Notes: generated by a model from the letters alone, not told the origin. A DNA stretch of 64,000 nt from Pachysolen tannophilus NRRL Y-2460 (GCA_001661245.1 KV454011.1:960426-1024425), one strand, 5' to 3'. Counted from the stretch's first letter, positions 1 through 64,000 are shown. Translations and numbers: made by a program.

Positions 1-1494
1 GATTTAGCAGTACAAACTAAAAATTCTTTAGAAAAAGTTTGGATGGATTCAAAAACTTCAATAAGAAATAATAAAATTGTTTTAGTAACTGGTAAGATTC
101 CTATTCGTGCTCAGTTACAAGCTTTTCAAGGCCATGAAAAACCACCGATTGTTGTGGCAACACCTGGTAGATTTATTGATTTAATTGAAAATGAACCAGC
201 TTTCACTAATGCAATGAAAAACGTTCAGAACGTTGTTATTGATGAAGCTGATGAATTATTGAGTCAAAATTTTAAATCTGATTTGGAATCAATATTTGGT
301 ACTTTGAAAAAATTAAGTGAAAATGAATCAGATGTCAAATTTAAGACTTTTTTATTTAGTGCAACCATGTCCAATAATGTGTATGAATTAGCTGATAATG
401 TTATTGGTGAAGGATATGAGTTTATTGATGCCAATAAAGGTGAATCTACTGAAGTTAACAAGAACATCAAGCAGTCCTTAGTTGTTACTAACTCTATTTT
501 TGAAAGTTATGCTTCTGCATTACAATTTATTAAATCTAAAGTTGAAAATCCAGATTTTAAACCAATTATTTTTTTACCAAATACTTATAGTGTTGATTTT
601 TTCCATGATTTATTATTTAAATATTTGAAGCAACAAGAAAATGTTCCATCTTATATGCTTCCTCAAGTTTTAAAAATTCATGGTAAATTAACTCAAGGTG
701 AACGTAATCGTGCTCAACGTGGTTTCAGAGGTGAAATGCAAACTGATAGATATGATAGATATTCAAGAGGTAAGAAACAACAACCTCAAAAAGCTAGATC
801 ATCAATCTTGGTTGCTTCAAATGTTGTCTCTAGAGGAATGGATTTTCCAAATGTTACCCACGTTATCCAAATTGGTGTTAACCCAGATTTATCCAACTAT
901 ACCCATAGAGTTGGTAGAACCGGTAGAGCAGGTAAAGAAGGTCATTCCTTATTGATTTCTACCGATTTTGAAATGCCATTTGTTAAGAAGTTGATTGAGC
1001 ATGGTAATGAGTTCCAAGAAGAGTTAACATACGAGAAAAATGAAGAACAAGAACAAATAATTAAAGAGTGTGCTAAAGGAATGAATTTCGAAGAAATTGC
1101 AAGTGTTAATCTTGGCGTTTATACCAACTTACCGTCAAGATATGGTGCTATCAAGAAAAGAGATTATATCAAAGGTTGTTCTGACTTATACAGGGATTTA
1201 CAAGTTGATCCAGAAGAACACGATAAACCATTTTTATCCAGGTCAGTAGCTCAAAGATTAGGTATGAATGATTCATATTCTTCCAAATACTTCAACATTG
1301 GAAGAAGAACTAGCGGATACCAACAAGATGATTATGATCAAGGTTTCAGTAGCAACAATAATGATAATTATGGTAAAAATAGATTCTCCAGTAATAACAA
1401 CTCTTATGAATCAAAGTATTCTAGCGATTCAAGGGGTTATAATAGTTCGAGAAACAGCAGTTCAAGAAATGACAGTTCAAGAAACAAATATTAG
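1..1494 (+). CDS. MSS116: Mitochondrial DEAD-box RNA helicase, 5' end truncated by the window edge
   Basis: Frame is open from base 1 (DLAVQ, the end of motif Ia). Motifs VATPGR, DEAD, FSAT, SRGMDF and HRVGRTGRAG are present, followed by an R/S/N-rich tail. Lies next to CBS2/RKM2/CAB5 as in S. cerevisiae. Confidence 0.85.
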   Translation, partial: DLAVQTKNSLEKVWMDSKTSIRNNKIVLVTGKIPIRAQLQAFQGHEKPPIVVATPGRFIDLIENEPAFTNAMKNVQNVVIDEADELLSQNFKSDLESIFGTLKKLSENESDVKFKTFLFSATMSNNVYELADNVIGEGYEFIDANKGESTEVNKNIKQSLVVTNSIFESYASALQFIKSKVENPDFKPIIFLPNTYSVDFFHDLLFKYLKQQENVPSYMLPQVLKIHGKLTQGERNRAQRGFRGEMQTDRYDRYSRGKKQQPQKARSSILVASNVVSRGMDFPNVTHVIQIGVNPDLSNYTHRVGRTGRAGKEGHSLLISTDFEMPFVKKLIEHGNEFQEELTYEKNEEQEQIIKECAKGMNFEEIASVNLGVYTNLPSRYGAIKKRDYIKGCSDLYRDLQVDPEEHDKPFLSRSVAQRLGMNDSYSSKYFNIGRRTSGYQQDDYDQGFSSNNNDNYGKNRFSSNNNSYESKYSSDSRGYNSSRNSSSRNDSSRNKY

Positions 1495-1699
1495 GGCTAG
1501 TTCAACGCATCGTTTTGTAAAATAGTTGGTTATATTATATATCTTTTCAGTTTAGTTCCAAGTCTTGTATATAGCTATTAAAAGAATAGTAAAAGAATTA
1601 AGTCGTGTGTAGAAGTTTTTTCTCTATTTTATACCAAATTTTTAAATGAAAATATAGTTGAAGAAGTTGATATTTGGATATTGAAAGTGTGTATGGAAG

Positions 1700-2803
1700 A
1701 TGTTTCCGTCCAAGGTCTATGTATTGGGAGTGGGGAGTATAGGTTGTCTTGTTTCAACGCAGCTTGCAAAGATTTCGGATAGGCAAATTGTATTGTTATT
1801 GAAAGATGAATTAACTTTGAACAAGTTTTTAAATAATGAATCAACTTTAAGATATGAAAATTTGATAAATTTGAGGAACCCAATAATACAAGATTTTAAA
1901 TTTAAAGCTCTTTCAAGTGTTCCTAAGAACCAGTTTGGCAAAGTAGATTTTATTGAAAATTTAATAGTGACTACGAAATCGTATCAAACTTTACGAGGTT
2001 TAGAAAAATTTCTTCCAGCATTAAATAAGAATTCCAAAGTTTTATTTATACAAAATGGACTTGGTGTGATAGATAAATTAAATGAGACCTTATTTCTGGA
2101 TCCAGAGACAAGACCACAATTTTACCAAGGTATAATAAGTCATGGTGCTTTTAGACAGAAAAAATTTGCTGTAAAACATGTTGGACTAGGTGATTTGAAA
2201 ATAGCAGCTCTTCCGAGGACGATTCCAACCTTTAATCAACAAGAAGAATTTGTCAATAGCACTGAATCTGAGCAGAATTTAGTTCCAGATTTTATTCAAG
2301 ATATAATAAAGACACCAATATTAAATGCTCAATACTTAGATTATGAAGATCTCCTTGTAACTCAATATGAAAAATTAATTATTAATTCATGCATAAACCC
2401 AATAACTGCAATATTAGATTCGTTTAATGGAGAATTATTGAAAATTGAAGAAATGTATCCAATTTTCAGCAAGATAATACAAGAATGTATAGATGTATTA
2501 ACGAAATCCAATTTGAATACTATTCGGAATCATCAAAATTTCAACATATTATTAAATAAGGAAAGACTTATCAATGTTGTTTTCAAAGTACTGGAAAAGA
2601 CTTCTAGAAATTCATCATCCATGAGAGAAGATATCAGATCATTGAATGAAACAGAAATAGATTATGTAAATGGCTACGTTGTTGAATTAGGTAAGAAGTA
2701 CAATGTTTATACACCTTACAACAGACTTATCTGTGATTTGGTAAAGGCTAAATTATCATTAAATGTTTATAGAAATAATGATGCCATTAAGATGACATTA
2801 TGA
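1700..2803 (+). CDS. CBS2: Ketopantoate-reductase-fold (ApbA/PanE) protein at the CBS2 syntenic position
   Basis: KPR motifs GVGSIG, TTKSY, QNG, EKLIINSCINP, SSSMREDI and ETEIDYVNG. Cbs2-like segments IVLLLKDELTLNKFLNNES and IENLIV. Neighbours are MSS116, RKM2 and CAB5. PAN5 is the alternative name. Confidence 0.65.
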   Translation: MFPSKVYVLGVGSIGCLVSTQLAKISDRQIVLLLKDELTLNKFLNNESTLRYENLINLRNPIIQDFKFKALSSVPKNQFGKVDFIENLIVTTKSYQTLRGLEKFLPALNKNSKVLFIQNGLGVIDKLNETLFLDPETRPQFYQGIISHGAFRQKKFAVKHVGLGDLKIAALPRTIPTFNQQEEFVNSTESEQNLVPDFIQDIIKTPILNAQYLDYEDLLVTQYEKLIINSCINPITAILDSFNGELLKIEEMYPIFSKIIQECIDVLTKSNLNTIRNHQNFNILLNKERLINVVFKVLEKTSRNSSSMREDIRSLNETEIDYVNGYVVELGKKYNVYTPYNRLICDLVKAKLSLNVYRNNDAIKMTL

Positions 2804-2832
2804 ATATGTATGTAATTAAATACACAATTTAT

Positions 2833-4158
2833 TTATAAAATTTCTAATTCTTTTAAATGATTAGTAGCTATATCAAAAATATCTTGATTTAATCTTTCTA
2901 TTAAAAATGATCTGTTGTCACTATCAATTTGAGAAAAGTTTAAAAATGGTTTACAATCTTCAATTGTTTTATTTAATAGATTTGATAAAATTTTCGTCCT
3001 TTCCTTTCTATAATGGGAGCCATCTGTCATCCCTTCAATGAATAGTTTCAAGTTTTTAGAGTTTATATCTTTTTCTGATAATACTGCCAATGCAATTTCA
3101 ATTCTAAAAGAAATATCAGTTGTGGTAATGAAATAATTGTCATAATAATCTATTTTCTTTAAAAACAGTATTTTCTCTGGATTTTTTTCAAACAATGCTA
3201 ATATTTCTTTTGATAAATCAATACAGTTCCAACGGTTTTCATTCCTATTTAACAAGAAACCGTATTCACAAAGTAAAAATTCATTTGAATGAGGCCCATA
3301 ACTCAAATAAATTTGGCTTCGTGGTTTATAAATCAATCCACTATAGATTTTAAAAGCATTTGTAACCTTGACAAAGCAGTTTTCTTCGACATCATGGTTT
3401 AAAAAATCTACAAATGGTACCATTGTAAAATTATCTTCATTTTTTTGATTCAATTTTTCATCAAGCTTCATATACAAGCATCGGGAATTACAACATAACC
3501 AGAATCTTAAAAATAAATCTTTAGGTAAATATCTTTCAATATCATTATCTATTTTAGAATCAATTAATTCACAAAGAGATTTGAAATCTTTATTAAACTT
3601 ATTAAATTGCTTCAATGAGTGATCTCTTGCAGTTAATGGCAATTTTTCAAAATAATCATCATCTCCATTAATTAGCCATGTAAACGGTATATTGGAAAAA
3701 TCTTCTAATCCAGGCAATACATCAAAAAATGGTTGCCACCATGATTCAATACCTCTTTTGAACTCAATTGTAAGAAAGAAGCTTACCAACTGGAAAGATG
3801 ATAACTGAATTAACTCATCATATGTCAATTTTTTGTACAAATCTGTATATATGCTGTCATTCCCTAATTCTAGATCCTCCTGACTTCTGAGAACTTCATC
3901 ATATTTAGGAGTCCCGAATATAACAAATGATTGTGGGTCACTATTGAATTTCCTTAAAAACAGTAATATTGTGATAAAATTTAAGTTATATTTGGATGGT
4001 ATAGATATCAACAATTCATTTTTAAAAATTTTGTCTGTTGAGTAAATTGAATTACCTTGTTCTTTAGTATTGATTAGGGCCAATTTCGGCGATATAAAAG
4101 TTTTCTTATCTGATTTCAACCAGTCAACAAGTTTATCAGGTTTATCTTCTTTGCTCAT
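2833..4158 (-). CDS. RKM2: SET-domain ribosomal protein lysine methyltransferase
   Basis: Motifs CNSRCLYM, MVPFVDFLNH and YLSYGPHSNEFLLCEYGF. Syntenic with CBS2 and CAB5. Confidence 0.85.
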   Translation of the reverse strand: MSKEDKPDKLVDWLKSDKKTFISPKLALINTKEQGNSIYSTDKIFKNELLISIPSKYNLNFITILLFLRKFNSDPQSFVIFGTPKYDEVLRSQEDLELGNDSIYTDLYKKLTYDELIQLSSFQLVSFFLTIEFKRGIESWWQPFFDVLPGLEDFSNIPFTWLINGDDDYFEKLPLTARDHSLKQFNKFNKDFKSLCELIDSKIDNDIERYLPKDLFLRFWLCCNSRCLYMKLDEKLNQKNEDNFTMVPFVDFLNHDVEENCFVKVTNAFKIYSGLIYKPRSQIYLSYGPHSNEFLLCEYGFLLNRNENRWNCIDLSKEILALFEKNPEKILFLKKIDYYDNYFITTTDISFRIEIALAVLSEKDINSKNLKLFIEGMTDGSHYRKERTKILSNLLNKTIEDCKPFLNFSQIDSDNRSFLIERLNQDIFDIATNHLKELEIL

Positions 4159-4243
4159 TATTATTTGTATTCCCCTGAATAAAAAGAAAACTTATCAATT
4201 TAAATTAACCTATTATTTTATAAAGTTGGAGAGAGAATTAAAA

Positions 4244-4984
4244 ATGCTAATTGTTGGATTAACTGGAGGCATCGCATCGGGAAAAAGTACAGTCTCAACA
4301 AGGTTATCATCGACTTATAGTTTGACCGTAATAGATGCTGATAAAATAGCAAGAGAAGTGGTGGAACCAAAGAAACCAGCGTATAATGAAGTAGTCAAGT
4401 ATTTTGAGCCATTAGTTCCAAACTTGTTGAACGAGGATGGATCACTTAATAGACTGGAATTAGGAAAATTCGTCTTTCAAAACAAACAGCATTTGACCAA
4501 GTTAAACTCTATAGTTCATCCTGCTGTGAGAAAGGAGATTTTTATTCGAATACTAAAAGCATGGTTCACATTGAAGAAATTAGTCATATTAGATATTCCA
4601 TTGTTATTCGAAAGTGGAATGGATAAGATTTGTGGATTAACGTTGTTGGTATCATGTCCTAGAGAATTACAATTGCAAAGACTATTGGAAAGAAATCCAG
4701 AATTGACATTAGAAGATGCTGAAAATAGAATCAGAAATCAAATGTCCAACGAATTGAAGATACTGAAAAGTGATAAAGTCTTGAAAAATGACCAGGATTT
4801 AAAAAATTTATATGACCAGATAGAGACTGTATTGAAGGAAATCACACCGTCAACTTTCAAGACTTATCTCTATGCTTTCATTCCTCCAGTAGGGGCATTA
4901 GCAGCTGGAATTACTGTGCTTGTTAGATATTTTAAAAATCAGTTTGCAAACAAGAACGAAATTAAAAAGATTGAATATATATAA
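4244..4984 (+). CDS. CAB5: Dephospho-CoA kinase
   Basis: ATG at 4244 gives MLIVGLTGGIASGKST (P-loop), then IDADKIAR, LNSIVHPAV, LDIPLLFE and a hydrophobic C-terminal tail. The track's 58-aa N-terminal extension is spurious. Confidence 0.93.
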   Translation: MLIVGLTGGIASGKSTVSTRLSSTYSLTVIDADKIAREVVEPKKPAYNEVVKYFEPLVPNLLNEDGSLNRLELGKFVFQNKQHLTKLNSIVHPAVRKEIFIRILKAWFTLKKLVILDIPLLFESGMDKICGLTLLVSCPRELQLQRLLERNPELTLEDAENRIRNQMSNELKILKSDKVLKNDQDLKNLYDQIETVLKEITPSTFKTYLYAFIPPVGALAAGITVLVRYFKNQFANKNEIKKIEYI

Positions 4985-5067
4985 TTTATACAACAATAGA
5001 TTTTCTATAAAATTTCTATAAATTAAGTTTTGAAGGATTATGATATTCTAAATTAATCGATTTTATT

Positions 5068-8000
5068 TCACCTTTTCATAAAATCTTCTTCTACGATATT
5101 TGACTTTTGACACAGTTCTTGGAAAATTCCTCCATTTAGATTGAATAAGTTCCAAGGTGTGTCAAATTCTCTTACTGCACCTTTATCCAAGACTAGTATC
5201 TTATCATAGTCAAGAATAGTCTTTAAACGATGAGCAATACATAATATGGTACAATGACCAAACTCTTTTACAATTGTATCCTGAATCTTTGCATCTGTCT
5301 CATAATCAACAGATGATGTTGCTTCATCCAAAATTAATATTTTTGAATTCCTAACCAATGCTCTTGCCAAGGCAATCATTTGCTTTTCACCCAAAGAGAA
5401 ATTTGAACCATTTTCTTCTACAACTTGGTCTAAATGGAACTTATGCAAGTTTTCATTGTTATATTCCTGTCTCTTAACCTGATCCAACTGATTATACTCG
5501 ATAACTCCACTTCTTCTAAGTGCTTCCCATAATTTATCATCTTCTTCTTGGACAAAAGGGTCCAAATTCTCCCTCAATGTGCCTTGTATTAATACAGGAT
5601 CTTGAGGAATGATAGATAACTTGGACCGTAAAGTTTTTAAGCCTAGCCTGCTAATGTTTATATCATCAATGAATATATCACCACCATTGAGCTCACATAA
5701 TCTATATAAAGCAGTGGTTATAGAAGATTTACCAGCACCTGTTCTTCCACATATACCGATTTTCTGACCCGGCTTAACTTCAAAAGTTATACCATTTAGA
5801 ACATGAGGCAATCCTGGTCTATATGCCATGTAGACACTGTTAAAGATTATACCTCCATTCTGTGGCCATTCTGATGGTGGTGTAGTTTCTGTAATTTCAG
5901 ACGGAGCTTCTTGTGGTAAATCATAAGCATAGTCACATAATCTCTCTACAGAATTGAACAGATTATTTACCAGAGTATAAGATTTTATCAAAACAGCCAA
6001 CGATCCAGAAATCTGCAAAACGTACGACGTTAACAATCCTACCCCTGCAGAACTAATGTTGAAAGATTTGGTTGCACATAGCAACGTAATGATTAAGACA
6101 AAAAATGAGCCGACTGTATGTAAATTAATGGCTAACCATCTTTGATTGGCAATACTAACATAATATGCTTCGTTCATTTTGTCAATTAATCTGTTGTTTT
6201 TGTTTAAAAACATCGATTCGGCATTATAAGCTTTGATTGTATCCATACCAGTCAAAGTTTCGTTGAAATTGTTATACACAAATGATCTCTGGATGGATTC
6301 GATTCTCTTAATTTCACTAGCTGATGCCGAGTAAAAGTTAGCGCAGGTCAAGTAAAAACCAACTAAGAATGGAACAGCAATTGCAAACCATGGTAAGTAG
6401 ACAATACACAATATAATTATACCTATGATACTTGAAAATGAAAATACAAGAATTCTCGCCTGCTCTGCCATCTCGTTATCCAAAACATCTGTATCTTTAG
6501 TGAATCTATTCAAAACTTGGCCCATCGGTGTTGTATCCAAAAACCACATTGGTGTGTGTAAGATTTTCTTTAAAGACATTATATTTAAATTCTTTGATGC
6601 TCTATTAGTAATGTATGCTAACATGCAAAACTCAAGTAAAGTCAATATAACTGTAACACATGTCAACATAACGTAGATGCCAATGTAAAAAGCATTTGAC
6701 TTTGGAAACTTCGAAGTTGTCCAGTATGATAACCAGACATTTGTGAATAACTGAGCAAATGTAGCAAGAGCGGTTATCATTATGAATAAGGGGAATGCTG
6801 AATATCCAAATACACCAGAACCGAGATTAATATATCTACTGAAGACTTTCAATTTTATCCCATTCGCACCTCTACTTTCAGCTTTCGTTAATCTTCCATC
6901 ATTGATTTCTTTATTATAATTTTCATTTTGGATTGTCTGCTTTTTGACTAATTTATTGTCTTGTTCTAACTCATCTTCTAACTCACCCTCTTCATTTTGT
7001 TCAGAATCTTTGATTTCCGTATTAAATTCCATCAATTTCAAAAAATTTGGATTCGTCTCTTTCAATTCATCAACAGTTCCTACACTTGCTGTTCCATCAC
7101 CATTTAAAAAAATGACTCTATCAGCAGATCTAATTAATGATAATTGATGAGTTGCTAAAACCCTAGTGCTATTTTTCAAGAGTCCGTCTAAACAATTGTC
7201 CATGATATGCTTACCAACTCTAGCATCTACTGCACTAAGTACATCATCCAACAAGATTATATCCTTGTTAGCATACACTGCTCTTGCTAAACTTATTCTG
7301 GCCTTTTGGCCACCAGATAAAGTAATTCCTCTTTCTCCAATTTCAGTTCTATCGCCATTTGGTAGCATGCTCAAGTCACTTTCCAAAGAACATGCATATA
7401 TGATTTCTTTATACCTAGTTTCATCATATTTCTTGCCAAACAAGATATTATCCTTGACTGTTGAGTTTTGAATCCATGGATAGCCACATAATAACAATGA
7501 TCCATTTATTTCCACAGAACCTTCTATCATGTTCATGAAACCTGCTAATGCATTTAAAAGTGATGATTTACCACTACCTACTAAACCAGTAACAATAATA
7601 AATTCTCCTTTTCTAATCTTTAAATTGATATTATTCAAGCCTGGGAAAGCTGTTTGCATTAAAGAATCAATGGAGTTTCTGGTTTGTAATTTGATGTCAC
7701 TTTTGTTATTTGCATTTCTCTTGAGTGATAACTGTCTTGTAAGTTGTTGTTCCAACTTTGCAATTTCTTGAATCTTCCTCTCCTCTTTTTGTTCGTTTGT
7801 TTCAAAATTTTCCCATTCAAAACTTGCATTGTTCGCTTCAATAGCAACATTTTGATCATTTTCAGGATAATCCTGTGGAGTATCATTGTTATGTTCATGA
7901 CTGTCAGTCACCTCACCACTCTGCAAATACTGTCTAATTCTGTCTAATCCTATAAGACCATCTGCAGTTGTGGATAAAGCCAAGGGTAAAATAGTGATTT

Positions 8001-9384
8001 GCTGAGATAACACATTGAATAATGTTAGAGATGTAAATATTTTTGCATTACTCTTTAATCCATCAACAGCGTATAATACTAAGAAAGCAGCTAAAGATGA
8101 TATGACAGGTAACGAAACAGCAAGAGCAGTAACAAAATTTCTTAAAACTTGCATTTGGAATATAATATTCATTTCCTTGGATCTAATGGAAGAAATATTA
8201 TTGTGAAGCGATTCTTGCCAAGAATAGTATTTAATTATTTTCAAATTGTTCAACAATTCTTTAATATGATTTACTCTACCATCGGTAAAGATATTAGCTT
8301 TCTTCCTAAAAGCCAATAATCTTCTTGTTGTATATGCAATACCACAAGTGAGGATAATAAATACCCCCATTCCAGTTAGTGAAGACGGTCCAATATTACA
8401 TATAAGTAAAACTATTGTAATTACAACAGGGACAGGGAACGTTATAATAAAAGCCTGATATCCTAAAGCTAAATCGATTCTAGCTAAATCAGTCCCCATA
8501 AGAGCTGTAATTTTCCCACATGGGAAATCATGTTTTGCCTTGCCATTCAATTTAAAAGATTTATCAAGTAAAACTTTTGTCAATACAGCTTTTATTTGAG
8601 CACCCAAGAGAGAAGCATCATGGAAATAATGAGTTAATAAAAGACCTCTAATCCATACCACCACAGTACAGCCTATAGCGTAACCTATACCTTTCAGGAC
8701 CGACTGATTAGAATCCAAAACTTGCATTTCAACAAAGTTAATTAAAGCTTTAGAAAGTAAAGGATTAAGTGAAATCGCAATATCTCCCGTTGCCTTTAAA
8801 GCTAAACTTTTCAAATATTGGAATTTAAAAGTTTGAAATAAAGACAGTAACACAATATTTTTTGGAAACAGAAAATCTTCAAACTCGGGATTAATTTCCA
8901 AATTATCTAGTTTGAATAAATTAAGCTCATTTATTTCTATATTATTAATTTCCAAGTATTCTCTTTTGGCCTTATCTACTCTTCTATTGAACTCTTTATA
9001 AAATTTTCCAGTCATATATTCAATAGTCAATTCACCTTCAAGGTAATATAAATCGTTCGGCTCAATAGTTCTCTTATATCCTGTAATCATCAAGGGCATT
9101 AACCACCAAAAAAAAGTTCTCGAGATCACATTTGCTTTATACATGGGATAAGGCTGTCTTTCTTCAATTGATGTTGGAATAGGAGCAATTTTGTCTTTCC
9201 CAAAGATAAAACTGAAAAACCTTTTCTGAGGTTTTATTTCCAACTGTTGTTCACTATCCACAGTAACATCATTAGCTGATATATAAGAAGAACCAGTATC
9301 TAAATCGGATGAACCACTAGTCAACTTAACCTCCTCTTCAACCTCAAATTTTTCAAATTTACTACTATCTTTCTCATTATCCAT
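5068..9384 (-). CDS. YOR1: ABCC/MRP-family ABC transporter, oligomycin-resistance type
   Basis: TMD-NBD-TMD-NBD layout. NBD1 has GLVGSGKS and LSGGQKAR; NBD2 has GRTGAGKS and NFSLGEKQ. Yor1-type segments FWWLMPL..GYKRTI and HKFHLDQVVEE. Confidence 0.88.
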   Translation of the reverse strand: MDNEKDSSKFEKFEVEEEVKLTSGSSDLDTGSSYISANDVTVDSEQQLEIKPQKRFFSFIFGKDKIAPIPTSIEERQPYPMYKANVISRTFFWWLMPLMITGYKRTIEPNDLYYLEGELTIEYMTGKFYKEFNRRVDKAKREYLEINNIEINELNLFKLDNLEINPEFEDFLFPKNIVLLSLFQTFKFQYLKSLALKATGDIAISLNPLLSKALINFVEMQVLDSNQSVLKGIGYAIGCTVVVWIRGLLLTHYFHDASLLGAQIKAVLTKVLLDKSFKLNGKAKHDFPCGKITALMGTDLARIDLALGYQAFIITFPVPVVITIVLLICNIGPSSLTGMGVFIILTCGIAYTTRRLLAFRKKANIFTDGRVNHIKELLNNLKIIKYYSWQESLHNNISSIRSKEMNIIFQMQVLRNFVTALAVSLPVISSLAAFLVLYAVDGLKSNAKIFTSLTLFNVLSQQITILPLALSTTADGLIGLDRIRQYLQSGEVTDSHEHNNDTPQDYPENDQNVAIEANNASFEWENFETNEQKEERKIQEIAKLEQQLTRQLSLKRNANNKSDIKLQTRNSIDSLMQTAFPGLNNINLKIRKGEFIIVTGLVGSGKSSLLNALAGFMNMIEGSVEINGSLLLCGYPWIQNSTVKDNILFGKKYDETRYKEIIYACSLESDLSMLPNGDRTEIGERGITLSGGQKARISLARAVYANKDIILLDDVLSAVDARVGKHIMDNCLDGLLKNSTRVLATHQLSLIRSADRVIFLNGDGTASVGTVDELKETNPNFLKLMEFNTEIKDSEQNEEGELEDELEQDNKLVKKQTIQNENYNKEINDGRLTKAESRGANGIKLKVFSRYINLGSGVFGYSAFPLFIMITALATFAQLFTNVWLSYWTTSKFPKSNAFYIGIYVMLTCVTVILTLLEFCMLAYITNRASKNLNIMSLKKILHTPMWFLDTTPMGQVLNRFTKDTDVLDNEMAEQARILVFSFSSIIGIIILCIVYLPWFAIAVPFLVGFYLTCANFYSASASEIKRIESIQRSFVYNNFNETLTGMDTIKAYNAESMFLNKNNRLIDKMNEAYYVSIANQRWLAINLHTVGSFFVLIITLLCATKSFNISSAGVGLLTSYVLQISGSLAVLIKSYTLVNNLFNSVERLCDYAYDLPQEAPSEITETTPPSEWPQNGGIIFNSVYMAYRPGLPHVLNGITFEVKPGQKIGICGRTGAGKSSITTALYRLCELNGGDIFIDDINISRLGLKTLRSKLSIIPQDPVLIQGTLRENLDPFVQEEDDKLWEALRRSGVIEYNQLDQVKRQEYNNENLHKFHLDQVVEENGSNFSLGEKQMIALARALVRNSKILILDEATSSVDYETDAKIQDTIVKEFGHCTILCIAHRLKTILDYDKILVLDKGAVREFDTPWNLFNLNGGIFQELCQKSNIVEEDFMKR

Positions 9385-10311
9385 TTTCCTCTCTTCCTTT
9401 TCCTTTTCTTTTCCCTTCTTTTATAGTAGTTTTGTTCCAAGTTCACAACAACAAGAGTACCCACTCCATTAGCATTAGCAAGAACAACGACAACCTCAGC
9501 TGGAAAGTGTCGAAAAAAAAAAAAAGAAGATCTCTTCATCATGGATATCTCAATGTTATATGAAGCACAGAGATCTGCATGAAAAAAAAATATGGAATAA
9601 AATGTAGCAGGTATCCGAGATACAATCAACCGATACAGGAAAGTTGAATTGAAAATTCCGATTAGTTGAGCTCTTTCTGCTCCTTTTCTTTGGTCCAGCG
9701 GAAGGCTTCAACTCCTGTATCTACTATATCTGCGTAACAGCTTTAACTGATGTATGAAAATTCTGCTTTCTTGGTCTCTTAATACATAAAATGAAATGTG
9801 AACTTTTAATTTGACAATACCCATTTTTTTTTATTTTTATTTGATACAATTGACTTCTAGTTCTCAGTCATCATTTAATCAATTGAAATAAAAGCGAGAG
9901 TTTGCCAGCAAACTCCAAATTTTATTGAAGTTTGAAAGTTGATCAAGTCTCTGTAGAAATAGATATTAGTTGATTAGTTATATACGGTATTAAAAATAAC
10001 TAACTTCTTTTCCAATTTAAGGAATTCTGTAGATAGGACAAATTCGGCCGAAATCCAACTAGATAATATCTAAATGCTAAATGTCTGTAAACGCACTGAT
10101 CGAACATCTTTTCGTTACCGTAAAGAGTTGACCAATAACCGGTATCTATCTATTCGATGTAAAAGCCGGCGATATCCAGATGGTACAATAATTCTATTTT
10201 CTTTTTTTTTTTTCTCAGGTTTCCTAGTTTTTTACTATTGCTAATTGGAATTACTTATTCATTTGAGTTGAGAATTCAACAATACAACCCGTATTTAGCT
10301 CGAGACAGATT

Positions 10312-10989
10312 ATGTCAGAAATAGATTTTATTAATCCTGAGCCACCTTTTTTCAATGACCATGATGAAGTATCTGATGAAACATTTGAGGTACTAAAAGC
10401 CAGATGCTTGAAAGGTATGTTCTAAGTCAACTGATACTTGATACTTGACGAAATCGAATTAATTGAGATATATATTTTTTTAAAAAAAACTAAAACTAAC
10501 TTTATAACATATTTTCTTTTCGTTATAGCAAGAGAACTTTCATATTCTCCGTATTCCAAATTCAAGTATGTTAATAGCATTATTTAATATATAATATCGC
10601 CAAGAGTTTTGTTAACTAACTTTGCTGTTTTTTTTTTTTTTTTTTGAAGAGTATCATGTACGATTTTAACGGAAGATGGCGAATTCGTGGATGGAGCAAA
10701 TGTTGAAAATGCAAGCTACGGTGCTGCCATCTGTGCAGAGAGAACAGCAATTGTAAAAGCAGTGGTGGGCGGTAAAAGAAAATTCAAAGTTATGGCAATA
10801 TCAGGAGATACAAAATCTGTCATTACACCTTGTGGGATCTGTAGACAAGTTATTAGAGAATTCACACATCAAAAAGACTTAAAGCTACCAATTTACTTGT
10901 TCAACTGTGACGGAAGTTTGTTCATCAAAATGTACCTCAAAGACCTCTTACCATTGAGTTTTGGTCCAGAAGATTTGAACGCCATTTAA
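10312..10989 (+). CDS. CDD1: Cytidine deaminase; 3 exons (10312-10414, 10529-10565, 10650-10989)
   Basis: Splicing two introns (GTATGT..AACTAAC..TAG and GTATGT..AACTAAC..AAG) restores ARELSYSPYSKFKVSC..GANVENASY. Zinc motifs ICAERTA and PCGICRQ are present. Confidence 0.93.
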
Positions 10990-11234
10990 AAAGTTGAGTT
11001 CTCCAGCCTTTTTCCCTTCAGCCTTCTCCCTCTCCCAGGCACCGCTATCTCTTAGGCGGGATCTCCCGTGTTTTGATCTTTTTTTCCCGCCAAAAATTTT
11101 TTTTTTTTTCATTTTTTTTTTTATTTTGAACTCTCGTTTTAATTTACAGTGCATAAACCAAAATAGATAAGTTAACATATCATATATATATATATATATA
11201 TAAATTTATTGATGTAGATATCAAATAAATTGAT

Positions 11235-14200
11235 ATGGATAAATCAATTTATTCGAGGAGTAATATCTCCACCACGTTTTGTTTATCTAAGGACTTGAAA
11301 ATCCCGTTCAAGTTTAAAATATTATCATTGGAGTTATCGAATTTACAGAGTGATTCGACATTCATATCAATTCAGTTAATCTCATCAAATAAACCGTTGA
11401 CTATTCCGATCATATCATTGATAAATAATAGCAAGCAATATGATAGGTCGAGTTTGTCTACTGGTGGCTCGTCGTCATCTTCATCTCCAAATTCAATAAA
11501 TAATAAGTGGTTGACATTACCGATATCTTATAATCAGTTACCATTAAATTCTAAAATATTCATTGTATTGTTTAATTACAATAAATTTGATAAAAGAGAG
11601 ATAATGGGGAGTTGTGCTTTTAATATTTTTAATGTTGGAGAAACAAATGATGAAGAATCGAATTTTACCTTGAAAAGAGGCTATCAAAAATTAATAATTT
11701 ATACTCCTGCTGATGCTGAGATGAATGATAGCGATGTATCAAAAGATATAAATAATGGGAAGGAAGAAAATCTTTCTGTAATGGATAAATTAGAGAAAAA
11801 AATTAAACTTCATGAGAGTGGTGATATGATTGCAATAGATTGGTTAGATAATTTAACTTTTAGAAAAATTGAACAAATCAATAAGAAAAATTCTATTTCA
11901 AAATATACCAATGATAATAACTCTGGTAATAACTCTAATTTCTTGTATTTAGAGATGGTCCAATTTGATATACCAATTGTATTTTCCGATGTTAAATATT
12001 CTATAATAAATATTCCAAATTATGTTGATAATGAATCCAATGGAGATTTGATTGAAAGTACTACAGTCTTGGAAATGTCATCACCATTGGATAATTATCA
12101 ACCCATCTTTGATCCTGACCAATATAGAGATTATAATAATGATGACCCAATAGAGCAAAAATTTAGAAAGCTAGAAAGAATTCATCAATCTTCACCATTG
12201 GATAAGGATATTAAACCAACTTTGAAAGTTAAAGAACATATTTTAAATATTTTACAAAAACAATTTTTCGAAAAATTGACATCACAAGAAAAGAATTTAA
12301 TTTGGAAATTTAGATTCTATTTAATTAATAATTTTATATCAAATAAAAACTTTGGATCATTACAATTCAATAATTTTATTATTAATTTTATCAAATGTGT
12401 TAATTGGGATGACGAATATGAAGTTAATGAATTTTTAAACATTATAAAAGATGCACATCATCAGTTTATTGAAGAATTGGAGATTGTGGATTGTTTAGAA
12501 TTGTTAAGCTACGATTATCGTAATCCTATAATACGAAAATTTGCCATAGAAAGGTTGAAATTAGCACGAGATGACGAATTAGAATTGTACTTGCTACAAC
12601 TAGTTCAAGCTTTAAAGTTTGAAAATGACGCCTTTGATTATGATTACTCTACAAGTATCCTCGATGGTAGTAATAATAATAAATATCCATCTCTGGATGA
12701 AGATGACAATGAAGATGAAATGGAAAGAGATATAGATGAAGAATTAGCTTCTTCATCAATGAATTCATCCTTAAACAATAATAGTACCAGTGAATACACT
12801 TTTATAGATTCATCTGAATTAAACTATAATGCTAACGAATCATCTTCAGCTTTTTTCCACACTGCAAATAAATTAATAACTTTGAATTCTCCTTTGGCAA
12901 ATTTTTTAATTGATCGTGCAATCAATAATCCAAGATTAATTAGTTTTTTCTATTGGTACGTCAAAGTAGAAATTAACAGTGAACGGACTTATAAGAGACT
13001 TAATGAAAAATTGAATCTTGATGTTGATGGCGTGAACCAATTGGATTCTAACCAAGCTACCACTGCAGAAGCTGTAACTGCGACAAATTTAGCAAACGAT
13101 CAAAGACAGTACGTTAGAGATCACAAAATTTTCCATAAGACTTTAAACAATTTCATTGTGAAACTATCAAAAACTGAATCAGGGAAAAAAAAATTAAATA
13201 CTTTAATATTACAAGTTGATTTATTGACCAAGATTCATGAGATTTCTTACAAAATTAAAACTATTTATAAGAAAGAGCCAACACCTAGAAAAATTGAAAT
13301 TTTGAAAAACTTGATTATAGAAACAAACAAACATCATCATCATCATCATCACAATGTTAAAAAACAGGTTGGTGGCAGGCAGAGACACAATACCGAATCA
13401 TCATCAAGTAATCTTGATGATTCTAACGGTGCAACTAATATTTCCACTTCATCGACCGTTTCAGGTGCTGGTTCTATATCATCTTTATCTTTGCTTAAAT
13501 TTGAACCCATACCGTTACCTTTAGATCCATCATATATGATATGTGGATGTATACCTGAAGAATCAAGTGTTTTCAAAAGTAGTTTATCTCCATTAAAGAT
13601 AACTTTTCGTACAACAACTCCTGGAGAGAAATATCCTCTAATGTATAAGATTGGGGACGATTTAAGACAAGATCAATTTGTTATTCAAATTATTACATTA
13701 ATAGACAAAATTTTACAAAATGAGAATTTAGATTTAAAATTAAAACCTTACAAAATCTTGGCGTTAGGTGAAGCTGAAGGATTAATTCAATTTATTCCAA
13801 ACGAATCTTTATCATCCATATTGGGTAAAAATCAGGGTTCAATTTTGAATTTTTTAAGAATTAACAACCCAGATAATAATAATGAATTAGGAGTCAAACC
13901 TGAAATAATAAACAATTACGTTAGATCATGTGCTGGTTATTGTGTTATAACGTATCTTTTAGGAGTTGGTGATAGACATTTGGATAATTTGTTATTAACA
14001 AAAGATGGATATTTCTTTCATGCAGATTTCGGGTATATCTTGGGAGAAGATCCAAAACCCTTTCCACCATTAATGAAACTTCCTATTCAAATCATTGAAG
14101 GTATGGGTGGTTTGACAAATGAAAATTATAAACTTTTTTGCAATTACTGCTTTATAGCATATCTAACTTTAAGGAAAAATTCAAGTTTGATCTTAAACTT

Positions 14201-14426
14201 GTTTAGGTTAATGATAGACTCAAATATACCGGTCTTGAAGACAAACAACGGTGACGAATTGGAGAAAATTGAGTTGGTCCTAAAGATTAAGGAAAAATTC
14301 ATGCTTGAGTTAAACGATGAAGAAGCTATTTTACATTTCCAAAACTTGATCAAAGATAGTGTAAATGCATTCTTACCTGTTGTCATTGATAGGTTACACA
14401 GTTTGGCTCAATACTGGAGAGCTTGA
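11235..14426 (+). CDS. VPS34: Class III phosphatidylinositol 3-kinase
   Basis: C2, helical and kinase domains; motifs GDDLRQDQ, GVGDRHLDN and HADFGYILG; C-terminus LHSLAQYWRA. Confidence 0.97.
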   Translation: MDKSIYSRSNISTTFCLSKDLKIPFKFKILSLELSNLQSDSTFISIQLISSNKPLTIPIISLINNSKQYDRSSLSTGGSSSSSSPNSINNKWLTLPISYNQLPLNSKIFIVLFNYNKFDKREIMGSCAFNIFNVGETNDEESNFTLKRGYQKLIIYTPADAEMNDSDVSKDINNGKEENLSVMDKLEKKIKLHESGDMIAIDWLDNLTFRKIEQINKKNSISKYTNDNNSGNNSNFLYLEMVQFDIPIVFSDVKYSIINIPNYVDNESNGDLIESTTVLEMSSPLDNYQPIFDPDQYRDYNNDDPIEQKFRKLERIHQSSPLDKDIKPTLKVKEHILNILQKQFFEKLTSQEKNLIWKFRFYLINNFISNKNFGSLQFNNFIINFIKCVNWDDEYEVNEFLNIIKDAHHQFIEELEIVDCLELLSYDYRNPIIRKFAIERLKLARDDELELYLLQLVQALKFENDAFDYDYSTSILDGSNNNKYPSLDEDDNEDEMERDIDEELASSSMNSSLNNNSTSEYTFIDSSELNYNANESSSAFFHTANKLITLNSPLANFLIDRAINNPRLISFFYWYVKVEINSERTYKRLNEKLNLDVDGVNQLDSNQATTAEAVTATNLANDQRQYVRDHKIFHKTLNNFIVKLSKTESGKKKLNTLILQVDLLTKIHEISYKIKTIYKKEPTPRKIEILKNLIIETNKHHHHHHHNVKKQVGGRQRHNTESSSSNLDDSNGATNISTSSTVSGAGSISSLSLLKFEPIPLPLDPSYMICGCIPEESSVFKSSLSPLKITFRTTTPGEKYPLMYKIGDDLRQDQFVIQIITLIDKILQNENLDLKLKPYKILALGEAEGLIQFIPNESLSSILGKNQGSILNFLRINNPDNNNELGVKPEIINNYVRSCAGYCVITYLLGVGDRHLDNLLLTKDGYFFHADFGYILGEDPKPFPPLMKLPIQIIEGMGGLTNENYKLFCNYCFIAYLTLRKNSSLILNLFRLMIDSNIPVLKTNNGDELEKIELVLKIKEKFMLELNDEEAILHFQNLIKDSVNAFLPVVIDRLHSLAQYWRA

Positions 14427-14700
14427 TCTAAAATTGAAGGTGATCTTGCTTGTCGTCGTTGTCGTCGTCTATAGACCTTTCTCATATAAAATCAACTTAC
14501 TTAATTAGGAAATTTCCGTTTTTGGATTTTTTTTATTTTTTTTTTTATTTTTTTTTTTTTTGGAATTGTCAACATCGTCTTTTTGAACAGATTGTCTAAA
14601 TTAATATAAGAAGATAACATTTTAGTTGAACAGTATCTTTTATCTGGTAACTCGTATTGAAAGACATTAAATCAGAGTTAATTAATATTTTCTTTGAAAG

Positions 14701-16813
14701 ATGTCTTTAGTGCAAACTCAATTTCAAAGTTTGCGCGATAGGCAAATTGGTAAGTAGATGGTTACATATGTTTTTCCTTTTTGATTATTATATGAAATAC
14801 ATTAAGTACTTTGCTAACTAAATATATGTATATATATAAATAATAGCTTCACTTGAGCATATGCTTAATTTGAATGTCAATTCTGCAAATACTGATTTGA
14901 CATCGTCGTCGAATTTTGAGGAAATAATTTGGAAAGTATTAGTTTTAGATACTAAAAGTACCGCCATCGTTTCATCTATATTACGAGTTAACGATTTGTT
15001 GAGATGTGGTATTGCAATCCATTCAATGATTAATTCCAAAAGATCACCTTTACCTGATGTTCCCGTTGTATATTTTGTGGAGCCTACCATAGATAATATC
15101 AGCAAGATAATTTCTGATTTGGAGAATGATTATTATTCTAGTTTTTATATTAATTTCACTTCTTCTTTGAAAAGAGAATTATTAGAGGAATTTGCTAAAA
15201 AAGTAGCATTGAGTGGGAAATCTTTTAAGATTAAACAAGTGTATGATCAATATTTAGATTTCATAGTCACTGAACCAGATTTGTTTTCCTTGGATATAAA
15301 GAAAATTTATTCTAAATTCAACAATCCAAATACAACTGAAGACGAAATTCAATCAATTGCAGATCAAATTTCTAATGGGATATTTGCATCAATTATAACA
15401 ATGAAGAATATTCCAATTATTAGATGTCCGAGAGGTGGGCCTGCAGAAATGATTGCTGAAAAATTGAACAAGAAATTAAGAGATTACGTTATAAACACCA
15501 AGACTTCTTCCTCGGTAAACCATTCCAACTCAGATTCATTACAAAGATCTGTATTAGTATTATTAGATAGAAATATCGATTTATCCGCAATGTTTGCACA
15601 TTCATGGATTTATCAATGCATGGTTAGTGATGTTTTCCATTTATCTAGAAATACCATCACAATAGAGTCAAAAGATGAAAAAGATGAAACTAAGATTGTT
15701 ACTAAACAATATGATATAGATCCTAAAGATTTTTTTTGGGCTAAAAATGCGTTATCGCCTTTCCCAGAGGCTGTTGAAAATGTTGAATTGGAATTATCAA
15801 ACTATAAAAAAGATGCTAAAGAAATTTCAAGTAAGACTGGATATTCGTCATTATCAGATATAGATCCAAACAGTACAACAGATACAGTTCATATTCAGCA
15901 GGCTATTAAGGCATTGCCGGAACTTACGTCAAGAAAAAACATTATTGATATGCATATGAAAGTCTTGGCTTCACTTCTTTCTGAATTGGAATCCAAAAAC
16001 TTGGATTCTTTTTTTGAAATTGAACAAAATTTCAATGATCCTAAAGTTCAAAAACAATTTTTGGAAATATTAGAGAAAAAATCTAAAGGTAATAATTTAA
16101 AGGATAAATTTAGAACTTATTTGATTTTATTGCTCTCAAGTGATTTACCTCCTCTGTTTCAAGAAAAATGTGACAATTTATTGAAAGAAGAAGGAATTGA
16201 AGATTTATCATCATTAAATTATATACGCCGTGTCAAAGAGGTTACTAAACTTTCCACATCTTTACAAAATGGTATGAATAATAATTTACTGAATTCGAAT
16301 TCAAGCCAAAATAATAACTCTGCGTTATTCACAGGGTTGTCATCAAAATTATATGGATTAACAGATGGTAGAATTTCAGAAGGATTTGGATCGTTAATAA
16401 CAGGATTGAAAAAATTATTACCTGAGAAAAATCAAATGCCAATAACTAAAATTGTTGAATCTATAATGGAACCATTAAACTCATCACAAGAAAACTTGGC
16501 AGTTACCGACGATTATTTGTATTTTGATCCAAAACATACTAGAGGAGTTGGTTCACAAAAACCTAAAAGGCAGAGCTATAATGAAGCAATAGTATTTGTT
16601 GTTGGAGGAGGAAATTATTTAGAATATTCCAATTTACAAGAATGGGTTAATGGTAACAATAATAATAGTAATAGTGCTGCTGGAAATAGTGGTGCTAATA
16701 ACAGTACTGTCAGCGGTTTAAATAATGGTGGAAAGTTGGTTGTGTATGGAAGTACTGACATTATTACGGCGAATGAATTCTTAGAAGAGTGCAGTGAATT
16801 AGGTAAGGCTTGA
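14701..16813 (+). CDS. SLY1: Sec1/Munc18-family ER-Golgi SM protein; 2 exons (14701-14749, 14847-16813)
   Basis: Intron GTAAGT..TGCTAAC..TAG joins SLRDRQI to ASLEHMLNLN. Motifs WKVLVLD, LRVNDL and FVVGGGNYLEY. Confidence 0.95.
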
Positions 16814-17040
16814 GACTTGAGGACAATATTCAGAAAGAAATGAATGATTAAGTCTACGACTGACCTTTTTAATTTTTTTAATTTTTTTTTTTTTTTTTGT
16901 CCTTTTCTTTGAAAAAAAAAACCAAATCATTTTTATTTTTATTATCTTGCTGTACTTTTAATACACATATATATATAATTAAATATATATATATATATAT
17001 TTACCAACTATTCCTAGTCCTATAGATCTTCTTTAAAGCA

Positions 17041-18027
17041 TTACTTTTTATGCTTAAGTTTCTGTTGCTTTCTCAATTCTCTTAAATCAGGGGGTTTCTC
17101 TAAATTGATTTCTTTTCTAAACTCATCAATGTCTCTGTCCAAAATCTTTTCCCAATAAACATTGATTAAAGGTTTACAATGAAGCCCATTTTTGAATGCC
17201 CAAGGATAATAAATATTAAACAATCTCGATCTTTGTTTCAGACTAGTATTCCATGGAGCGAAAAGAGCACCTAAACCTGCCATTGGTATACCTAAATTTA
17301 AAAATTCAAAACATTTCAATGCAATCTCACCTTCCCTCACTATCGGTAATCCGGTAATGGTATGATAAAAATCATGACATTCTCTATACCTACGAAAGAT
17401 AAAAGCTAATTCTTCATCATCAATGTATCTAACTTTTTCTCTTGTATCTGGAGATACACCTTCTCTATCTAACCACATAATATATGCATGACCAATAGAG
17501 TTTTTAGGGTACTTATTTCTCAATTCTTCCAAGTTCAACGAAGTAGAAGTCATGTGTGGTCTATCTTTCAAAATTTGTCTTCCAACCAGGTCTGATAACA
17601 TTTGTCTTCTTAAATTATTTAAAAACCAAGGAAGAGCTGTAGACTCTCCCAACCCAACAATAAATTCATTTCTTGAAGGGTCTAAAAATGCACCTACCGA
17701 AGAGCCAAAAATTAATAACAACTTTTCAAAGTTGTACAATGGAATGTGATCTGGATAATTCTTTGCAGGTCTAGTAAAATAACCTTGCTGCTGCTGCTGA
17801 TCCAATTGAGAACTCTTCAAAGTTTCTTCCTCCTGATATTTCTGGAAAGATGTCTTTGGTTTGTGTAATTCTCCTCTTGACATCTTGTCTGCTAAAACAG
17901 CATCTTCCCCCATAACAAAATGAGAAATTGCAGCAGTTACCAAAGCCGGCAAAATAAATGATCTCCTTTGAAGAGATAACCCGAGAGGAGAATTGATTAA
18001 ACGATTGGAACAGGTTATTAACGGCAT
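17041..18027 (-). CDS. COQ4: Ubiquinone biosynthesis protein Coq4
   Basis: Motifs YPDHIPL and RYRECHDFYH...EGEIALK (HDxxH-x11-E); mitochondrial-like N-terminus. Confidence 0.95.
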   Translation of the reverse strand: MPLITCSNRLINSPLGLSLQRRSFILPALVTAAISHFVMGEDAVLADKMSRGELHKPKTSFQKYQEEETLKSSQLDQQQQQGYFTRPAKNYPDHIPLYNFEKLLLIFGSSVGAFLDPSRNEFIVGLGESTALPWFLNNLRRQMLSDLVGRQILKDRPHMTSTSLNLEELRNKYPKNSIGHAYIMWLDREGVSPDTREKVRYIDDEELAFIFRRYRECHDFYHTITGLPIVREGEIALKCFEFLNLGIPMAGLGALFAPWNTSLKQRSRLFNIYYPWAFKNGLHCKPLINVYWEKILDRDIDEFRKEINLEKPPDLRELRKQQKLKHKK

Positions 18028-18204
18028 TTGATTTGTTTCTTGATCAATGAATAGTTTTAAACGAAAATCATACTATTTTGAAAACACATCATTTAAACCC
18101 AAAAAAAAAAAAAATACAAAAAATTAAAAAATAAAAATTAGAAAATAAATGAATTGATAACAAAAAGAAGATAACAATTACTACGAACGACGAGGATACT
18201 AACG

Positions 18205-19356
18205 ATGAGCTCCTTATTTTATCCACCAGTTTCACAAGTGGAGGTGATAAAGGAGAATAAGCAACTATGCCAACGTGAAGTCAAATGGTTCATCAATACG
18301 ATAATCAAGCCAGAACTTCCGTCACTAAGAGAAACTTTATTACAATGTCATGATTTATTATGTTCTGATGAGAAGATAACTTTACCATTAAGTTCGTATC
18401 AGTCTGAGATGATCAAAGGTACTATAACACGACAGAATTTTAAAGTAATTAATTTAAATTTAAATTTGAAAAATATTAAATCGTTAAATGGTGGTAAAAA
18501 ATTTAATATACGATTAAATCCAGTTGATTCTATAGTGATAAAGCAATTAGTGGATTGTGATGAATTCATTTTAAAATCTATCAAGGTTTTGGATTGTTTA
18601 GTTCTGCAAGATGTTGGGGAAAATCCATTTAGTGATATAATGGATAGTTTACATAATTTATTAATTTCAATATCGGCTTCATTAAATTATTTAAAAGTTC
18701 CTAATCTGCAATATTTATTTCCTCGATATAGAATAATTGCATCAAAATTTCAACCTCCAATGCCGGAATCGATTGCATTGGATTTTTTCATAAACGATGA
18801 TGATTTATTCATGGAATTCCATGAATTGCATCAAATAAGAACATGGCCTTGGTCGATAATAAATCAAAAAACTGGAAGATCATTTGTTGATGAATTAAAA
18901 TCGATAATAAGTAAGGATAGAAGGAGATCAATCAATACTATAGTGGATGAAGAAAAGGATAACATAATTAGCAGTTTAGTATCTGCCTCATCACCATCTT
19001 CTGGTTCTTCTTCTGCATCATCTCAAAGTTTATCTGCATTTTCCTCGATGTCTTCTTCTGGTGGGGCAGCAAATTCTTCTTCGATTTCACCTTCATATTC
19101 AGAACCATCTTTTACTTCGGCTTTATCATCTTTTTTCAAAACTTCTCAACAGAAAAGACAGACAAATTTAAAATTTTTAGAGCATTGTGTTACTTATGAA
19201 CTAAATAACCATGATAAATGTGTTGTAATGGTTAAAAAAAATTTTGAAATAAATGCAGGAGATCCATTATTATTAAGTATTAGTAGTAAATTGGGAAGCG
19301 TTGAAAATAATATTATGAAATTTTACAAAAATTTGGTCATTCTCATGGAACAATAA
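18205..19356 (+). CDS. RAV2: RAVE complex subunit 2 (Rogdi family)
   Basis: Segments REVKWFINTIIKPELP, LPLSS..SEMIKGTITR and DPLLLSISSKL. Located between COQ4 and SPC19 as in S. cerevisiae. Confidence 0.85.
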   Translation: MSSLFYPPVSQVEVIKENKQLCQREVKWFINTIIKPELPSLRETLLQCHDLLCSDEKITLPLSSYQSEMIKGTITRQNFKVINLNLNLKNIKSLNGGKKFNIRLNPVDSIVIKQLVDCDEFILKSIKVLDCLVLQDVGENPFSDIMDSLHNLLISISASLNYLKVPNLQYLFPRYRIIASKFQPPMPESIALDFFINDDDLFMEFHELHQIRTWPWSIINQKTGRSFVDELKSIISKDRRRSINTIVDEEKDNIISSLVSASSPSSGSSSASSQSLSAFSSMSSSGGAANSSSISPSYSEPSFTSALSSFFKTSQQKRQTNLKFLEHCVTYELNNHDKCVVMVKKNFEINAGDPLLLSISSKLGSVENNIMKFYKNLVILMEQ

Positions 19357-19428
19357 TTTGATAATATACAATAGAGTAACTTAATATAAAATAAAATAGA
19401 AAATAAAAAATTAAAAATTAAAAATTAT

Positions 19429-19965
19429 TTAAATATTTGAAGGTATAATACTCAATCTTTTCTTATTTTCTTGTAAGTTTAATCTTGATAATGAATATTT
19501 TAATCTTTCCTTTTTACCTTTTAAAAATTTTAATTTTTGTAATTCTTCTTCTGTTCCTATTATATCTTCTTCACTTGAATTCATCTCATCATTATTAAGT
19601 ATAAAATTTTCTTTATTAGAAAGATTATTATGTATTTTATTAAAATTCTCTAATCTCGTTTGTTGTAATTCACATTTATCCAATAATTTTTGCTTATTTT
19701 TTTCTAATTTAACCAATTCAGCTTCAATCTTAATTATTAATGAATTTATCTGAGGCATAAGATTCTTATTTAAATTCTTTGTAGCAATCTTTATATCTAA
19801 TTCAGGTACTGTTGTGAAAACTTTGTTTTGTTTTAAAATCTTACACAATCTTGGGAAATCATCTGTTGAATTTGACAATAACTCAAGAGAAGAATCCATG
19901 ATTCCATTTGAAATTGCTAATGACTTTATACAGCCTTCTAGATTAGTCTGGATATTATATGACAT
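19429..19965 (-). CDS. SPC19: DASH/Dam1 kinetochore complex subunit
   Basis: Segments LEGCIKSL, DFPRLCKIL..NKVF..VPE and C-terminal KKERLKYSLSRL; adjacent to RAV2. Confidence 0.85.
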   Translation of the reverse strand: MSYNIQTNLEGCIKSLAISNGIMDSSLELLSNSTDDFPRLCKILKQNKVFTTVPELDIKIATKNLNKNLMPQINSLIIKIEAELVKLEKNKQKLLDKCELQQTRLENFNKIHNNLSNKENFILNNDEMNSSEEDIIGTEEELQKLKFLKGKKERLKYSLSRLNLQENKKRLSIIPSNI

Positions 19966-20260
19966 GTTTCTAATACTTTTTACTCAACCGCTATTTGTAT
20001 TTGTATTTATATTTATCATTAATTATTATTATCAATTTATTATATTTTTGTTTATTTACATCTTTTTTTTCGATTTTAAATATTTTAATTTTTGGCCTAC
20101 TTACGCGCACACATACAAATTTTACATACAAAAAACAAAAAATTATTACAAAATTGAACTTTTAACATTAAAGAAAAGAGGAAAGCTGTTTCTATGAAAT
20201 AAGATAAAGATTGAACATATATATATATATATTGACAAGAATTGTTTTTTTTTTCTTTTT

Positions 20261-21391
20261 TTAAAGTCTTTTAATAGGTCCACCTGGAGATTTTTTATTT
20301 CTTCTTGTCAAGACTTCAACACCATCTTCAGTCACCAAAAGCATATGTTCGAATTGTGCTGAAGGTTTACCATCACTTGTAGAAGAAGTCCAATTATCTG
20401 GCCATGTGATATCTTTATAAGAACCCATTGTTATCATTGGTTCTATAGTGAAGACTATACCTGGTTTAGCTACACCAATAGCTTTATTTCTTGCGTAATG
20501 AGGAATGCTTGGTTGACAATGGAAAAGTTGGTTTGTACCATGACCACAATAAGTTCTAACTACTTGACAATGGTTTTTCCTTGCATGTTCTTCTATAATT
20601 TCACCTATATTTCTAAAAATTAAACCTGGTTTAACTTTTTCTATAGCAAGATCAAGACATTCTCTCAGTGTTTCAACTAAATTTACAAGTTCTTTATTTG
20701 TCTTTGATGAATCACCAACATAATAAGTTTCATTTAAATCAGCATGAAATCCATTTTTATAGATAGTAACATCCAAATTAACAATATCACCATCTTTTAA
20801 AGGTCTCTTATCTGGAATACCATGACAAATAATTTCATTTACAGAAGTACATACTGATTTGGGGAAATTATAATAATTTAAAGGTGAAGGATATGCATTT
20901 CTTTTTATAGTTTCATTATGAACAATTTCATCAATCTCATCTGTTGTAATACCAGGTCTAATCAGTTTTGCTGCAGTATCAAGAACTTCTCTTGCTAAAG
21001 ATCCAACTTTCCTAATTTCTTTAATCTCTTCCAGAGTTAAGATTTTTATCTTATTTGTTCTATCATTTTTAATTTCACTAATTGGTTCACCAGATAATGC
21101 ATAATCAGGAAGTTTAATCCTCAGTGGAACCTTACGCCGTGCCGATAAAGGATAAAAAGCTTTCAACTCACCTCTATAAACAAATTCCGGGAATGGATCA
21201 TATGTTTCTGAACCTTCTTTCTTATGAATAAATTTATGTGTTGGCCATGAGCGCTTAAAACAATCTTGATCACAAAAAATCGATATAATACCTTCCTTAA
21301 GACATATGGGACATTTTAAAGCAGAATCTGTTTCCTTACCACAATCATTAGCCTCGCATCTCACTACCTCGCTATCCTTGGCCTCAGACAT
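20261..21391 (-). CDS. MAP1: Methionine aminopeptidase 1 with N-terminal zinc finger
   Basis: CPIC..FCDQDCFK zinc finger; motifs SVNEIICHGIPD, DLNET, YCGHG, FTIEPM and SAQFEH. First ATG is at 21391. Confidence 0.96.
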   Translation of the reverse strand: MSEAKDSEVVRCEANDCGKETDSALKCPICLKEGIISIFCDQDCFKRSWPTHKFIHKKEGSETYDPFPEFVYRGELKAFYPLSARRKVPLRIKLPDYALSGEPISEIKNDRTNKIKILTLEEIKEIRKVGSLAREVLDTAAKLIRPGITTDEIDEIVHNETIKRNAYPSPLNYYNFPKSVCTSVNEIICHGIPDKRPLKDGDIVNLDVTIYKNGFHADLNETYYVGDSSKTNKELVNLVETLRECLDLAIEKVKPGLIFRNIGEIIEEHARKNHCQVVRTYCGHGTNQLFHCQPSIPHYARNKAIGVAKPGIVFTIEPMITMGSYKDITWPDNWTSSTSDGKPSAQFEHMLLVTEDGVEVLTRRNKKSPGGPIKRL

Positions 21392-21513
21392 AATCTCACA
21401 CAAAATTCGATTCAATTAAATTAAATTCAATTTAAATTATATTCAATTAAATAACTCATCAAACTTTATCTTTTCTGTACTACATACAAAAAAACTAAAA
21501 ATTTTTTTCATTT

Positions 21514-21558
<45 letters not shown>

Positions 21559-21816
21559 NNNNNNNNNNNNNNNNNNNNNNNNNNNNNNNNNNNNNNNNNN
21601 NNNNNNNNNNNNNNNNNNNNNNNNNNNNNNNNNNNNNNNNNNNNNNNNNNNNNNNNNNNNNNNNNNNNNNNNNNNNNNNNNNNNNNNNNNNNNNNNNNNN
21701 NNNNNNNNNNNNNNNNNNNNNNNNNNNNNNNNNNNNNNNNNNNNNNNNNNNNNNNNNNNNNNNNNNNNNNNNNNNNNNNNNNNNNNNNNNNNNNNNNNNN
21801 NNNNNNNNNNNNNNNN
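21559..21816. other. Assembly gap (N run) flanked by poly(A)
   Basis: Run of n characters; similar gaps occur at 32175-32442 and 58285-58389. Confidence 0.99.
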
Positions 21817-22298
21817 AAAAAAAAAAAAACGTCAAAAAATCGTGCTGAAAAACACAAATTCTAAATTGGGAAATTTGTTGTTTTTTTTTAATTTTTACTT
21901 TTTTTGGTAATTTTACATAAAAGAAGGAAAAGAGTGCAGATGTTTTGTTCATGAGGTCAAGTAATCTACATCTAATCTAATTGATTGCTATCTAATGTAT
22001 TATTATTTATACTTTAATCTATTTTCTTTCAAGTTTTTCTTTTCCTGTGTGGAACAATCTTCCACCGATACAAAAATCGAATTAAATCCGTTTTTAATGT
22101 ATATGATGAATTAAGTTAAATTTTCTTCTATATACATGTACACACAAGAAAGAGAGAAGGAATATTTGCTTTTAATCGTTTATTGTTGTGTAGAAGAGGT
22201 AAAAAAGGAATTATATTGATAATAATAATTTCTGTAAGAAGGTCATCTATTGTTTTTGATTCCTATCAATAAATTTTTATTCCGTGTGGTCTCCGATT

Positions 22299-22329
<31 letters not shown>

Positions 22330-24972
22330 GGTTTTTTTTTGATCAACTTTTTTTATTTATTTCTTTCAAGCGGAAATTTTTTTTAAATTGAAAATCTAGA
22401 ATAGAAGTAGAGATACTACTCTTCACATAGATAATACCTTATTTTCAAAAAATGTGGGGAAACATTTTTTTCATTCTTTTCCTTTTTCTTCTTGGAAACA
22501 ATAAGCAATTAAGAAATTAACTACTGTTTTTACAATTGAGCAATTCAACCTAAGAAACGTTACCTTATCTTTATAATTCATGGAGATCGATTCAAGTTGC
22601 CAGTTTTTTTTGTTCTTTTTACGCATGGAAGAAAAAAAAGAAAAAAATTACTTTAAAAGCGAACTTTTAAACCCTAGTTGAATTACCAGTTTCGAAAATT
22701 ATTAATTTTATTATTTTGTACCGTGTCACAGTGCATCAACTAGCCTTCGATAATTACAAAATTTTAATGTCTCTTTTTTTTTAAAAAATAAATAAAAAAT
22801 AACTAAAAATCTGGAGAAATATTTTGGACATTATTATTAATTTATCAATTCGAGGAGGGGATTGAAAAATAAAAGAAGAAGTAAAAGAAATAAAAAAATT
22901 AATTCTTTTTTTTTTTCTTTCATTCAAAAAAAAATTATTACTTTTCAATTTTTTTCTATACGTAACCAACGAAAATCAAAGCTGTTTTATTATTTTCTTA
23001 GTGCTTTGTCTCAGACTTTATTAGACTAGCTAATGCATAAGTTTTTTTGTTCTTATACAGAACACAGAATGTAAAAGAATACCTTATTTGTGGCTATACA
23101 CACAGTACTAAAAAATATCAGTTTCTCACTAAAAAGTGAATCAACTACAAGACTAAGCCATAATACTGAATTAACTAAAATAAATAAAAAAAATAAATAA
23201 ATAAATAGTCGAAAATAGAAAAAAAATAAAAAAATAAAAAATAAAAAATAAAAAAATTTTTCTCTTCATTCTGCACAGCGGAATATCAGAACACAGACTA
23301 AGATATTAATTAATACCGTAAAATTTCATTTTATAAAAACTATATATTACATTTTTGTAATATTCAAAAACTCAATTAAAGCCATTAGCTCTATATAATA
23401 CTTTTGAATATTATTAATCAATTTTCGTACATCTATATGTAGAATTGAAAGTATATCGATATGGCTCCAAAAAAAAAAAAAAAAAAAAAAAAAAAAGAAA
23501 AGAAAGTAGGTGACAAAATTAAGGTTGAAATATGCATGAGAATGTAAAATCTAAGTTGCTCTATATGCATGGAAAGTTGGCTCTCCATACAAATCTCATT
23601 TGATAGTAAATGAATAATACTTCTAAAATAAATTCTTTGAGACAGGATACGTAACCGATCCTTCTCTTTCATTGAATAAATAGATTTATTCAAATGTCAA
23701 TTTCAACCATTGTGCATCTCTTTTGCTTAATTTTTATCAAACCAATGGTACATCTTTTATTGTTTCGTACATTTTCTTTTTTTTTTTTTTTTTGTTTTCT
23801 TATATTTGTCGTCACTAGCAATCTTTAGTCAGAAAAAGTCTACATCAAGGGATTGAACTTGAATGACCTAATGAATTAAGTTTCAATTCAATCGGTTTTC
23901 TCTGTTCATTTATTTTGAAGCAATGTTTTTTGTTTTCTTCTTTTCTATTAACCAATTAGCCTGACCAAACTCAACTTAACCTAACCGATAAAAGAAGAAG
24001 AAAAAAAAAATGCCTTTTTTTTTATTTTTTGGGTTCAGAATAATTTGGGTAATTCTCTCCGAAGATTCTGAGCCACGAAACTTGGGTTCTCTTCTACTTT
24101 TTTGTTGGTCTTTTTCCCTTACCCCTAATTATTGGAAAATTCAAAAAAAAAAAAACCCTCAATTGCATAAGATTGCAAGCCCAATATTCAGACCCATATA
24201 CAGCATTAACAGTTAAACCGTGGATCTTCTTTTTTTTATTTTTTATTTTTTATTTTCTATCAATTACATCTTATCTACTACCAAATAATGATTACAAACT
24301 CTTAACTGATACACAAGTCAGTGACCTCGGTTTTCAATATAGAGCTCTATTTTTAAATTTTTTTTTTCCTGGATTGAGGGAAAATTTTTTAAAGTTTGGA
24401 AAGAAGAACAAAAATATAAAGTTAAAGTTAGAACACTATGCATGGGATATAGTGATACAGCAAAGATACCCACCATGTTTGTAGGCTAATAAAATGTATG
24501 GTAAAAGCTTCTCTCTTGTACCGTGTGTGATTTTATGTAGTGAGAGAGAGACATAGAGAGAGACTTAAAGAGAGAGAAAAAAAAAATTTATTGTCGAAAA
24601 TTTACATTTTAAATTTTAATATCCGAAACCATGAATTCAAAGTAACGTAGGAATATTTTGATGATAGGTATTTATTTTATGTAAAATTCTTGGCTAATCG
24701 GGTAAGATCTTTTGCTTTCTTATTTTTATAAAAAATAGATATAAATATTGGTTCAATTCCTTTAAAATTTAACTTAAAAGAAGAACTTTCCGTAGAGAGA
24801 GACTGATATTTCAATTATTATTTTTTATTTTATATTATATTATATTATTTTTATTTTTATTTTAATTTTTTATTTTTATTTTTATATTTTTTTTGTTTTC
24901 TGTATATCGTCAAGGCGATACTTTACAGTTTGGTTATTCTTAGATAAAGTGAAATAGAATTTACCATTCCGT

Positions 24973-25174
24973 ATGAAGAAGGATTTCACCCTGCTTATGA
25001 TGGAACAAAACTATCCAAGCCAAGTTTTGGCATTTTGGGATAATAATAAACCTTTAGATGGGAAAGAAAATAAGAAACAGGTACAGAACCAGTTTCAGCA
25101 ACAGCAACAACAACAAATTTTACATCAACAGTACCTTCAACAACAACTATTACTTGAACAGCAACAGCAACAGC

Positions 25175-25214
<40 letters not shown>

Positions 25215-25384
25215 TCTTTTGCCTACTAACTTTAATTTATCAGATAGTTCATCGAACATTAATATACTTGGAAATTCGAATAGCCAAATTCCATTTTATA
25301 CCTTCAACTCAAATAAATCAACTAATAATACCCAACCCCCACTTAACAGTTTTTACTTTCCACTACAGCAACAGCAACAACAGC

Positions 25385-25421
<37 letters not shown>

Positions 25422-26211
25422 GCTGGTGCAGCAATTTCAACATGATAACCAACTAATTGCAACTTCTCAATCTTTACCCAATTACAATTTGGATTTACCA
25501 GCATCATCAACAGAACCAGCAGGTTTAGAATTTATTCAAGCCAGCCTGAATATTTATAAATCTGACGGAAAACCATTCAACTATACAATGAAGGTTGAAG
25601 AAGCACCAGATTCAAGTGGATCTTTAAACTCTCAGAAACAGTTACAATCCACATATACAACCCCAATTTCTGGATTTCCAAATTTAAATTGGGTTCAAGC
25701 AGGAGTTTCTGGAGTTGACATTACTGGATCTTTGTCAACACCACAAGAAAACTCGATATTAGAAATCCCAGACCCAACAGCTTTTATCCCAACAGTTGAA
25801 AGCAATGGAGTTAAATATAGAACTACAAGAGCAAACTCATTAGATGCTTTCAATATAGCCATGAATGCAAATTTTAGAAAAAACAACAAATCTTCAAAAG
25901 CTTCATTATCTCCAGCTTCTTCAGAATCAAGCTTCACTTCTGGAAGTCAAAGTGGAGGAAACTATTGTGATAAAAGAACAAGCAAGAGATCAAGAATGGG
26001 ATGTTTGACTTGTCGTCAAAGAAAAAAGAGATGTTGTGAAAATAAGCCAAGATGTGAAGAGTGTGCAAGGCTAGGTTTGAATTGTGTTTGGCCAATTCCA
26101 GGAACAGAGCATAAGAATAGATCCAAAAACAACAAATTTGGTCACAATGAAATGGTTCATAGTGTCTACGGAAATATCAAGATATTGAGGGGTATCATTG
26201 AAAAAAATTAA
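24973..26211 (+). CDS. CZF1: Zn(II)2Cys6 transcription factor with C-terminal zinc cluster and poly-Q N-terminus
   Basis: KRSRMGCLTCRQRKKRCCENKPRCEECARLGLNCVWPIPGTEHKN and terminal GNIKILRGIIE closely match the C. albicans Czf1 C-terminus as I recall it. Confidence 0.82.
25093..25422 (+). repeat. CAA/CAG trinucleotide tracts encoding poly-Gln in CZF1
   Basis: Two long (CAA/CAG)n runs near 25159-25212 and 25366-25422, plus a shorter run upstream. Confidence 0.95.
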
Positions 26212-27848
26212 TCTTTTATAATACATTTTTTTATTTTATTTTTTTATTCTACATTTTCACATTTTGTAACTATTTGTTTCAACTAATATCGCTTCTTTAC
26301 ATTTTCTTTTTTTATTTTAATTACTTTTTTAATATTCTTTTTTTTTTTATTGGTTCTTTTTATTGGTTATTAGGTTCTCTCTGTTTCTAGATTATATTGT
26401 ATTTTATATCATTCTTAATTTAATTTATACAAGTATCATATTAATTTAATCAAATTTTTTGTCAAATTACCAAGAAAAAAAGAAAAGATTAATACCATTA
26501 AAGTAGTGAGTGAGACAAAGTGTATTTTCCTGCAGAAAGTTTAATTTTTTTGCGGTGCAGTTTTTGTAGACCATCTTTATGACCCAGAAACTTTAACCTG
26601 AATAAAAGATTTTTAATATTAACCAATAACCAATAACCAATTCACCACTTGATTCAATTGAATTCAAAATAATTCATTTTTATTCATTATTATTTTGGAA
26701 ATAAGAAAATAAAACGGAAAATGGCTTCTTTCAAAGGTAGGCTGTTACCCTTTTCATGAAATTGTACAGCTATTTACGCACGCTTGAGACCATGCAATGC
26801 ATAGTAAATCAGTTTAGACATAGAAGGGAGGGAGGACTATTTAAATTAATACTAACAGATATAATAAATATGTCTTTGTCAAAAAAAAAAAAAAAAAAAG
26901 AAAAGTAATAAAAAAAAACTAGCCATTAACAATAACTTTTATTTATTTTTATTTTTTTTATTCTATTTTTTTTTTCATTTTTTCTTCTTCTTTAATAGAT
27001 GAAAAGTTAGTTTCAACTTCATCGAATTGAGTGATAAATTTTTATTTTTTTTGCTTTTTTTTTTTTCTCAATTGAGATTTAAATTATATGGGGGGATTCG
27101 AATGTTGAAGTAGTTTTAGTGAATGGAAAAATTAATGATAGATAGATGCATGGAAGAAAGTAGCAGTTAATATTAATGCAGGTGGCTTGGAAAGATTTTT
27201 TTCATTTTTTTGTTTTTTTTCTTTCATTATGGGCGAGAATATGAAACTGACCCACTTTTTTCGCTTTTTTTTTTCCGTTTTTTTATTTTCCAACTGCTTT
27301 CTTTCAAATTCCGTTAACGTTAAAACAAGGCTAGATCATTAAAAGTAAATAAATTCTGTCAAGTTTATCATCGGCCAGTTTTCAAGAATCTAAAATTTAG
27401 TAAAGTAATAAAATAAATTATTCTTTTTTCATATAGTTAAATAGAAGGTGAAGAATACGGCGAAACCGATCAAAATACAAGACATTGATGGTCTTAAGTT
27501 CTAGAAAGAATCTTGAACCTAATTTCATGGTTTTTTTTATTTTTTATTTTTTTATTTTTTTATTTTTTATTTTTTTCTAAAATAAAACGTTTGACAGGAA
27601 ACAAGATATACGCCATTATAGATAAATGTCCCGCATACATAAATAAGTATACAAAATATTATTACAGTACAAATCTTTTTCTGTGACGTTCTGCTTTTTT
27701 TTTTTTTTTCATTCTGAAAAATTATATCCAGAAAAAAAAGAAAAGATGAAAAAAAAAAACTTTATACTTTTATAATAATAACAAACAAACACATGGAGAA
27801 CCAAGTGCAGGTTTATTATTTGGAAAACAGAAACTGTCCGCGAAAGAA

Positions 27849-27920
27849 GCCATCCTAGTATAGTGGTAAGTACACCTCGTTGTGGCCGAGGAAACCCAGG
27901 TTCGATTCCCGGGGATGGCA
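27849..27920 (+). tRNA. tRNA-His (GTG), no intron
   Basis: Acceptor stem GCCATCC/GGATGGC, anticodon arm CCTCG-TTGTGGC-CGAGG, T-loop GGTTCGATTC, and a downstream T-run as Pol III terminator. Confidence 0.97.
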
Positions 27921-28342
27921 ATAGAATTTTTTTTGTTTTTTTATTTTATTTTATTTTATTAGCTTTTTTTTGGCTATTTGGTTTAAAACAACCAAACTGG
28001 ACTTTTTTTTTATTTATTAATTTCTTCATCTAATTAATGCTCTTTAGATGCGAGTTAAATTGTAAATATAAACATTAAAAATTATTTTCCTGTCTCCTAT
28101 GATCTAATTAAATAAAACAGTACAATAACATTTATAAAAAGAAAAAAGATAAAAAAACAATTCTCCAACTCTCTCTTTTAAAAAATAATAAAAAAAAAAA
28201 ATAAAATTAAAATCCATACCAAATCATCAAAAAAAAATAGTGAAAAAGAAAGAAATAAACAAAGAAAGAAATAAAAAAAAAAAAAAATAAACTTGTTTAC
28301 ATGTTGATTGTAACTTGAGAAAACCAGATTAAAAAACAGTCT

Positions 28343-29194
28343 TTAATTTTTAGTTGTACTTGAATCAGTATTAGTAACCTCTTTATAGCTTGGTAATGAT
28401 GATGATCCCTCTTCTGTAGCTTCCGAACTAACACCTGCAGTTGTAGTACCAAGGGTATTATTATCTTTACTTTGTTGTTGAGGTGGGGGTGCGCTTGGCC
28501 TTTCAAATGTATTCATTTCGTAGTTGGCGGTGTTGTTATTACTGGTGTTAACGTTGACATTGTTATTATTGTTTTCTGCTGCGGCATCTGGGTTTGTACC
28601 ATTGAAATGAACATGATGGTGATAAAATCTTCCAAAATCTCTTTGGAAATTATGCCAAATATCATCATCTCCTGTAATATTACTAGTGGTGTTTGTAGTT
28701 GCTCCAGTATGGTCATGTGTCTGCTGAGGTACTGCGGGAGGAACATAATGAGGGTTGACATTACCGCCAGTTTCATCACTGACTATAGCTGGACCGGGTC
28801 CATTGATTCCATCACCGTAAAGAGCTTCCACATTCTTTGGTGGCGCCTGTTGTGGACGGAAATTTGGATTAGGATGGAATACACCTTGATTATCATAATA
28901 CCCTGCATCATTTGCCAGAGCTGTTGCTGAATAAGGTGGAACGGCGGTAGAATTCATAGGTTGATTATATTGTCTCTGAGACAGGTAATATGACGGTGGA
29001 GTAATCCATGATGTACCTCTTATAGGCTTTGCGCCTACCTTCAATCTTCTCTTATTGATCCTTAAAGTATAAATCAATAAAAATATAATCGCTAATATGA
29101 AAAGGGCAAAAAAAGCCCATCTAGCGTTGTCATAACTTGAATCACCACTATCGTCCCCCCAACCCCAATACCTTTTCGTAATTATGGGTGCCAT
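28343..29194 (-). CDS. RCR-family single-pass membrane protein (Rsp5 adaptor, Congo-red resistance; Rcr1/Rcr2-like)
   Basis: TM helix WAFFALFILAIIFLLIY, then a basic stretch, PIRGTSWITPPSY, and PY-type motifs VPPY and LPSY. Confidence 0.85.
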   Translation of the reverse strand: MAPIITKRYWGWGDDSGDSSYDNARWAFFALFILAIIFLLIYTLRINKRRLKVGAKPIRGTSWITPPSYYLSQRQYNQPMNSTAVPPYSATALANDAGYYDNQGVFHPNPNFRPQQAPPKNVEALYGDGINGPGPAIVSDETGGNVNPHYVPPAVPQQTHDHTGATTNTTSNITGDDDIWHNFQRDFGRFYHHHVHFNGTNPDAAAENNNNNVNVNTSNNNTANYEMNTFERPSAPPPQQQSKDNNTLGTTTAGVSSEATEEGSSSLPSYKEVTNTDSSTTKN

Positions 29195-29510
29195 AATATT
29201 TTATGATATGATATGATAAAAAAAAAAAGATATATTATTCTTATTAGAAATTTTTTTTTTAAAAAAATTCCAATCAACCAAAGATTAATAAAATCAACAC
29301 AAAAAAAGAAAACACCTTATAGCTAAATCAATATTTTCAACTTTCAGTTGAACTTCACAACCGTTAAAGTCTTATCTGCTAACTCCAAAATATATATTAT
29401 TATATTTATTATTAATAATTTATACTACTATTTAATTAGCCAAAAAAAAAAAAAGGACAATTTAAAAAAAATCAACTAAGACCGAAAACAGCCCCGAAAA
29501 CGGCGGACAT

Positions 29511-29574
29511 TTTCAGCGGGCGGGCTTCTTCAGCGGGCTTGTTAAGGGGCTTCTTCAACGGGCCTCTTCGGGGG
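29511..29574. repeat. GC-rich degenerate 12-13 bp tandem repeat (GGGCTTCTTCAGC-like)
   Basis: Units start at 29522, 29535, 29547 and 29560. Confidence 0.75.
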
Positions 29575-29587
29575 ACTAGAGAGTAAC

Positions 29588-30916
29588 TCAAACTAAGCCA
29601 ATTTTCTTGTAGAAAGCTGTCTGATGGGAGATGGTGTCTATCATGATTCCGATAAGCCATAACTTATGGTCTGGAGATGTTGCAACTTTCCATTGGGAGT
29701 TTAAAATTTTTAGTTGAACCGGGTTGTTTTGAAGTTTTGAAAGTGAAGAATTGAAAAATTCATTGTTCATTTCTCTGTCATTTACGATGCAATGACACCC
29801 ATCTAATTCTACTGCTAAAGTCAAAGTTGAAGTGAGATCATCATAAAGAAGTGGATTATTTGAGTCGAAACTTAACAATTGGTATAATTTTTTTGCTGTT
29901 TTATTTATTATATGCAAAGAAGCTGATTTTGAATCACTGTTTAAAAGTAATGAAATTTCTGAATTTTCCTTTATTTGAATGACCAAGTTTCTATAAATGT
30001 CCTTATCTGCAAAAGGCCTCGAGTATTTTAATATCAGGTTACTATTGTCATTGTTATGCACATTGTGAGGGCCTTCGCAAAGGGTATGGCAAAGGGCATT
30101 GCTTGGTAGCAATAACCCTTTCTTCTTTATATCTTTTAAATTTATTATTATTTCTTCTTCTTGGGTAAAAGGGTTCAACAATATTTTGTGACTAATTAAT
30201 TTTTGTTCCAATGCTAAAAATCTATAATACCTGCATTCTTGTAATAAATTTTCTCTATGAATTTCATTTTTAATGATTATATCCTTTCCTTGTAAGCAAC
30301 TTAACAATTCTTCAAATAATTCAGGAGAATGGTTTGATATTACTGGAGGTTCTTGAGGTGGAGGTCTTAAGATATCTTTTAACAGGGATAATTTTGTTGG
30401 ATCTTGAAATAATGTGTTATAACATATACTGAAAAAATTGGGGAAATTCCCCTCTGAAGTGATCAAATCTTTTGAGATTCTAAAAGATTTACTACCAATC
30501 AGAGTAAAGATATCATTCTCATATAACAGTGTTTTCAATTTTGGAAGACTAAAATAATTTGCATCTGAAAATAAATAAACAAATTCAAATTCATTTTCAA
30601 TTTTTATATGATAACCTTGAAGATGAAGATAAATTTTCTCAAAAACTGTAGGTGATCTATCAATGAATAAGACCTTATCACCATTTCCCTCTTTTAAGAA
30701 AAAACTAGTAAAATAAGATGGACAATCAGAGGACAATGAAGCTCCACTTACCTTGAAAACTTTAGCACCAACTTGAATTGAATACATTTTCTCATGTGGT
30801 AATACACCTGGTATCAACAAATTGTTAAATGGATCTCTCTGGAATTTCATATCACCTTCATCATTCGAATTTTCCCTGACACTATGGAGCAGAACATCTT
30901 TATTTCTTTCAGCCAT
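29588..30916 (-). CDS. Tandem BTB/POZ-domain protein (YDR132C/YLR108C family)
   Basis: Segments LPHEKMYSIQVG..FKVSGASLSSDCPSYF, LFIDRSP..F..IYLHLQGY and LLQECRYYRF..LEQKL. Confidence 0.85.
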   Translation of the reverse strand: MAERNKDVLLHSVRENSNDEGDMKFQRDPFNNLLIPGVLPHEKMYSIQVGAKVFKVSGASLSSDCPSYFTSFFLKEGNGDKVLFIDRSPTVFEKIYLHLQGYHIKIENEFEFVYLFSDANYFSLPKLKTLLYENDIFTLIGSKSFRISKDLITSEGNFPNFFSICYNTLFQDPTKLSLLKDILRPPPQEPPVISNHSPELFEELLSCLQGKDIIIKNEIHRENLLQECRYYRFLALEQKLISHKILLNPFTQEEEIIINLKDIKKKGLLLPSNALCHTLCEGPHNVHNNDNSNLILKYSRPFADKDIYRNLVIQIKENSEISLLLNSDSKSASLHIINKTAKKLYQLLSFDSNNPLLYDDLTSTLTLAVELDGCHCIVNDREMNNEFFNSSLSKLQNNPVQLKILNSQWKVATSPDHKLWLIGIMIDTISHQTAFYKKIGLV

Positions 30917-31533
30917 GATTCGTTTAATAACTGACTACTTCTCATACTTATCAATGGAAACTTCCTTTCTATTCAAGTCGCATGCTAGAGTAAAGAAGAG
31001 TAAATCAAACTCCGTCGTGTCAAGAATCACACACCTTCCAAAAGAAGAAAGGTAATTACAACTGTTGACAATATACAAACTTGGATTATTAAAAGATTTC
31101 ATTCATCTTGTTCATTTTATTCATCTTGTTTCTACAATTCGTTGATTTTTCATGATTCATTAATTTATTAAATGGAAAAATATACTTGTTCAAAAAAGAT
31201 AAAAAAAAAAAAAAAAAAAAAAAATACTCAGAAAAAGAGTGAAAGTTTTTATGTAAACTTAATTCAAATTCAAAACCAATCTATATATTAAAACGCAAAA
31301 CTAAACCCACCCACAAGATTAAGATTAAAATTAAAAACTACCACAATGATTTAGATGTCATGAAAAAGACAACTACTATCAAATATTTTTATTTTTTTTT
31401 TTTTGATGTACATCACTTCAAATATAGATAATACATTTATTTAGCTTTTCTCAAGATTCAAATATTAATCTAGATTATTATTATTATTATTATTATTATT
31501 CTTTTATAATTTCGTAAACGTTTGCATAATTTT

Positions 31534-32070
31534 TTAAAACTTCATCAAGTGTGGTTTATCACCATGTTTGAGTGAAAATGAAGAAGCCAAATATTGCTTC
31601 AACAATGGTGTCTTTTTAATCTCATTGATCAAAGCTTTATCAACATTTTTCTGATCTTGAATTCTTTCTGCTTTGATTTCCTTTTTTTCAACTCCTTCAC
31701 CAAAAAATTTCTTTTCTGATTTCTTAGTTTTTTTATTATTACCTTGTTCTTTGGCAAAATATTCACCATTAAATTTCTCTAAATCCAACAGAGAAATATC
31801 TAGCCTTGTTGAAGTTGCAATGACATATCTTGCATTAACTCTTCTTAATGGAACACCATTGATCTTGAAAGGACCCGAGACAAGTAAAATGTTATCTTGT
31901 AAATTTTTCAAATAAACAACTCTTTTACCTCTAAATCTACCAGCCAATAAAATTAAAATAGTTCCTGGAGTAATCGATTTCCTCAATTTAGATGGCCTAG
32001 CAGATTTTCTAGCTTTCTTTGGAACTTGAGCATCTTCCGATTGATACCATTTTGGAGGTTCTGTTGACAT
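31534..32070 (-). CDS. RPL6: 60S ribosomal protein L6 (eL6)
   Basis: Motifs [51 protein letters not shown] and GDKPHLMKF. Confidence 0.97.
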
Positions 32071-32442
32071 CTTTAAAGCAAGATGAGTTAGTTGCCTTCA
32101 CTAACGAAAAAAAAGGAGGAAAAAAAAAAAAGGTACAAATACAATAACTTAGAATAACTATATAAAAATAAAAANNNNNNNNNNNNNNNNNNNNNNNNNN
32201 NNNNNNNNNNNNNNNNNNNNNNNNNNNNNNNNNNNNNNNNNNNNNNNNNNNNNNNNNNNNNNNNNNNNNNNNNNNNNNNNNNNNNNNNNNNNNNNNNNNN
32301 NNNNNNNNNNNNNNNNNNNNNNNNNNNNNNNNNNNNNNNNNNNNNNNNNNNNNNNNNNNNNNNNNNNNNNNNNNNNNNNNNNNNNNNNNNNNNNNNNNNN
32401 NNNNNNNNNNNNNNNNNNNNNNNNNNNNNNNNNNNNNNNNNN

Positions 32443-32495
<53 letters not shown>

Positions 32496-32608
32496 AAAAT
32501 GAAAATGAAAATTCTGAGTCATCTCGAAGCGTACATAATCGCTGTTTTGCGTCTTATTTATTATGGGCTCAAATTCGCAGCCCCTGTTTTTGCGGACAAA
32601 AAGTCTTC

Positions 32609-32730
32609 AAAATGACCCAAAATGACCTAAAATGGCCTAAAATGGCCTAAAAGGACCGAAAAGGACCGAAAAGGACTTAAAAGGCCCAAAAAAGAACCAA
32701 AAGGACCAAAATGACAAAAAGGTCCAAAAG
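32609..32730. repeat. Degenerate 10-bp tandem array (AAAATGACCT / AAAAGGACCG), about 11 units
   Basis: Consecutive units aatgacccaa aatgacctaa aatggcctaa aatggcctaa aaggaccgaa aaggaccgaa aaggacttaa aaggcccaaa aaagaaccaa aaggaccaaa. Confidence 0.92.
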
Positions 32731-32843
32731 TGTCAATAAATGAACCCGAGTAGCTCTCTCTCTCTCTCTCTCTCTTTGATTCTCTATCTTGGAAAAAGAA
32801 AAAGAAAAACAGAAAAAAAAAAGGGAAATTTTATAATTGGCAG

Positions 32844-32866
32844 CTTTAGGGCTACGTGCCCTAAAG
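32844..32866. promoter_or_regulatory. Tbf1-type palindrome upstream of RPL6
   Basis: CTTTAGGGC-TACGT-GCCCTAAAG is a perfect 9-bp inverted repeat containing TTAGGGCTA, the Candida ribosomal-protein gene element. Confidence 0.75.
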
Positions 32867-32877
32867 GCAGGACATAT

Positions 32878-32890
32878 ACACCCCACACCA
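32878..32890 (+). promoter_or_regulatory. Rap1-like site upstream of RPL6
   Basis: ACACCCCACACCA resembles the consensus ACACCCRYACAYY with mismatches. Confidence 0.45.
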
Positions 32891-32911
32891 CCTAAAACCA
32901 TCTCTATAACT

Positions 32912-34858
32912 TTATTCTATACCCCTAACGACTACCCCTATATCATAAATTTGGCCTTTATGATCCCAAACTCCTAAAGCAGGTATATATTCCAGGGAGA
33001 GAGTTTCTTTGTGGTTTATTTTATCGCAAAGATTTTGTGTGAAAAGTATTGGGGTACTGTAAATTGTAAAATGTAAATTTTCATCTTCATCGAATAATTC
33101 GTATAATGCATCAAGTTCACCACTATTTTTGAAAAATAAAGTTGAGACTATGTAATTTCCATGGAATTTAATTAATGAATCTTGAGAGTTCAATTTTTCA
33201 GAAATAATTATTTGGGCGGTTTCTTGTTCTTCCTGGTTTTCATCATAATTATCTTGATCTTGGAAATTTTTATAGCTTAAACCTCCCCATTCAACAATTG
33301 CAGATGCAGGTAAATTTGTTACTTTGACTATGATTAAATTTGTTTTTTCTCTATTTTGTTGATATAACCCCCATGTTTTCAAGACATTTTTCAAGATATA
33401 ATCTTTTGTTATGAATGCTGTTATAGACAAGTTTTCTTGCATATTTATCAAGTTTTTAACAGAATCAAGGTGTTGCAATGACAAGACAGTTGATAATTTG
33501 CAATCATTGCAAATTAACATTGATGACGGTATCAACGGGATTTGTCCACTTAAGGTAGCAATTCCATTTTCAGCATCTATAATCGATTGGGAATAGGGTC
33601 CAATATTAGAAGGAGCCCAATAACTCCGACTTTGTATATGAATACCTCTCTTGGTTGTTAATGACTTCAAAACAGTTACTGATAATTGTAAATATGTGTT
33701 TTTTGGTAATATAGTTTCAATGCATATTCTGGAAGGAGGTAATGGTTTTTGGAAAAATTTTTTATAGATTGAATTTATTTGAGCAAAATTATCTATAGAT
33801 GATAATAAAAGTTGTGAACTCTGAATGTTTTCAAATGACAAATGGTATTTTTTCAAAATAGTTGACAATGTTTGAAAAATGTCCAAAACTTGTGATTCCA
33901 AATCTGGTTTCATAGATGTTAAGTTTGAAATGAAAATTACATTGCTAATTTCCTTTATCTTACTTTCTAGAGTTGTAACTTGGATCGAGTCATAAATAAC
34001 TTTCTCATTCTCAGTAATTTCTTCATCATCTAATTGATCAAATATATCTTGAAAATTTTCGCTCAAAACATTTGGTATTGTAACATGATTTTCCCAATCT
34101 TTAATCTCTGTGGGATTTTTATCAACTACTTTAACTTTTAATTTTAAATAATAAACATCATCATAGTTATCGCCATCTTTACATATTAAAGAATCAATAA
34201 TCTCCAATTTTTTTTTAAGGAAAAAAGGAGCATCCAAGACAATAGTTTCAAATTCACCACCTTCACCACATATATGAACGTCATATTTCAGATTTAAATC
34301 AACTAACGCAGGTAAAACTTGACTAATAGATTTCCCAAGATGCTTTTCATTCAACCCAATAGCAGCTACTTTAACTAATCTTGCATCTAAACCAGACAGA
34401 CACATCTCAGTCATCAACTCCAATTGATTCCTTTGCCACAAATACGATAAAGAAACTAGTCCCAATCTTTGACATACATCTTCAACTCTAGTCCTTTGAT
34501 ACGAGGAAAGTATTGCACCAACGCTCACAGCTTCTAAATCCGGATGTCTTGATTTCACCAAAGATAACAATTTGAACAAGTCTTCAATTTCATCATTTTC
34601 CGTCTTTGAATATTCTAATGCCTGATTCGTAGAGCTACCAACAATAGGCTGTCTATATAAGGGGACTTCACATAATTCTTCATAATAAGATATAATGTCA
34701 TGGCCCACAGTTTGGAACATAAATGAATCTAATTCATGCCGAGATTGATCTAATGGAAATAAGTTCCCAAGACAAATTAGTTCATGACCGTTTGCCAAAC
34801 AATGTAGAATATTGAAGAACGAATCCTTACCACCAGAAATCAATCCCACAAACTTCAT
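32912..34858 (-). CDS. DPH6: Diphthine-ammonia ligase with C-terminal RidA/YjgF domains
   Basis: Motifs LISGGKDS, DSFMFQTVGH, GAILSSYQRTRVE, CGEGGEFET and HIQSRSYWAPSNIGPYSQ. Confidence 0.96.
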   Translation of the reverse strand: MKFVGLISGGKDSFFNILHCLANGHELICLGNLFPLDQSRHELDSFMFQTVGHDIISYYEELCEVPLYRQPIVGSSTNQALEYSKTENDEIEDLFKLLSLVKSRHPDLEAVSVGAILSSYQRTRVEDVCQRLGLVSLSYLWQRNQLELMTEMCLSGLDARLVKVAAIGLNEKHLGKSISQVLPALVDLNLKYDVHICGEGGEFETIVLDAPFFLKKKLEIIDSLICKDGDNYDDVYYLKLKVKVVDKNPTEIKDWENHVTIPNVLSENFQDIFDQLDDEEITENEKVIYDSIQVTTLESKIKEISNVIFISNLTSMKPDLESQVLDIFQTLSTILKKYHLSFENIQSSQLLLSSIDNFAQINSIYKKFFQKPLPPSRICIETILPKNTYLQLSVTVLKSLTTKRGIHIQSRSYWAPSNIGPYSQSIIDAENGIATLSGQIPLIPSSMLICNDCKLSTVLSLQHLDSVKNLINMQENLSITAFITKDYILKNVLKTWGLYQQNREKTNLIIVKVTNLPASAIVEWGGLSYKNFQDQDNYDENQEEQETAQIIISEKLNSQDSLIKFHGNYIVSTLFFKNSGELDALYELFDEDENLHFTIYSTPILFTQNLCDKINHKETLSLEYIPALGVWDHKGQIYDIGVVVRGIE

Positions 34859-35061
34859 CTATCTATACTTCTCCTCTCTGTATTCGTCTTCAGGTTTTTA
34901 ATTAAAACCATCATTTTAAACTATATGAAAAATTTATGAAAAAAAAAGAGCCAAAAAAAAAAGCAAAAAATAATTTATGTACATAAACATTATTAAAGAT
35001 AAAAATATTAAAATAATAAATAACAAAAGACTTATTCAAATTCAAATAGTTGAGATAGACC

Positions 35062-36420
35062 ATGTCTCATATATTGTTTCCTGATCTAGATCGGCGATAT
35101 TATAATGAACAAGCTAATAAGTTGATACGATTAAGGGATAAGCTTCTTCACAAACCACCTTCTGTTGAAAACTGTAAGAGGCTTTTGTATGAGAAGAGAT
35201 TGAAGACTGATGTTGTAATTCATTCAGCCATGAGAAATTTAATAGAAGATGGAAGATTGGACTTGATTCCGAATGAACATTTGAAAATATTTGAACATGA
35301 TAATAAGTTGTTAATGGACGCTTTTGAATTGATAAATAATAATAACACATCGACCATAAATGTGTTAAGTGAACAGGACAGATTAAAGATAGTACAAATG
35401 GAGCAAAAGCAGCATGAGCAAGGGCCCCATTATGATAATAACTTCATTAGTAATAATGTAGATGAACCTGAAAAAACTCTTTTGCTCAATAAGACCGATG
35501 ATACTCCTGTTAATGACATTAATGACTTACAATACCAATTTGCTCAAGTACAAAGACATTTCTTAGGTATTCAACAGAATGAATTATTGCGGCAAGGTCA
35601 AAATTTAGACAGTCAATCGATTTCGAAGAATGTTTCTTTACCCGCAGCTAATGTGCCGCCAAAATCACTTCCACAAGTGCAACCACTACTTCAGAAAGGT
35701 AATACTTTATCTGTTCCAGTGGAGAATCGTTTTATTAATGAAAATAGTTTATTTCATTCAAACCAAATAATTTACCCTTACAGTATCAATAATGACCAAT
35801 TACTTGCTGGGCGAGCTCAAGGAATTCAAAGTCCCCAATATAACGTTGCTGGCACTAACATAAATTACTTTAACAATTTGCATAATGACTTTTTAGATGA
35901 AAATAATATGATCATCTTTAACGGATTTGAAGAAGATGACCACAATAACACAAATGGTATTCAATACTCGGCATATAATTCTAATCCATTGACGATGTAT
36001 GGAAACATTGAAGAAAATAAATTTAGATACAGATTGGCTAATAAAAGACAAATGATGGGATTTTCCTATCAGACCAACAATTTTCAGAATAACGATATTA
36101 ATAATAAGGTTAAAAAAAGGAAGCTTGTGTCGAGTGGAATACTACCTTATAGAGAATCTTCTGCTTCTATTCAAAATAAAGGACCCCCTTATCATAACGA
36201 TAGTAATAAACTTGATGCTGGTTTTATGCTGCAAGAAAATCATCAAGGTTTTTCTTACACAGACGCTAAAAAAGCTCGTATCAATAAGTATCCGTACTAT
36301 GGTAATAATAGAGGCAATTACTTTAAAACAGATTATAAAGGTGGAGATTACGAAGAATATAACAATAGTAATAATAACCAGGAAACTGGATCTTCTGGCG
36401 TTGGTGATCTCAATTACTAA
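35062..36420 (+). CDS. Hypothetical Asn/Gln-rich protein, 452 aa
   Basis: Long ATG-started ORF that fills the intergenic space; no family recognised; basic NLS-like KVKKRK. Confidence 0.75.
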   Translation: MSHILFPDLDRRYYNEQANKLIRLRDKLLHKPPSVENCKRLLYEKRLKTDVVIHSAMRNLIEDGRLDLIPNEHLKIFEHDNKLLMDAFELINNNNTSTINVLSEQDRLKIVQMEQKQHEQGPHYDNNFISNNVDEPEKTLLLNKTDDTPVNDINDLQYQFAQVQRHFLGIQQNELLRQGQNLDSQSISKNVSLPAANVPPKSLPQVQPLLQKGNTLSVPVENRFINENSLFHSNQIIYPYSINNDQLLAGRAQGIQSPQYNVAGTNINYFNNLHNDFLDENNMIIFNGFEEDDHNNTNGIQYSAYNSNPLTMYGNIEENKFRYRLANKRQMMGFSYQTNNFQNNDINNKVKKRKLVSSGILPYRESSASIQNKGPPYHNDSNKLDAGFMLQENHQGFSYTDAKKARINKYPYYGNNRGNYFKTDYKGGDYEEYNNSNNNQETGSSGVGDLNY

Positions 36421-36548
36421 ACTTTTCTTTTTAAATGTCATCTGAAAAATTAAATTACAATGTTTTTAAATAAATGCACAATAAAAGTTAATACATGATT
36501 TAGAGATACAGTCCTTATATATATGATATCTAATTTAGCTATTGTATT

Positions 36549-38841
36549 TTATTTAAGAAACTTTGAAAATTTGTGACGAATTTTATTTTTCTTAGCATCA
36601 CCTTTCTCGTTTTCATCAATATCTTCAGTAACTTTATTTTGTAAATGCAAATTTTTTGCTTCTGATTTTTTCTCCTTATCCTTTTTTTCATTCTTCTTAT
36701 CATGCTTTTCACGGTGATGGTCATGTTTTTTATCATGGACGTTTGATTTCTTTGCCTGCTCTTCTTCGTTCTCAAGCAAAAACTTTGGTGGAGGTTGTGT
36801 ATTTTTCAGAAGTTTATAATCATAATACAAATTCAATTCTTCTCTATTGTCGTTGTTTAGATTGATCATTTCGTTAACAAAATCCCTTGGAGTTATAAGC
36901 TCATCACTACCAACAATAACATCTTTGTTTAATCTATCGCTTAATTCGTAGCATGATCTTACTTCGGAATAAGTAACACCACCAGCGATAAAGTAAAATA
37001 TACGTTGTCTTGGTGGGAAATAATTCTTGTTACCATCCGTGGTTAATTTATTTTTGGCCCAGCTTGCCTTATGCTTTGGGTTTTTAAGGGAGATATTGCC
37101 ATCTGTCATGAATCCATTACCGTCTTGTGGATCATCTGCAAGATTCAATGGCTTGTCTTTAATATAGGGGAAAGTTGTTTCATCCAAAGTATTATTTAAA
37201 GCAGACTCAACAACGGTGTTTATAGCAGGTTTAAAACGAGATGTGTTAAATGCTCCCTCATTGTTAATATCATGATATGTTTCCTTGCGAAATCTTTTGG
37301 TTTTCAAATTTGGTTTTAATAATCTAAAGCCTAAATTTTCAAAATTTGCAAAAATTTTAAAAATTACTGGTTGTAATGGAGACATGTTAGCAAAATTTAA
37401 CAACTTTATTAAATCTTGTTCTATAAGGCCGCCTCTGAATAAAGCATAAATCAAGATAAATCTTAATTTATCTCCTTCTTTATAAATATCTTGCAGTAAC
37501 AACTCCAATAAAGCTCTTGTAACGGAAGATTTACCCAATTTTTCTCCATCGAAACCTATGCCGTTTGCCACACAATTCTGTTCAAAATCTGAGCTTTCAG
37601 CTAATTTTCTTTCATTATTTACTTTCAACAATTCGTCGATTAAAATTTTGTGTAATGTTATCCTTCTTCTTTCTTCATCGAAATTTTTCAAATGTGCAAC
37701 AATGAATAACAAATCTGTAGATGTGGAAGCATTAGACCTGTCCACCATCAATGGATTTTTCATAATTAACTCATTTACTTTAGATACCAATGTTTCAGAA
37801 GCTTCCAATATATGTAAATGTCTTAAAGAGACCCAGTCTTCATCCAAATCGTTTAATTTTGAAGTTTTGGTAATTTTTTCATTTCTTTCATTTTCAGCAT
37901 CATAAGTATATTCGTTATCATAGTACCCATTTTTGTTATTTGGGAAATCTATGAGATCAAAGCACATTGCCTGGTATGTGAATTCATGTAATAATGGAGA
38001 AAATAAATCAATTGTTCTATCTGTTATTATAAAAATTGATCTTGGTCTTTGATTTGTCAGAGGAGGAAAATCATTATGAGACCTAGCATATTCATCTAAA
38101 TCATCTTGAAATTTCTTTGCTATTAAAAATGGTAAAGTAGCTGATTCATTTATGGCATCTTTAGGGGAATAATACCTTATCATTGGATATTCACCAGTTA
38201 TAACACATAAATTTATCAAATTATTAACTGTTTGTTGTATCTGATGAGAAAGTATATCAATGCATGCTGGATTAAAGTATATTTCTAAAGAATTTAAATT
38301 ATCAGTGAAAAAAATTTGAGATTCCAATGGCATCAAATTTAAATAACAATTCTGCATCGAAACTAAATTATATTTCAAACTCTTATTAGACATGATTGAA
38401 TTTCTAGAAGTATCACTTATCCCAGGAAGAAGTAATAAATGACATTTCTTGTATCTATTAGGTTCCACTGTAAAATCACACAAGAGACAATTGATTGAAA
38501 ACTTTGTAGGCTCTAAAAAATAAATACCTTCAATTGAAATCTGAGTCTTCCTCTTTTTATCAACTCTTTCAACAGAAGTCACATACCTCAATAGAACATT
38601 CGGCTCCACAAGATAATGCAATATCTTCTCTGTCTTTTCGTCTATAATCAAGCATTTCAAATTATTCGAAGTTTTAATCGCCGATAATATATGCAAAAAA
38701 TCTATTAAAAATCATCATCATCATAATCATAATATTGTTAGCTAGCTAATTTTAACTTTCTGGCAAAAAGAAAAACAAAATAAAAGAAACAATATGATAC
38801 ATACATTGTTTTTGGAATTCAATCAAATTTGTTGCATTCAT
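36549..38841 (-). CDS. SEC1: Exocytic SM protein Sec1; 2 exons (38841-38805, 38701-36549)
   Basis: Intron GTATGT..AGCTAAC..TAG gives MNATNLIEFQKQYFLHIL, like the Sec1 start MSDLIELQRNYL. Motifs GEYPMIRY, LLHEFTYQAM, SRFKPA and FYFIAGGVTYSE. Confidence 0.95.
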
Positions 38842-39966
38842 TCTACCACCAGCAACTTAAATATAATCAATAAAATCCGCTTGATTAACGGATAAATATT
38901 ATTTTTAAAATACTAATAATTCTATAATTATTATTATTTCTATTATTACTATTATTATTATTACTATTATTATTATTATGTATTTTGTTGGAATTTTGCG
39001 CTTCATTTCAAGAATAGCCAAAAGGTAGTGTCTGCAAAACACAATTTACAAAAGAGGAAATTATTTATTATCTGCATTAAGCAGCAGGAATTGGAGCTTG
39101 AAAGGTAGCAAATGGGATCACCAAGTTGATTTTAGTTTAATTTAGTTTAGGTTAGTTTAATTCAGTATTAAAGGAAGAGGGGGGAGGAGAAGGAAAAAAA
39201 AAAAAAATAGTAAAAAAAAAGGACCCTTATTAGTTTGAAAGTGCAAAACGGTTAAATTAGGTCACTTTATAACAATAAATAAGTTTTATGTACTTTAATG
39301 CAAAAAATGTAACGGAAAAACAGGAGTCTCTCGCATCTCTCGCTTGTTTGTGGGTCTCTTTTTGTGTCACATAATTAATACAGTTGTGTTGGAGCCAGAG
39401 GTATGAGTTTGAAGTTAGTTTAGTTAAGGGTTTGCTCTTATTTAATTGGTGGTTTCCATGGCTCCAGAGAAGGTAGACGATTTAGGTTTACATAAATTGA
39501 TTACAAATTTGTCGTTATAATTTTTGTGCGGGATCTGTGTAACTTGTAATTTTTCAAAAAAATAATAACTCGGTAACATCGTGTTAAAGTTTATTCCACT
39601 TCTAACTTCCACCTTTAGGCACAACAAATGGATAGCAACGAGAGAAAGAGGAGGAAAATATTTCACCTTTTGTCTTTTTTCTTTTACAAGGAGACTTTTC
39701 TAAAAATATTTTCATAAATTGTGAATATGAATTATATAAATATAAATAGTTTTTTTTTTTTTTTTTAATTTTTTCATTTTATTTATTCATTCATTCAAAG
39801 TAGGCTAGTGTTCTTCCTAGCCTATTTATCTCTGTTTATCAAATAAATCAGGCAAAAACGATTGAAATATATTTTTTCCCCTTTTTGCTGTTTGCACCTC
39901 TCACATTCATTGGCATTAGTGTGGTAATAATACCTATAGTACTATATAGGAAGTATAAGATTCAAA

Positions 39967-42171
39967 ATGTCAGGTAGGTTATACAACTCAATTGAGTTGC
40001 AAATTTTTTTTTTTAAATTTCAAGTTTCCAGTAACTAACCCCATTTTATAGACATTTTTAGTACTCCTATTTCCACCGATGCTCCAAATTCCATGTTCAC
40101 CCAAAAAGCTCATCCTGTTTCAATTCCCTCGGGTATTACCGGCGACGATAAGGGTCTGTTGGGACCAGTTCAAACAAACAATTTCTTTACCAATTTTTTA
40201 CTTGGAGATGGTACTGATCCTGTTTATTTGGATCCTTATGTCGTTTGGAAAGACACAAGCAATAGCACTGTAACTTTGGCCATTAGCCATCAAACAGCTT
40301 CAGAAAGAACTTATGCACCAGGTGATAGTCCAGTTGAGTATTATTCAAATGCAGCAGGTGTTAATTCATTGGGATTAAGTGCAAGTACTTTTAGTTCAAG
40401 TACCACGCTTCAACTGGACACATTGACTAAATTTTCAATCAATGTTAATTTGGTCAATTCAGATACAGAATATATGTGGTGTCCTTTACTTCAAGGTATT
40501 GGTTTCATAACAGGTATTTATTACAATTTAACTCCACAAATTAATACAAATGTTGGAATAAGCTCAGTCTCAGGTGAAACTTCTCCAAAATCAGGGATTG
40601 ACAAATACTCAATTGCTTTGACAAATGGTAATACTTGGTTGATGTATGTTGTTGTTCCAGATGGACAAAGTATCAGCTTTGCAACTAGTGGTTCAGATAC
40701 TATTATTGGGTCAAATTCAGTTAATGGATGTGCTATTCAACTTTGTTTTGGAAATGATTCTAATTATGATACAGCAGCTGGATGTTATCCAGTATCCTGT
40801 GATCTCACAGGCTCTGTTAGTGGAACTACGGGTAGTTATTCTTTTAAATATACTACTGATGGTAGCTCAAATGGAGGTACCACTTTAATGTGGGCTTTAC
40901 CACATCATGTGGATTCTTTTACAAGTGATATGTCATCTAAGAAAACTAGTTTCACAATAGATTCACTTGTTAGCGGTACTATGACGGCTTATTTAACAAA
41001 TGAATTTGATTTAGAGGAAACCGATTTACCAACTTCTGTTTCATTTGATCCTTATACCACTATTCCAGGAAAATCTGCAGATTATACAGACGATGCTAAA
41101 ACTTCAATAAAAACTGCTGCAACTTCAGAATCCGGAGATGATGTTTCAAGTGCTTCTGATACAGATTCAATGTATACTTCTGGTAAGATCTTGGATAAAT
41201 ATGCGTATGTCTTGTACGTTATTTATTATATTTTAGAAGATTCCAGTTTGGCTAAAACATTTTCTAGTACTTTACAAACAGCAATGAATAGATTTACTGA
41301 AAATAAACAACAGTATCCATTAGATTATGATACAACTTGGAAAGGTATTGTATCATCTGCAGGTATGTCTGGTGATTCAAGTGCAGATTATGGTAACACT
41401 TATTATAATGATCATCATTTTCATTATGGTTATCATGTTCATGCAGCTGCTATTATTGCTAAAGCTGATAAAGATTTAGGTGGTAGTTGGTTAGCCGATA
41501 ATAAAGATTGGGTTACTACTTTAATCAGAGACGTTGCTAATCCGTCTTCTGAAGACACTTATTTCCCAGTTTTCAGAAATTTTGATTGGTTTAATGGTCA
41601 TTCATGGGCTCATGGTATCACTGCTCAAGCTGATGGTAAAGATGAGGAATCATCATCTGAAGATTACAATTTCTATTATGGTATGAAAATGTGGGCAAAC
41701 GTTGTTGAAGATACTGATATGGAAGCCAGAGCTAATTTGATCTTGGCAATAATGAAAAGATCTTTGAATGATTATATATTATATGAAGATGACAATACCA
41801 TAGAGCCAAGTAATTTCATTGGTAACAAAGTTTCAGGTATTATATTTCAAAACAAGATTGATCATACAACTTATTTTGGTACTGAACTTCAATATATTCA
41901 AGGAATTCATATGCTTCCAATAACTCCAATTTCTTCATATATTAGATCGCCAACTTTTGTTGAACAAGAATGGACTGAAAAATTGGCAAGTATAATTGAT
42001 AATGTTACTGATGGATGGAGAGGGATATTGATGTTAAACGTTGCTCTATACGATCCAGAAACTTCATACAATTTCTTCAACGGTTCTAGTTTCAGTACCA
42101 ACTACTTAGATGACGGTATGTCCAAGACATGGAGTTTGGCATATGGAGCTGGTGTTGGAGGAGCTTCTTAA
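39967..42171 (+). CDS. ACF2: GH81 endo-1,3-beta-glucanase without signal peptide; 7-nt first coding exon (39967-39973) plus 40052-42171
   Basis: Motifs YYNDHHFHYGY, DVANPS, DGKDEESSSED and YIQGIHMLP. Intron GTAGGT..AACTAAC..TAG restores MSDIFSTPISTDAP. Close to DPH6 and PUT1 as ACF2 is in S. cerevisiae. Confidence 0.85.
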
Positions 42172-42360
42172 AATTATATACTTCCTTGCCATTTTCCATA
42201 CATGAATTAAATCGTGTGTCAGCATCTTGTCGAGCAGATTTTTTTTTGTTCTTTAATTTTCAAAATAGAAGAAGAAGATATGATATATATATATATATAT
42301 ATATAAGTTTTAAATAAGTAAGAAATAATATATATATATAATAGGATTTTACAGAACAAG

Positions 42361-43398
42361 ATGATGAGAACTAGAATTAGCAAGTTTTCCTCGAGTGTAT
42401 TTATTAAAAGGACTTTATTCAAACCGGTATTTATCAGTAATAACAGTAGTAGTGGCTACAGGTTCAACTCTTCTTTGAAGGAAGATTCAACCAACGATTT
42501 TCAAATAAAAACTAATGGATTGAACAATTGGAATACAAGAAGAGGCAAGAATTATGAATCTCTTGAAGTTAATAGTAAAATCTCTCTTTTAAGAAGTGTT
42601 GTACCGAAATCTGCAACCAGCATTTTGTTTAACAAGCATATTATTAGATATCTTCGTTCTACGTTCAAGATTGACGTAGATCTTGCTATTCAAGATGAAA
42701 GATTACCTTTTAGGATTTTGTCTATTCGGTTACCTTCAAGTGAGTTAGGAGATATTGGAGTTGTTTTATCTAAACTTATTAATGGGTATCCAATTAGTGA
42801 TGAAGTTGAAATAATTAAAGAAATTAAATATGCAAGAAAACCAAATTTTGTTGTCAAGAGTTATTTCTTGTACCCTAAACAATTTATTGAAGATTTATCA
42901 AAAGATTCTGAGTTATTACAAGAGTTGATTGATACTAACAAATGTCTAATAACTAATCTGGGTGAAACAGATGAAGTATTGGTTGATATTAGAAAAGAAT
43001 CAATAAGAGATTTTTTCAGTGTTATTGAGTCTGCATCGCAAGAACCTCATTATTTAGACTTGTTAAATAAAAAAAATGTAACCTCTGATTCTGATTTCAA
43101 ATATTTTAACTGCCTGGAAGATTCCGAATCTTTAGTATTCGAAAAAATTGATAAATCATTTGAAGAAGCAACACGTATTTGTGGTAAAGGATTTAACAAT
43201 AAGAGAAGAATTGAGTTTGGATCCTTGACTGGAATGTATTTTACAAATTTTGCTCCAGAGAAAACAGTCACTATTGATCTCATAGGGCCTTCAACACAAC
43301 ATATTGAGAAGGCCAAACTGGAAATTGAAAAATCTTGTGAAAGGTATAGATTTTATCAAGCTAATGGTAACGCTAATGGAGGCAGAAATAATAACTAA
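42361..43398 (+). CDS. Hypothetical protein with mitochondrial-presequence-like N-terminus
   Basis: 345-aa ORF; R/S/F-rich N-terminus lacking acidic residues and ending YRFNSS; family not recognised. Confidence 0.7.
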   Translation: MMRTRISKFSSSVFIKRTLFKPVFISNNSSSGYRFNSSLKEDSTNDFQIKTNGLNNWNTRRGKNYESLEVNSKISLLRSVVPKSATSILFNKHIIRYLRSTFKIDVDLAIQDERLPFRILSIRLPSSELGDIGVVLSKLINGYPISDEVEIIKEIKYARKPNFVVKSYFLYPKQFIEDLSKDSELLQELIDTNKCLITNLGETDEVLVDIRKESIRDFFSVIESASQEPHYLDLLNKKNVTSDSDFKYFNCLEDSESLVFEKIDKSFEEATRICGKGFNNKRRIEFGSLTGMYFTNFAPEKTVTIDLIGPSTQHIEKAKLEIEKSCERYRFYQANGNANGGRNNN

Positions 43399-43592
43399 CA
43401 AAAAAAAATTATCCGCCGTAGACAAAATGCGCATTGAAATGTATACAATAAATGCGCATTGAAACACGCATACTGGACCAAAACAGCGTAGCGCACTTAC
43501 AAAAAATTACAATGCGCAGTTAGAGCGCAATATATGGAAACAGCGCACGCATTTTAAAATTTTTAAATTTTNTTTTTTTTTTTTTTGCGCAA

Positions 43593-43603
43593 AAAAATTT
43601 TCA
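43593..43603 (-). promoter_or_regulatory. RRPE element upstream of LTV1
   Basis: AAAAATTTTCA (reverse complement TGAAAATTTTT) about 150 bp upstream of a ribosome-biogenesis gene. Confidence 0.6.
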
Positions 43604-43745
43604 CTTTTCTGTACATAGTTAAACAGTAGTAGTAATAGTTAAGTAGTAGTAGTATTAGTTAGTAGTAGTATTAAATAATTATGGCATATATATATTAAAT
43701 CGTTAAATACAATAAAAGAACTTGATATTTTTCAGTATTGTGGAG

Positions 43746-45056
43746 ATGTCTGGTAGAAAGTGGGTAGATAAAAAGAAAGATCGGACTTATGCTCTTGTTC
43801 ACCGTTCGCATGAAGATCCTTTGTATTATGATGGAGATGCATCGGAACGTGTTTTTGTTCCTGTGAATAAGCATAAAGATAATAAGAAAGGAAGTAAGAA
43901 TATAAGGTTAGAGACCACAAAGGATTTGGCTGTTGAGTTGGAAAATGAGAAGATAAGAGAGAATGAAGGTGAGGCAGCCTTGTATGGTATTACATATGAT
44001 GATTCCAGTTATGATTATATGCAGCATTTAAGACCTATAGGAAATAACGATGGTATATTTATAGCTAAGCAAGAGGCTCAAGATGAGGGAAAGAATAGGT
44101 CAAGGCATAAAGATATTGTATTGAAAAGTAATGCTGAGGAATTAATACCTCAAGAACTGTTGCCTTCGAAGGAAAACATGAAGATTGATTATCAAAATAT
44201 GCAAAATATTCCGGATATGATTTCTGGGTTTAAACCAGATATGGATCCAAGGTTAAGAGAAGTGTTGACAGCTTTGGACGATGAAGCATACCTTGATGAA
44301 GAACACGACACAGATGATAATGATATATTTGCTGATTTGTTGAAGGAAGGACCGGCACAAGAAGGTGAGGAGGATGTACAAGATTTTGATGAGTGGGATA
44401 TGGATAACTATGAAGATGAATATAAAGATTATGATTCCGATAATGAAAACAACAAGGGAGCAGCTGAAAATTGGCAGGATGATTTTAAAAAATTCAAGAG
44501 AGATCAGAAAAGAGGGAAAATAGTGAATGATTGGGATAGTGATGATGATTTTGGTTCTGATGATGATGACAACGAAGAAGAAGAAGAAGATGTATTACTG
44601 CAATTACCAGAAATTAAAAACGCTGCCAGTAAGAAGAAATCAAAGGCCAAGGAAAGGAGGAAGAAAGGTGCCTTGACAGATACATCGTCTTTTTCTATGT
44701 CATCTTCAGCACTATTCAGAACAGAAGGTTTGAGGATAATAGATGATAAATACGAACTAATGGCCAAGAAACAACTGTTGGACAATGACTCTGAACACAG
44801 CGAACAAGACGAAGAATACCAGCCATTTGATATGGCTGCAGAAAGACTGGATTTCGAAGTCATGTTGGACGATTTCTTGGAAAATTACGAATTAGAAGGA
44901 AACGGTAGAAGATTGGTCAAGAAAAATAATGAAATCCAACGTATAAAAGATGCTGCAGACAGTGTATCCAAATCAAAACTTGCCGCTAGAAGGAAAAAAA
45001 TCAAAGAAGAAAATGTCGATAAACTCACTTCAGGCATAAATAGCTTAAAATTCTAA
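43746..45056 (+). CDS. LTV1: Pre-40S assembly factor Ltv1
   Basis: Motifs LVHRSHEDP, EGEAALYGITYDDSSYDYMQHL, DPRLREVLTALDDEAY and FSMSSSALFRTE. First ATG is at 43746. Confidence 0.95.
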   Translation: MSGRKWVDKKKDRTYALVHRSHEDPLYYDGDASERVFVPVNKHKDNKKGSKNIRLETTKDLAVELENEKIRENEGEAALYGITYDDSSYDYMQHLRPIGNNDGIFIAKQEAQDEGKNRSRHKDIVLKSNAEELIPQELLPSKENMKIDYQNMQNIPDMISGFKPDMDPRLREVLTALDDEAYLDEEHDTDDNDIFADLLKEGPAQEGEEDVQDFDEWDMDNYEDEYKDYDSDNENNKGAAENWQDDFKKFKRDQKRGKIVNDWDSDDDFGSDDDDNEEEEEDVLLQLPEIKNAASKKKSKAKERRKKGALTDTSSFSMSSSALFRTEGLRIIDDKYELMAKKQLLDNDSEHSEQDEEYQPFDMAAERLDFEVMLDDFLENYELEGNGRRLVKKNNEIQRIKDAADSVSKSKLAARRKKIKEENVDKLTSGINSLKF

Positions 45057-45417
45057 CCAACAGTCATCACGATGGCCCTTTTTTCGCCATTTCTCGCCAT
45101 TTCTCGCCTAACTTTACCCAAAAAGTTTTGGACTTTTTTTCTTTTTCTTATTTGTGATGAAAAAATTGTATGTGCGGCGCATTTAATGTTCGCTTATCTT
45201 ATCTCTTTTTAAAAATGGATCGCTTTCGACTTCGGTTCGCAAACATGGGTTTATACTAGTTTAAATAGTAGATTGAATAGTTAGTCACTAGAGTATTATC
45301 TCTTGGGATTATATAAATAATCAACGATTCTATTTTTCTTTCTTTCTTTTTGATTTTATTTGCAAATAAATAAATAAAAAAAAAGTTTTTAAAAAAAAAA
45401 AGTTAATAATAAAATAA

Positions 45418-46914
45418 ATGATGCAAAACCCGCTTTTTAGCTGCAGATTATTGATATCCCAATCCAAAATCACAGGAACATGTTTTGAACGTTTTGGTCG
45501 TTTAAGTGGTTCTGTTATGTTTACACGGAATGTGGTTCCAATTAGATGTATTTTCACAAATGGGACTAGCAAATTCCAGGATGTTTCCGTACAGATTGGA
45601 CGCCAACAACATTCTTCTACAAATAAGAAGAATATTGGTAATAACAGTAATAGTACATTCAAGTATTTGGAGTCGCTAAGTAATAAGGAACTTTTCTCCT
45701 ATGGTGTGATAGGTTTGGCTACTTTAAACAAGCCAATATTGGATTTTGTTGTTAAGTTGTTTCCTTATGTACCAATGTTTTTGGTTAAAACTTTAGTTTA
45801 TGACATTTACTGTGGAGGTCAAAATATTGAGCAAGTTATGGAAACCGGGAACAGATTAAACGATAGAGGGATCAAAAACATGATGATTAGTCTTACTATT
45901 GAGGCATGTAATGGGAATGATAATGTGGATGTTGATTATATCGTTCAAGAGACAAATAGATCTGTTAACGAAATAGCTGTACCGCATACGATTAAGATGA
46001 TTGAACAAGCAGCATTACAACAAAATTCAAATATTAATGATATTGCACCGGGGTATGTTGCTTTGAAACCAACTGGTTTGGTAGCTGATGCTGCAAAAGT
46101 CTTGAAAAATTTTCAATCTGAAGAATATAAAAATCAATTTGAAAAATTAGTTAGAAATTGTTCTTTTATATGTGAGAATGTTTTCCAAAAAAATAAAGAA
46201 TTGAAACTGAAATATCCAACAAGGGTATCACCTTTTGTTGTTGCCGTGTTAGATGCTGAATCTTATGAGTTACAACAAGGTGTTTATGAATTACAAAGAA
46301 GATTATTCAAGAAATTTAACCCTATTAATTCTCCTGTTTCAGTAGTTGGTACTATTCAAATGTATTTAAAAGAATCTTTACCATTATATGAATTTGAACA
46401 AAAATTAGCTGAAAAGGAAAATTATAGAATAGGTTTGAAATTGGTTAGAGGTGCTTACATTCATTCAGAACTTGATAGATCAGTTATACATGATACTAAA
46501 CAAGATACTGACATAAATTATAATACTGCAGTTCAACAAGCAATAACAAATATTTTAAAATCTACTTTGGAAAAAAAATCAAGTATTGGTCATTTAGTTG
46601 TTGCATCACATAATCCTCATTCTCAATATTTGGCAACAAAGTTATTATCGGAAACCTCAAATTTTGAAAAATCAAATGTAGTATTGGCTCAGTTGTTAGG
46701 AATGGCCGATAATGTCACTTTGGATTTAATAAATAATCACGGTGTCAAAAATATAATCAAGTACGTCCCATGGGGGCCTCCAAAGGAAACAAAAGAGTAT
46801 TTACAACGGAGATTGGAAGAGAATGGAGATGCTGTCAGAGCTGATAATGGATTACCTTTGGTTAAAAGTGTCTTACAAATCTTGTTAAATAGATTTTTTG
46901 GTAAGACAATTTAA
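45418..46914 (+). CDS. PUT1: Mitochondrial proline dehydrogenase
   Basis: Motifs YCGG, VALKPTG, LDAE, GTIQMYL, GLKLVRGAY, VASHN, QLLGMAD and KYVPWG..YLQRRLEEN. Confidence 0.96.
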   Translation: MMQNPLFSCRLLISQSKITGTCFERFGRLSGSVMFTRNVVPIRCIFTNGTSKFQDVSVQIGRQQHSSTNKKNIGNNSNSTFKYLESLSNKELFSYGVIGLATLNKPILDFVVKLFPYVPMFLVKTLVYDIYCGGQNIEQVMETGNRLNDRGIKNMMISLTIEACNGNDNVDVDYIVQETNRSVNEIAVPHTIKMIEQAALQQNSNINDIAPGYVALKPTGLVADAAKVLKNFQSEEYKNQFEKLVRNCSFICENVFQKNKELKLKYPTRVSPFVVAVLDAESYELQQGVYELQRRLFKKFNPINSPVSVVGTIQMYLKESLPLYEFEQKLAEKENYRIGLKLVRGAYIHSELDRSVIHDTKQDTDINYNTAVQQAITNILKSTLEKKSSIGHLVVASHNPHSQYLATKLLSETSNFEKSNVVLAQLLGMADNVTLDLINNHGVKNIIKYVPWGPPKETKEYLQRRLEENGDAVRADNGLPLVKSVLQILLNRFFGKTI

Positions 46915-47010
46915 AAGCCAATGTAAATTGTTTATATATATATTTATATATATATCTTTTTCAACGGAAATATGAATTTGATAACAAATTGACAAAAGAA
47001 GTTGCTCAAC

Positions 47011-47415
47011 TGTTAAAACATCATTTCTTACCTTGTAACTGGAATAAAATTCACCCCAGTTTCTTAAAAATCAATACATAATACATACCTCAATACTATA
47101 AAAATTAGATATCTCACTAATTTGACTAGCCCTTCAAGGATTATAGACTTAGTATTATCTCTCTGGCCAAATTACTGGAAATAAACTTATTCACAACGTT
47201 AATGATTCTAAAAAACTAAACTTCAAAGAAACTTTCCAAATGTTGGTTCTGCTAATGTCATCGGTAAGAAGCTCCTAGAATAAAAACTATACTCACCTAA
47301 AAGCAGTAAAGCTAAATCTAACTCTGATTTCAGTCAATACAAGAGGAGGTTTAGATATCAGCAGAAAAAGAATGACAAACTAAAGTTGTCAGTTGTCAGT
47401 TGTCAGTTTTCAACA
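47011..47415. mobile_element. Candidate solo LTR, 405 bp, TG...CA
   Basis: Ends TGTTAAAAC and GTTTTCAACA form an imperfect terminal inverted repeat. The interior lacks the homopolymer runs typical of nearby intergenic DNA. There is no perfect target-site duplication. Confidence 0.3.
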
Positions 47416-47777
47416 CATCCATCTACTATGAAGGTCAAGAATTGAAAATTTCCTGCAAAGACGACAAAGCTCTTTAGTAAATTTGAAAAATCATGGAATT
47501 CCAAGAAAGAAATTATTTTATATAGAAGACAACAGCATATATAGATCAATACAGACTTCTAGTTCCATCGTCCGTATTCCTTTTCGTTTCGTTTCTTTTC
47601 ACTTCAATTTGACTTCAATTTGCCTGCGTGAAGAAATTTTTGTAGTGAAAAAAAATTTTTTTATAAGCAGAGATAAGAAATCAAATCATTACTACTATAA
47701 TTAAATCGAAAGGATATAATTTATATATCCATTTATCCATTTTCCTTCGGTTTTAGTTGTCGTTAATAGGGTTTGAA

Positions 47778-48131
47778 ATGTCAGCTTCGGGATTGAATAA
47801 TGCTCAGAACAGAGATACCTCTGGATTGGTAAATAGGAAACCAATAAAGAAACCAACCACTTCATCGCGTGTTAACGAAGAAGATGAGTTTTCATATTCA
47901 AGGTTTTTCAAGGCCTTCTTTTTAACCATGGTTTGTCTCGTTGTATTTGCCTTGGTACTTACACATATTTCCCATGTTGTCGTGAATACTTATCATGGTG
48001 GTATAAAAGCGTTTGCGGTTGGTATTGCTGGGTTGTCTTTGAATATTGGGATAAGTACTAAAATTATAACATATTTGAACAAGGCGTTATTTATAAAAGA
48101 AGATGAAGATGATTTGAAAAAATATTCATAG
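47778..48131 (+). CDS. Small hypothetical membrane protein, 117 aa, two hydrophobic segments
   Basis: ATG at 47778; hydrophilic N-terminus, then AFFLTMVCLVVFALVL and AFAVGIAGLSLNIGI. Confidence 0.6.
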   Translation: MSASGLNNAQNRDTSGLVNRKPIKKPTTSSRVNEEDEFSYSRFFKAFFLTMVCLVVFALVLTHISHVVVNTYHGGIKAFAVGIAGLSLNIGISTKIITYLNKALFIKEDEDDLKKYS

Positions 48132-48340
48132 ATTTCGGTCAGGAGAAGCTTTAAACTATACGATGCGATATATTATTAGAGACATAAAATATATTTAATT
48201 TCAAATTTTCCAACAGTTTGAATGTTTTTAGCTTATAGATAAATTTATATTTTGGAAACCTATTTATACGTTATTTGATCTTAAGTTTAGTTTAATAAAA
48301 AAAAAAAAAAAAAAACTGATATCTGTGCATTCTTATTTCT

Positions 48341-51205
48341 TTAATCTGAGTTATCATCAGGAATATCATTGTCATTGTCGATTTCAACTCCTTCTTTATT
48401 AACGGATTCGTTTTCAGTAGCGACGATGCCCTGCTCGTCCAAATATTTTTTAACTAAAGAAATATCTATATTAATATTAGCATCTGCTAAAAGTTTTTGG
48501 AAATATTTTAGTGATATTGGTTTAAACATCAAAATATCTAAATGTAGACTTTCATTCTTCATGACTAAATCGGTGATTTTATCGAAAATTTGCCCTTTCA
48601 CAGAAAGTTGGCTATTCTCTTGTTGGCTCAAGGGGAGTGATGGTAGTTGTGATGATTCTGTATTTTTATTATTATTTTGTTGAAATTGTGATAATTGACT
48701 TTGATCGATTAATTTACTGGTCTCTTTCAAAGTTTCAAGCATCTTCAGTCTACTCTTACTTGTTTTCAAACCCCATGAGTTTAATTTTGTTCTTAAATCC
48801 TGTGTAGATAAACTTTCAAAATTCTCTTCATATTCTTCTTCTTCTTCTTCATCATCTGTGTTATTGAGCTGTTGATTCACGTTATCTTGATTGGTATAAT
48901 TGTTAGAGCTTTCAATTGCTGTATTATTGGTACTATATATTTCATCTTTGCTTTTACCAGAATCATTCTTGCTTTGAACATTTTCATGTGGATCTTTGTC
49001 AGCAATAGAAAGAAAAACAATCTCTGATTTTTGACTCGAAGGAACTTGTATTATATTATCATCATCACTATTATCGTTGTGGTTTGTTTCTTCAAATACT
49101 TTGGTAATTTCTATGACGCTAATATCTTCACCTTCTTCATCTTCTGAACTATTTGCTATTTCATCAAGATCATATTTTCTTTTTTTAACCTCTATTAATT
49201 TTGTAGTTGTTGAAAATTTAGTTTGCTCGTTATCATTATTGCTATTATTTGTTTCACTTCTATGACTTGATTTTCTTTTCCTATTTTTAAACATCACAGT
49301 AACATTTTCCTGAGGTTCTTTAATTAGTGATTTCAATTTTCCTTTAAATTCAACTCTAGTAGTTTCTGTCACTTTTTTTCTTTTTCGATTTTCATTTAAA
49401 TTGCTTGATTCTTCTTGTAATTTTATAGAATCAAAGAAATCAGAGTTTGCTGTTGAATATACAGTATCTTCCTGCGAATTTTTATGTGTCAAGACATGTG
49501 ATCCTGTCAGTGGTTCATCTATCTCAGCAACTTCTTCATTTTCATTTTCATTTTCATTAAAAGATCCTGGAAGCTGATTAATCGAGTGTCCATAGTCAGA
49601 CTCCTGAGAAGATAAAACAACAATATTAGTATTTTCAGGTTCAACTTGATTTATAAATCTGTTGGGGTTTTCAAGTTCATTTTTCTTTTTAAATTTTAAT
49701 TGAGAAAAAACTGGTGATGAAGTAACAATTTCATGATTATTTAAAGAGGAATTTGTTGGAGATTTCAGAGAAGTTGATTCTATCAAGTTCATATCTGAAC
49801 TAGCAGGTTCAACAAATGATTTTGGAACTTGAATCTTTGATGATATCCTATCCGGCATTGATGAACAAGGATCCTCCATCCTATCATTATTTTGTTGCCT
49901 TAATTTTTCTTCATTATTTGTAACCACCAAGGAAGTATCTAATGTAATTGGATCTTTCTTTGAAGAACCAATTGTTTCCAATTGTGATTTATTCCGTTGA
50001 GATAATTTGAACTTATATTTTGAGATTTCTTCAATTTCATCATCTGTATCACGATTTTTATTATCATTTCCATCAACATTTGAAAAATCAGCAATTATAG
50101 AAGAAGAAGATTTATTTGAATTTGGAATTGTGTTATTTTTAACTTGAGGTTCAGTCCGGCTGAGTTGTTTATCCTCAGTTACAATTGTATTATCCATCGG
50201 CAAAGGAGATAATTCAGGAGATGAATCTGAAATCTCCCAATCTGGTTTAGTAATTTTATTCCCATAATCAGTACCACTTAGTACTTGAGACAAAGTCATT
50301 AAAAATGGTAATTGTTCAGAATCGTCATTAGAAAGTTGCGAAGAATTAAAACAAACTTTCCCATTACTAAAATCATCAGAGTTCTTATAATCATCCAAAT
50401 CGTATAACCAAGTAAGCTCATCTTTGGTGAGCTTAACTGGAGGATTAGCTGCAATGTTCCATATACCATCTGATGAGGCAAGATTCAATTTTTCTTCATT
50501 ATTTGTCAAAGATGTTGTAATTTTTGAAAGTGTCAACTTACTCAGTTTTGATAAATTGGGGAACTTTAAATTTATCGATTTAATGATATCAAACCATTCG
50601 TTTTCTTTATACAACACAACACTGTTATCTAAATCTTGATCCTCATAGTCGTCATATTCTTCTTCATCATCATCATCATCATCAACCAGAGACTTTCTAT
50701 CTCGTCCTTCGGCGCCAGAATCACCACTATCTCCTTCTATTGCCTGAATCCTCCTGATAATATCGTTAACCTTCCTCTTCCTACCAGACAATAACTTCAA
50801 AATGGATATCTGTCTTTTCAGCGTCTCTGGGCTCTTATTGAAAAAATTGCTATAGTTACTAGTAACATGAGAAGTAATACTTTTAATCTTTGGCCTTTTC
50901 CTTTGTTTTTCACTATTCTTTTTCTTCTTCTTCTTCTTCTTCTTCTCTTCTTCCTCCTCTTTCCTTTGTCGACTATCCATCACCACCGTACCACCTAGTT
51001 CTAATCTACCGTACACACCACGTCTCATAGAATTACTATTGATGGGCACACTATTCTTCTCCTGATAATCGTCATCATTCTTAAATTTTTGTAATTTTAA
51101 TTTTACATCATCTTCCAGCTCCCATTCATCCAATTTACTTTGAAACTGTGTCGAAATATATAATTCATTCTTATCCCCTATTCCACACTCTTCCTCTTCG
51201 CCCAT
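48341..51205 (-). CDS. SLX4: Structure-specific endonuclease scaffold Slx4
   Basis: N-terminal ISTQFQSKLDE, internal LYKENEW..I...FP and LYDL, MTLSQV. SAP-like LRTKLNSWGLK and C-terminal ILMFKPI..YLDEQGI. Confidence 0.8.
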   Translation of the reverse strand: MGEEEECGIGDKNELYISTQFQSKLDEWELEDDVKLKLQKFKNDDDYQEKNSVPINSNSMRRGVYGRLELGGTVVMDSRQRKEEEEEKKKKKKKKKNSEKQRKRPKIKSITSHVTSNYSNFFNKSPETLKRQISILKLLSGRKRKVNDIIRRIQAIEGDSGDSGAEGRDRKSLVDDDDDDEEEYDDYEDQDLDNSVVLYKENEWFDIIKSINLKFPNLSKLSKLTLSKITTSLTNNEEKLNLASSDGIWNIAANPPVKLTKDELTWLYDLDDYKNSDDFSNGKVCFNSSQLSNDDSEQLPFLMTLSQVLSGTDYGNKITKPDWEISDSSPELSPLPMDNTIVTEDKQLSRTEPQVKNNTIPNSNKSSSSIIADFSNVDGNDNKNRDTDDEIEEISKYKFKLSQRNKSQLETIGSSKKDPITLDTSLVVTNNEEKLRQQNNDRMEDPCSSMPDRISSKIQVPKSFVEPASSDMNLIESTSLKSPTNSSLNNHEIVTSSPVFSQLKFKKKNELENPNRFINQVEPENTNIVVLSSQESDYGHSINQLPGSFNENENENEEVAEIDEPLTGSHVLTHKNSQEDTVYSTANSDFFDSIKLQEESSNLNENRKRKKVTETTRVEFKGKLKSLIKEPQENVTVMFKNRKRKSSHRSETNNSNNDNEQTKFSTTTKLIEVKKRKYDLDEIANSSEDEEGEDISVIEITKVFEETNHNDNSDDDNIIQVPSSQKSEIVFLSIADKDPHENVQSKNDSGKSKDEIYSTNNTAIESSNNYTNQDNVNQQLNNTDDEEEEEEYEENFESLSTQDLRTKLNSWGLKTSKSRLKMLETLKETSKLIDQSQLSQFQQNNNKNTESSQLPSLPLSQQENSQLSVKGQIFDKITDLVMKNESLHLDILMFKPISLKYFQKLLADANINIDISLVKKYLDEQGIVATENESVNKEGVEIDNDNDIPDDNSD

Positions 51206-51356
51206 ATTCCATTCCCTCTACACCAATCTATTCCGTTGTAAATTGTAAATCGTAAATCAAACTATCTTTGCCCTCTATATCTCATTGCGCACTTTATTTT
51301 TTTCACCTTTTTTTTTTTAATTTTTTAATTTAATTCTATTTTGAGATGACACGATA

Positions 51357-51362
51357 ACGCGT
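51357..51362. promoter_or_regulatory. MCB element in the divergent SLX4/RLF2 promoter
   Basis: ACGCGT between two S-phase/DNA-repair genes. Confidence 0.6.
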
Positions 51363-51424
51363 CAAAAAAAAAACCAAAATTTAATTTTGATGATTAAATT
51401 TATATAAAATAAATTAAATACAAG

Positions 51425-51460
51425 TTGACGGTATTGACGGTATTGGCGGTATTGACGGTA
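51425..51460. repeat. (TTGACGGTA)x4 tandem repeat
   Basis: ttgacggta ttgacggta ttggcggta ttgacggta. Confidence 0.9.
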
Positions 51461-51528
51461 TCTATCCATCTCTAGAGGTATAGTTTTATTTGTGTCTATT
51501 AGGATTAGGGAGTGTTTGGGGTCCAAAG

Positions 51529-54074
51529 ATGTCACATCAATCGAAACTACCATTTTGTAATAGCGCGTTAGTAACTCCCAAGAAATCTCCATTACAAAAA
51601 GATTCAAGAAATAATATTCTGGTTATAGATTTGGAGAGTAATAAAGAGAATGAAAATGATTGTTTGCAATTGAATAAGAAGAGGTGTAATGAGGAGCTTG
51701 CGGTTGATGGTGATTACGAAAATGTAAAGAAACAAAAAATGGATTGCAAGCAAGCTTCGATAATGCCTTCTCCTGATGATGGTGAAGAAGAAGAAGAAGA
51801 AGAAAAAGAAAAAGAAAAAAAGTTTTCCACTTAACAGGTACTGATGATGTTGCTGGTGATGATAACGATGAGAAAGAGGAGGAGGAGAATCAAGACAAGA
51901 GTTTGGAGGTTATTGCAATTAGCGATGTGAAGGCGGTGTCCAAAGAGGGTAAAGTGACAGAGAACAAATTAACCAAGACGACTTCTGTGTCTAGTTTAGC
52001 TTTACATTCTCATAAAGAACATAAAGATTTTACAAGAGAATTAATTAAAAAGAAAAAAGAACAAGAAACTGAAATGAAGAGGTTGAAAAAAGAGGAAGAA
52101 CAACGGAAAAGAGAAGAAGTAAAAAGGCAAATAGAGTTGAAAAAGGAAGAAAGAAGATTAAAAATTGAACAAGAAAGAAATGAAAAAAAATTAAGAATTG
52201 AACGTGAAAAGGAAGAACGTCGATTAAAATTAGAAAAAGAAAAAGAAGAAAGAAAATTAAAATTAGAAAATGAGAAAAAGGATAAAGAAGAGAAAAGATT
52301 ACGTGAAAAGGAAGAAAAGGAAAAATTAAGGTTAGAAAGAGAATTACAGAAAAAGAAAGAAAAAGAAGAACTTGAAAAGAAAAAACAAGAAGAAGAAGAG
52401 AAAAAAAATAAATCACAATTGAAAATTGCTTCTTTTTTCAAAATTAAAAAGAGCACTAATGCTAATATACCTCTGTCAAATAGAAATTCACTAACTGGTT
52501 TAGGATCAAGTTTAGGATCAGGTTTAGGATCAAGATCAGGATCAGGATCAAGATCAGGATTAGGCTCTAATGTAATAGATAAAAATTTTTCAATATCAGA
52601 TAATTGTACTTTCGAAGAAACGGAAAAGACTGATTACCAACAAGCTTTTTTAAAATTTTTCACAAAGGAAAATAGTCAATTATTTAAAGGATTTACTTTA
52701 TCTAGACAAGAAATGTTATCATGGGAAAATGAATTTGATGATTTAATTATAACTAAGAAATTTAATTCTTTATCAAAAGTACCATCATCAGAACAATTTT
52801 TCAATCAAAATAAACTTTCTCAAAAATTTAAACAATCTTTTAATGCATTTGATGTTATTCAAGAATTAAATAATAGTAGTATTAGCAATAAATCAGAACA
52901 AGAAATTCTTGAAATGCTTAACCAACTTCCAACAAAATTTATTCAATTTTATGAAAATAATGGACCTCCATATTGTGGAACTTGGACAAATAATACCATT
53001 GATCTGATTAAATCAAAATATAATATTTCATTAAATTTAACACCATACTTTAAGATTCAAGATGAAGGAATCAATTATGATTATGATTCGGATTTAGATT
53101 GGAATAAAGCAGAAGATGAAAATGAAGAAGGTGAAGGAGAAGATATTAACGACGAAGACGAGGATGAGGAAGATGATGATGATAGAAGTGATACTGAGAG
53201 CACTAATGAAACCAGCGACTTGGATGAGTTTGTTGATGACGATAAGGATAAAATTAAGAGAAGAAAGATTATAGGACCCTTAGTTCCAATTATCAAGATT
53301 TATGATCAAGAAAAAGAAGAAGCAGAAGAAGAAGAAGAAAAAGAAAAAGAAGAAGACCAAAAAACTGAGCATGATAATATTAATAATTATTTTGAATCGT
53401 TACAAGTTGAGGTATTAAGGTTCGAGTTACCGATTGATACATCAAAAGATTATTGGACAACAAACTCAGCATCTTCAACTAAGAATTCATTGAAAGGAGA
53501 TATTGCAGATTCTGGAAAATCATCATCATCAACACCAGCACTACCATTGACAGAGGAACTGCTTGGACAATCGAATCAGCAACAACAACAACAACAGCAG
53601 CAACAACCACAAAACCCGAAAACCGTAATAAACGTATTGACACCTCACAAGAAACCAGAACAACTAATAAAAAACGATATCGATGTGTTGAAGCTAATCA
53701 AATTTATAAAGGCAAATAACGATTTATCAATATCCACGTTATGCGAATTAACACGGAAACATTTGGACAACAAAAACTATACAAAATCAGTAGTGAGATC
53801 TACAATAGATAGATATTTCGATAAGAGAAATAAGAAAACATGGGAATTGAAAGAACAAGACGAATTGATAAACTTAGAGTCGAAAGTTTCCAAAATGGTA
53901 GGAAATAATGCAGCTGCAGACACCACTACCACTACTGCTACCACTACTAGTACAAACACAATTGAAGATTTGATAAACAGCCAGAGAAACAAAGATGCCG
54001 AGGATGACCAGATACTCCTGGCTCTCATCCCGAGTCAACTGCTTAACCAGAAACCTTCCTCCACATCCATTTAA
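51529..54074 (+). CDS. RLF2: Chromatin assembly factor 1 large subunit (Cac1/p150); reading frame broken at about 51815-51822
   Basis: KER coiled coil, PIP box QLKIASFF, KFIQFYEN..PPYCGT, NYDYDSDLDW, acidic ED region and C-terminal winged-helix-like segment. The 5' ORF from ATG 51529 joins the main frame by a -1 shift. Confidence 0.85.
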
Positions 54075-54440
54075 ATAGAGACTTCTTCCTTCCTAAATAG
54101 ATTGTATACACGCATACATACATATACTTTCTCGATTTAACTTCCTAATTTAGTAATTTTTGAGTAATTCCTTTTTTTGCTAAACCACCTTCCGAATTAG
54201 GAAACTCTCAATTTTATATCGCATTTCATTGGTTCTCAAAAAATTTTCGATTTTTCACCTAACCTTTTTTTTAAATGTTATGGAAAAAGGTTGAGTGAGT
54301 TTCTTGTAGTTTTGGTTGTAGGTAACAATAATTAAATTCTAGTGGGATTAGATTGAGTTTTTGTTTTCGTTTTTTTATATAGGGAAAAGTTTTTTTTTTT
54401 AATCATCTATCTATCTGTGATTGGAATAGTTTAAAGAATA

Positions 54441-55000
54441 ATGTTTTCAAGATCATTTATTAATTCTTCGAGGTTATTTGCTCGTGGTGTAAGATTTAAT
54501 TCTACAAGTTCAAGAGTATCAGGTATTACTGAAAAATTAAATGGTATGTTTTATTGTCAAAAAGAGAAAGAAAGAAAGAGAGAAAAATTTTTTTTTAGCT
54601 TTTATTTTCAAGATGAAATTGTTTTATACTAACTAATAACATTACTATTCATTATAATTTATTAACAGGATTGAAAGATTCTACTCTTTATTGGTCAAAA
54701 GTTATTGCCGAACTTAGCAAACAGGTTTATTTAAAAGAAGGTTTATCTCCTCCAAACACTACTCAATTGCAAAGCGTTTATAAATCTTTATATGAATCTT
54801 CTTTAAAACTTGTTGAAAATCCAAAAGCTTTATTGGAATATTTAAAGACTGTTCCAGACAAAATCACCAAAAATACAGTTATTGAATATAGTTCTTACCT
54901 GATTCAACTTGCTGGTTTATTTTCTTTAGGAGAAGTTGTTGGTAGAAGAAAATTGATTGGTTATCATTCTTATGGTCCAAAGGAAGAACATCATCATTAG
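54441..55000 (+). CDS. ATP20: Mitochondrial ATP synthase subunit g; 2 exons (54441-54543, 54669-55000)
   Basis: Intron GTATGT..TACTAAC..CAG. Motifs YWSKVIAELSKQVYLKEGLSPP and GLFSLGEVVGRRKLIGY. Confidence 0.95.
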
Positions 55001-55216
55001 AAATTTACATAAAAAAAGCAAATTGATTTAAATTAAGTTAAAATTCAAAAATTTTTTTTTTCTTTTCTTTCTCTTTTGCTTTTTTTTTGCTCTTTTTTTC
55101 TTTTATTTGTGGGTCAAGAAATTATACTTAAATTTCTCTTATTGTTTAGAATCATTATTATTAATATTATTAATCATATATATGTGTGAAATGTACGTTA
55201 CTAGTCTCTGTTTATG

Positions 55217-56887
55217 TTATTTATTCTCTTCTTTTCTTTTCTTTGATGATTGTATCATTTCTCTATGTTTTCTCTTTTTCTCTTTAACAATTTTTGGAAC
55301 AGTACTAATTTCTTTTCTACTTACAGGTTTACCTTTAATCAAGTTTTTCTCCTTCTTAGTTATCTTTCCTAAATTTTCCATCCAATTGCCAAACCCATCA
55401 TTACAACCAGATTGTTTCATCACATTAATAACAGGTTTAATGGCAATAGAATCTTCCTTTGTGAAAAATGTAACAGATTTACCTGATTTACCAGCTCTAC
55501 CAGTTCTACCAATTCTATGAACATATGCTTGAGCAGATTGAGGAACATCATAGTTAATAACCATATTTACACCTTTAAAATCAATACCTCTTGCCAAGAC
55601 ATCAGTACAAATAAGAACCCAAACATTTCCTAATTTGAAATTTTCTATAACTTTTTCACGTTGAGTTTGAGTTCTTTCTGCATGAATTACATCAACATTT
55701 AATTTATCATAAAGTAATTCATGGAATAAAGCTTTTGCTCTTGTAATTGATTGAAGAAAAATAATAATTGGAGGTTTAAATTCACCATTTTGAATCATTT
55801 GTCTAATAGCAATAAGTTTACCTTCTTCATTCCCACAATAAACTAATTTTTGTTCAATTTGTGAATTTGCTGCTTCTTTATGTCCAATTATAACCCTTAC
55901 TGGTGAATTCATTATTGAATTTGCAGTTTCTTCAACACCTGAAGGTATTGTTGCAGAAAACATGGATTTAACTAATTTAGAATTAGTACATTGTGATAAG
56001 ATATCATCAGTTTGTTCCAAGAAACCTTGATCAAATAATTTATCTGCTTCGTCAAATATTAATCTTTCAACTCTTGTTAAATCTAAAGAACCTATTTTAA
56101 CAACATCAATCAATCTTAAAGGTGTCGAAATTAAAATATCAAATTTTGAACTTTGAATTATTTGATTTTTAATCTTAGTAGCCAAATGTTTTGATAATAT
56201 TCCAATTTTTAAATTTTTTCTCTTATTTAATTTATTTAATTCATTAAATAATTGTTGTGCTAATTCTTTTGTTGGAGAAATTATTAAACCTCTTATCCCA
56301 TAATTCTTCTTATTATGAGATAATTGCTGCATCAAAGGTATTAAAAATGCTAAACTCTTACCAGAACCCGTTGGAGCACATGCAATCAAGTCTCTATCAT
56401 ATAACGATATTGGTATAGCTTCAGATTGTATTGGTGTTGGTTCTGTAAAACCAAATTCTATTAAATTTTCAAGTAATCTCTTATCTAATTGAAAACGACT
56501 TATTAAATCTTCAAATGACCCAATTGGTAATGGAACATCATCACCTGTAACTTTGCATTTATAAGATTTTCTTAAAAAATTTGCTTCTTCTTGTGTAGTT
56601 ATTTTTGGTTGTAATTGTGATATAGACTGATCATCATCAACATTAAAATTGATTTCTTGCCCTTTACCCTCCTTGCTACTAGAATCACCAAAATTTTCTT
56701 CCTCTTTTAAAACCACCTTCTTCCTAGTACGGAAAAAATCAGTTTCCTTTTTAATCTGTTTCTCCAAGTCACCATCTTTCCTTATTGAATTCAAATTCAC
56801 AAGTGGTTTCGATAATGCATAATCAGCATTTACATCCTTAACTTTTTTCAATGAAGCACCTCTTGCCAATACTCGAAAAATATCCAT
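55217..56887 (-). CDS. ROK1: DEAD-box RNA helicase for 18S rRNA processing
   Basis: Start [11 protein letters not shown]; motifs [35 protein letters not shown] and [10 protein letters not shown]. Confidence 0.96.
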
Positions 56888-57041
56888 TTTTGAAAACTTC
56901 CACTAATTAACTAATATCAAAAAAAAAGAAATCCTTACACTCCTATAAAGATAACCTTTACTTCTTTTCTTTACCTATACCTAGTAGTAATTATTTTAAA
57001 TATCAATTAAATCATATTCAAATAATAAGAAAAAGTCAATC

Positions 57042-57082
57042 TGAAAATTTTTTTATTTCATAAAACTTGGTCGTGCGATGAG
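57042..57082. promoter_or_regulatory. RRPE and PAC elements upstream of ROK1
   Basis: TGAAAATTTT at 57042 and GCGATGAG at 57075, the classic ribosome-biogenesis promoter pair. Confidence 0.8.
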
Positions 57083-57309
57083 CTCAAAATTTAGATGCAT
57101 CGTAACCATGGTGATAAACTTAGTAAAGAAGGAAAGAAGAACAAGAACAACGACAACGACAACGACAACGACGATAACAGCTACTAATTATCAAATGGTT
57201 AGTTTCATTAATCAAGTAAGTTTAATAACTATAAAGAAAATAAAAAAAAAAAAAAAAGCTAGATATAAAAAATAATAAGCAATGGCAATGAAATAGCATA
57301 AAAATTATA

Positions 57310-57339
<30 letters not shown>

Positions 57340-57351
<12 letters not shown>

Positions 57352-58284
57352 GTAAAGTTCAATGAGTTTATTTACTACTGTAACCATCATAGAATCCTTC
57401 GATTATAGCGTATAATCCAAGAGCACCTGGATCTGGTAAACCGCCTTCTCTTCTAAGTTCTTTTTCATCGACATATGAAGCTCTACCAAATTTAGCTTTC
57501 ATATTTTTTGTACTTTCTGCTCCTATTCTTGCAGCATGTTTAGCTTTAGCGAAATCACCATTTGTATCATAAAAAGTATCGATAAATGGTTGCAAAGTAT
57601 CAATAATTGTTCTATCACCTATTCTTGCTCTTGTATATTTGAATAATGAGTTGAGAGCTTGTTTCAAGGCTTCTTGCATACTTCCATCATCATTTGAATG
57701 TCTTAAAGAATGTGCTAAACTTGAAATGAAAATTGAATATAATCCACCAGAAGTACCACCCATATTACTTTCAACTATATCTGTAATTTGAACTAAAGAT
57801 TGAACAATATCTTCAGTTTCTAAAGATTTGTCAGCAATTGCTTTTAAAATTGCATTAGCACCACTTGCTAAAGTTTCTCCACAATCTCCATCACCAGTTA
57901 TAGTATCATAATGTGTGAGTTCAGATTCAACTTCCAATACAGCTTTCATACCTGATTTTAAGATTCTAATGTATGAATCAGGATTAACTTTTTTATTTGA
58001 TTTAGCATTATCATAATGGAATGGTGTTGCCTTTACGAAAATTTCTTCATCTTTTCTCTTTGGATCCCAAGAAGTGAAATGAGAATTCCATGCAGGAGCA
58101 TCAGTAGGCAGGTCCAATAATTCTAGTACTTCATCACCTCCAGCCTGGGTTGCATTCAATAAAGTAATGCTAAAACCATCACCATTTAAAGAAGTTGTGA
58201 AATGGCCACAATAAACTCTAACTGGTTTAATTTTATAACTTGAACTTAAATGATCAAGTATAGTTTTACAAATTGTATACATTT
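57340..58284. repeat. Copy of the DAK 3' half (matches about 58410-59354, offset 1070); probable assembly artefact
   Basis: Apparently identical sequence on both sides of the N gap at 58285-58389, each copy starting at the same poly(A) tract. Confidence 0.9.
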
Positions 58285-58437
58285 NNNNNNNNNNNNNNNN
58301 NNNNNNNNNNNNNNNNNNNNNNNNNNNNNNNNNNNNNNNNNNNNNNNNNNNNNNNNNNNNNNNNNNNNNNNNNNNNNNNNNNNNNNNNNAAAAATAAAAA
58401 AAAAAAAAAAAAAAAAAAAGTGTAAAGTTCAATGAGT

Positions 58438-60204
58438 TTATTTACTACTGTAACCATCATAGAATCCTTCGATTATAGCGTATAATCCAAGAGCACCTGG
58501 ATCTGGTAAACCGCCTTCTCTTCTAAGTTCTTTTTCATCGACATATGAAGCTCTACCAAATTTAGCTTTCATATTTTTTGTACTTTCTGCTCCTATTCTT
58601 GCAGCATGTTTAGCTTTAGCGAAATCACCATTTGTATCATAAAAAGTATCGATAAATGGTTGCAAAGTATCAATAATTGTTCTATCACCTATTCTTGCTC
58701 TTGTATATTTGAATAATGAGTTGAGAGCTTGTTTCAAGGCTTCTTGCATACTTCCATCATCATTTGAATGTCTTAAAGAATGTGCTAAACTTGAAATGAA
58801 AATTGAATATAATCCACCAGAAGTACCACCCATATTACTTTCAACTATATCTGTAATTTGAACTAAAGATTGAACAATATCTTCAGTTTCTAAAGATTTG
58901 TCAGCAATTGCTTTTAAAATTGCATTAGCACCACTTGCTAAAGTTTCTCCACAATCTCCATCACCAGTTATAGTATCATAATGTGTGAGTTCAGATTCAA
59001 CTTCCAATACAGCTTTCATACCTGATTTTAAGATTCTAATGTATGAATCAGGATTAACTTTTTTATTTGATTTAGCATTATCATAATGGAATGGTGTTGC
59101 CTTTACGAAAATTTCTTCATCTTTTCTCTTTGGATCCCAAGAAGTGAAATGAGAATTCCATGCAGGAGCATCAGTAGGCAGGTCCAATAATTCTAGTACT
59201 TCATCACCTCCAGCCTGGGTTGCATTCAATAAAGTAATGCTAAAACCATCACCATTTAAAGAAGTTGTGAAATGGCCACAATAAACTCTAACTGGTTTAA
59301 TTTTATAACTTGAACTTAAATGATCAAGTATAGTTTTACAAATTGTATACATTTCCAAATTACTAGTACCACCTAAATTATTGACCAATAATACAACATC
59401 ATCTTTACTGGAATCAAATGAAACATAATGCCTATCTTCATCATCTGGAGATAACAAATAAGTTAATAATAAAGAAATTAATTCATTAATAGTTGGGATT
59501 GGTGAGATTCTTCTAACACCGGCTTCATTATGAATACCCATACCAATTTCAATTTCATCTTTACCCAAGAGATCAATGGTATCATCAATATCTCTACCTG
59601 GGATAAGACAATGATCTAAACTAGCACCAATGGTAACAAGATTTTTCACAACTTTTCTACCAACACTTGCAACTTCTTTTAAATGTGAACCTTGAGCAGC
59701 CTTGGCACCCAAGACTTTATGAACCAATGCAGTCCCTGCTAAACCTCTTCTTCCAACCAACCCGTTCTTAGTCTTACCAACACTAACATCATCACCAACT
59801 AAAATCAATTCAATATTTGAATAACCTTCTGCTTTTGCTCTTTCAACAGCTAAACCAAAATGTAATACATCCCCTGTATAATTCTTAACGATAACTACAG
59901 TTCCAGCCTTGGATTCCTTTGCTCTAATACCCGCCAAGATTTGCTTAGTGGAAGGAGAAGCAAAAGTACTACCTGCAACTGCAACATCCAACAAACCATT
60001 CCCAACAAATCCAGCATGAAGCGGTTCATGACCAGAACCACCACCAGCTAATAACATCACTTTATCCTCCGAGGACTCGGCATTATAGCAGACTCTTTCA
60101 TCTAGAATACATCTCAATAAAGGATTGGTTCTAGTTAAACCAATCAAATTAGACAAGACAATATCTTCATCTCCGTAATTCCATTGCTTTGTAGAAGGCG
60201 CCAT
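58438..60204 (-). CDS. DAK1: Dihydroxyacetone kinase (DhaK-DhaL fusion)
   Basis: Motifs GGGSGHEP, FASPS, VKNYTGD, GRRGLAG, GMGIHNE, GDGDCG, MGGTSGGLY, GRASYV and PDPGA. Confidence 0.95.
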   Translation of the reverse strand: MAPSTKQWNYGDEDIVLSNLIGLTRTNPLLRCILDERVCYNAESSEDKVMLLAGGGSGHEPLHAGFVGNGLLDVAVAGSTFASPSTKQILAGIRAKESKAGTVVIVKNYTGDVLHFGLAVERAKAEGYSNIELILVGDDVSVGKTKNGLVGRRGLAGTALVHKVLGAKAAQGSHLKEVASVGRKVVKNLVTIGASLDHCLIPGRDIDDTIDLLGKDEIEIGMGIHNEAGVRRISPIPTINELISLLLTYLLSPDDEDRHYVSFDSSKDDVVLLVNNLGGTSNLEMYTICKTILDHLSSSYKIKPVRVYCGHFTTSLNGDGFSITLLNATQAGGDEVLELLDLPTDAPAWNSHFTSWDPKRKDEEIFVKATPFHYDNAKSNKKVNPDSYIRILKSGMKAVLEVESELTHYDTITGDGDCGETLASGANAILKAIADKSLETEDIVQSLVQITDIVESNMGGTSGGLYSIFISSLAHSLRHSNDDGSMQEALKQALNSLFKYTRARIGDRTIIDTLQPFIDTFYDTNGDFAKAKHAARIGAESTKNMKAKFGRASYVDEKELRREGGLPDPGALGLYAIIEGFYDGYSSK

Positions 60205-60552
60205 TTTGCAAATTTAAAGAAAAAAAAAAAAAGAATTCAATTCCAATAGGGTGATGAATCAATGATTTATAAATATAAATATATATATATATTTATAGAT
60301 AGAAAGATAGATAGATAGATAGAAGATTTTATAACCGCCGTTAAATTAAATTGAATTGAATTGAATTAAATTTAACTATATACAAACAAATATTATATGA
60401 AAAGAAATCAAAAAGATATCAACGCATCTATATATATTTGCGCACTAATTTTGTAATTGGACTGGGTTGCATAATGAATGATCTTTTTTGCTTGCAGAAT
60501 ACAGAGAGATCCGACAACAAGAGCCGGTAACCGACACGGTTGCATCGACACG

Positions 60553-60606
60553 TTTTGTGGGGGAGATGACAGTAGCTACATCTAACGATTTTACTATTTT
60601 GCGGAG
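60553..60606 (+). promoter_or_regulatory. Two Mig1/CreA-type glucose-repression sites upstream of DAK
   Basis: TTTT-GTGGGG (60557) and TATTTT-GCGGAG (60601) match SYGGRG with a 5' AT box. Confidence 0.45.
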
Positions 60607-60876
60607 ATCTAGAGCGCCATTGAGTAAGTGAGTAAGTGATTGAGCGGATCAGGCCATTGGAAACCGGCGATTGGCGATTAGCGATAGATAGTTGCGTCAA
60701 TTAATCGATTAAATCAATTAATAAGAGGGAATCTGGAAGATTAAAAATAGGTTCAGGTTTTATTTGTTGCCTTTAATTATGGGCAAGATATTATTATTTA
60801 ACCATATATGTATATTAAAAATATATATATATATATATATATATGTTATATACCATAAGATGCCGTATTTACAATA

Positions 60877-63363
60877 TTAGTTCAATTGTTTCGAAGTCCT
60901 TTTGACAATCTTTAAGATTATGCGTAACCATTTAACAGTCTCATCAAAGTCGAGGTCTTCAATTGCCTCATTTAAGCCTGGTAAAGTTTTAGGTTCGTAG
61001 CCAATGTACCTGTCACTGGCAAGAACGATATGCCTAAACCAAGGTCTATCTTTTAAACCGGGATAATATAAAAAGTTTCTATCGAAATATTGTAATTTCT
61101 TATTAATTCCTTTGATGATAAAATATAGCTTAATTTTTTTCCAAAATGGAAGGTTCGGATTTTCCAGTTGAGCTTCATAAAAACTGGCTTCATTATCAAA
61201 AGAATAAGCAATTGAATTGAATTTGACAATAGATTTCTCAAGTTTCTTTATCAATTTAGATAGTTTTAAAATCTTGTGAGTTTTATCAAGATTACTGTTT
61301 TCATCTACCTGTTTTCCTTTCTTATGGCATTTTGAAATTGATATCAAATTGTTACTACTTGAATATGTGTTTTTAGTAATTTCATCAAGTTTATCATTTT
61401 CTTGCAAATCATCTTTTAAAGATAGCATGATTTGTCTATCTTTCCAATCTTCGGGAATTTTATCAATAGCTTCATCGTAATAATGTTTCAATTTCTCGGT
61501 ATAATCACTCAATCTGAAACCAAGAACTGGTCTTTCAGATAATTGTAAAATGATTGAACCAAGATATTTAGCCATCAAGTTATGATAAACAAAATCTGGG
61601 TCACCGAAATTGGACATCCAGTAAAAAGAATCATAATTTGAATGATAATGATAAATTGAATCAGTGGATCTACGTGCAAACATCATATCAAGTGATGGAA
61701 TACCTAATCTCTCTTGGAAAACGTCGAAATCTGAACAAGCACCTAAATCATGAATAATATCACCCGATTCTTTGACAAAATGTTCATATAAAGTACCACC
61801 TTCTGGATAAGGTAAGTTCTTGGAAACATCTCTAATGAGATTATTTAACAATGGAGAAGAGCTAATGGTCAAGAGAGAACCAATTGCACCAATATCCAAG
61901 TTCAAATAAGCAACAACTTTTTTCTGTAAATCTTTTTCCAAGTATTCGCCAAATTCAGTTGATCCCGATAAACCATATTCTTCACCATCCCATGAAGCAA
62001 ACATTATTGTTCTTTCAGGTTTCCAACCAATTTTCAACAATTCGTTAAAACCACGAATGATCTCAATCATGACGGAACTACCAGAATTGGGATCACCAGC
62101 ACCACCTTTTGTCCAAGAGTCCCTATGGTTTCCCAAGATAATAATCTCATCCTTCTTGTTTCCAACAATAGTTCCATAAACATTCCATAAAGGTGTAATA
62201 TTATAGATTTGATCACTGTACAAATTTAACTTAAAATTAGGATTAGGACCAACATAATAATCATAATCAGGTAAAGCTCCAACCCAATCTTCACCACCAA
62301 TTTTTTTTGATCTTATACCATGACCATTTAATTTGGATAAAATTGGTTTGATCTCTCTATAGCTGATAGTTAATACTGGAATTTCACCAATGGCACCATG
62401 AGGATCTTCTCTTTCAATATTATCACCTTTTGATGGGAAGCCTGGAGTAGTTGGATCACCCGGCTGAAAGGTGATAAATTGAACCGAGCCTCTTTGAACA
62501 CTACTAGGGTTTCTTGCAGGTCCATCGGGGTAAGTTTTATACCCATTCTCAGGAGTTATACCATTATCATCACCAGGATCTAAATAAAGTAACATACCAA
62601 TAGCACCTGCTTCCTGAGCAAATTTTACCTTTAAACCACGAAATATGGCCCCATATCTTGCTATAGTAATTTTACCCTTAACATCAACACCTTGAGACAG
62701 TAATAATTCAAAATCTTTCTTAGTACCATAATTGACATAAACATATTCCGCGGTAACGTTACCGTTTGCACCATATACCAAGAAAGTTGGAACTAATCCT
62801 TCTCCCGTAGTAGTTACATCTTGTTCCAATTGGTCTTCCTTCAAAGAAGGCTTATAAACCACTTCATCAACCTCTTTATCACTCTTAGTAGTTTTAATCA
62901 ATTTTAAAGATTGCTCATTTGGATAGCTGACGTAAACGTCATAATCATCAATTTCAGTTTGTAAGCCATATTCTTTAAATTTTTTCTCAGTCCATTCAAC
63001 AAGACCATAATTAGTTCCCAGTAAATGAGGTTCACTAGTATATTTCTGAGACCAATTACCACTTAAATTAGTTTCCAATGCTTTTAAGAAAGTATCAAAT
63101 AATAAATCTTTATCTAAGTTGGAACTAGTAATATGATTAACTGAATTGCCTTTACCTTTAATCAAATTGGTAACAAAATTTTTATTACAATTGCAAGAAC
63201 CAAGACCAAAAAAAATTGGAGAAACCCAATGAAATTGACTGATAATTAAAAATGCCAATGAAAGGCCAATAACTAATTTTGAAATTAAGATTCTCTTCTT
63301 CAGTGAGAAAGAGTTCTTACTGTCTTCACCCGACAATGAGTAATACGGAAATTTTTCATTCAT
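60877..63363 (-). CDS. M28B glutamate carboxypeptidase II / transferrin-receptor-like type II membrane protein (Vps70/Tre family)
   Basis: N-terminal TM helix, PA domain (YVNYG, ARYGAIFRGLKV), zinc/catalytic motifs GNHRDSW, GAGDPNSG, WDGEEYG, YLNLD and YHYHS, then a TfR dimerisation domain. First ATG is at 63363. Confidence 0.92.
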   Translation of the reverse strand: MNEKFPYYSLSGEDSKNSFSLKKRILISKLVIGLSLAFLIISQFHWVSPIFFGLGSCNCNKNFVTNLIKGKGNSVNHITSSNLDKDLLFDTFLKALETNLSGNWSQKYTSEPHLLGTNYGLVEWTEKKFKEYGLQTEIDDYDVYVSYPNEQSLKLIKTTKSDKEVDEVVYKPSLKEDQLEQDVTTTGEGLVPTFLVYGANGNVTAEYVYVNYGTKKDFELLLSQGVDVKGKITIARYGAIFRGLKVKFAQEAGAIGMLLYLDPGDDNGITPENGYKTYPDGPARNPSSVQRGSVQFITFQPGDPTTPGFPSKGDNIEREDPHGAIGEIPVLTISYREIKPILSKLNGHGIRSKKIGGEDWVGALPDYDYYVGPNPNFKLNLYSDQIYNITPLWNVYGTIVGNKKDEIIILGNHRDSWTKGGAGDPNSGSSVMIEIIRGFNELLKIGWKPERTIMFASWDGEEYGLSGSTEFGEYLEKDLQKKVVAYLNLDIGAIGSLLTISSSPLLNNLIRDVSKNLPYPEGGTLYEHFVKESGDIIHDLGACSDFDVFQERLGIPSLDMMFARRSTDSIYHYHSNYDSFYWMSNFGDPDFVYHNLMAKYLGSIILQLSERPVLGFRLSDYTEKLKHYYDEAIDKIPEDWKDRQIMLSLKDDLQENDKLDEITKNTYSSSNNLISISKCHKKGKQVDENSNLDKTHKILKLSKLIKKLEKSIVKFNSIAYSFDNEASFYEAQLENPNLPFWKKIKLYFIIKGINKKLQYFDRNFLYYPGLKDRPWFRHIVLASDRYIGYEPKTLPGLNEAIEDLDFDETVKWLRIILKIVKRTSKQLN

Positions 63364-63868
63364 TTTGTTCAATATCAACTATTGAATTAAAAAATAACCA
63401 ACAAGCCATCGGATGGAAATGATATTCAGGTTAAATAGTGTATTTCAAAATCAAGATGGGGTGATAAGCTACTATTGTCGTTTCCGCTAAAGATTTGTCT
63501 GCAATTTCTTTTAATGTAATATGCAACTCGGATTTAAAAGCTCCAGCCGCACGAGTTCAAAACTAATAAATCCAAAGAAAGCTTTAACAACCAACATTTT
63601 TTACAATTCAATCAAAATAAAAAGTACAAATTAAAACAAGAATAGAAAGGAAATAAACAAACAAAATAATAATAAGAAAAATGCAGTCTGTAAACTGTTA
63701 GGTACATCAAAGTATTATAGGAACAATATGAAATGAAAACAAAAATAGTAAAAAGATAAAAAAAAAAATAAATTAACAAACTACTAGTTTTTCTTTTTTC
63801 CATATTTTAAAAAAAATCCTTCTATGAATGAAAAATTCATATAGTCTATTTATACTTATACTCTAGTT

Positions 63869-64000
63869 TTATTGTTTTAATCTAGCATCCAACACTTCAA
63901 TTTCTTGTTTCAAACTAGCTTCCTCAACCGACTTTACTAATTCTTTAGTACTCTTGGCCACATCAAATGCAATACCTGCTAATCTTTGTTTGAAATTTTT
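63869..64000 (-). CDS. SPA2: C-terminus of polarisome scaffold Spa2 (gene continues beyond the window; missing from the ORF track)
   Basis: Manual translation gives KNFKQRLAGIAFDVAKSTKELVKSVEEASLKQEIEVLDARLKQ*, matching the conserved Spa2 C-terminal domain. Confidence 0.92.
   Translation of the reverse strand, partial: KNFKQRLAGIAFDVAKSTKELVKSVEEASLKQEIEVLDARLKQ

Follow-up and report, generated by a model that had tools for sequence, protein, structure and literature searches.

The stretch of 64,000 nucleotides analysed here (the window) is very probably nuclear DNA of a budding yeast from the CUG-Ala clade (order Alaninales, translation table 26), most likely Pachysolen tannophilus itself, in whose genes CTG is translated as alanine; we place the probability of this reading at roughly 0.92. 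The alanine reading, already put forward in a preliminary description of this DNA, is supported by protein profiles, by public proteins that carry the table-26 translation and by the position of the window in a tree of LTV1.

The window has 29 ORFs of 150 aa or longer, in which 69 of 15,018 codons were CTG (including one duplicate), and a coordinate check placed all eight CTG sites named in the preliminary description in frame within long ORFs. The dihydroxyacetone kinase (DAK) gene (58438..60204, minus strand, 588 codons; Pfam Dak1 and Dak2; TIGR02361, 720 bits) contains only one CTG, at codon 342 (59179-59181), and the M28/VPS70-like peptidase gene (60877..63363, minus strand, 828 codons; Pfam PA, Peptidase_M28 and TFR_dimer) contains CTG at codons 21, 115 (63019-63021), 222 and 733. 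The gene for methionine aminopeptidase 1, MAP1 (20261..21391, minus strand, 376 codons; Pfam M24 and zf-C6H2), carries the codon at positions 90, 120, 143 and 242 (20666-20668), LTV1 (43746..45056, plus strand, 436 codons; Pfam LTV) at 138, 285, 344 and 368 (44847-44849), and the diphthine-ammonia ligase gene DPH6 (32912..34858, minus strand; Pfam Diphthami_syn_2) at 154 (34397-34399), 190 and 622. The remaining named sites are codon 94 (31789-31791) of the gene for ribosomal protein eL6 (RPL6; 31534..32070, minus strand), codon 71 (4454-4456) of the dephospho-CoA kinase gene CAB5 (4244..4984, plus strand; Pfam CoaE), in which codon 174 is also CTG, and codon 298 (2591-2593) of a ketopantoate-reductase-like (PanE-like) gene, previously labelled CBS2 (1700..2803, plus strand; Pfam ApbA_C), in which codon 133 is CTG as well. 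CTG is further found at codons 172, 180, 230, 1138, 1142 and 1424 of a divergent YOR1-like ABC transporter ORF (5068..9384, minus strand, 1438 codons).

In column tests on 18 CTG sites from four deeply aligned window proteins, not one site fell in a Leu-majority column, as compared with 181 of 286 ordinary Leu codons (63%; p = 3.8e-8, Fisher), so that the earlier impression that no CTG sits at an invariant Leu was borne out for these 18 sites. The mean Leu log-odds at CTG (-0.89) was level with the background of non-Leu codons (-0.96), as opposed to +1.41 at real Leu codons, and when true Leu codons were drawn 18 at a time, 20,000 times over, no draw scored as low as CTG. When the same method was applied to all other Leu codons represented by 13 sites or more, TTA, TTG, CTT and CTA, these were inferred as Leu, and CTG was not. 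Summed over sites, Ala exceeded Leu by +20.4 bits with orthologue HMMs, by +19.2 bits with Pfam (20 families, with Ala above Leu in 15 and below it in 4) and by +14.6 bits with NCBIfam (5 models). Under the standard code, the Ala-like columns would be chance substitutions and CTG merely rare in an AT-rich yeast. A conservative fit of Leu can indeed be seen at ABC transporter codons 1424 (Met in 118 of 119 homologues) and 180 (W, F, L or Y), at peptidase codon 733 (Y, F or W), at MAP1 codon 143 and at PanE-like codon 298, and four Pfam families (Glyco_hydro_81, Slx4, CAF1A_dimeriz and TFR_dimer) score slightly better with Leu. However, because all three profile measures and the column counts oppose Leu, this reading was rejected: CTG is not read as Leu in the window genes, and we give the standard code next to no credence.

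Alanine and serine were harder to tell apart. Ala scored above Ser in each of the three measures, by +4.8 bits with orthologue HMMs, +1.2 with Pfam and +2.3 with NCBIfam, so that the window sequence alone separates the two only weakly, by 1.2 to 4.8 bits. A serine reading (table 12) would place the window in the Ser1 clade of Candida and Debaryomyces or in the Ser2 clade of Ascoidea and Saccharomycopsis, and its profile fit comes near that of Ala (Ser minus Leu, +18.0 bits in Pfam and +12.3 in NCBIfam). Nine of the 20 Pfam families favour Ser and nine favour Ala, the NCBIfam models for MAP1 and DPH6 slightly prefer Ser, Ser occurs in several CTG columns, such as MAP1 codon 90 and LTV1 codon 368, and the best named matches of the peptidase and of the ABC transporter come from Ser1-clade species, at 54-56% identity. 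Against it, sets of 18 true Ser codons gave Ala-minus-Ser values of -23.4 to -5.9, a range that excludes the +4.8 of CTG, and Ser-majority columns held none of the 18 CTG sites, as compared with 74 of 181 Ser codons. In the two most conserved informative columns, moreover, Ser was seen in 0 of 119 and 7 of 150 sequences. Columns with at least 10% Ser showed no enrichment among the CTG sites (3/18; p = 0.36), whereas those with at least 10% Ala accounted for 6 of 18 CTG sites and for 224 of 2181 other codons (10.3%; p = 0.007, binomial). When non-Ala codons were sampled at random 20,000 times, no sample reached the summed Ala log-odds of CTG. Across the 18 sites, the summed log-odds were 6.1 bits for Gln, 4.4 for Ala, 3.3 for Thr and -0.4 for Ser, placing Gln 1.7 bits above Ala, so that Ala does not stand out as the one best residue from the window sequence by itself. 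Together with the public records and the tree described below, these results make a serine reading improbable, at a few chances in a hundred.

The individual sites differ widely in what they contribute. The strongest for Ala are peptidase codon 115, where 119 homologues have A 83, P 35 and T 1 with neither Leu nor Ser, and MAP1 codon 242, where 150 representatives include T 76, A 56 and S 7. The former had been proposed as one of the two best Ala sites and is strongly confirmed as such, and the latter, listed among the weaker ones, also favours Ala. The other proposed best site, DAK codon 342, held up in part: E. coli DhaK has Ala in the corresponding LWDAP motif and the profiles favour Ala (Pfam Dak1, L 354.2, A 356.9, S 355.7; TIGR02361, L 720.0, A 721.5, S 720.5), but His is found in 26vk, the nearest yeast DAK with a solved structure, and the Citrobacter enzyme is unaligned at the site. 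RPL6 codon 94 corresponds to Gly, a small residue, in eL6 of C. albicans, K. lactis and S. cerevisiae (Pfam, L 140.7, A 142.2, S 142.6). The more general claim that CTG sits where homologues have Ala or another small residue thus stands for peptidase codon 115 and MAP1 codon 242, partly for DAK codon 342, and for Gly at RPL6 codon 94. Little support for it comes from LTV1 codon 368, a variable column (Q 21, S 14, H 13, G 12, P 11, A 10), from DPH6 codon 154 (Asn or Lys in two archaeal homologues), from CAB5 codon 71 (Arg or Lys in bacterial CoaE) and from PanE-like codon 298 (Ile in E. coli PanE). Six of the eight sites originally cited carry little or no individual weight.

Most CTG sites occupy variable or non-Ala columns. 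In the peptidase, codon 222 aligns with K 67, E 16 and A 11, codon 733 with Y 53, F 24, W 18 and H 14, and codon 21 lies in a variable column led by Leu; in MAP1 (150 representatives), codon 143 aligns with L 33, A 32 and M 14, codon 120 with P 31, E 21, A 20 and S 16, and codon 90 with D 23, S 21 and A 17. The further LTV1 columns are Q 47 and A 23 at codon 138, G 53, P 53 and A 8 at codon 285, and E 76 at codon 344. DPH6 codon 190 is Glu in archaeal homologues, and CAB5 codon 174 is Ala in two of the three distinct bacterial sequences shown. The profile scores for Leu, Ala and Ser were 302.4, 307.0 and 307.1 for MAP1 (TIGR00500); 126.7, 129.9 and 130.4 (Pfam Diphthami_syn_2) and 171.9, 174.9 and 175.8 (TIGR03679) for DPH6; 196.0, 199.7 and 198.5 (Pfam CoaE) and 200.1, 202.8 and 201.2 (TIGR00152) for CAB5; and 121.2, 121.2 and 120.0 (Pfam ApbA_C) and 224.7, 227.5 and 226.8 (TIGR00745) for the PanE-like protein. 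In the ABC transporter, CTG occurs at four positions of nearly invariant Gly, Gln, Glu and Met (codon 230, G 103; codon 1138, Q 113; codon 1142, E 110; codon 1424); this protein deviates at 54 of 541 columns conserved at 85% or more, and CTG is found in four of those deviations.

The decision between Ala and Ser consequently rests on evidence beyond the window profiles, namely public translations, the LTV1 tree and published mass spectrometry. By exact look-up, the table-26 translations of the peptidase, DAK, MAP1 and LTV1 were all identical to NCBI/UniRef proteins (4/4), whereas neither the table-12 nor the table-1 translations of the peptidase, DAK and MAP1 were found among public proteins (0/3 each), which counts against both Ser and Leu. 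These matches mirror the code chosen by the annotators and do not constitute an independent experiment.

The maximum-likelihood tree was built from one gene, LTV1, using the window and a selection of 24 named homologues out of the 119 matches listed, with no other Ala-clade species among the named rows. In this tree the window was sister to a monophyletic Leu2 (Pichia/Ogataea) clade of 8 rows (clade support 100/99), on a branch whose support of 90/89 is under the 95/80 mark. It belonged neither to the Ser1 core of 9 rows (100/100) nor with Saccharomycopsis (Ser2), in further disagreement with a serine reading; Babjeviella, a Ser1 yeast, grouped with the window and Leu2, with support of only 84/83. 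Krassowski et al. (2018, PMC5951914) likewise recognise an Ala clade, comprising Pachysolen, Nakazawaea and Peterozyma, as the sister group of the Leu2 (Pichiaceae) yeasts, and the position of the window fits this Ala/Leu2 split, in agreement with its initial assignment to the CUG-Ala clade.

No tRNA(CAG) was detected within the 64-kb window by ARAGORN, run with and without introns, or by Rfam, and the sole tRNA found by both was tRNA-His(GTG) (27849-27920). In P. tannophilus, tRNA-Ala(CAG) is reported to carry G3:U70 and A73, and LC-MS/MS to show Ala at 97.2% of the 907 CUG positions that had full support (PMC4937558); by analogy with these reports, the same tRNA identity and peptide-level decoding would be expected for the window genes.

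The alanine signal itself is weak in comparison with that of ordinary alanine codons. Only 1 of 18 CTG sites lies in an Ala-majority column, as compared with 76 of 145 Ala codons (p = 9e-5, Fisher), the mean Ala log-odds per site is 0.24 bits for CTG and 1.28 bits for GCN, and 5 of the 18 columns are led by hydrophobic residues (peptidase codons 21, L, and 733, Y; ABC transporter codons 180, W, and 1424, M; MAP1 codon 143, L). Such a pattern could be produced by mixed decoding, with CUG read mainly as Ala and partly as Leu or Ser, similar to the stochastic Ser/Leu decoding of Ascoidea asiatica, and dual decoding of CUG is known from that other yeast (PMC6041473). Yet the mass spectrometry reported for P. 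tannophilus leaves little room for it, young, re-emerged codons would be expected to be weakly conserved, and mixed decoding cannot be shown by any DNA sequence; we regard it as slightly less probable even than the serine reading. There is also a slim chance, on a par with that of serine, that CUG is not purely Ala; the same weak signal and the same five hydrophobic-led sites would then reflect residual Leu-like decoding, or else a population of CTG codons that is unusually young and still expanding. In the latter case, single-base changes in CAG, ATG, CCG, GTG and TTG codons would have given rise to CTG, including at almost invariant positions of the divergent YOR1 paralogue.

Plain alanine decoding, as described for P. 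tannophilus (table 26; Muhlhausen et al. 2016, PMC4937558), accounts well for the window: CTG likewise keeps clear of Leu columns, Ala outscores both Leu and Ser, and the public proteins are table-26 translations. The density of CTG is of the same order, with 69 in 15,018 codons here and 16,824 CUG codons in 5288 proteins in that study. The comparison turned up no difference between the two. CUG is described there as occurring "mainly at conserved alanine positions", whereas only 1 of the 18 sites examined here is Ala-majority, which may simply stem from the small number of sites and the variable regions among them. In the CUG-Ser clades (Ser1, table 12; Ser2) the codon was likewise lost from Leu and captured by another tRNA, and is similarly missing from conserved Leu positions; the window differs from both in its better fit to Ala than to Ser, in the lack of Ser-majority CTG columns, in its place on the LTV1 tree and in that the table-12 translations of its genes are not public records. 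A further parallel is the reading of CUU and CUA as Ala in Ashbya/Eremothecium (Ling et al. 2014, cited in PMC4937558), where Leu-box codons also passed to Ala through a tRNA that gained G3:U70; that case concerns the mitochondrial code and other codons, whereas the window holds nuclear genes.

Following the mechanism proposed in PMC4937558, the ancestral Leu tRNA for CUG would have been lost in the clade, and an alanine tRNA with anticodon CAG and the identity marks G3:U70 and A73 would have captured the codon, after which every CTG of the window genes would be translated as Ala. The former CTG-Leu codons would then have vanished and the present ones re-emerged where Ala was tolerated, and such re-emergence at Ala-tolerant positions would explain why CTG avoids Leu columns and is nevertheless conserved far below the GCN Ala codons. 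The preliminary description correctly treated the code as already established. It was published in 2016 (PMC4937558): the change of CUG to Ala is known in P. tannophilus, and the window confirms the known code.

The window (64,000 bases, G+C 30.0%) holds 29 ORFs that are 150 or more codons long, in which CTG stands in frame at 69 of 15,018 codons, along with 732 TTA and 450 TTG codons. The gene families assigned by Pfam make up an ordinary budding-yeast set: a DEAD-box helicase, a ketopantoate-reductase-like (PanE-like) protein, dephospho-CoA kinase (CoaE), a YOR1-like ABC transporter, Vps34, two Sec1-family proteins, Coq4, Rogdi/Rav2, Spc19, MetAP1, eL6, Dph6, a GH81 glucanase, Ltv1, proline dehydrogenase, Slx4, Cac1, dihydroxyacetone kinase (DAK) and an M28/Vps70-like peptidase. 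Runs of N occur at 21559-21816 (258 bases, inside a 169-codon ORF at 21443-21952), 32175-32442 (268 bases, directly upstream of the eL6 ORF), 43572 (1 base) and 58285-58389 (105 bases, between two copies of the DAK gene end). The N-terminal half of a Zn(2)-Cys(6) transcription-factor ORF (24973-26211, +) contains two extended poly-glutamine tracts; the Pfam Zn_clus domain of this ORF lies at residues 343-374.

The preliminary description had read CUG as Ala on the strength of eight example codons. All eight positions it named are in-frame CTG codons, and about three of the eight favour Ala, the other sites having little or no weight. The most telling is codon 115 of the M28 peptidase (60877-63363, -), where the homologues have Ala in 83, Pro in 35 and Thr in 1 of 119 sequences. 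Good support comes also from codon 242 of MetAP1 (20261-21391, -), with Thr in 76, Ala in 56 and Ser in 7 of 150 homologues. Codon 342 of DAK (58438-60204, -) is partial evidence: the residue is Ala in E. coli DhaK (LWDAP) and His in the nearest solved yeast DAK, and the Pfam and TIGR02361 models prefer Ala over Ser by 1.0-1.2 bits and over Leu by 1.5-2.7 bits. Codon 94 of eL6, at which three yeasts have Gly, shows a small residue only, and codon 368 of LTV1 (43746-45056, +) lies in a variable column. Pairwise alignment with PDB entries was uninformative for DPH6 codon 154 (Asn or Lys in two archaea), CoaE codon 71 (Arg or Lys in bacteria) and PanE-like codon 298 (Ile in E. coli), the matches being distant prokaryotic homologues only.

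An orthologue profile test was built on the M28 peptidase, the ABC transporter (5068-9384, -), LTV1 and MetAP1, with 119 homologues for each of the first three and 150 representatives for MetAP1; DAK, DPH6, RPL6, CoaE and PanE stood outside this deep set. CTG codons were masked as X in the alignments, one HMM was made per protein with the query left out, and log-odds were summed codon by codon in the manner of Codetta. Start codons and columns of less than 70% occupancy were dropped, and none of the 18 CTG sites in these proteins was lost by this filter. As a control, the test was applied to the 60 other sense codons present and assigned 54 of them their standard meaning; each of the six misses had at most nine sites.

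The summed log-odds at the 18 CTG sites were 6.1 for Gln, 4.4 for Ala, 3.3 for Thr, -0.4 for Ser and -16.1 for Leu. The mean Leu score at CTG (-0.89) was close to that at other non-cognate codons (-0.96) and far from that at Leu codons (+1.41), and resampling placed it at the non-Leu background. No CTG site fell in a Leu-majority column (0/18, versus 181/286 for Leu codons). For Ala, the corresponding means were +0.24 at CTG, -0.34 at other non-cognate codons and +1.28 at Ala codons, and for Ser they were -0.02, -0.40 and +1.16. When non-Ala codons were drawn at random 20,000 times, no draw reached the Ala sum at CTG. The +4.8 bits by which Ala leads Ser exceed what neutral codon sets give (95% range, -3.7 to 3.8); they also fall outside the corresponding range for Ser codons (-23.4 to -5.9) and short of the one for Ala codons (8.5 to 25.1). 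Enrichment at CTG was seen for columns holding 10% Ala or more (6/18, versus 224/2181 for other codons; P = 0.007) and not for those holding 10% Ser or more (3/18; P = 0.36). One of the 18 sites fell in an Ala-majority column, versus 76/145 for Ala codons.

Gln, which has the top score at the 18 sites, was rejected as the reading of CTG, its score being taken as the pull of a few Gln-rich columns (ABC-1138, LTV1-138 and LTV1-368). Capture by a Gln tRNA is not known, and the account of PMC4937558 expects CUG to be captured by Leu, Ser or Ala tRNAs only.

Most CTG sites in the window lie in variable or non-Ala columns. This is the pattern expected of young, re-emerged codons: the old set of CTG-Leu codons would have been lost, and CTG would have come back later where Ala is tolerated. 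At 7 of the 18 sites the commonest residue among the homologues is Gln, Met, Pro or Leu. A single base separates CTG from each of the codons CAG, ATG, CCG and TTG/CTN. This hints that one-base changes in such codons may have given rise to many of the CTG-Ala codons.

Family models gave a similar ranking when the same genes were translated with tables 1/11 (Leu), 26 (Ala) and 12 (Ser). The Pfam scan covered 22 of the 29 ORFs, leaving out four that lack CTG and three that lack a Pfam family, and the duplicated DAK fragment was kept out of the sum. Scores changed in 20 families; summed over these, Ala exceeded Leu by 19.2 bits and Ser exceeded Leu by 18.0 bits, with Ala ahead of Ser by 1.2 bits and the families divided 9 versus 9. 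Five NCBIfam models (DAK, MetAP1, PanE, CoaE and Dph6) gave +14.6 bits for Ala over Leu, +12.3 for Ser over Leu and +2.3 for Ala over Ser; their sites overlap those of the Pfam scan and the orthologue profiles, so that the three sets of scores are not independent. The bit-score difference among table-1, table-12 and table-26 translations scanned against Pfam serves as a quick test of the code. On the sequence evidence, Leu is excluded as the meaning of CTG, and Ala appears the best of the three residues plausible by tRNA capture, with a modest margin over Ser. With one 64-kb window alone, Leu is decisively rejected (15 to 20 bits), but Ala and Ser, which differ by 1 to 5 bits, are not confidently told apart.

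What settles Ala against Ser is the public record, the position of the genome and published work on P. tannophilus. By exact look-up, NCBI/UniRef contain the table-26 translations of M28, DAK, MetAP1 and LTV1 as public proteins, and annotators of this DNA had already applied CUG=Ala; the table-12 and table-1 translations of M28, DAK and MetAP1 were absent from the protein collection. In a tree of LTV1 with 24 named homologues chosen from the 119 matches, the window was sister to the Leu2 clade (Ambrosiozyma, C. boidinii, C. arabinofermentans, Ogataea and Brettanomyces; support 90/89); it fell neither within the Ser1 core (100/100) nor near Saccharomycopsis. This position matches exactly the split within the Pichiaceae between the Ala clade (Pachysolen, Nakazawaea and Peterozyma) and Leu2 described by Krassowski et al. 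(PMC5951914), and, since CTG is not Leu here, it identifies an Ala-clade genome. The tRNA(CAG) of P. tannophilus is reported to have G3:U70 and A73, and LC-MS/MS to have found Ala at 97.2% of fully supported CUG positions (PMC4937558). Within the window, ARAGORN (introns included) and Rfam found no tRNA(CAG), the sole RNA gene found by either being tRNA-His(GTG) at 27849-27920 (+). Profiles, public table-26 proteins, the LTV1 tree and the published data thus support the reading of CUG as Ala. The preliminary description was also right that the code is not new: PMC4937558 and PMC5951914 already report the reassignment of CUG to Ala, the tRNA behind it, its proof by mass spectrometry and how far the clade extends.

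Two genes call for separate comment. Of 541 columns conserved to at least 85% in the family, the ABC transporter departs at 54 and four other members at 6 to 49. Its four CTG codons at nearly invariant Gly, Gln, Glu and Met columns were given no special meaning, being just 4 of these 54 departures in a generally divergent paralogue and lying where the sequence has diverged locally (residues 1134-1143). A named P. tannophilus ABC protein record (P0128; 56% identity) retains the family consensus at these four columns, and the window's gene therefore seems to be a divergent paralogue and not P0128's orthologue. The public model of the window's gene (P0125, 1219 aa) begins at residue 220 of a 1438-codon ORF; because homologues align across 93-98% of the full ORF, the annotated start may be too far downstream. 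The named M28 record of the species (P0102) has 51% identity to the window's M28 protein. For single-copy LTV1, with the window's own record masked, the 120 best hits include no entry named as Pachysolen; the window is most simply taken to be from P. tannophilus itself, or less probably from another Ala-clade species. The last 915 bases of DAK (304 codons and the stop) are present twice, at 57368-58282 and 58438-59352, identical at 915/915 positions and flanking the 105-base N run. The repeat looks like a gap-flanking assembly duplication, not a second gene; a public protein of 291 aa (P0122) is annotated on it. Sequencing runs matching the DAK stretch numbered five, from two studies, with no RNA run listed.

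What the preliminary description observed is real, and its reading of CUG as Ala is supported; the reassignment is already known and already in public annotation, and its interest is low for these last two reasons. ORF tracks translated with the standard table or the bacterial one show Leu for 69 residues that are Ala in the cell; protein searches and models downstream should therefore use table 26, a matter of bookkeeping only.
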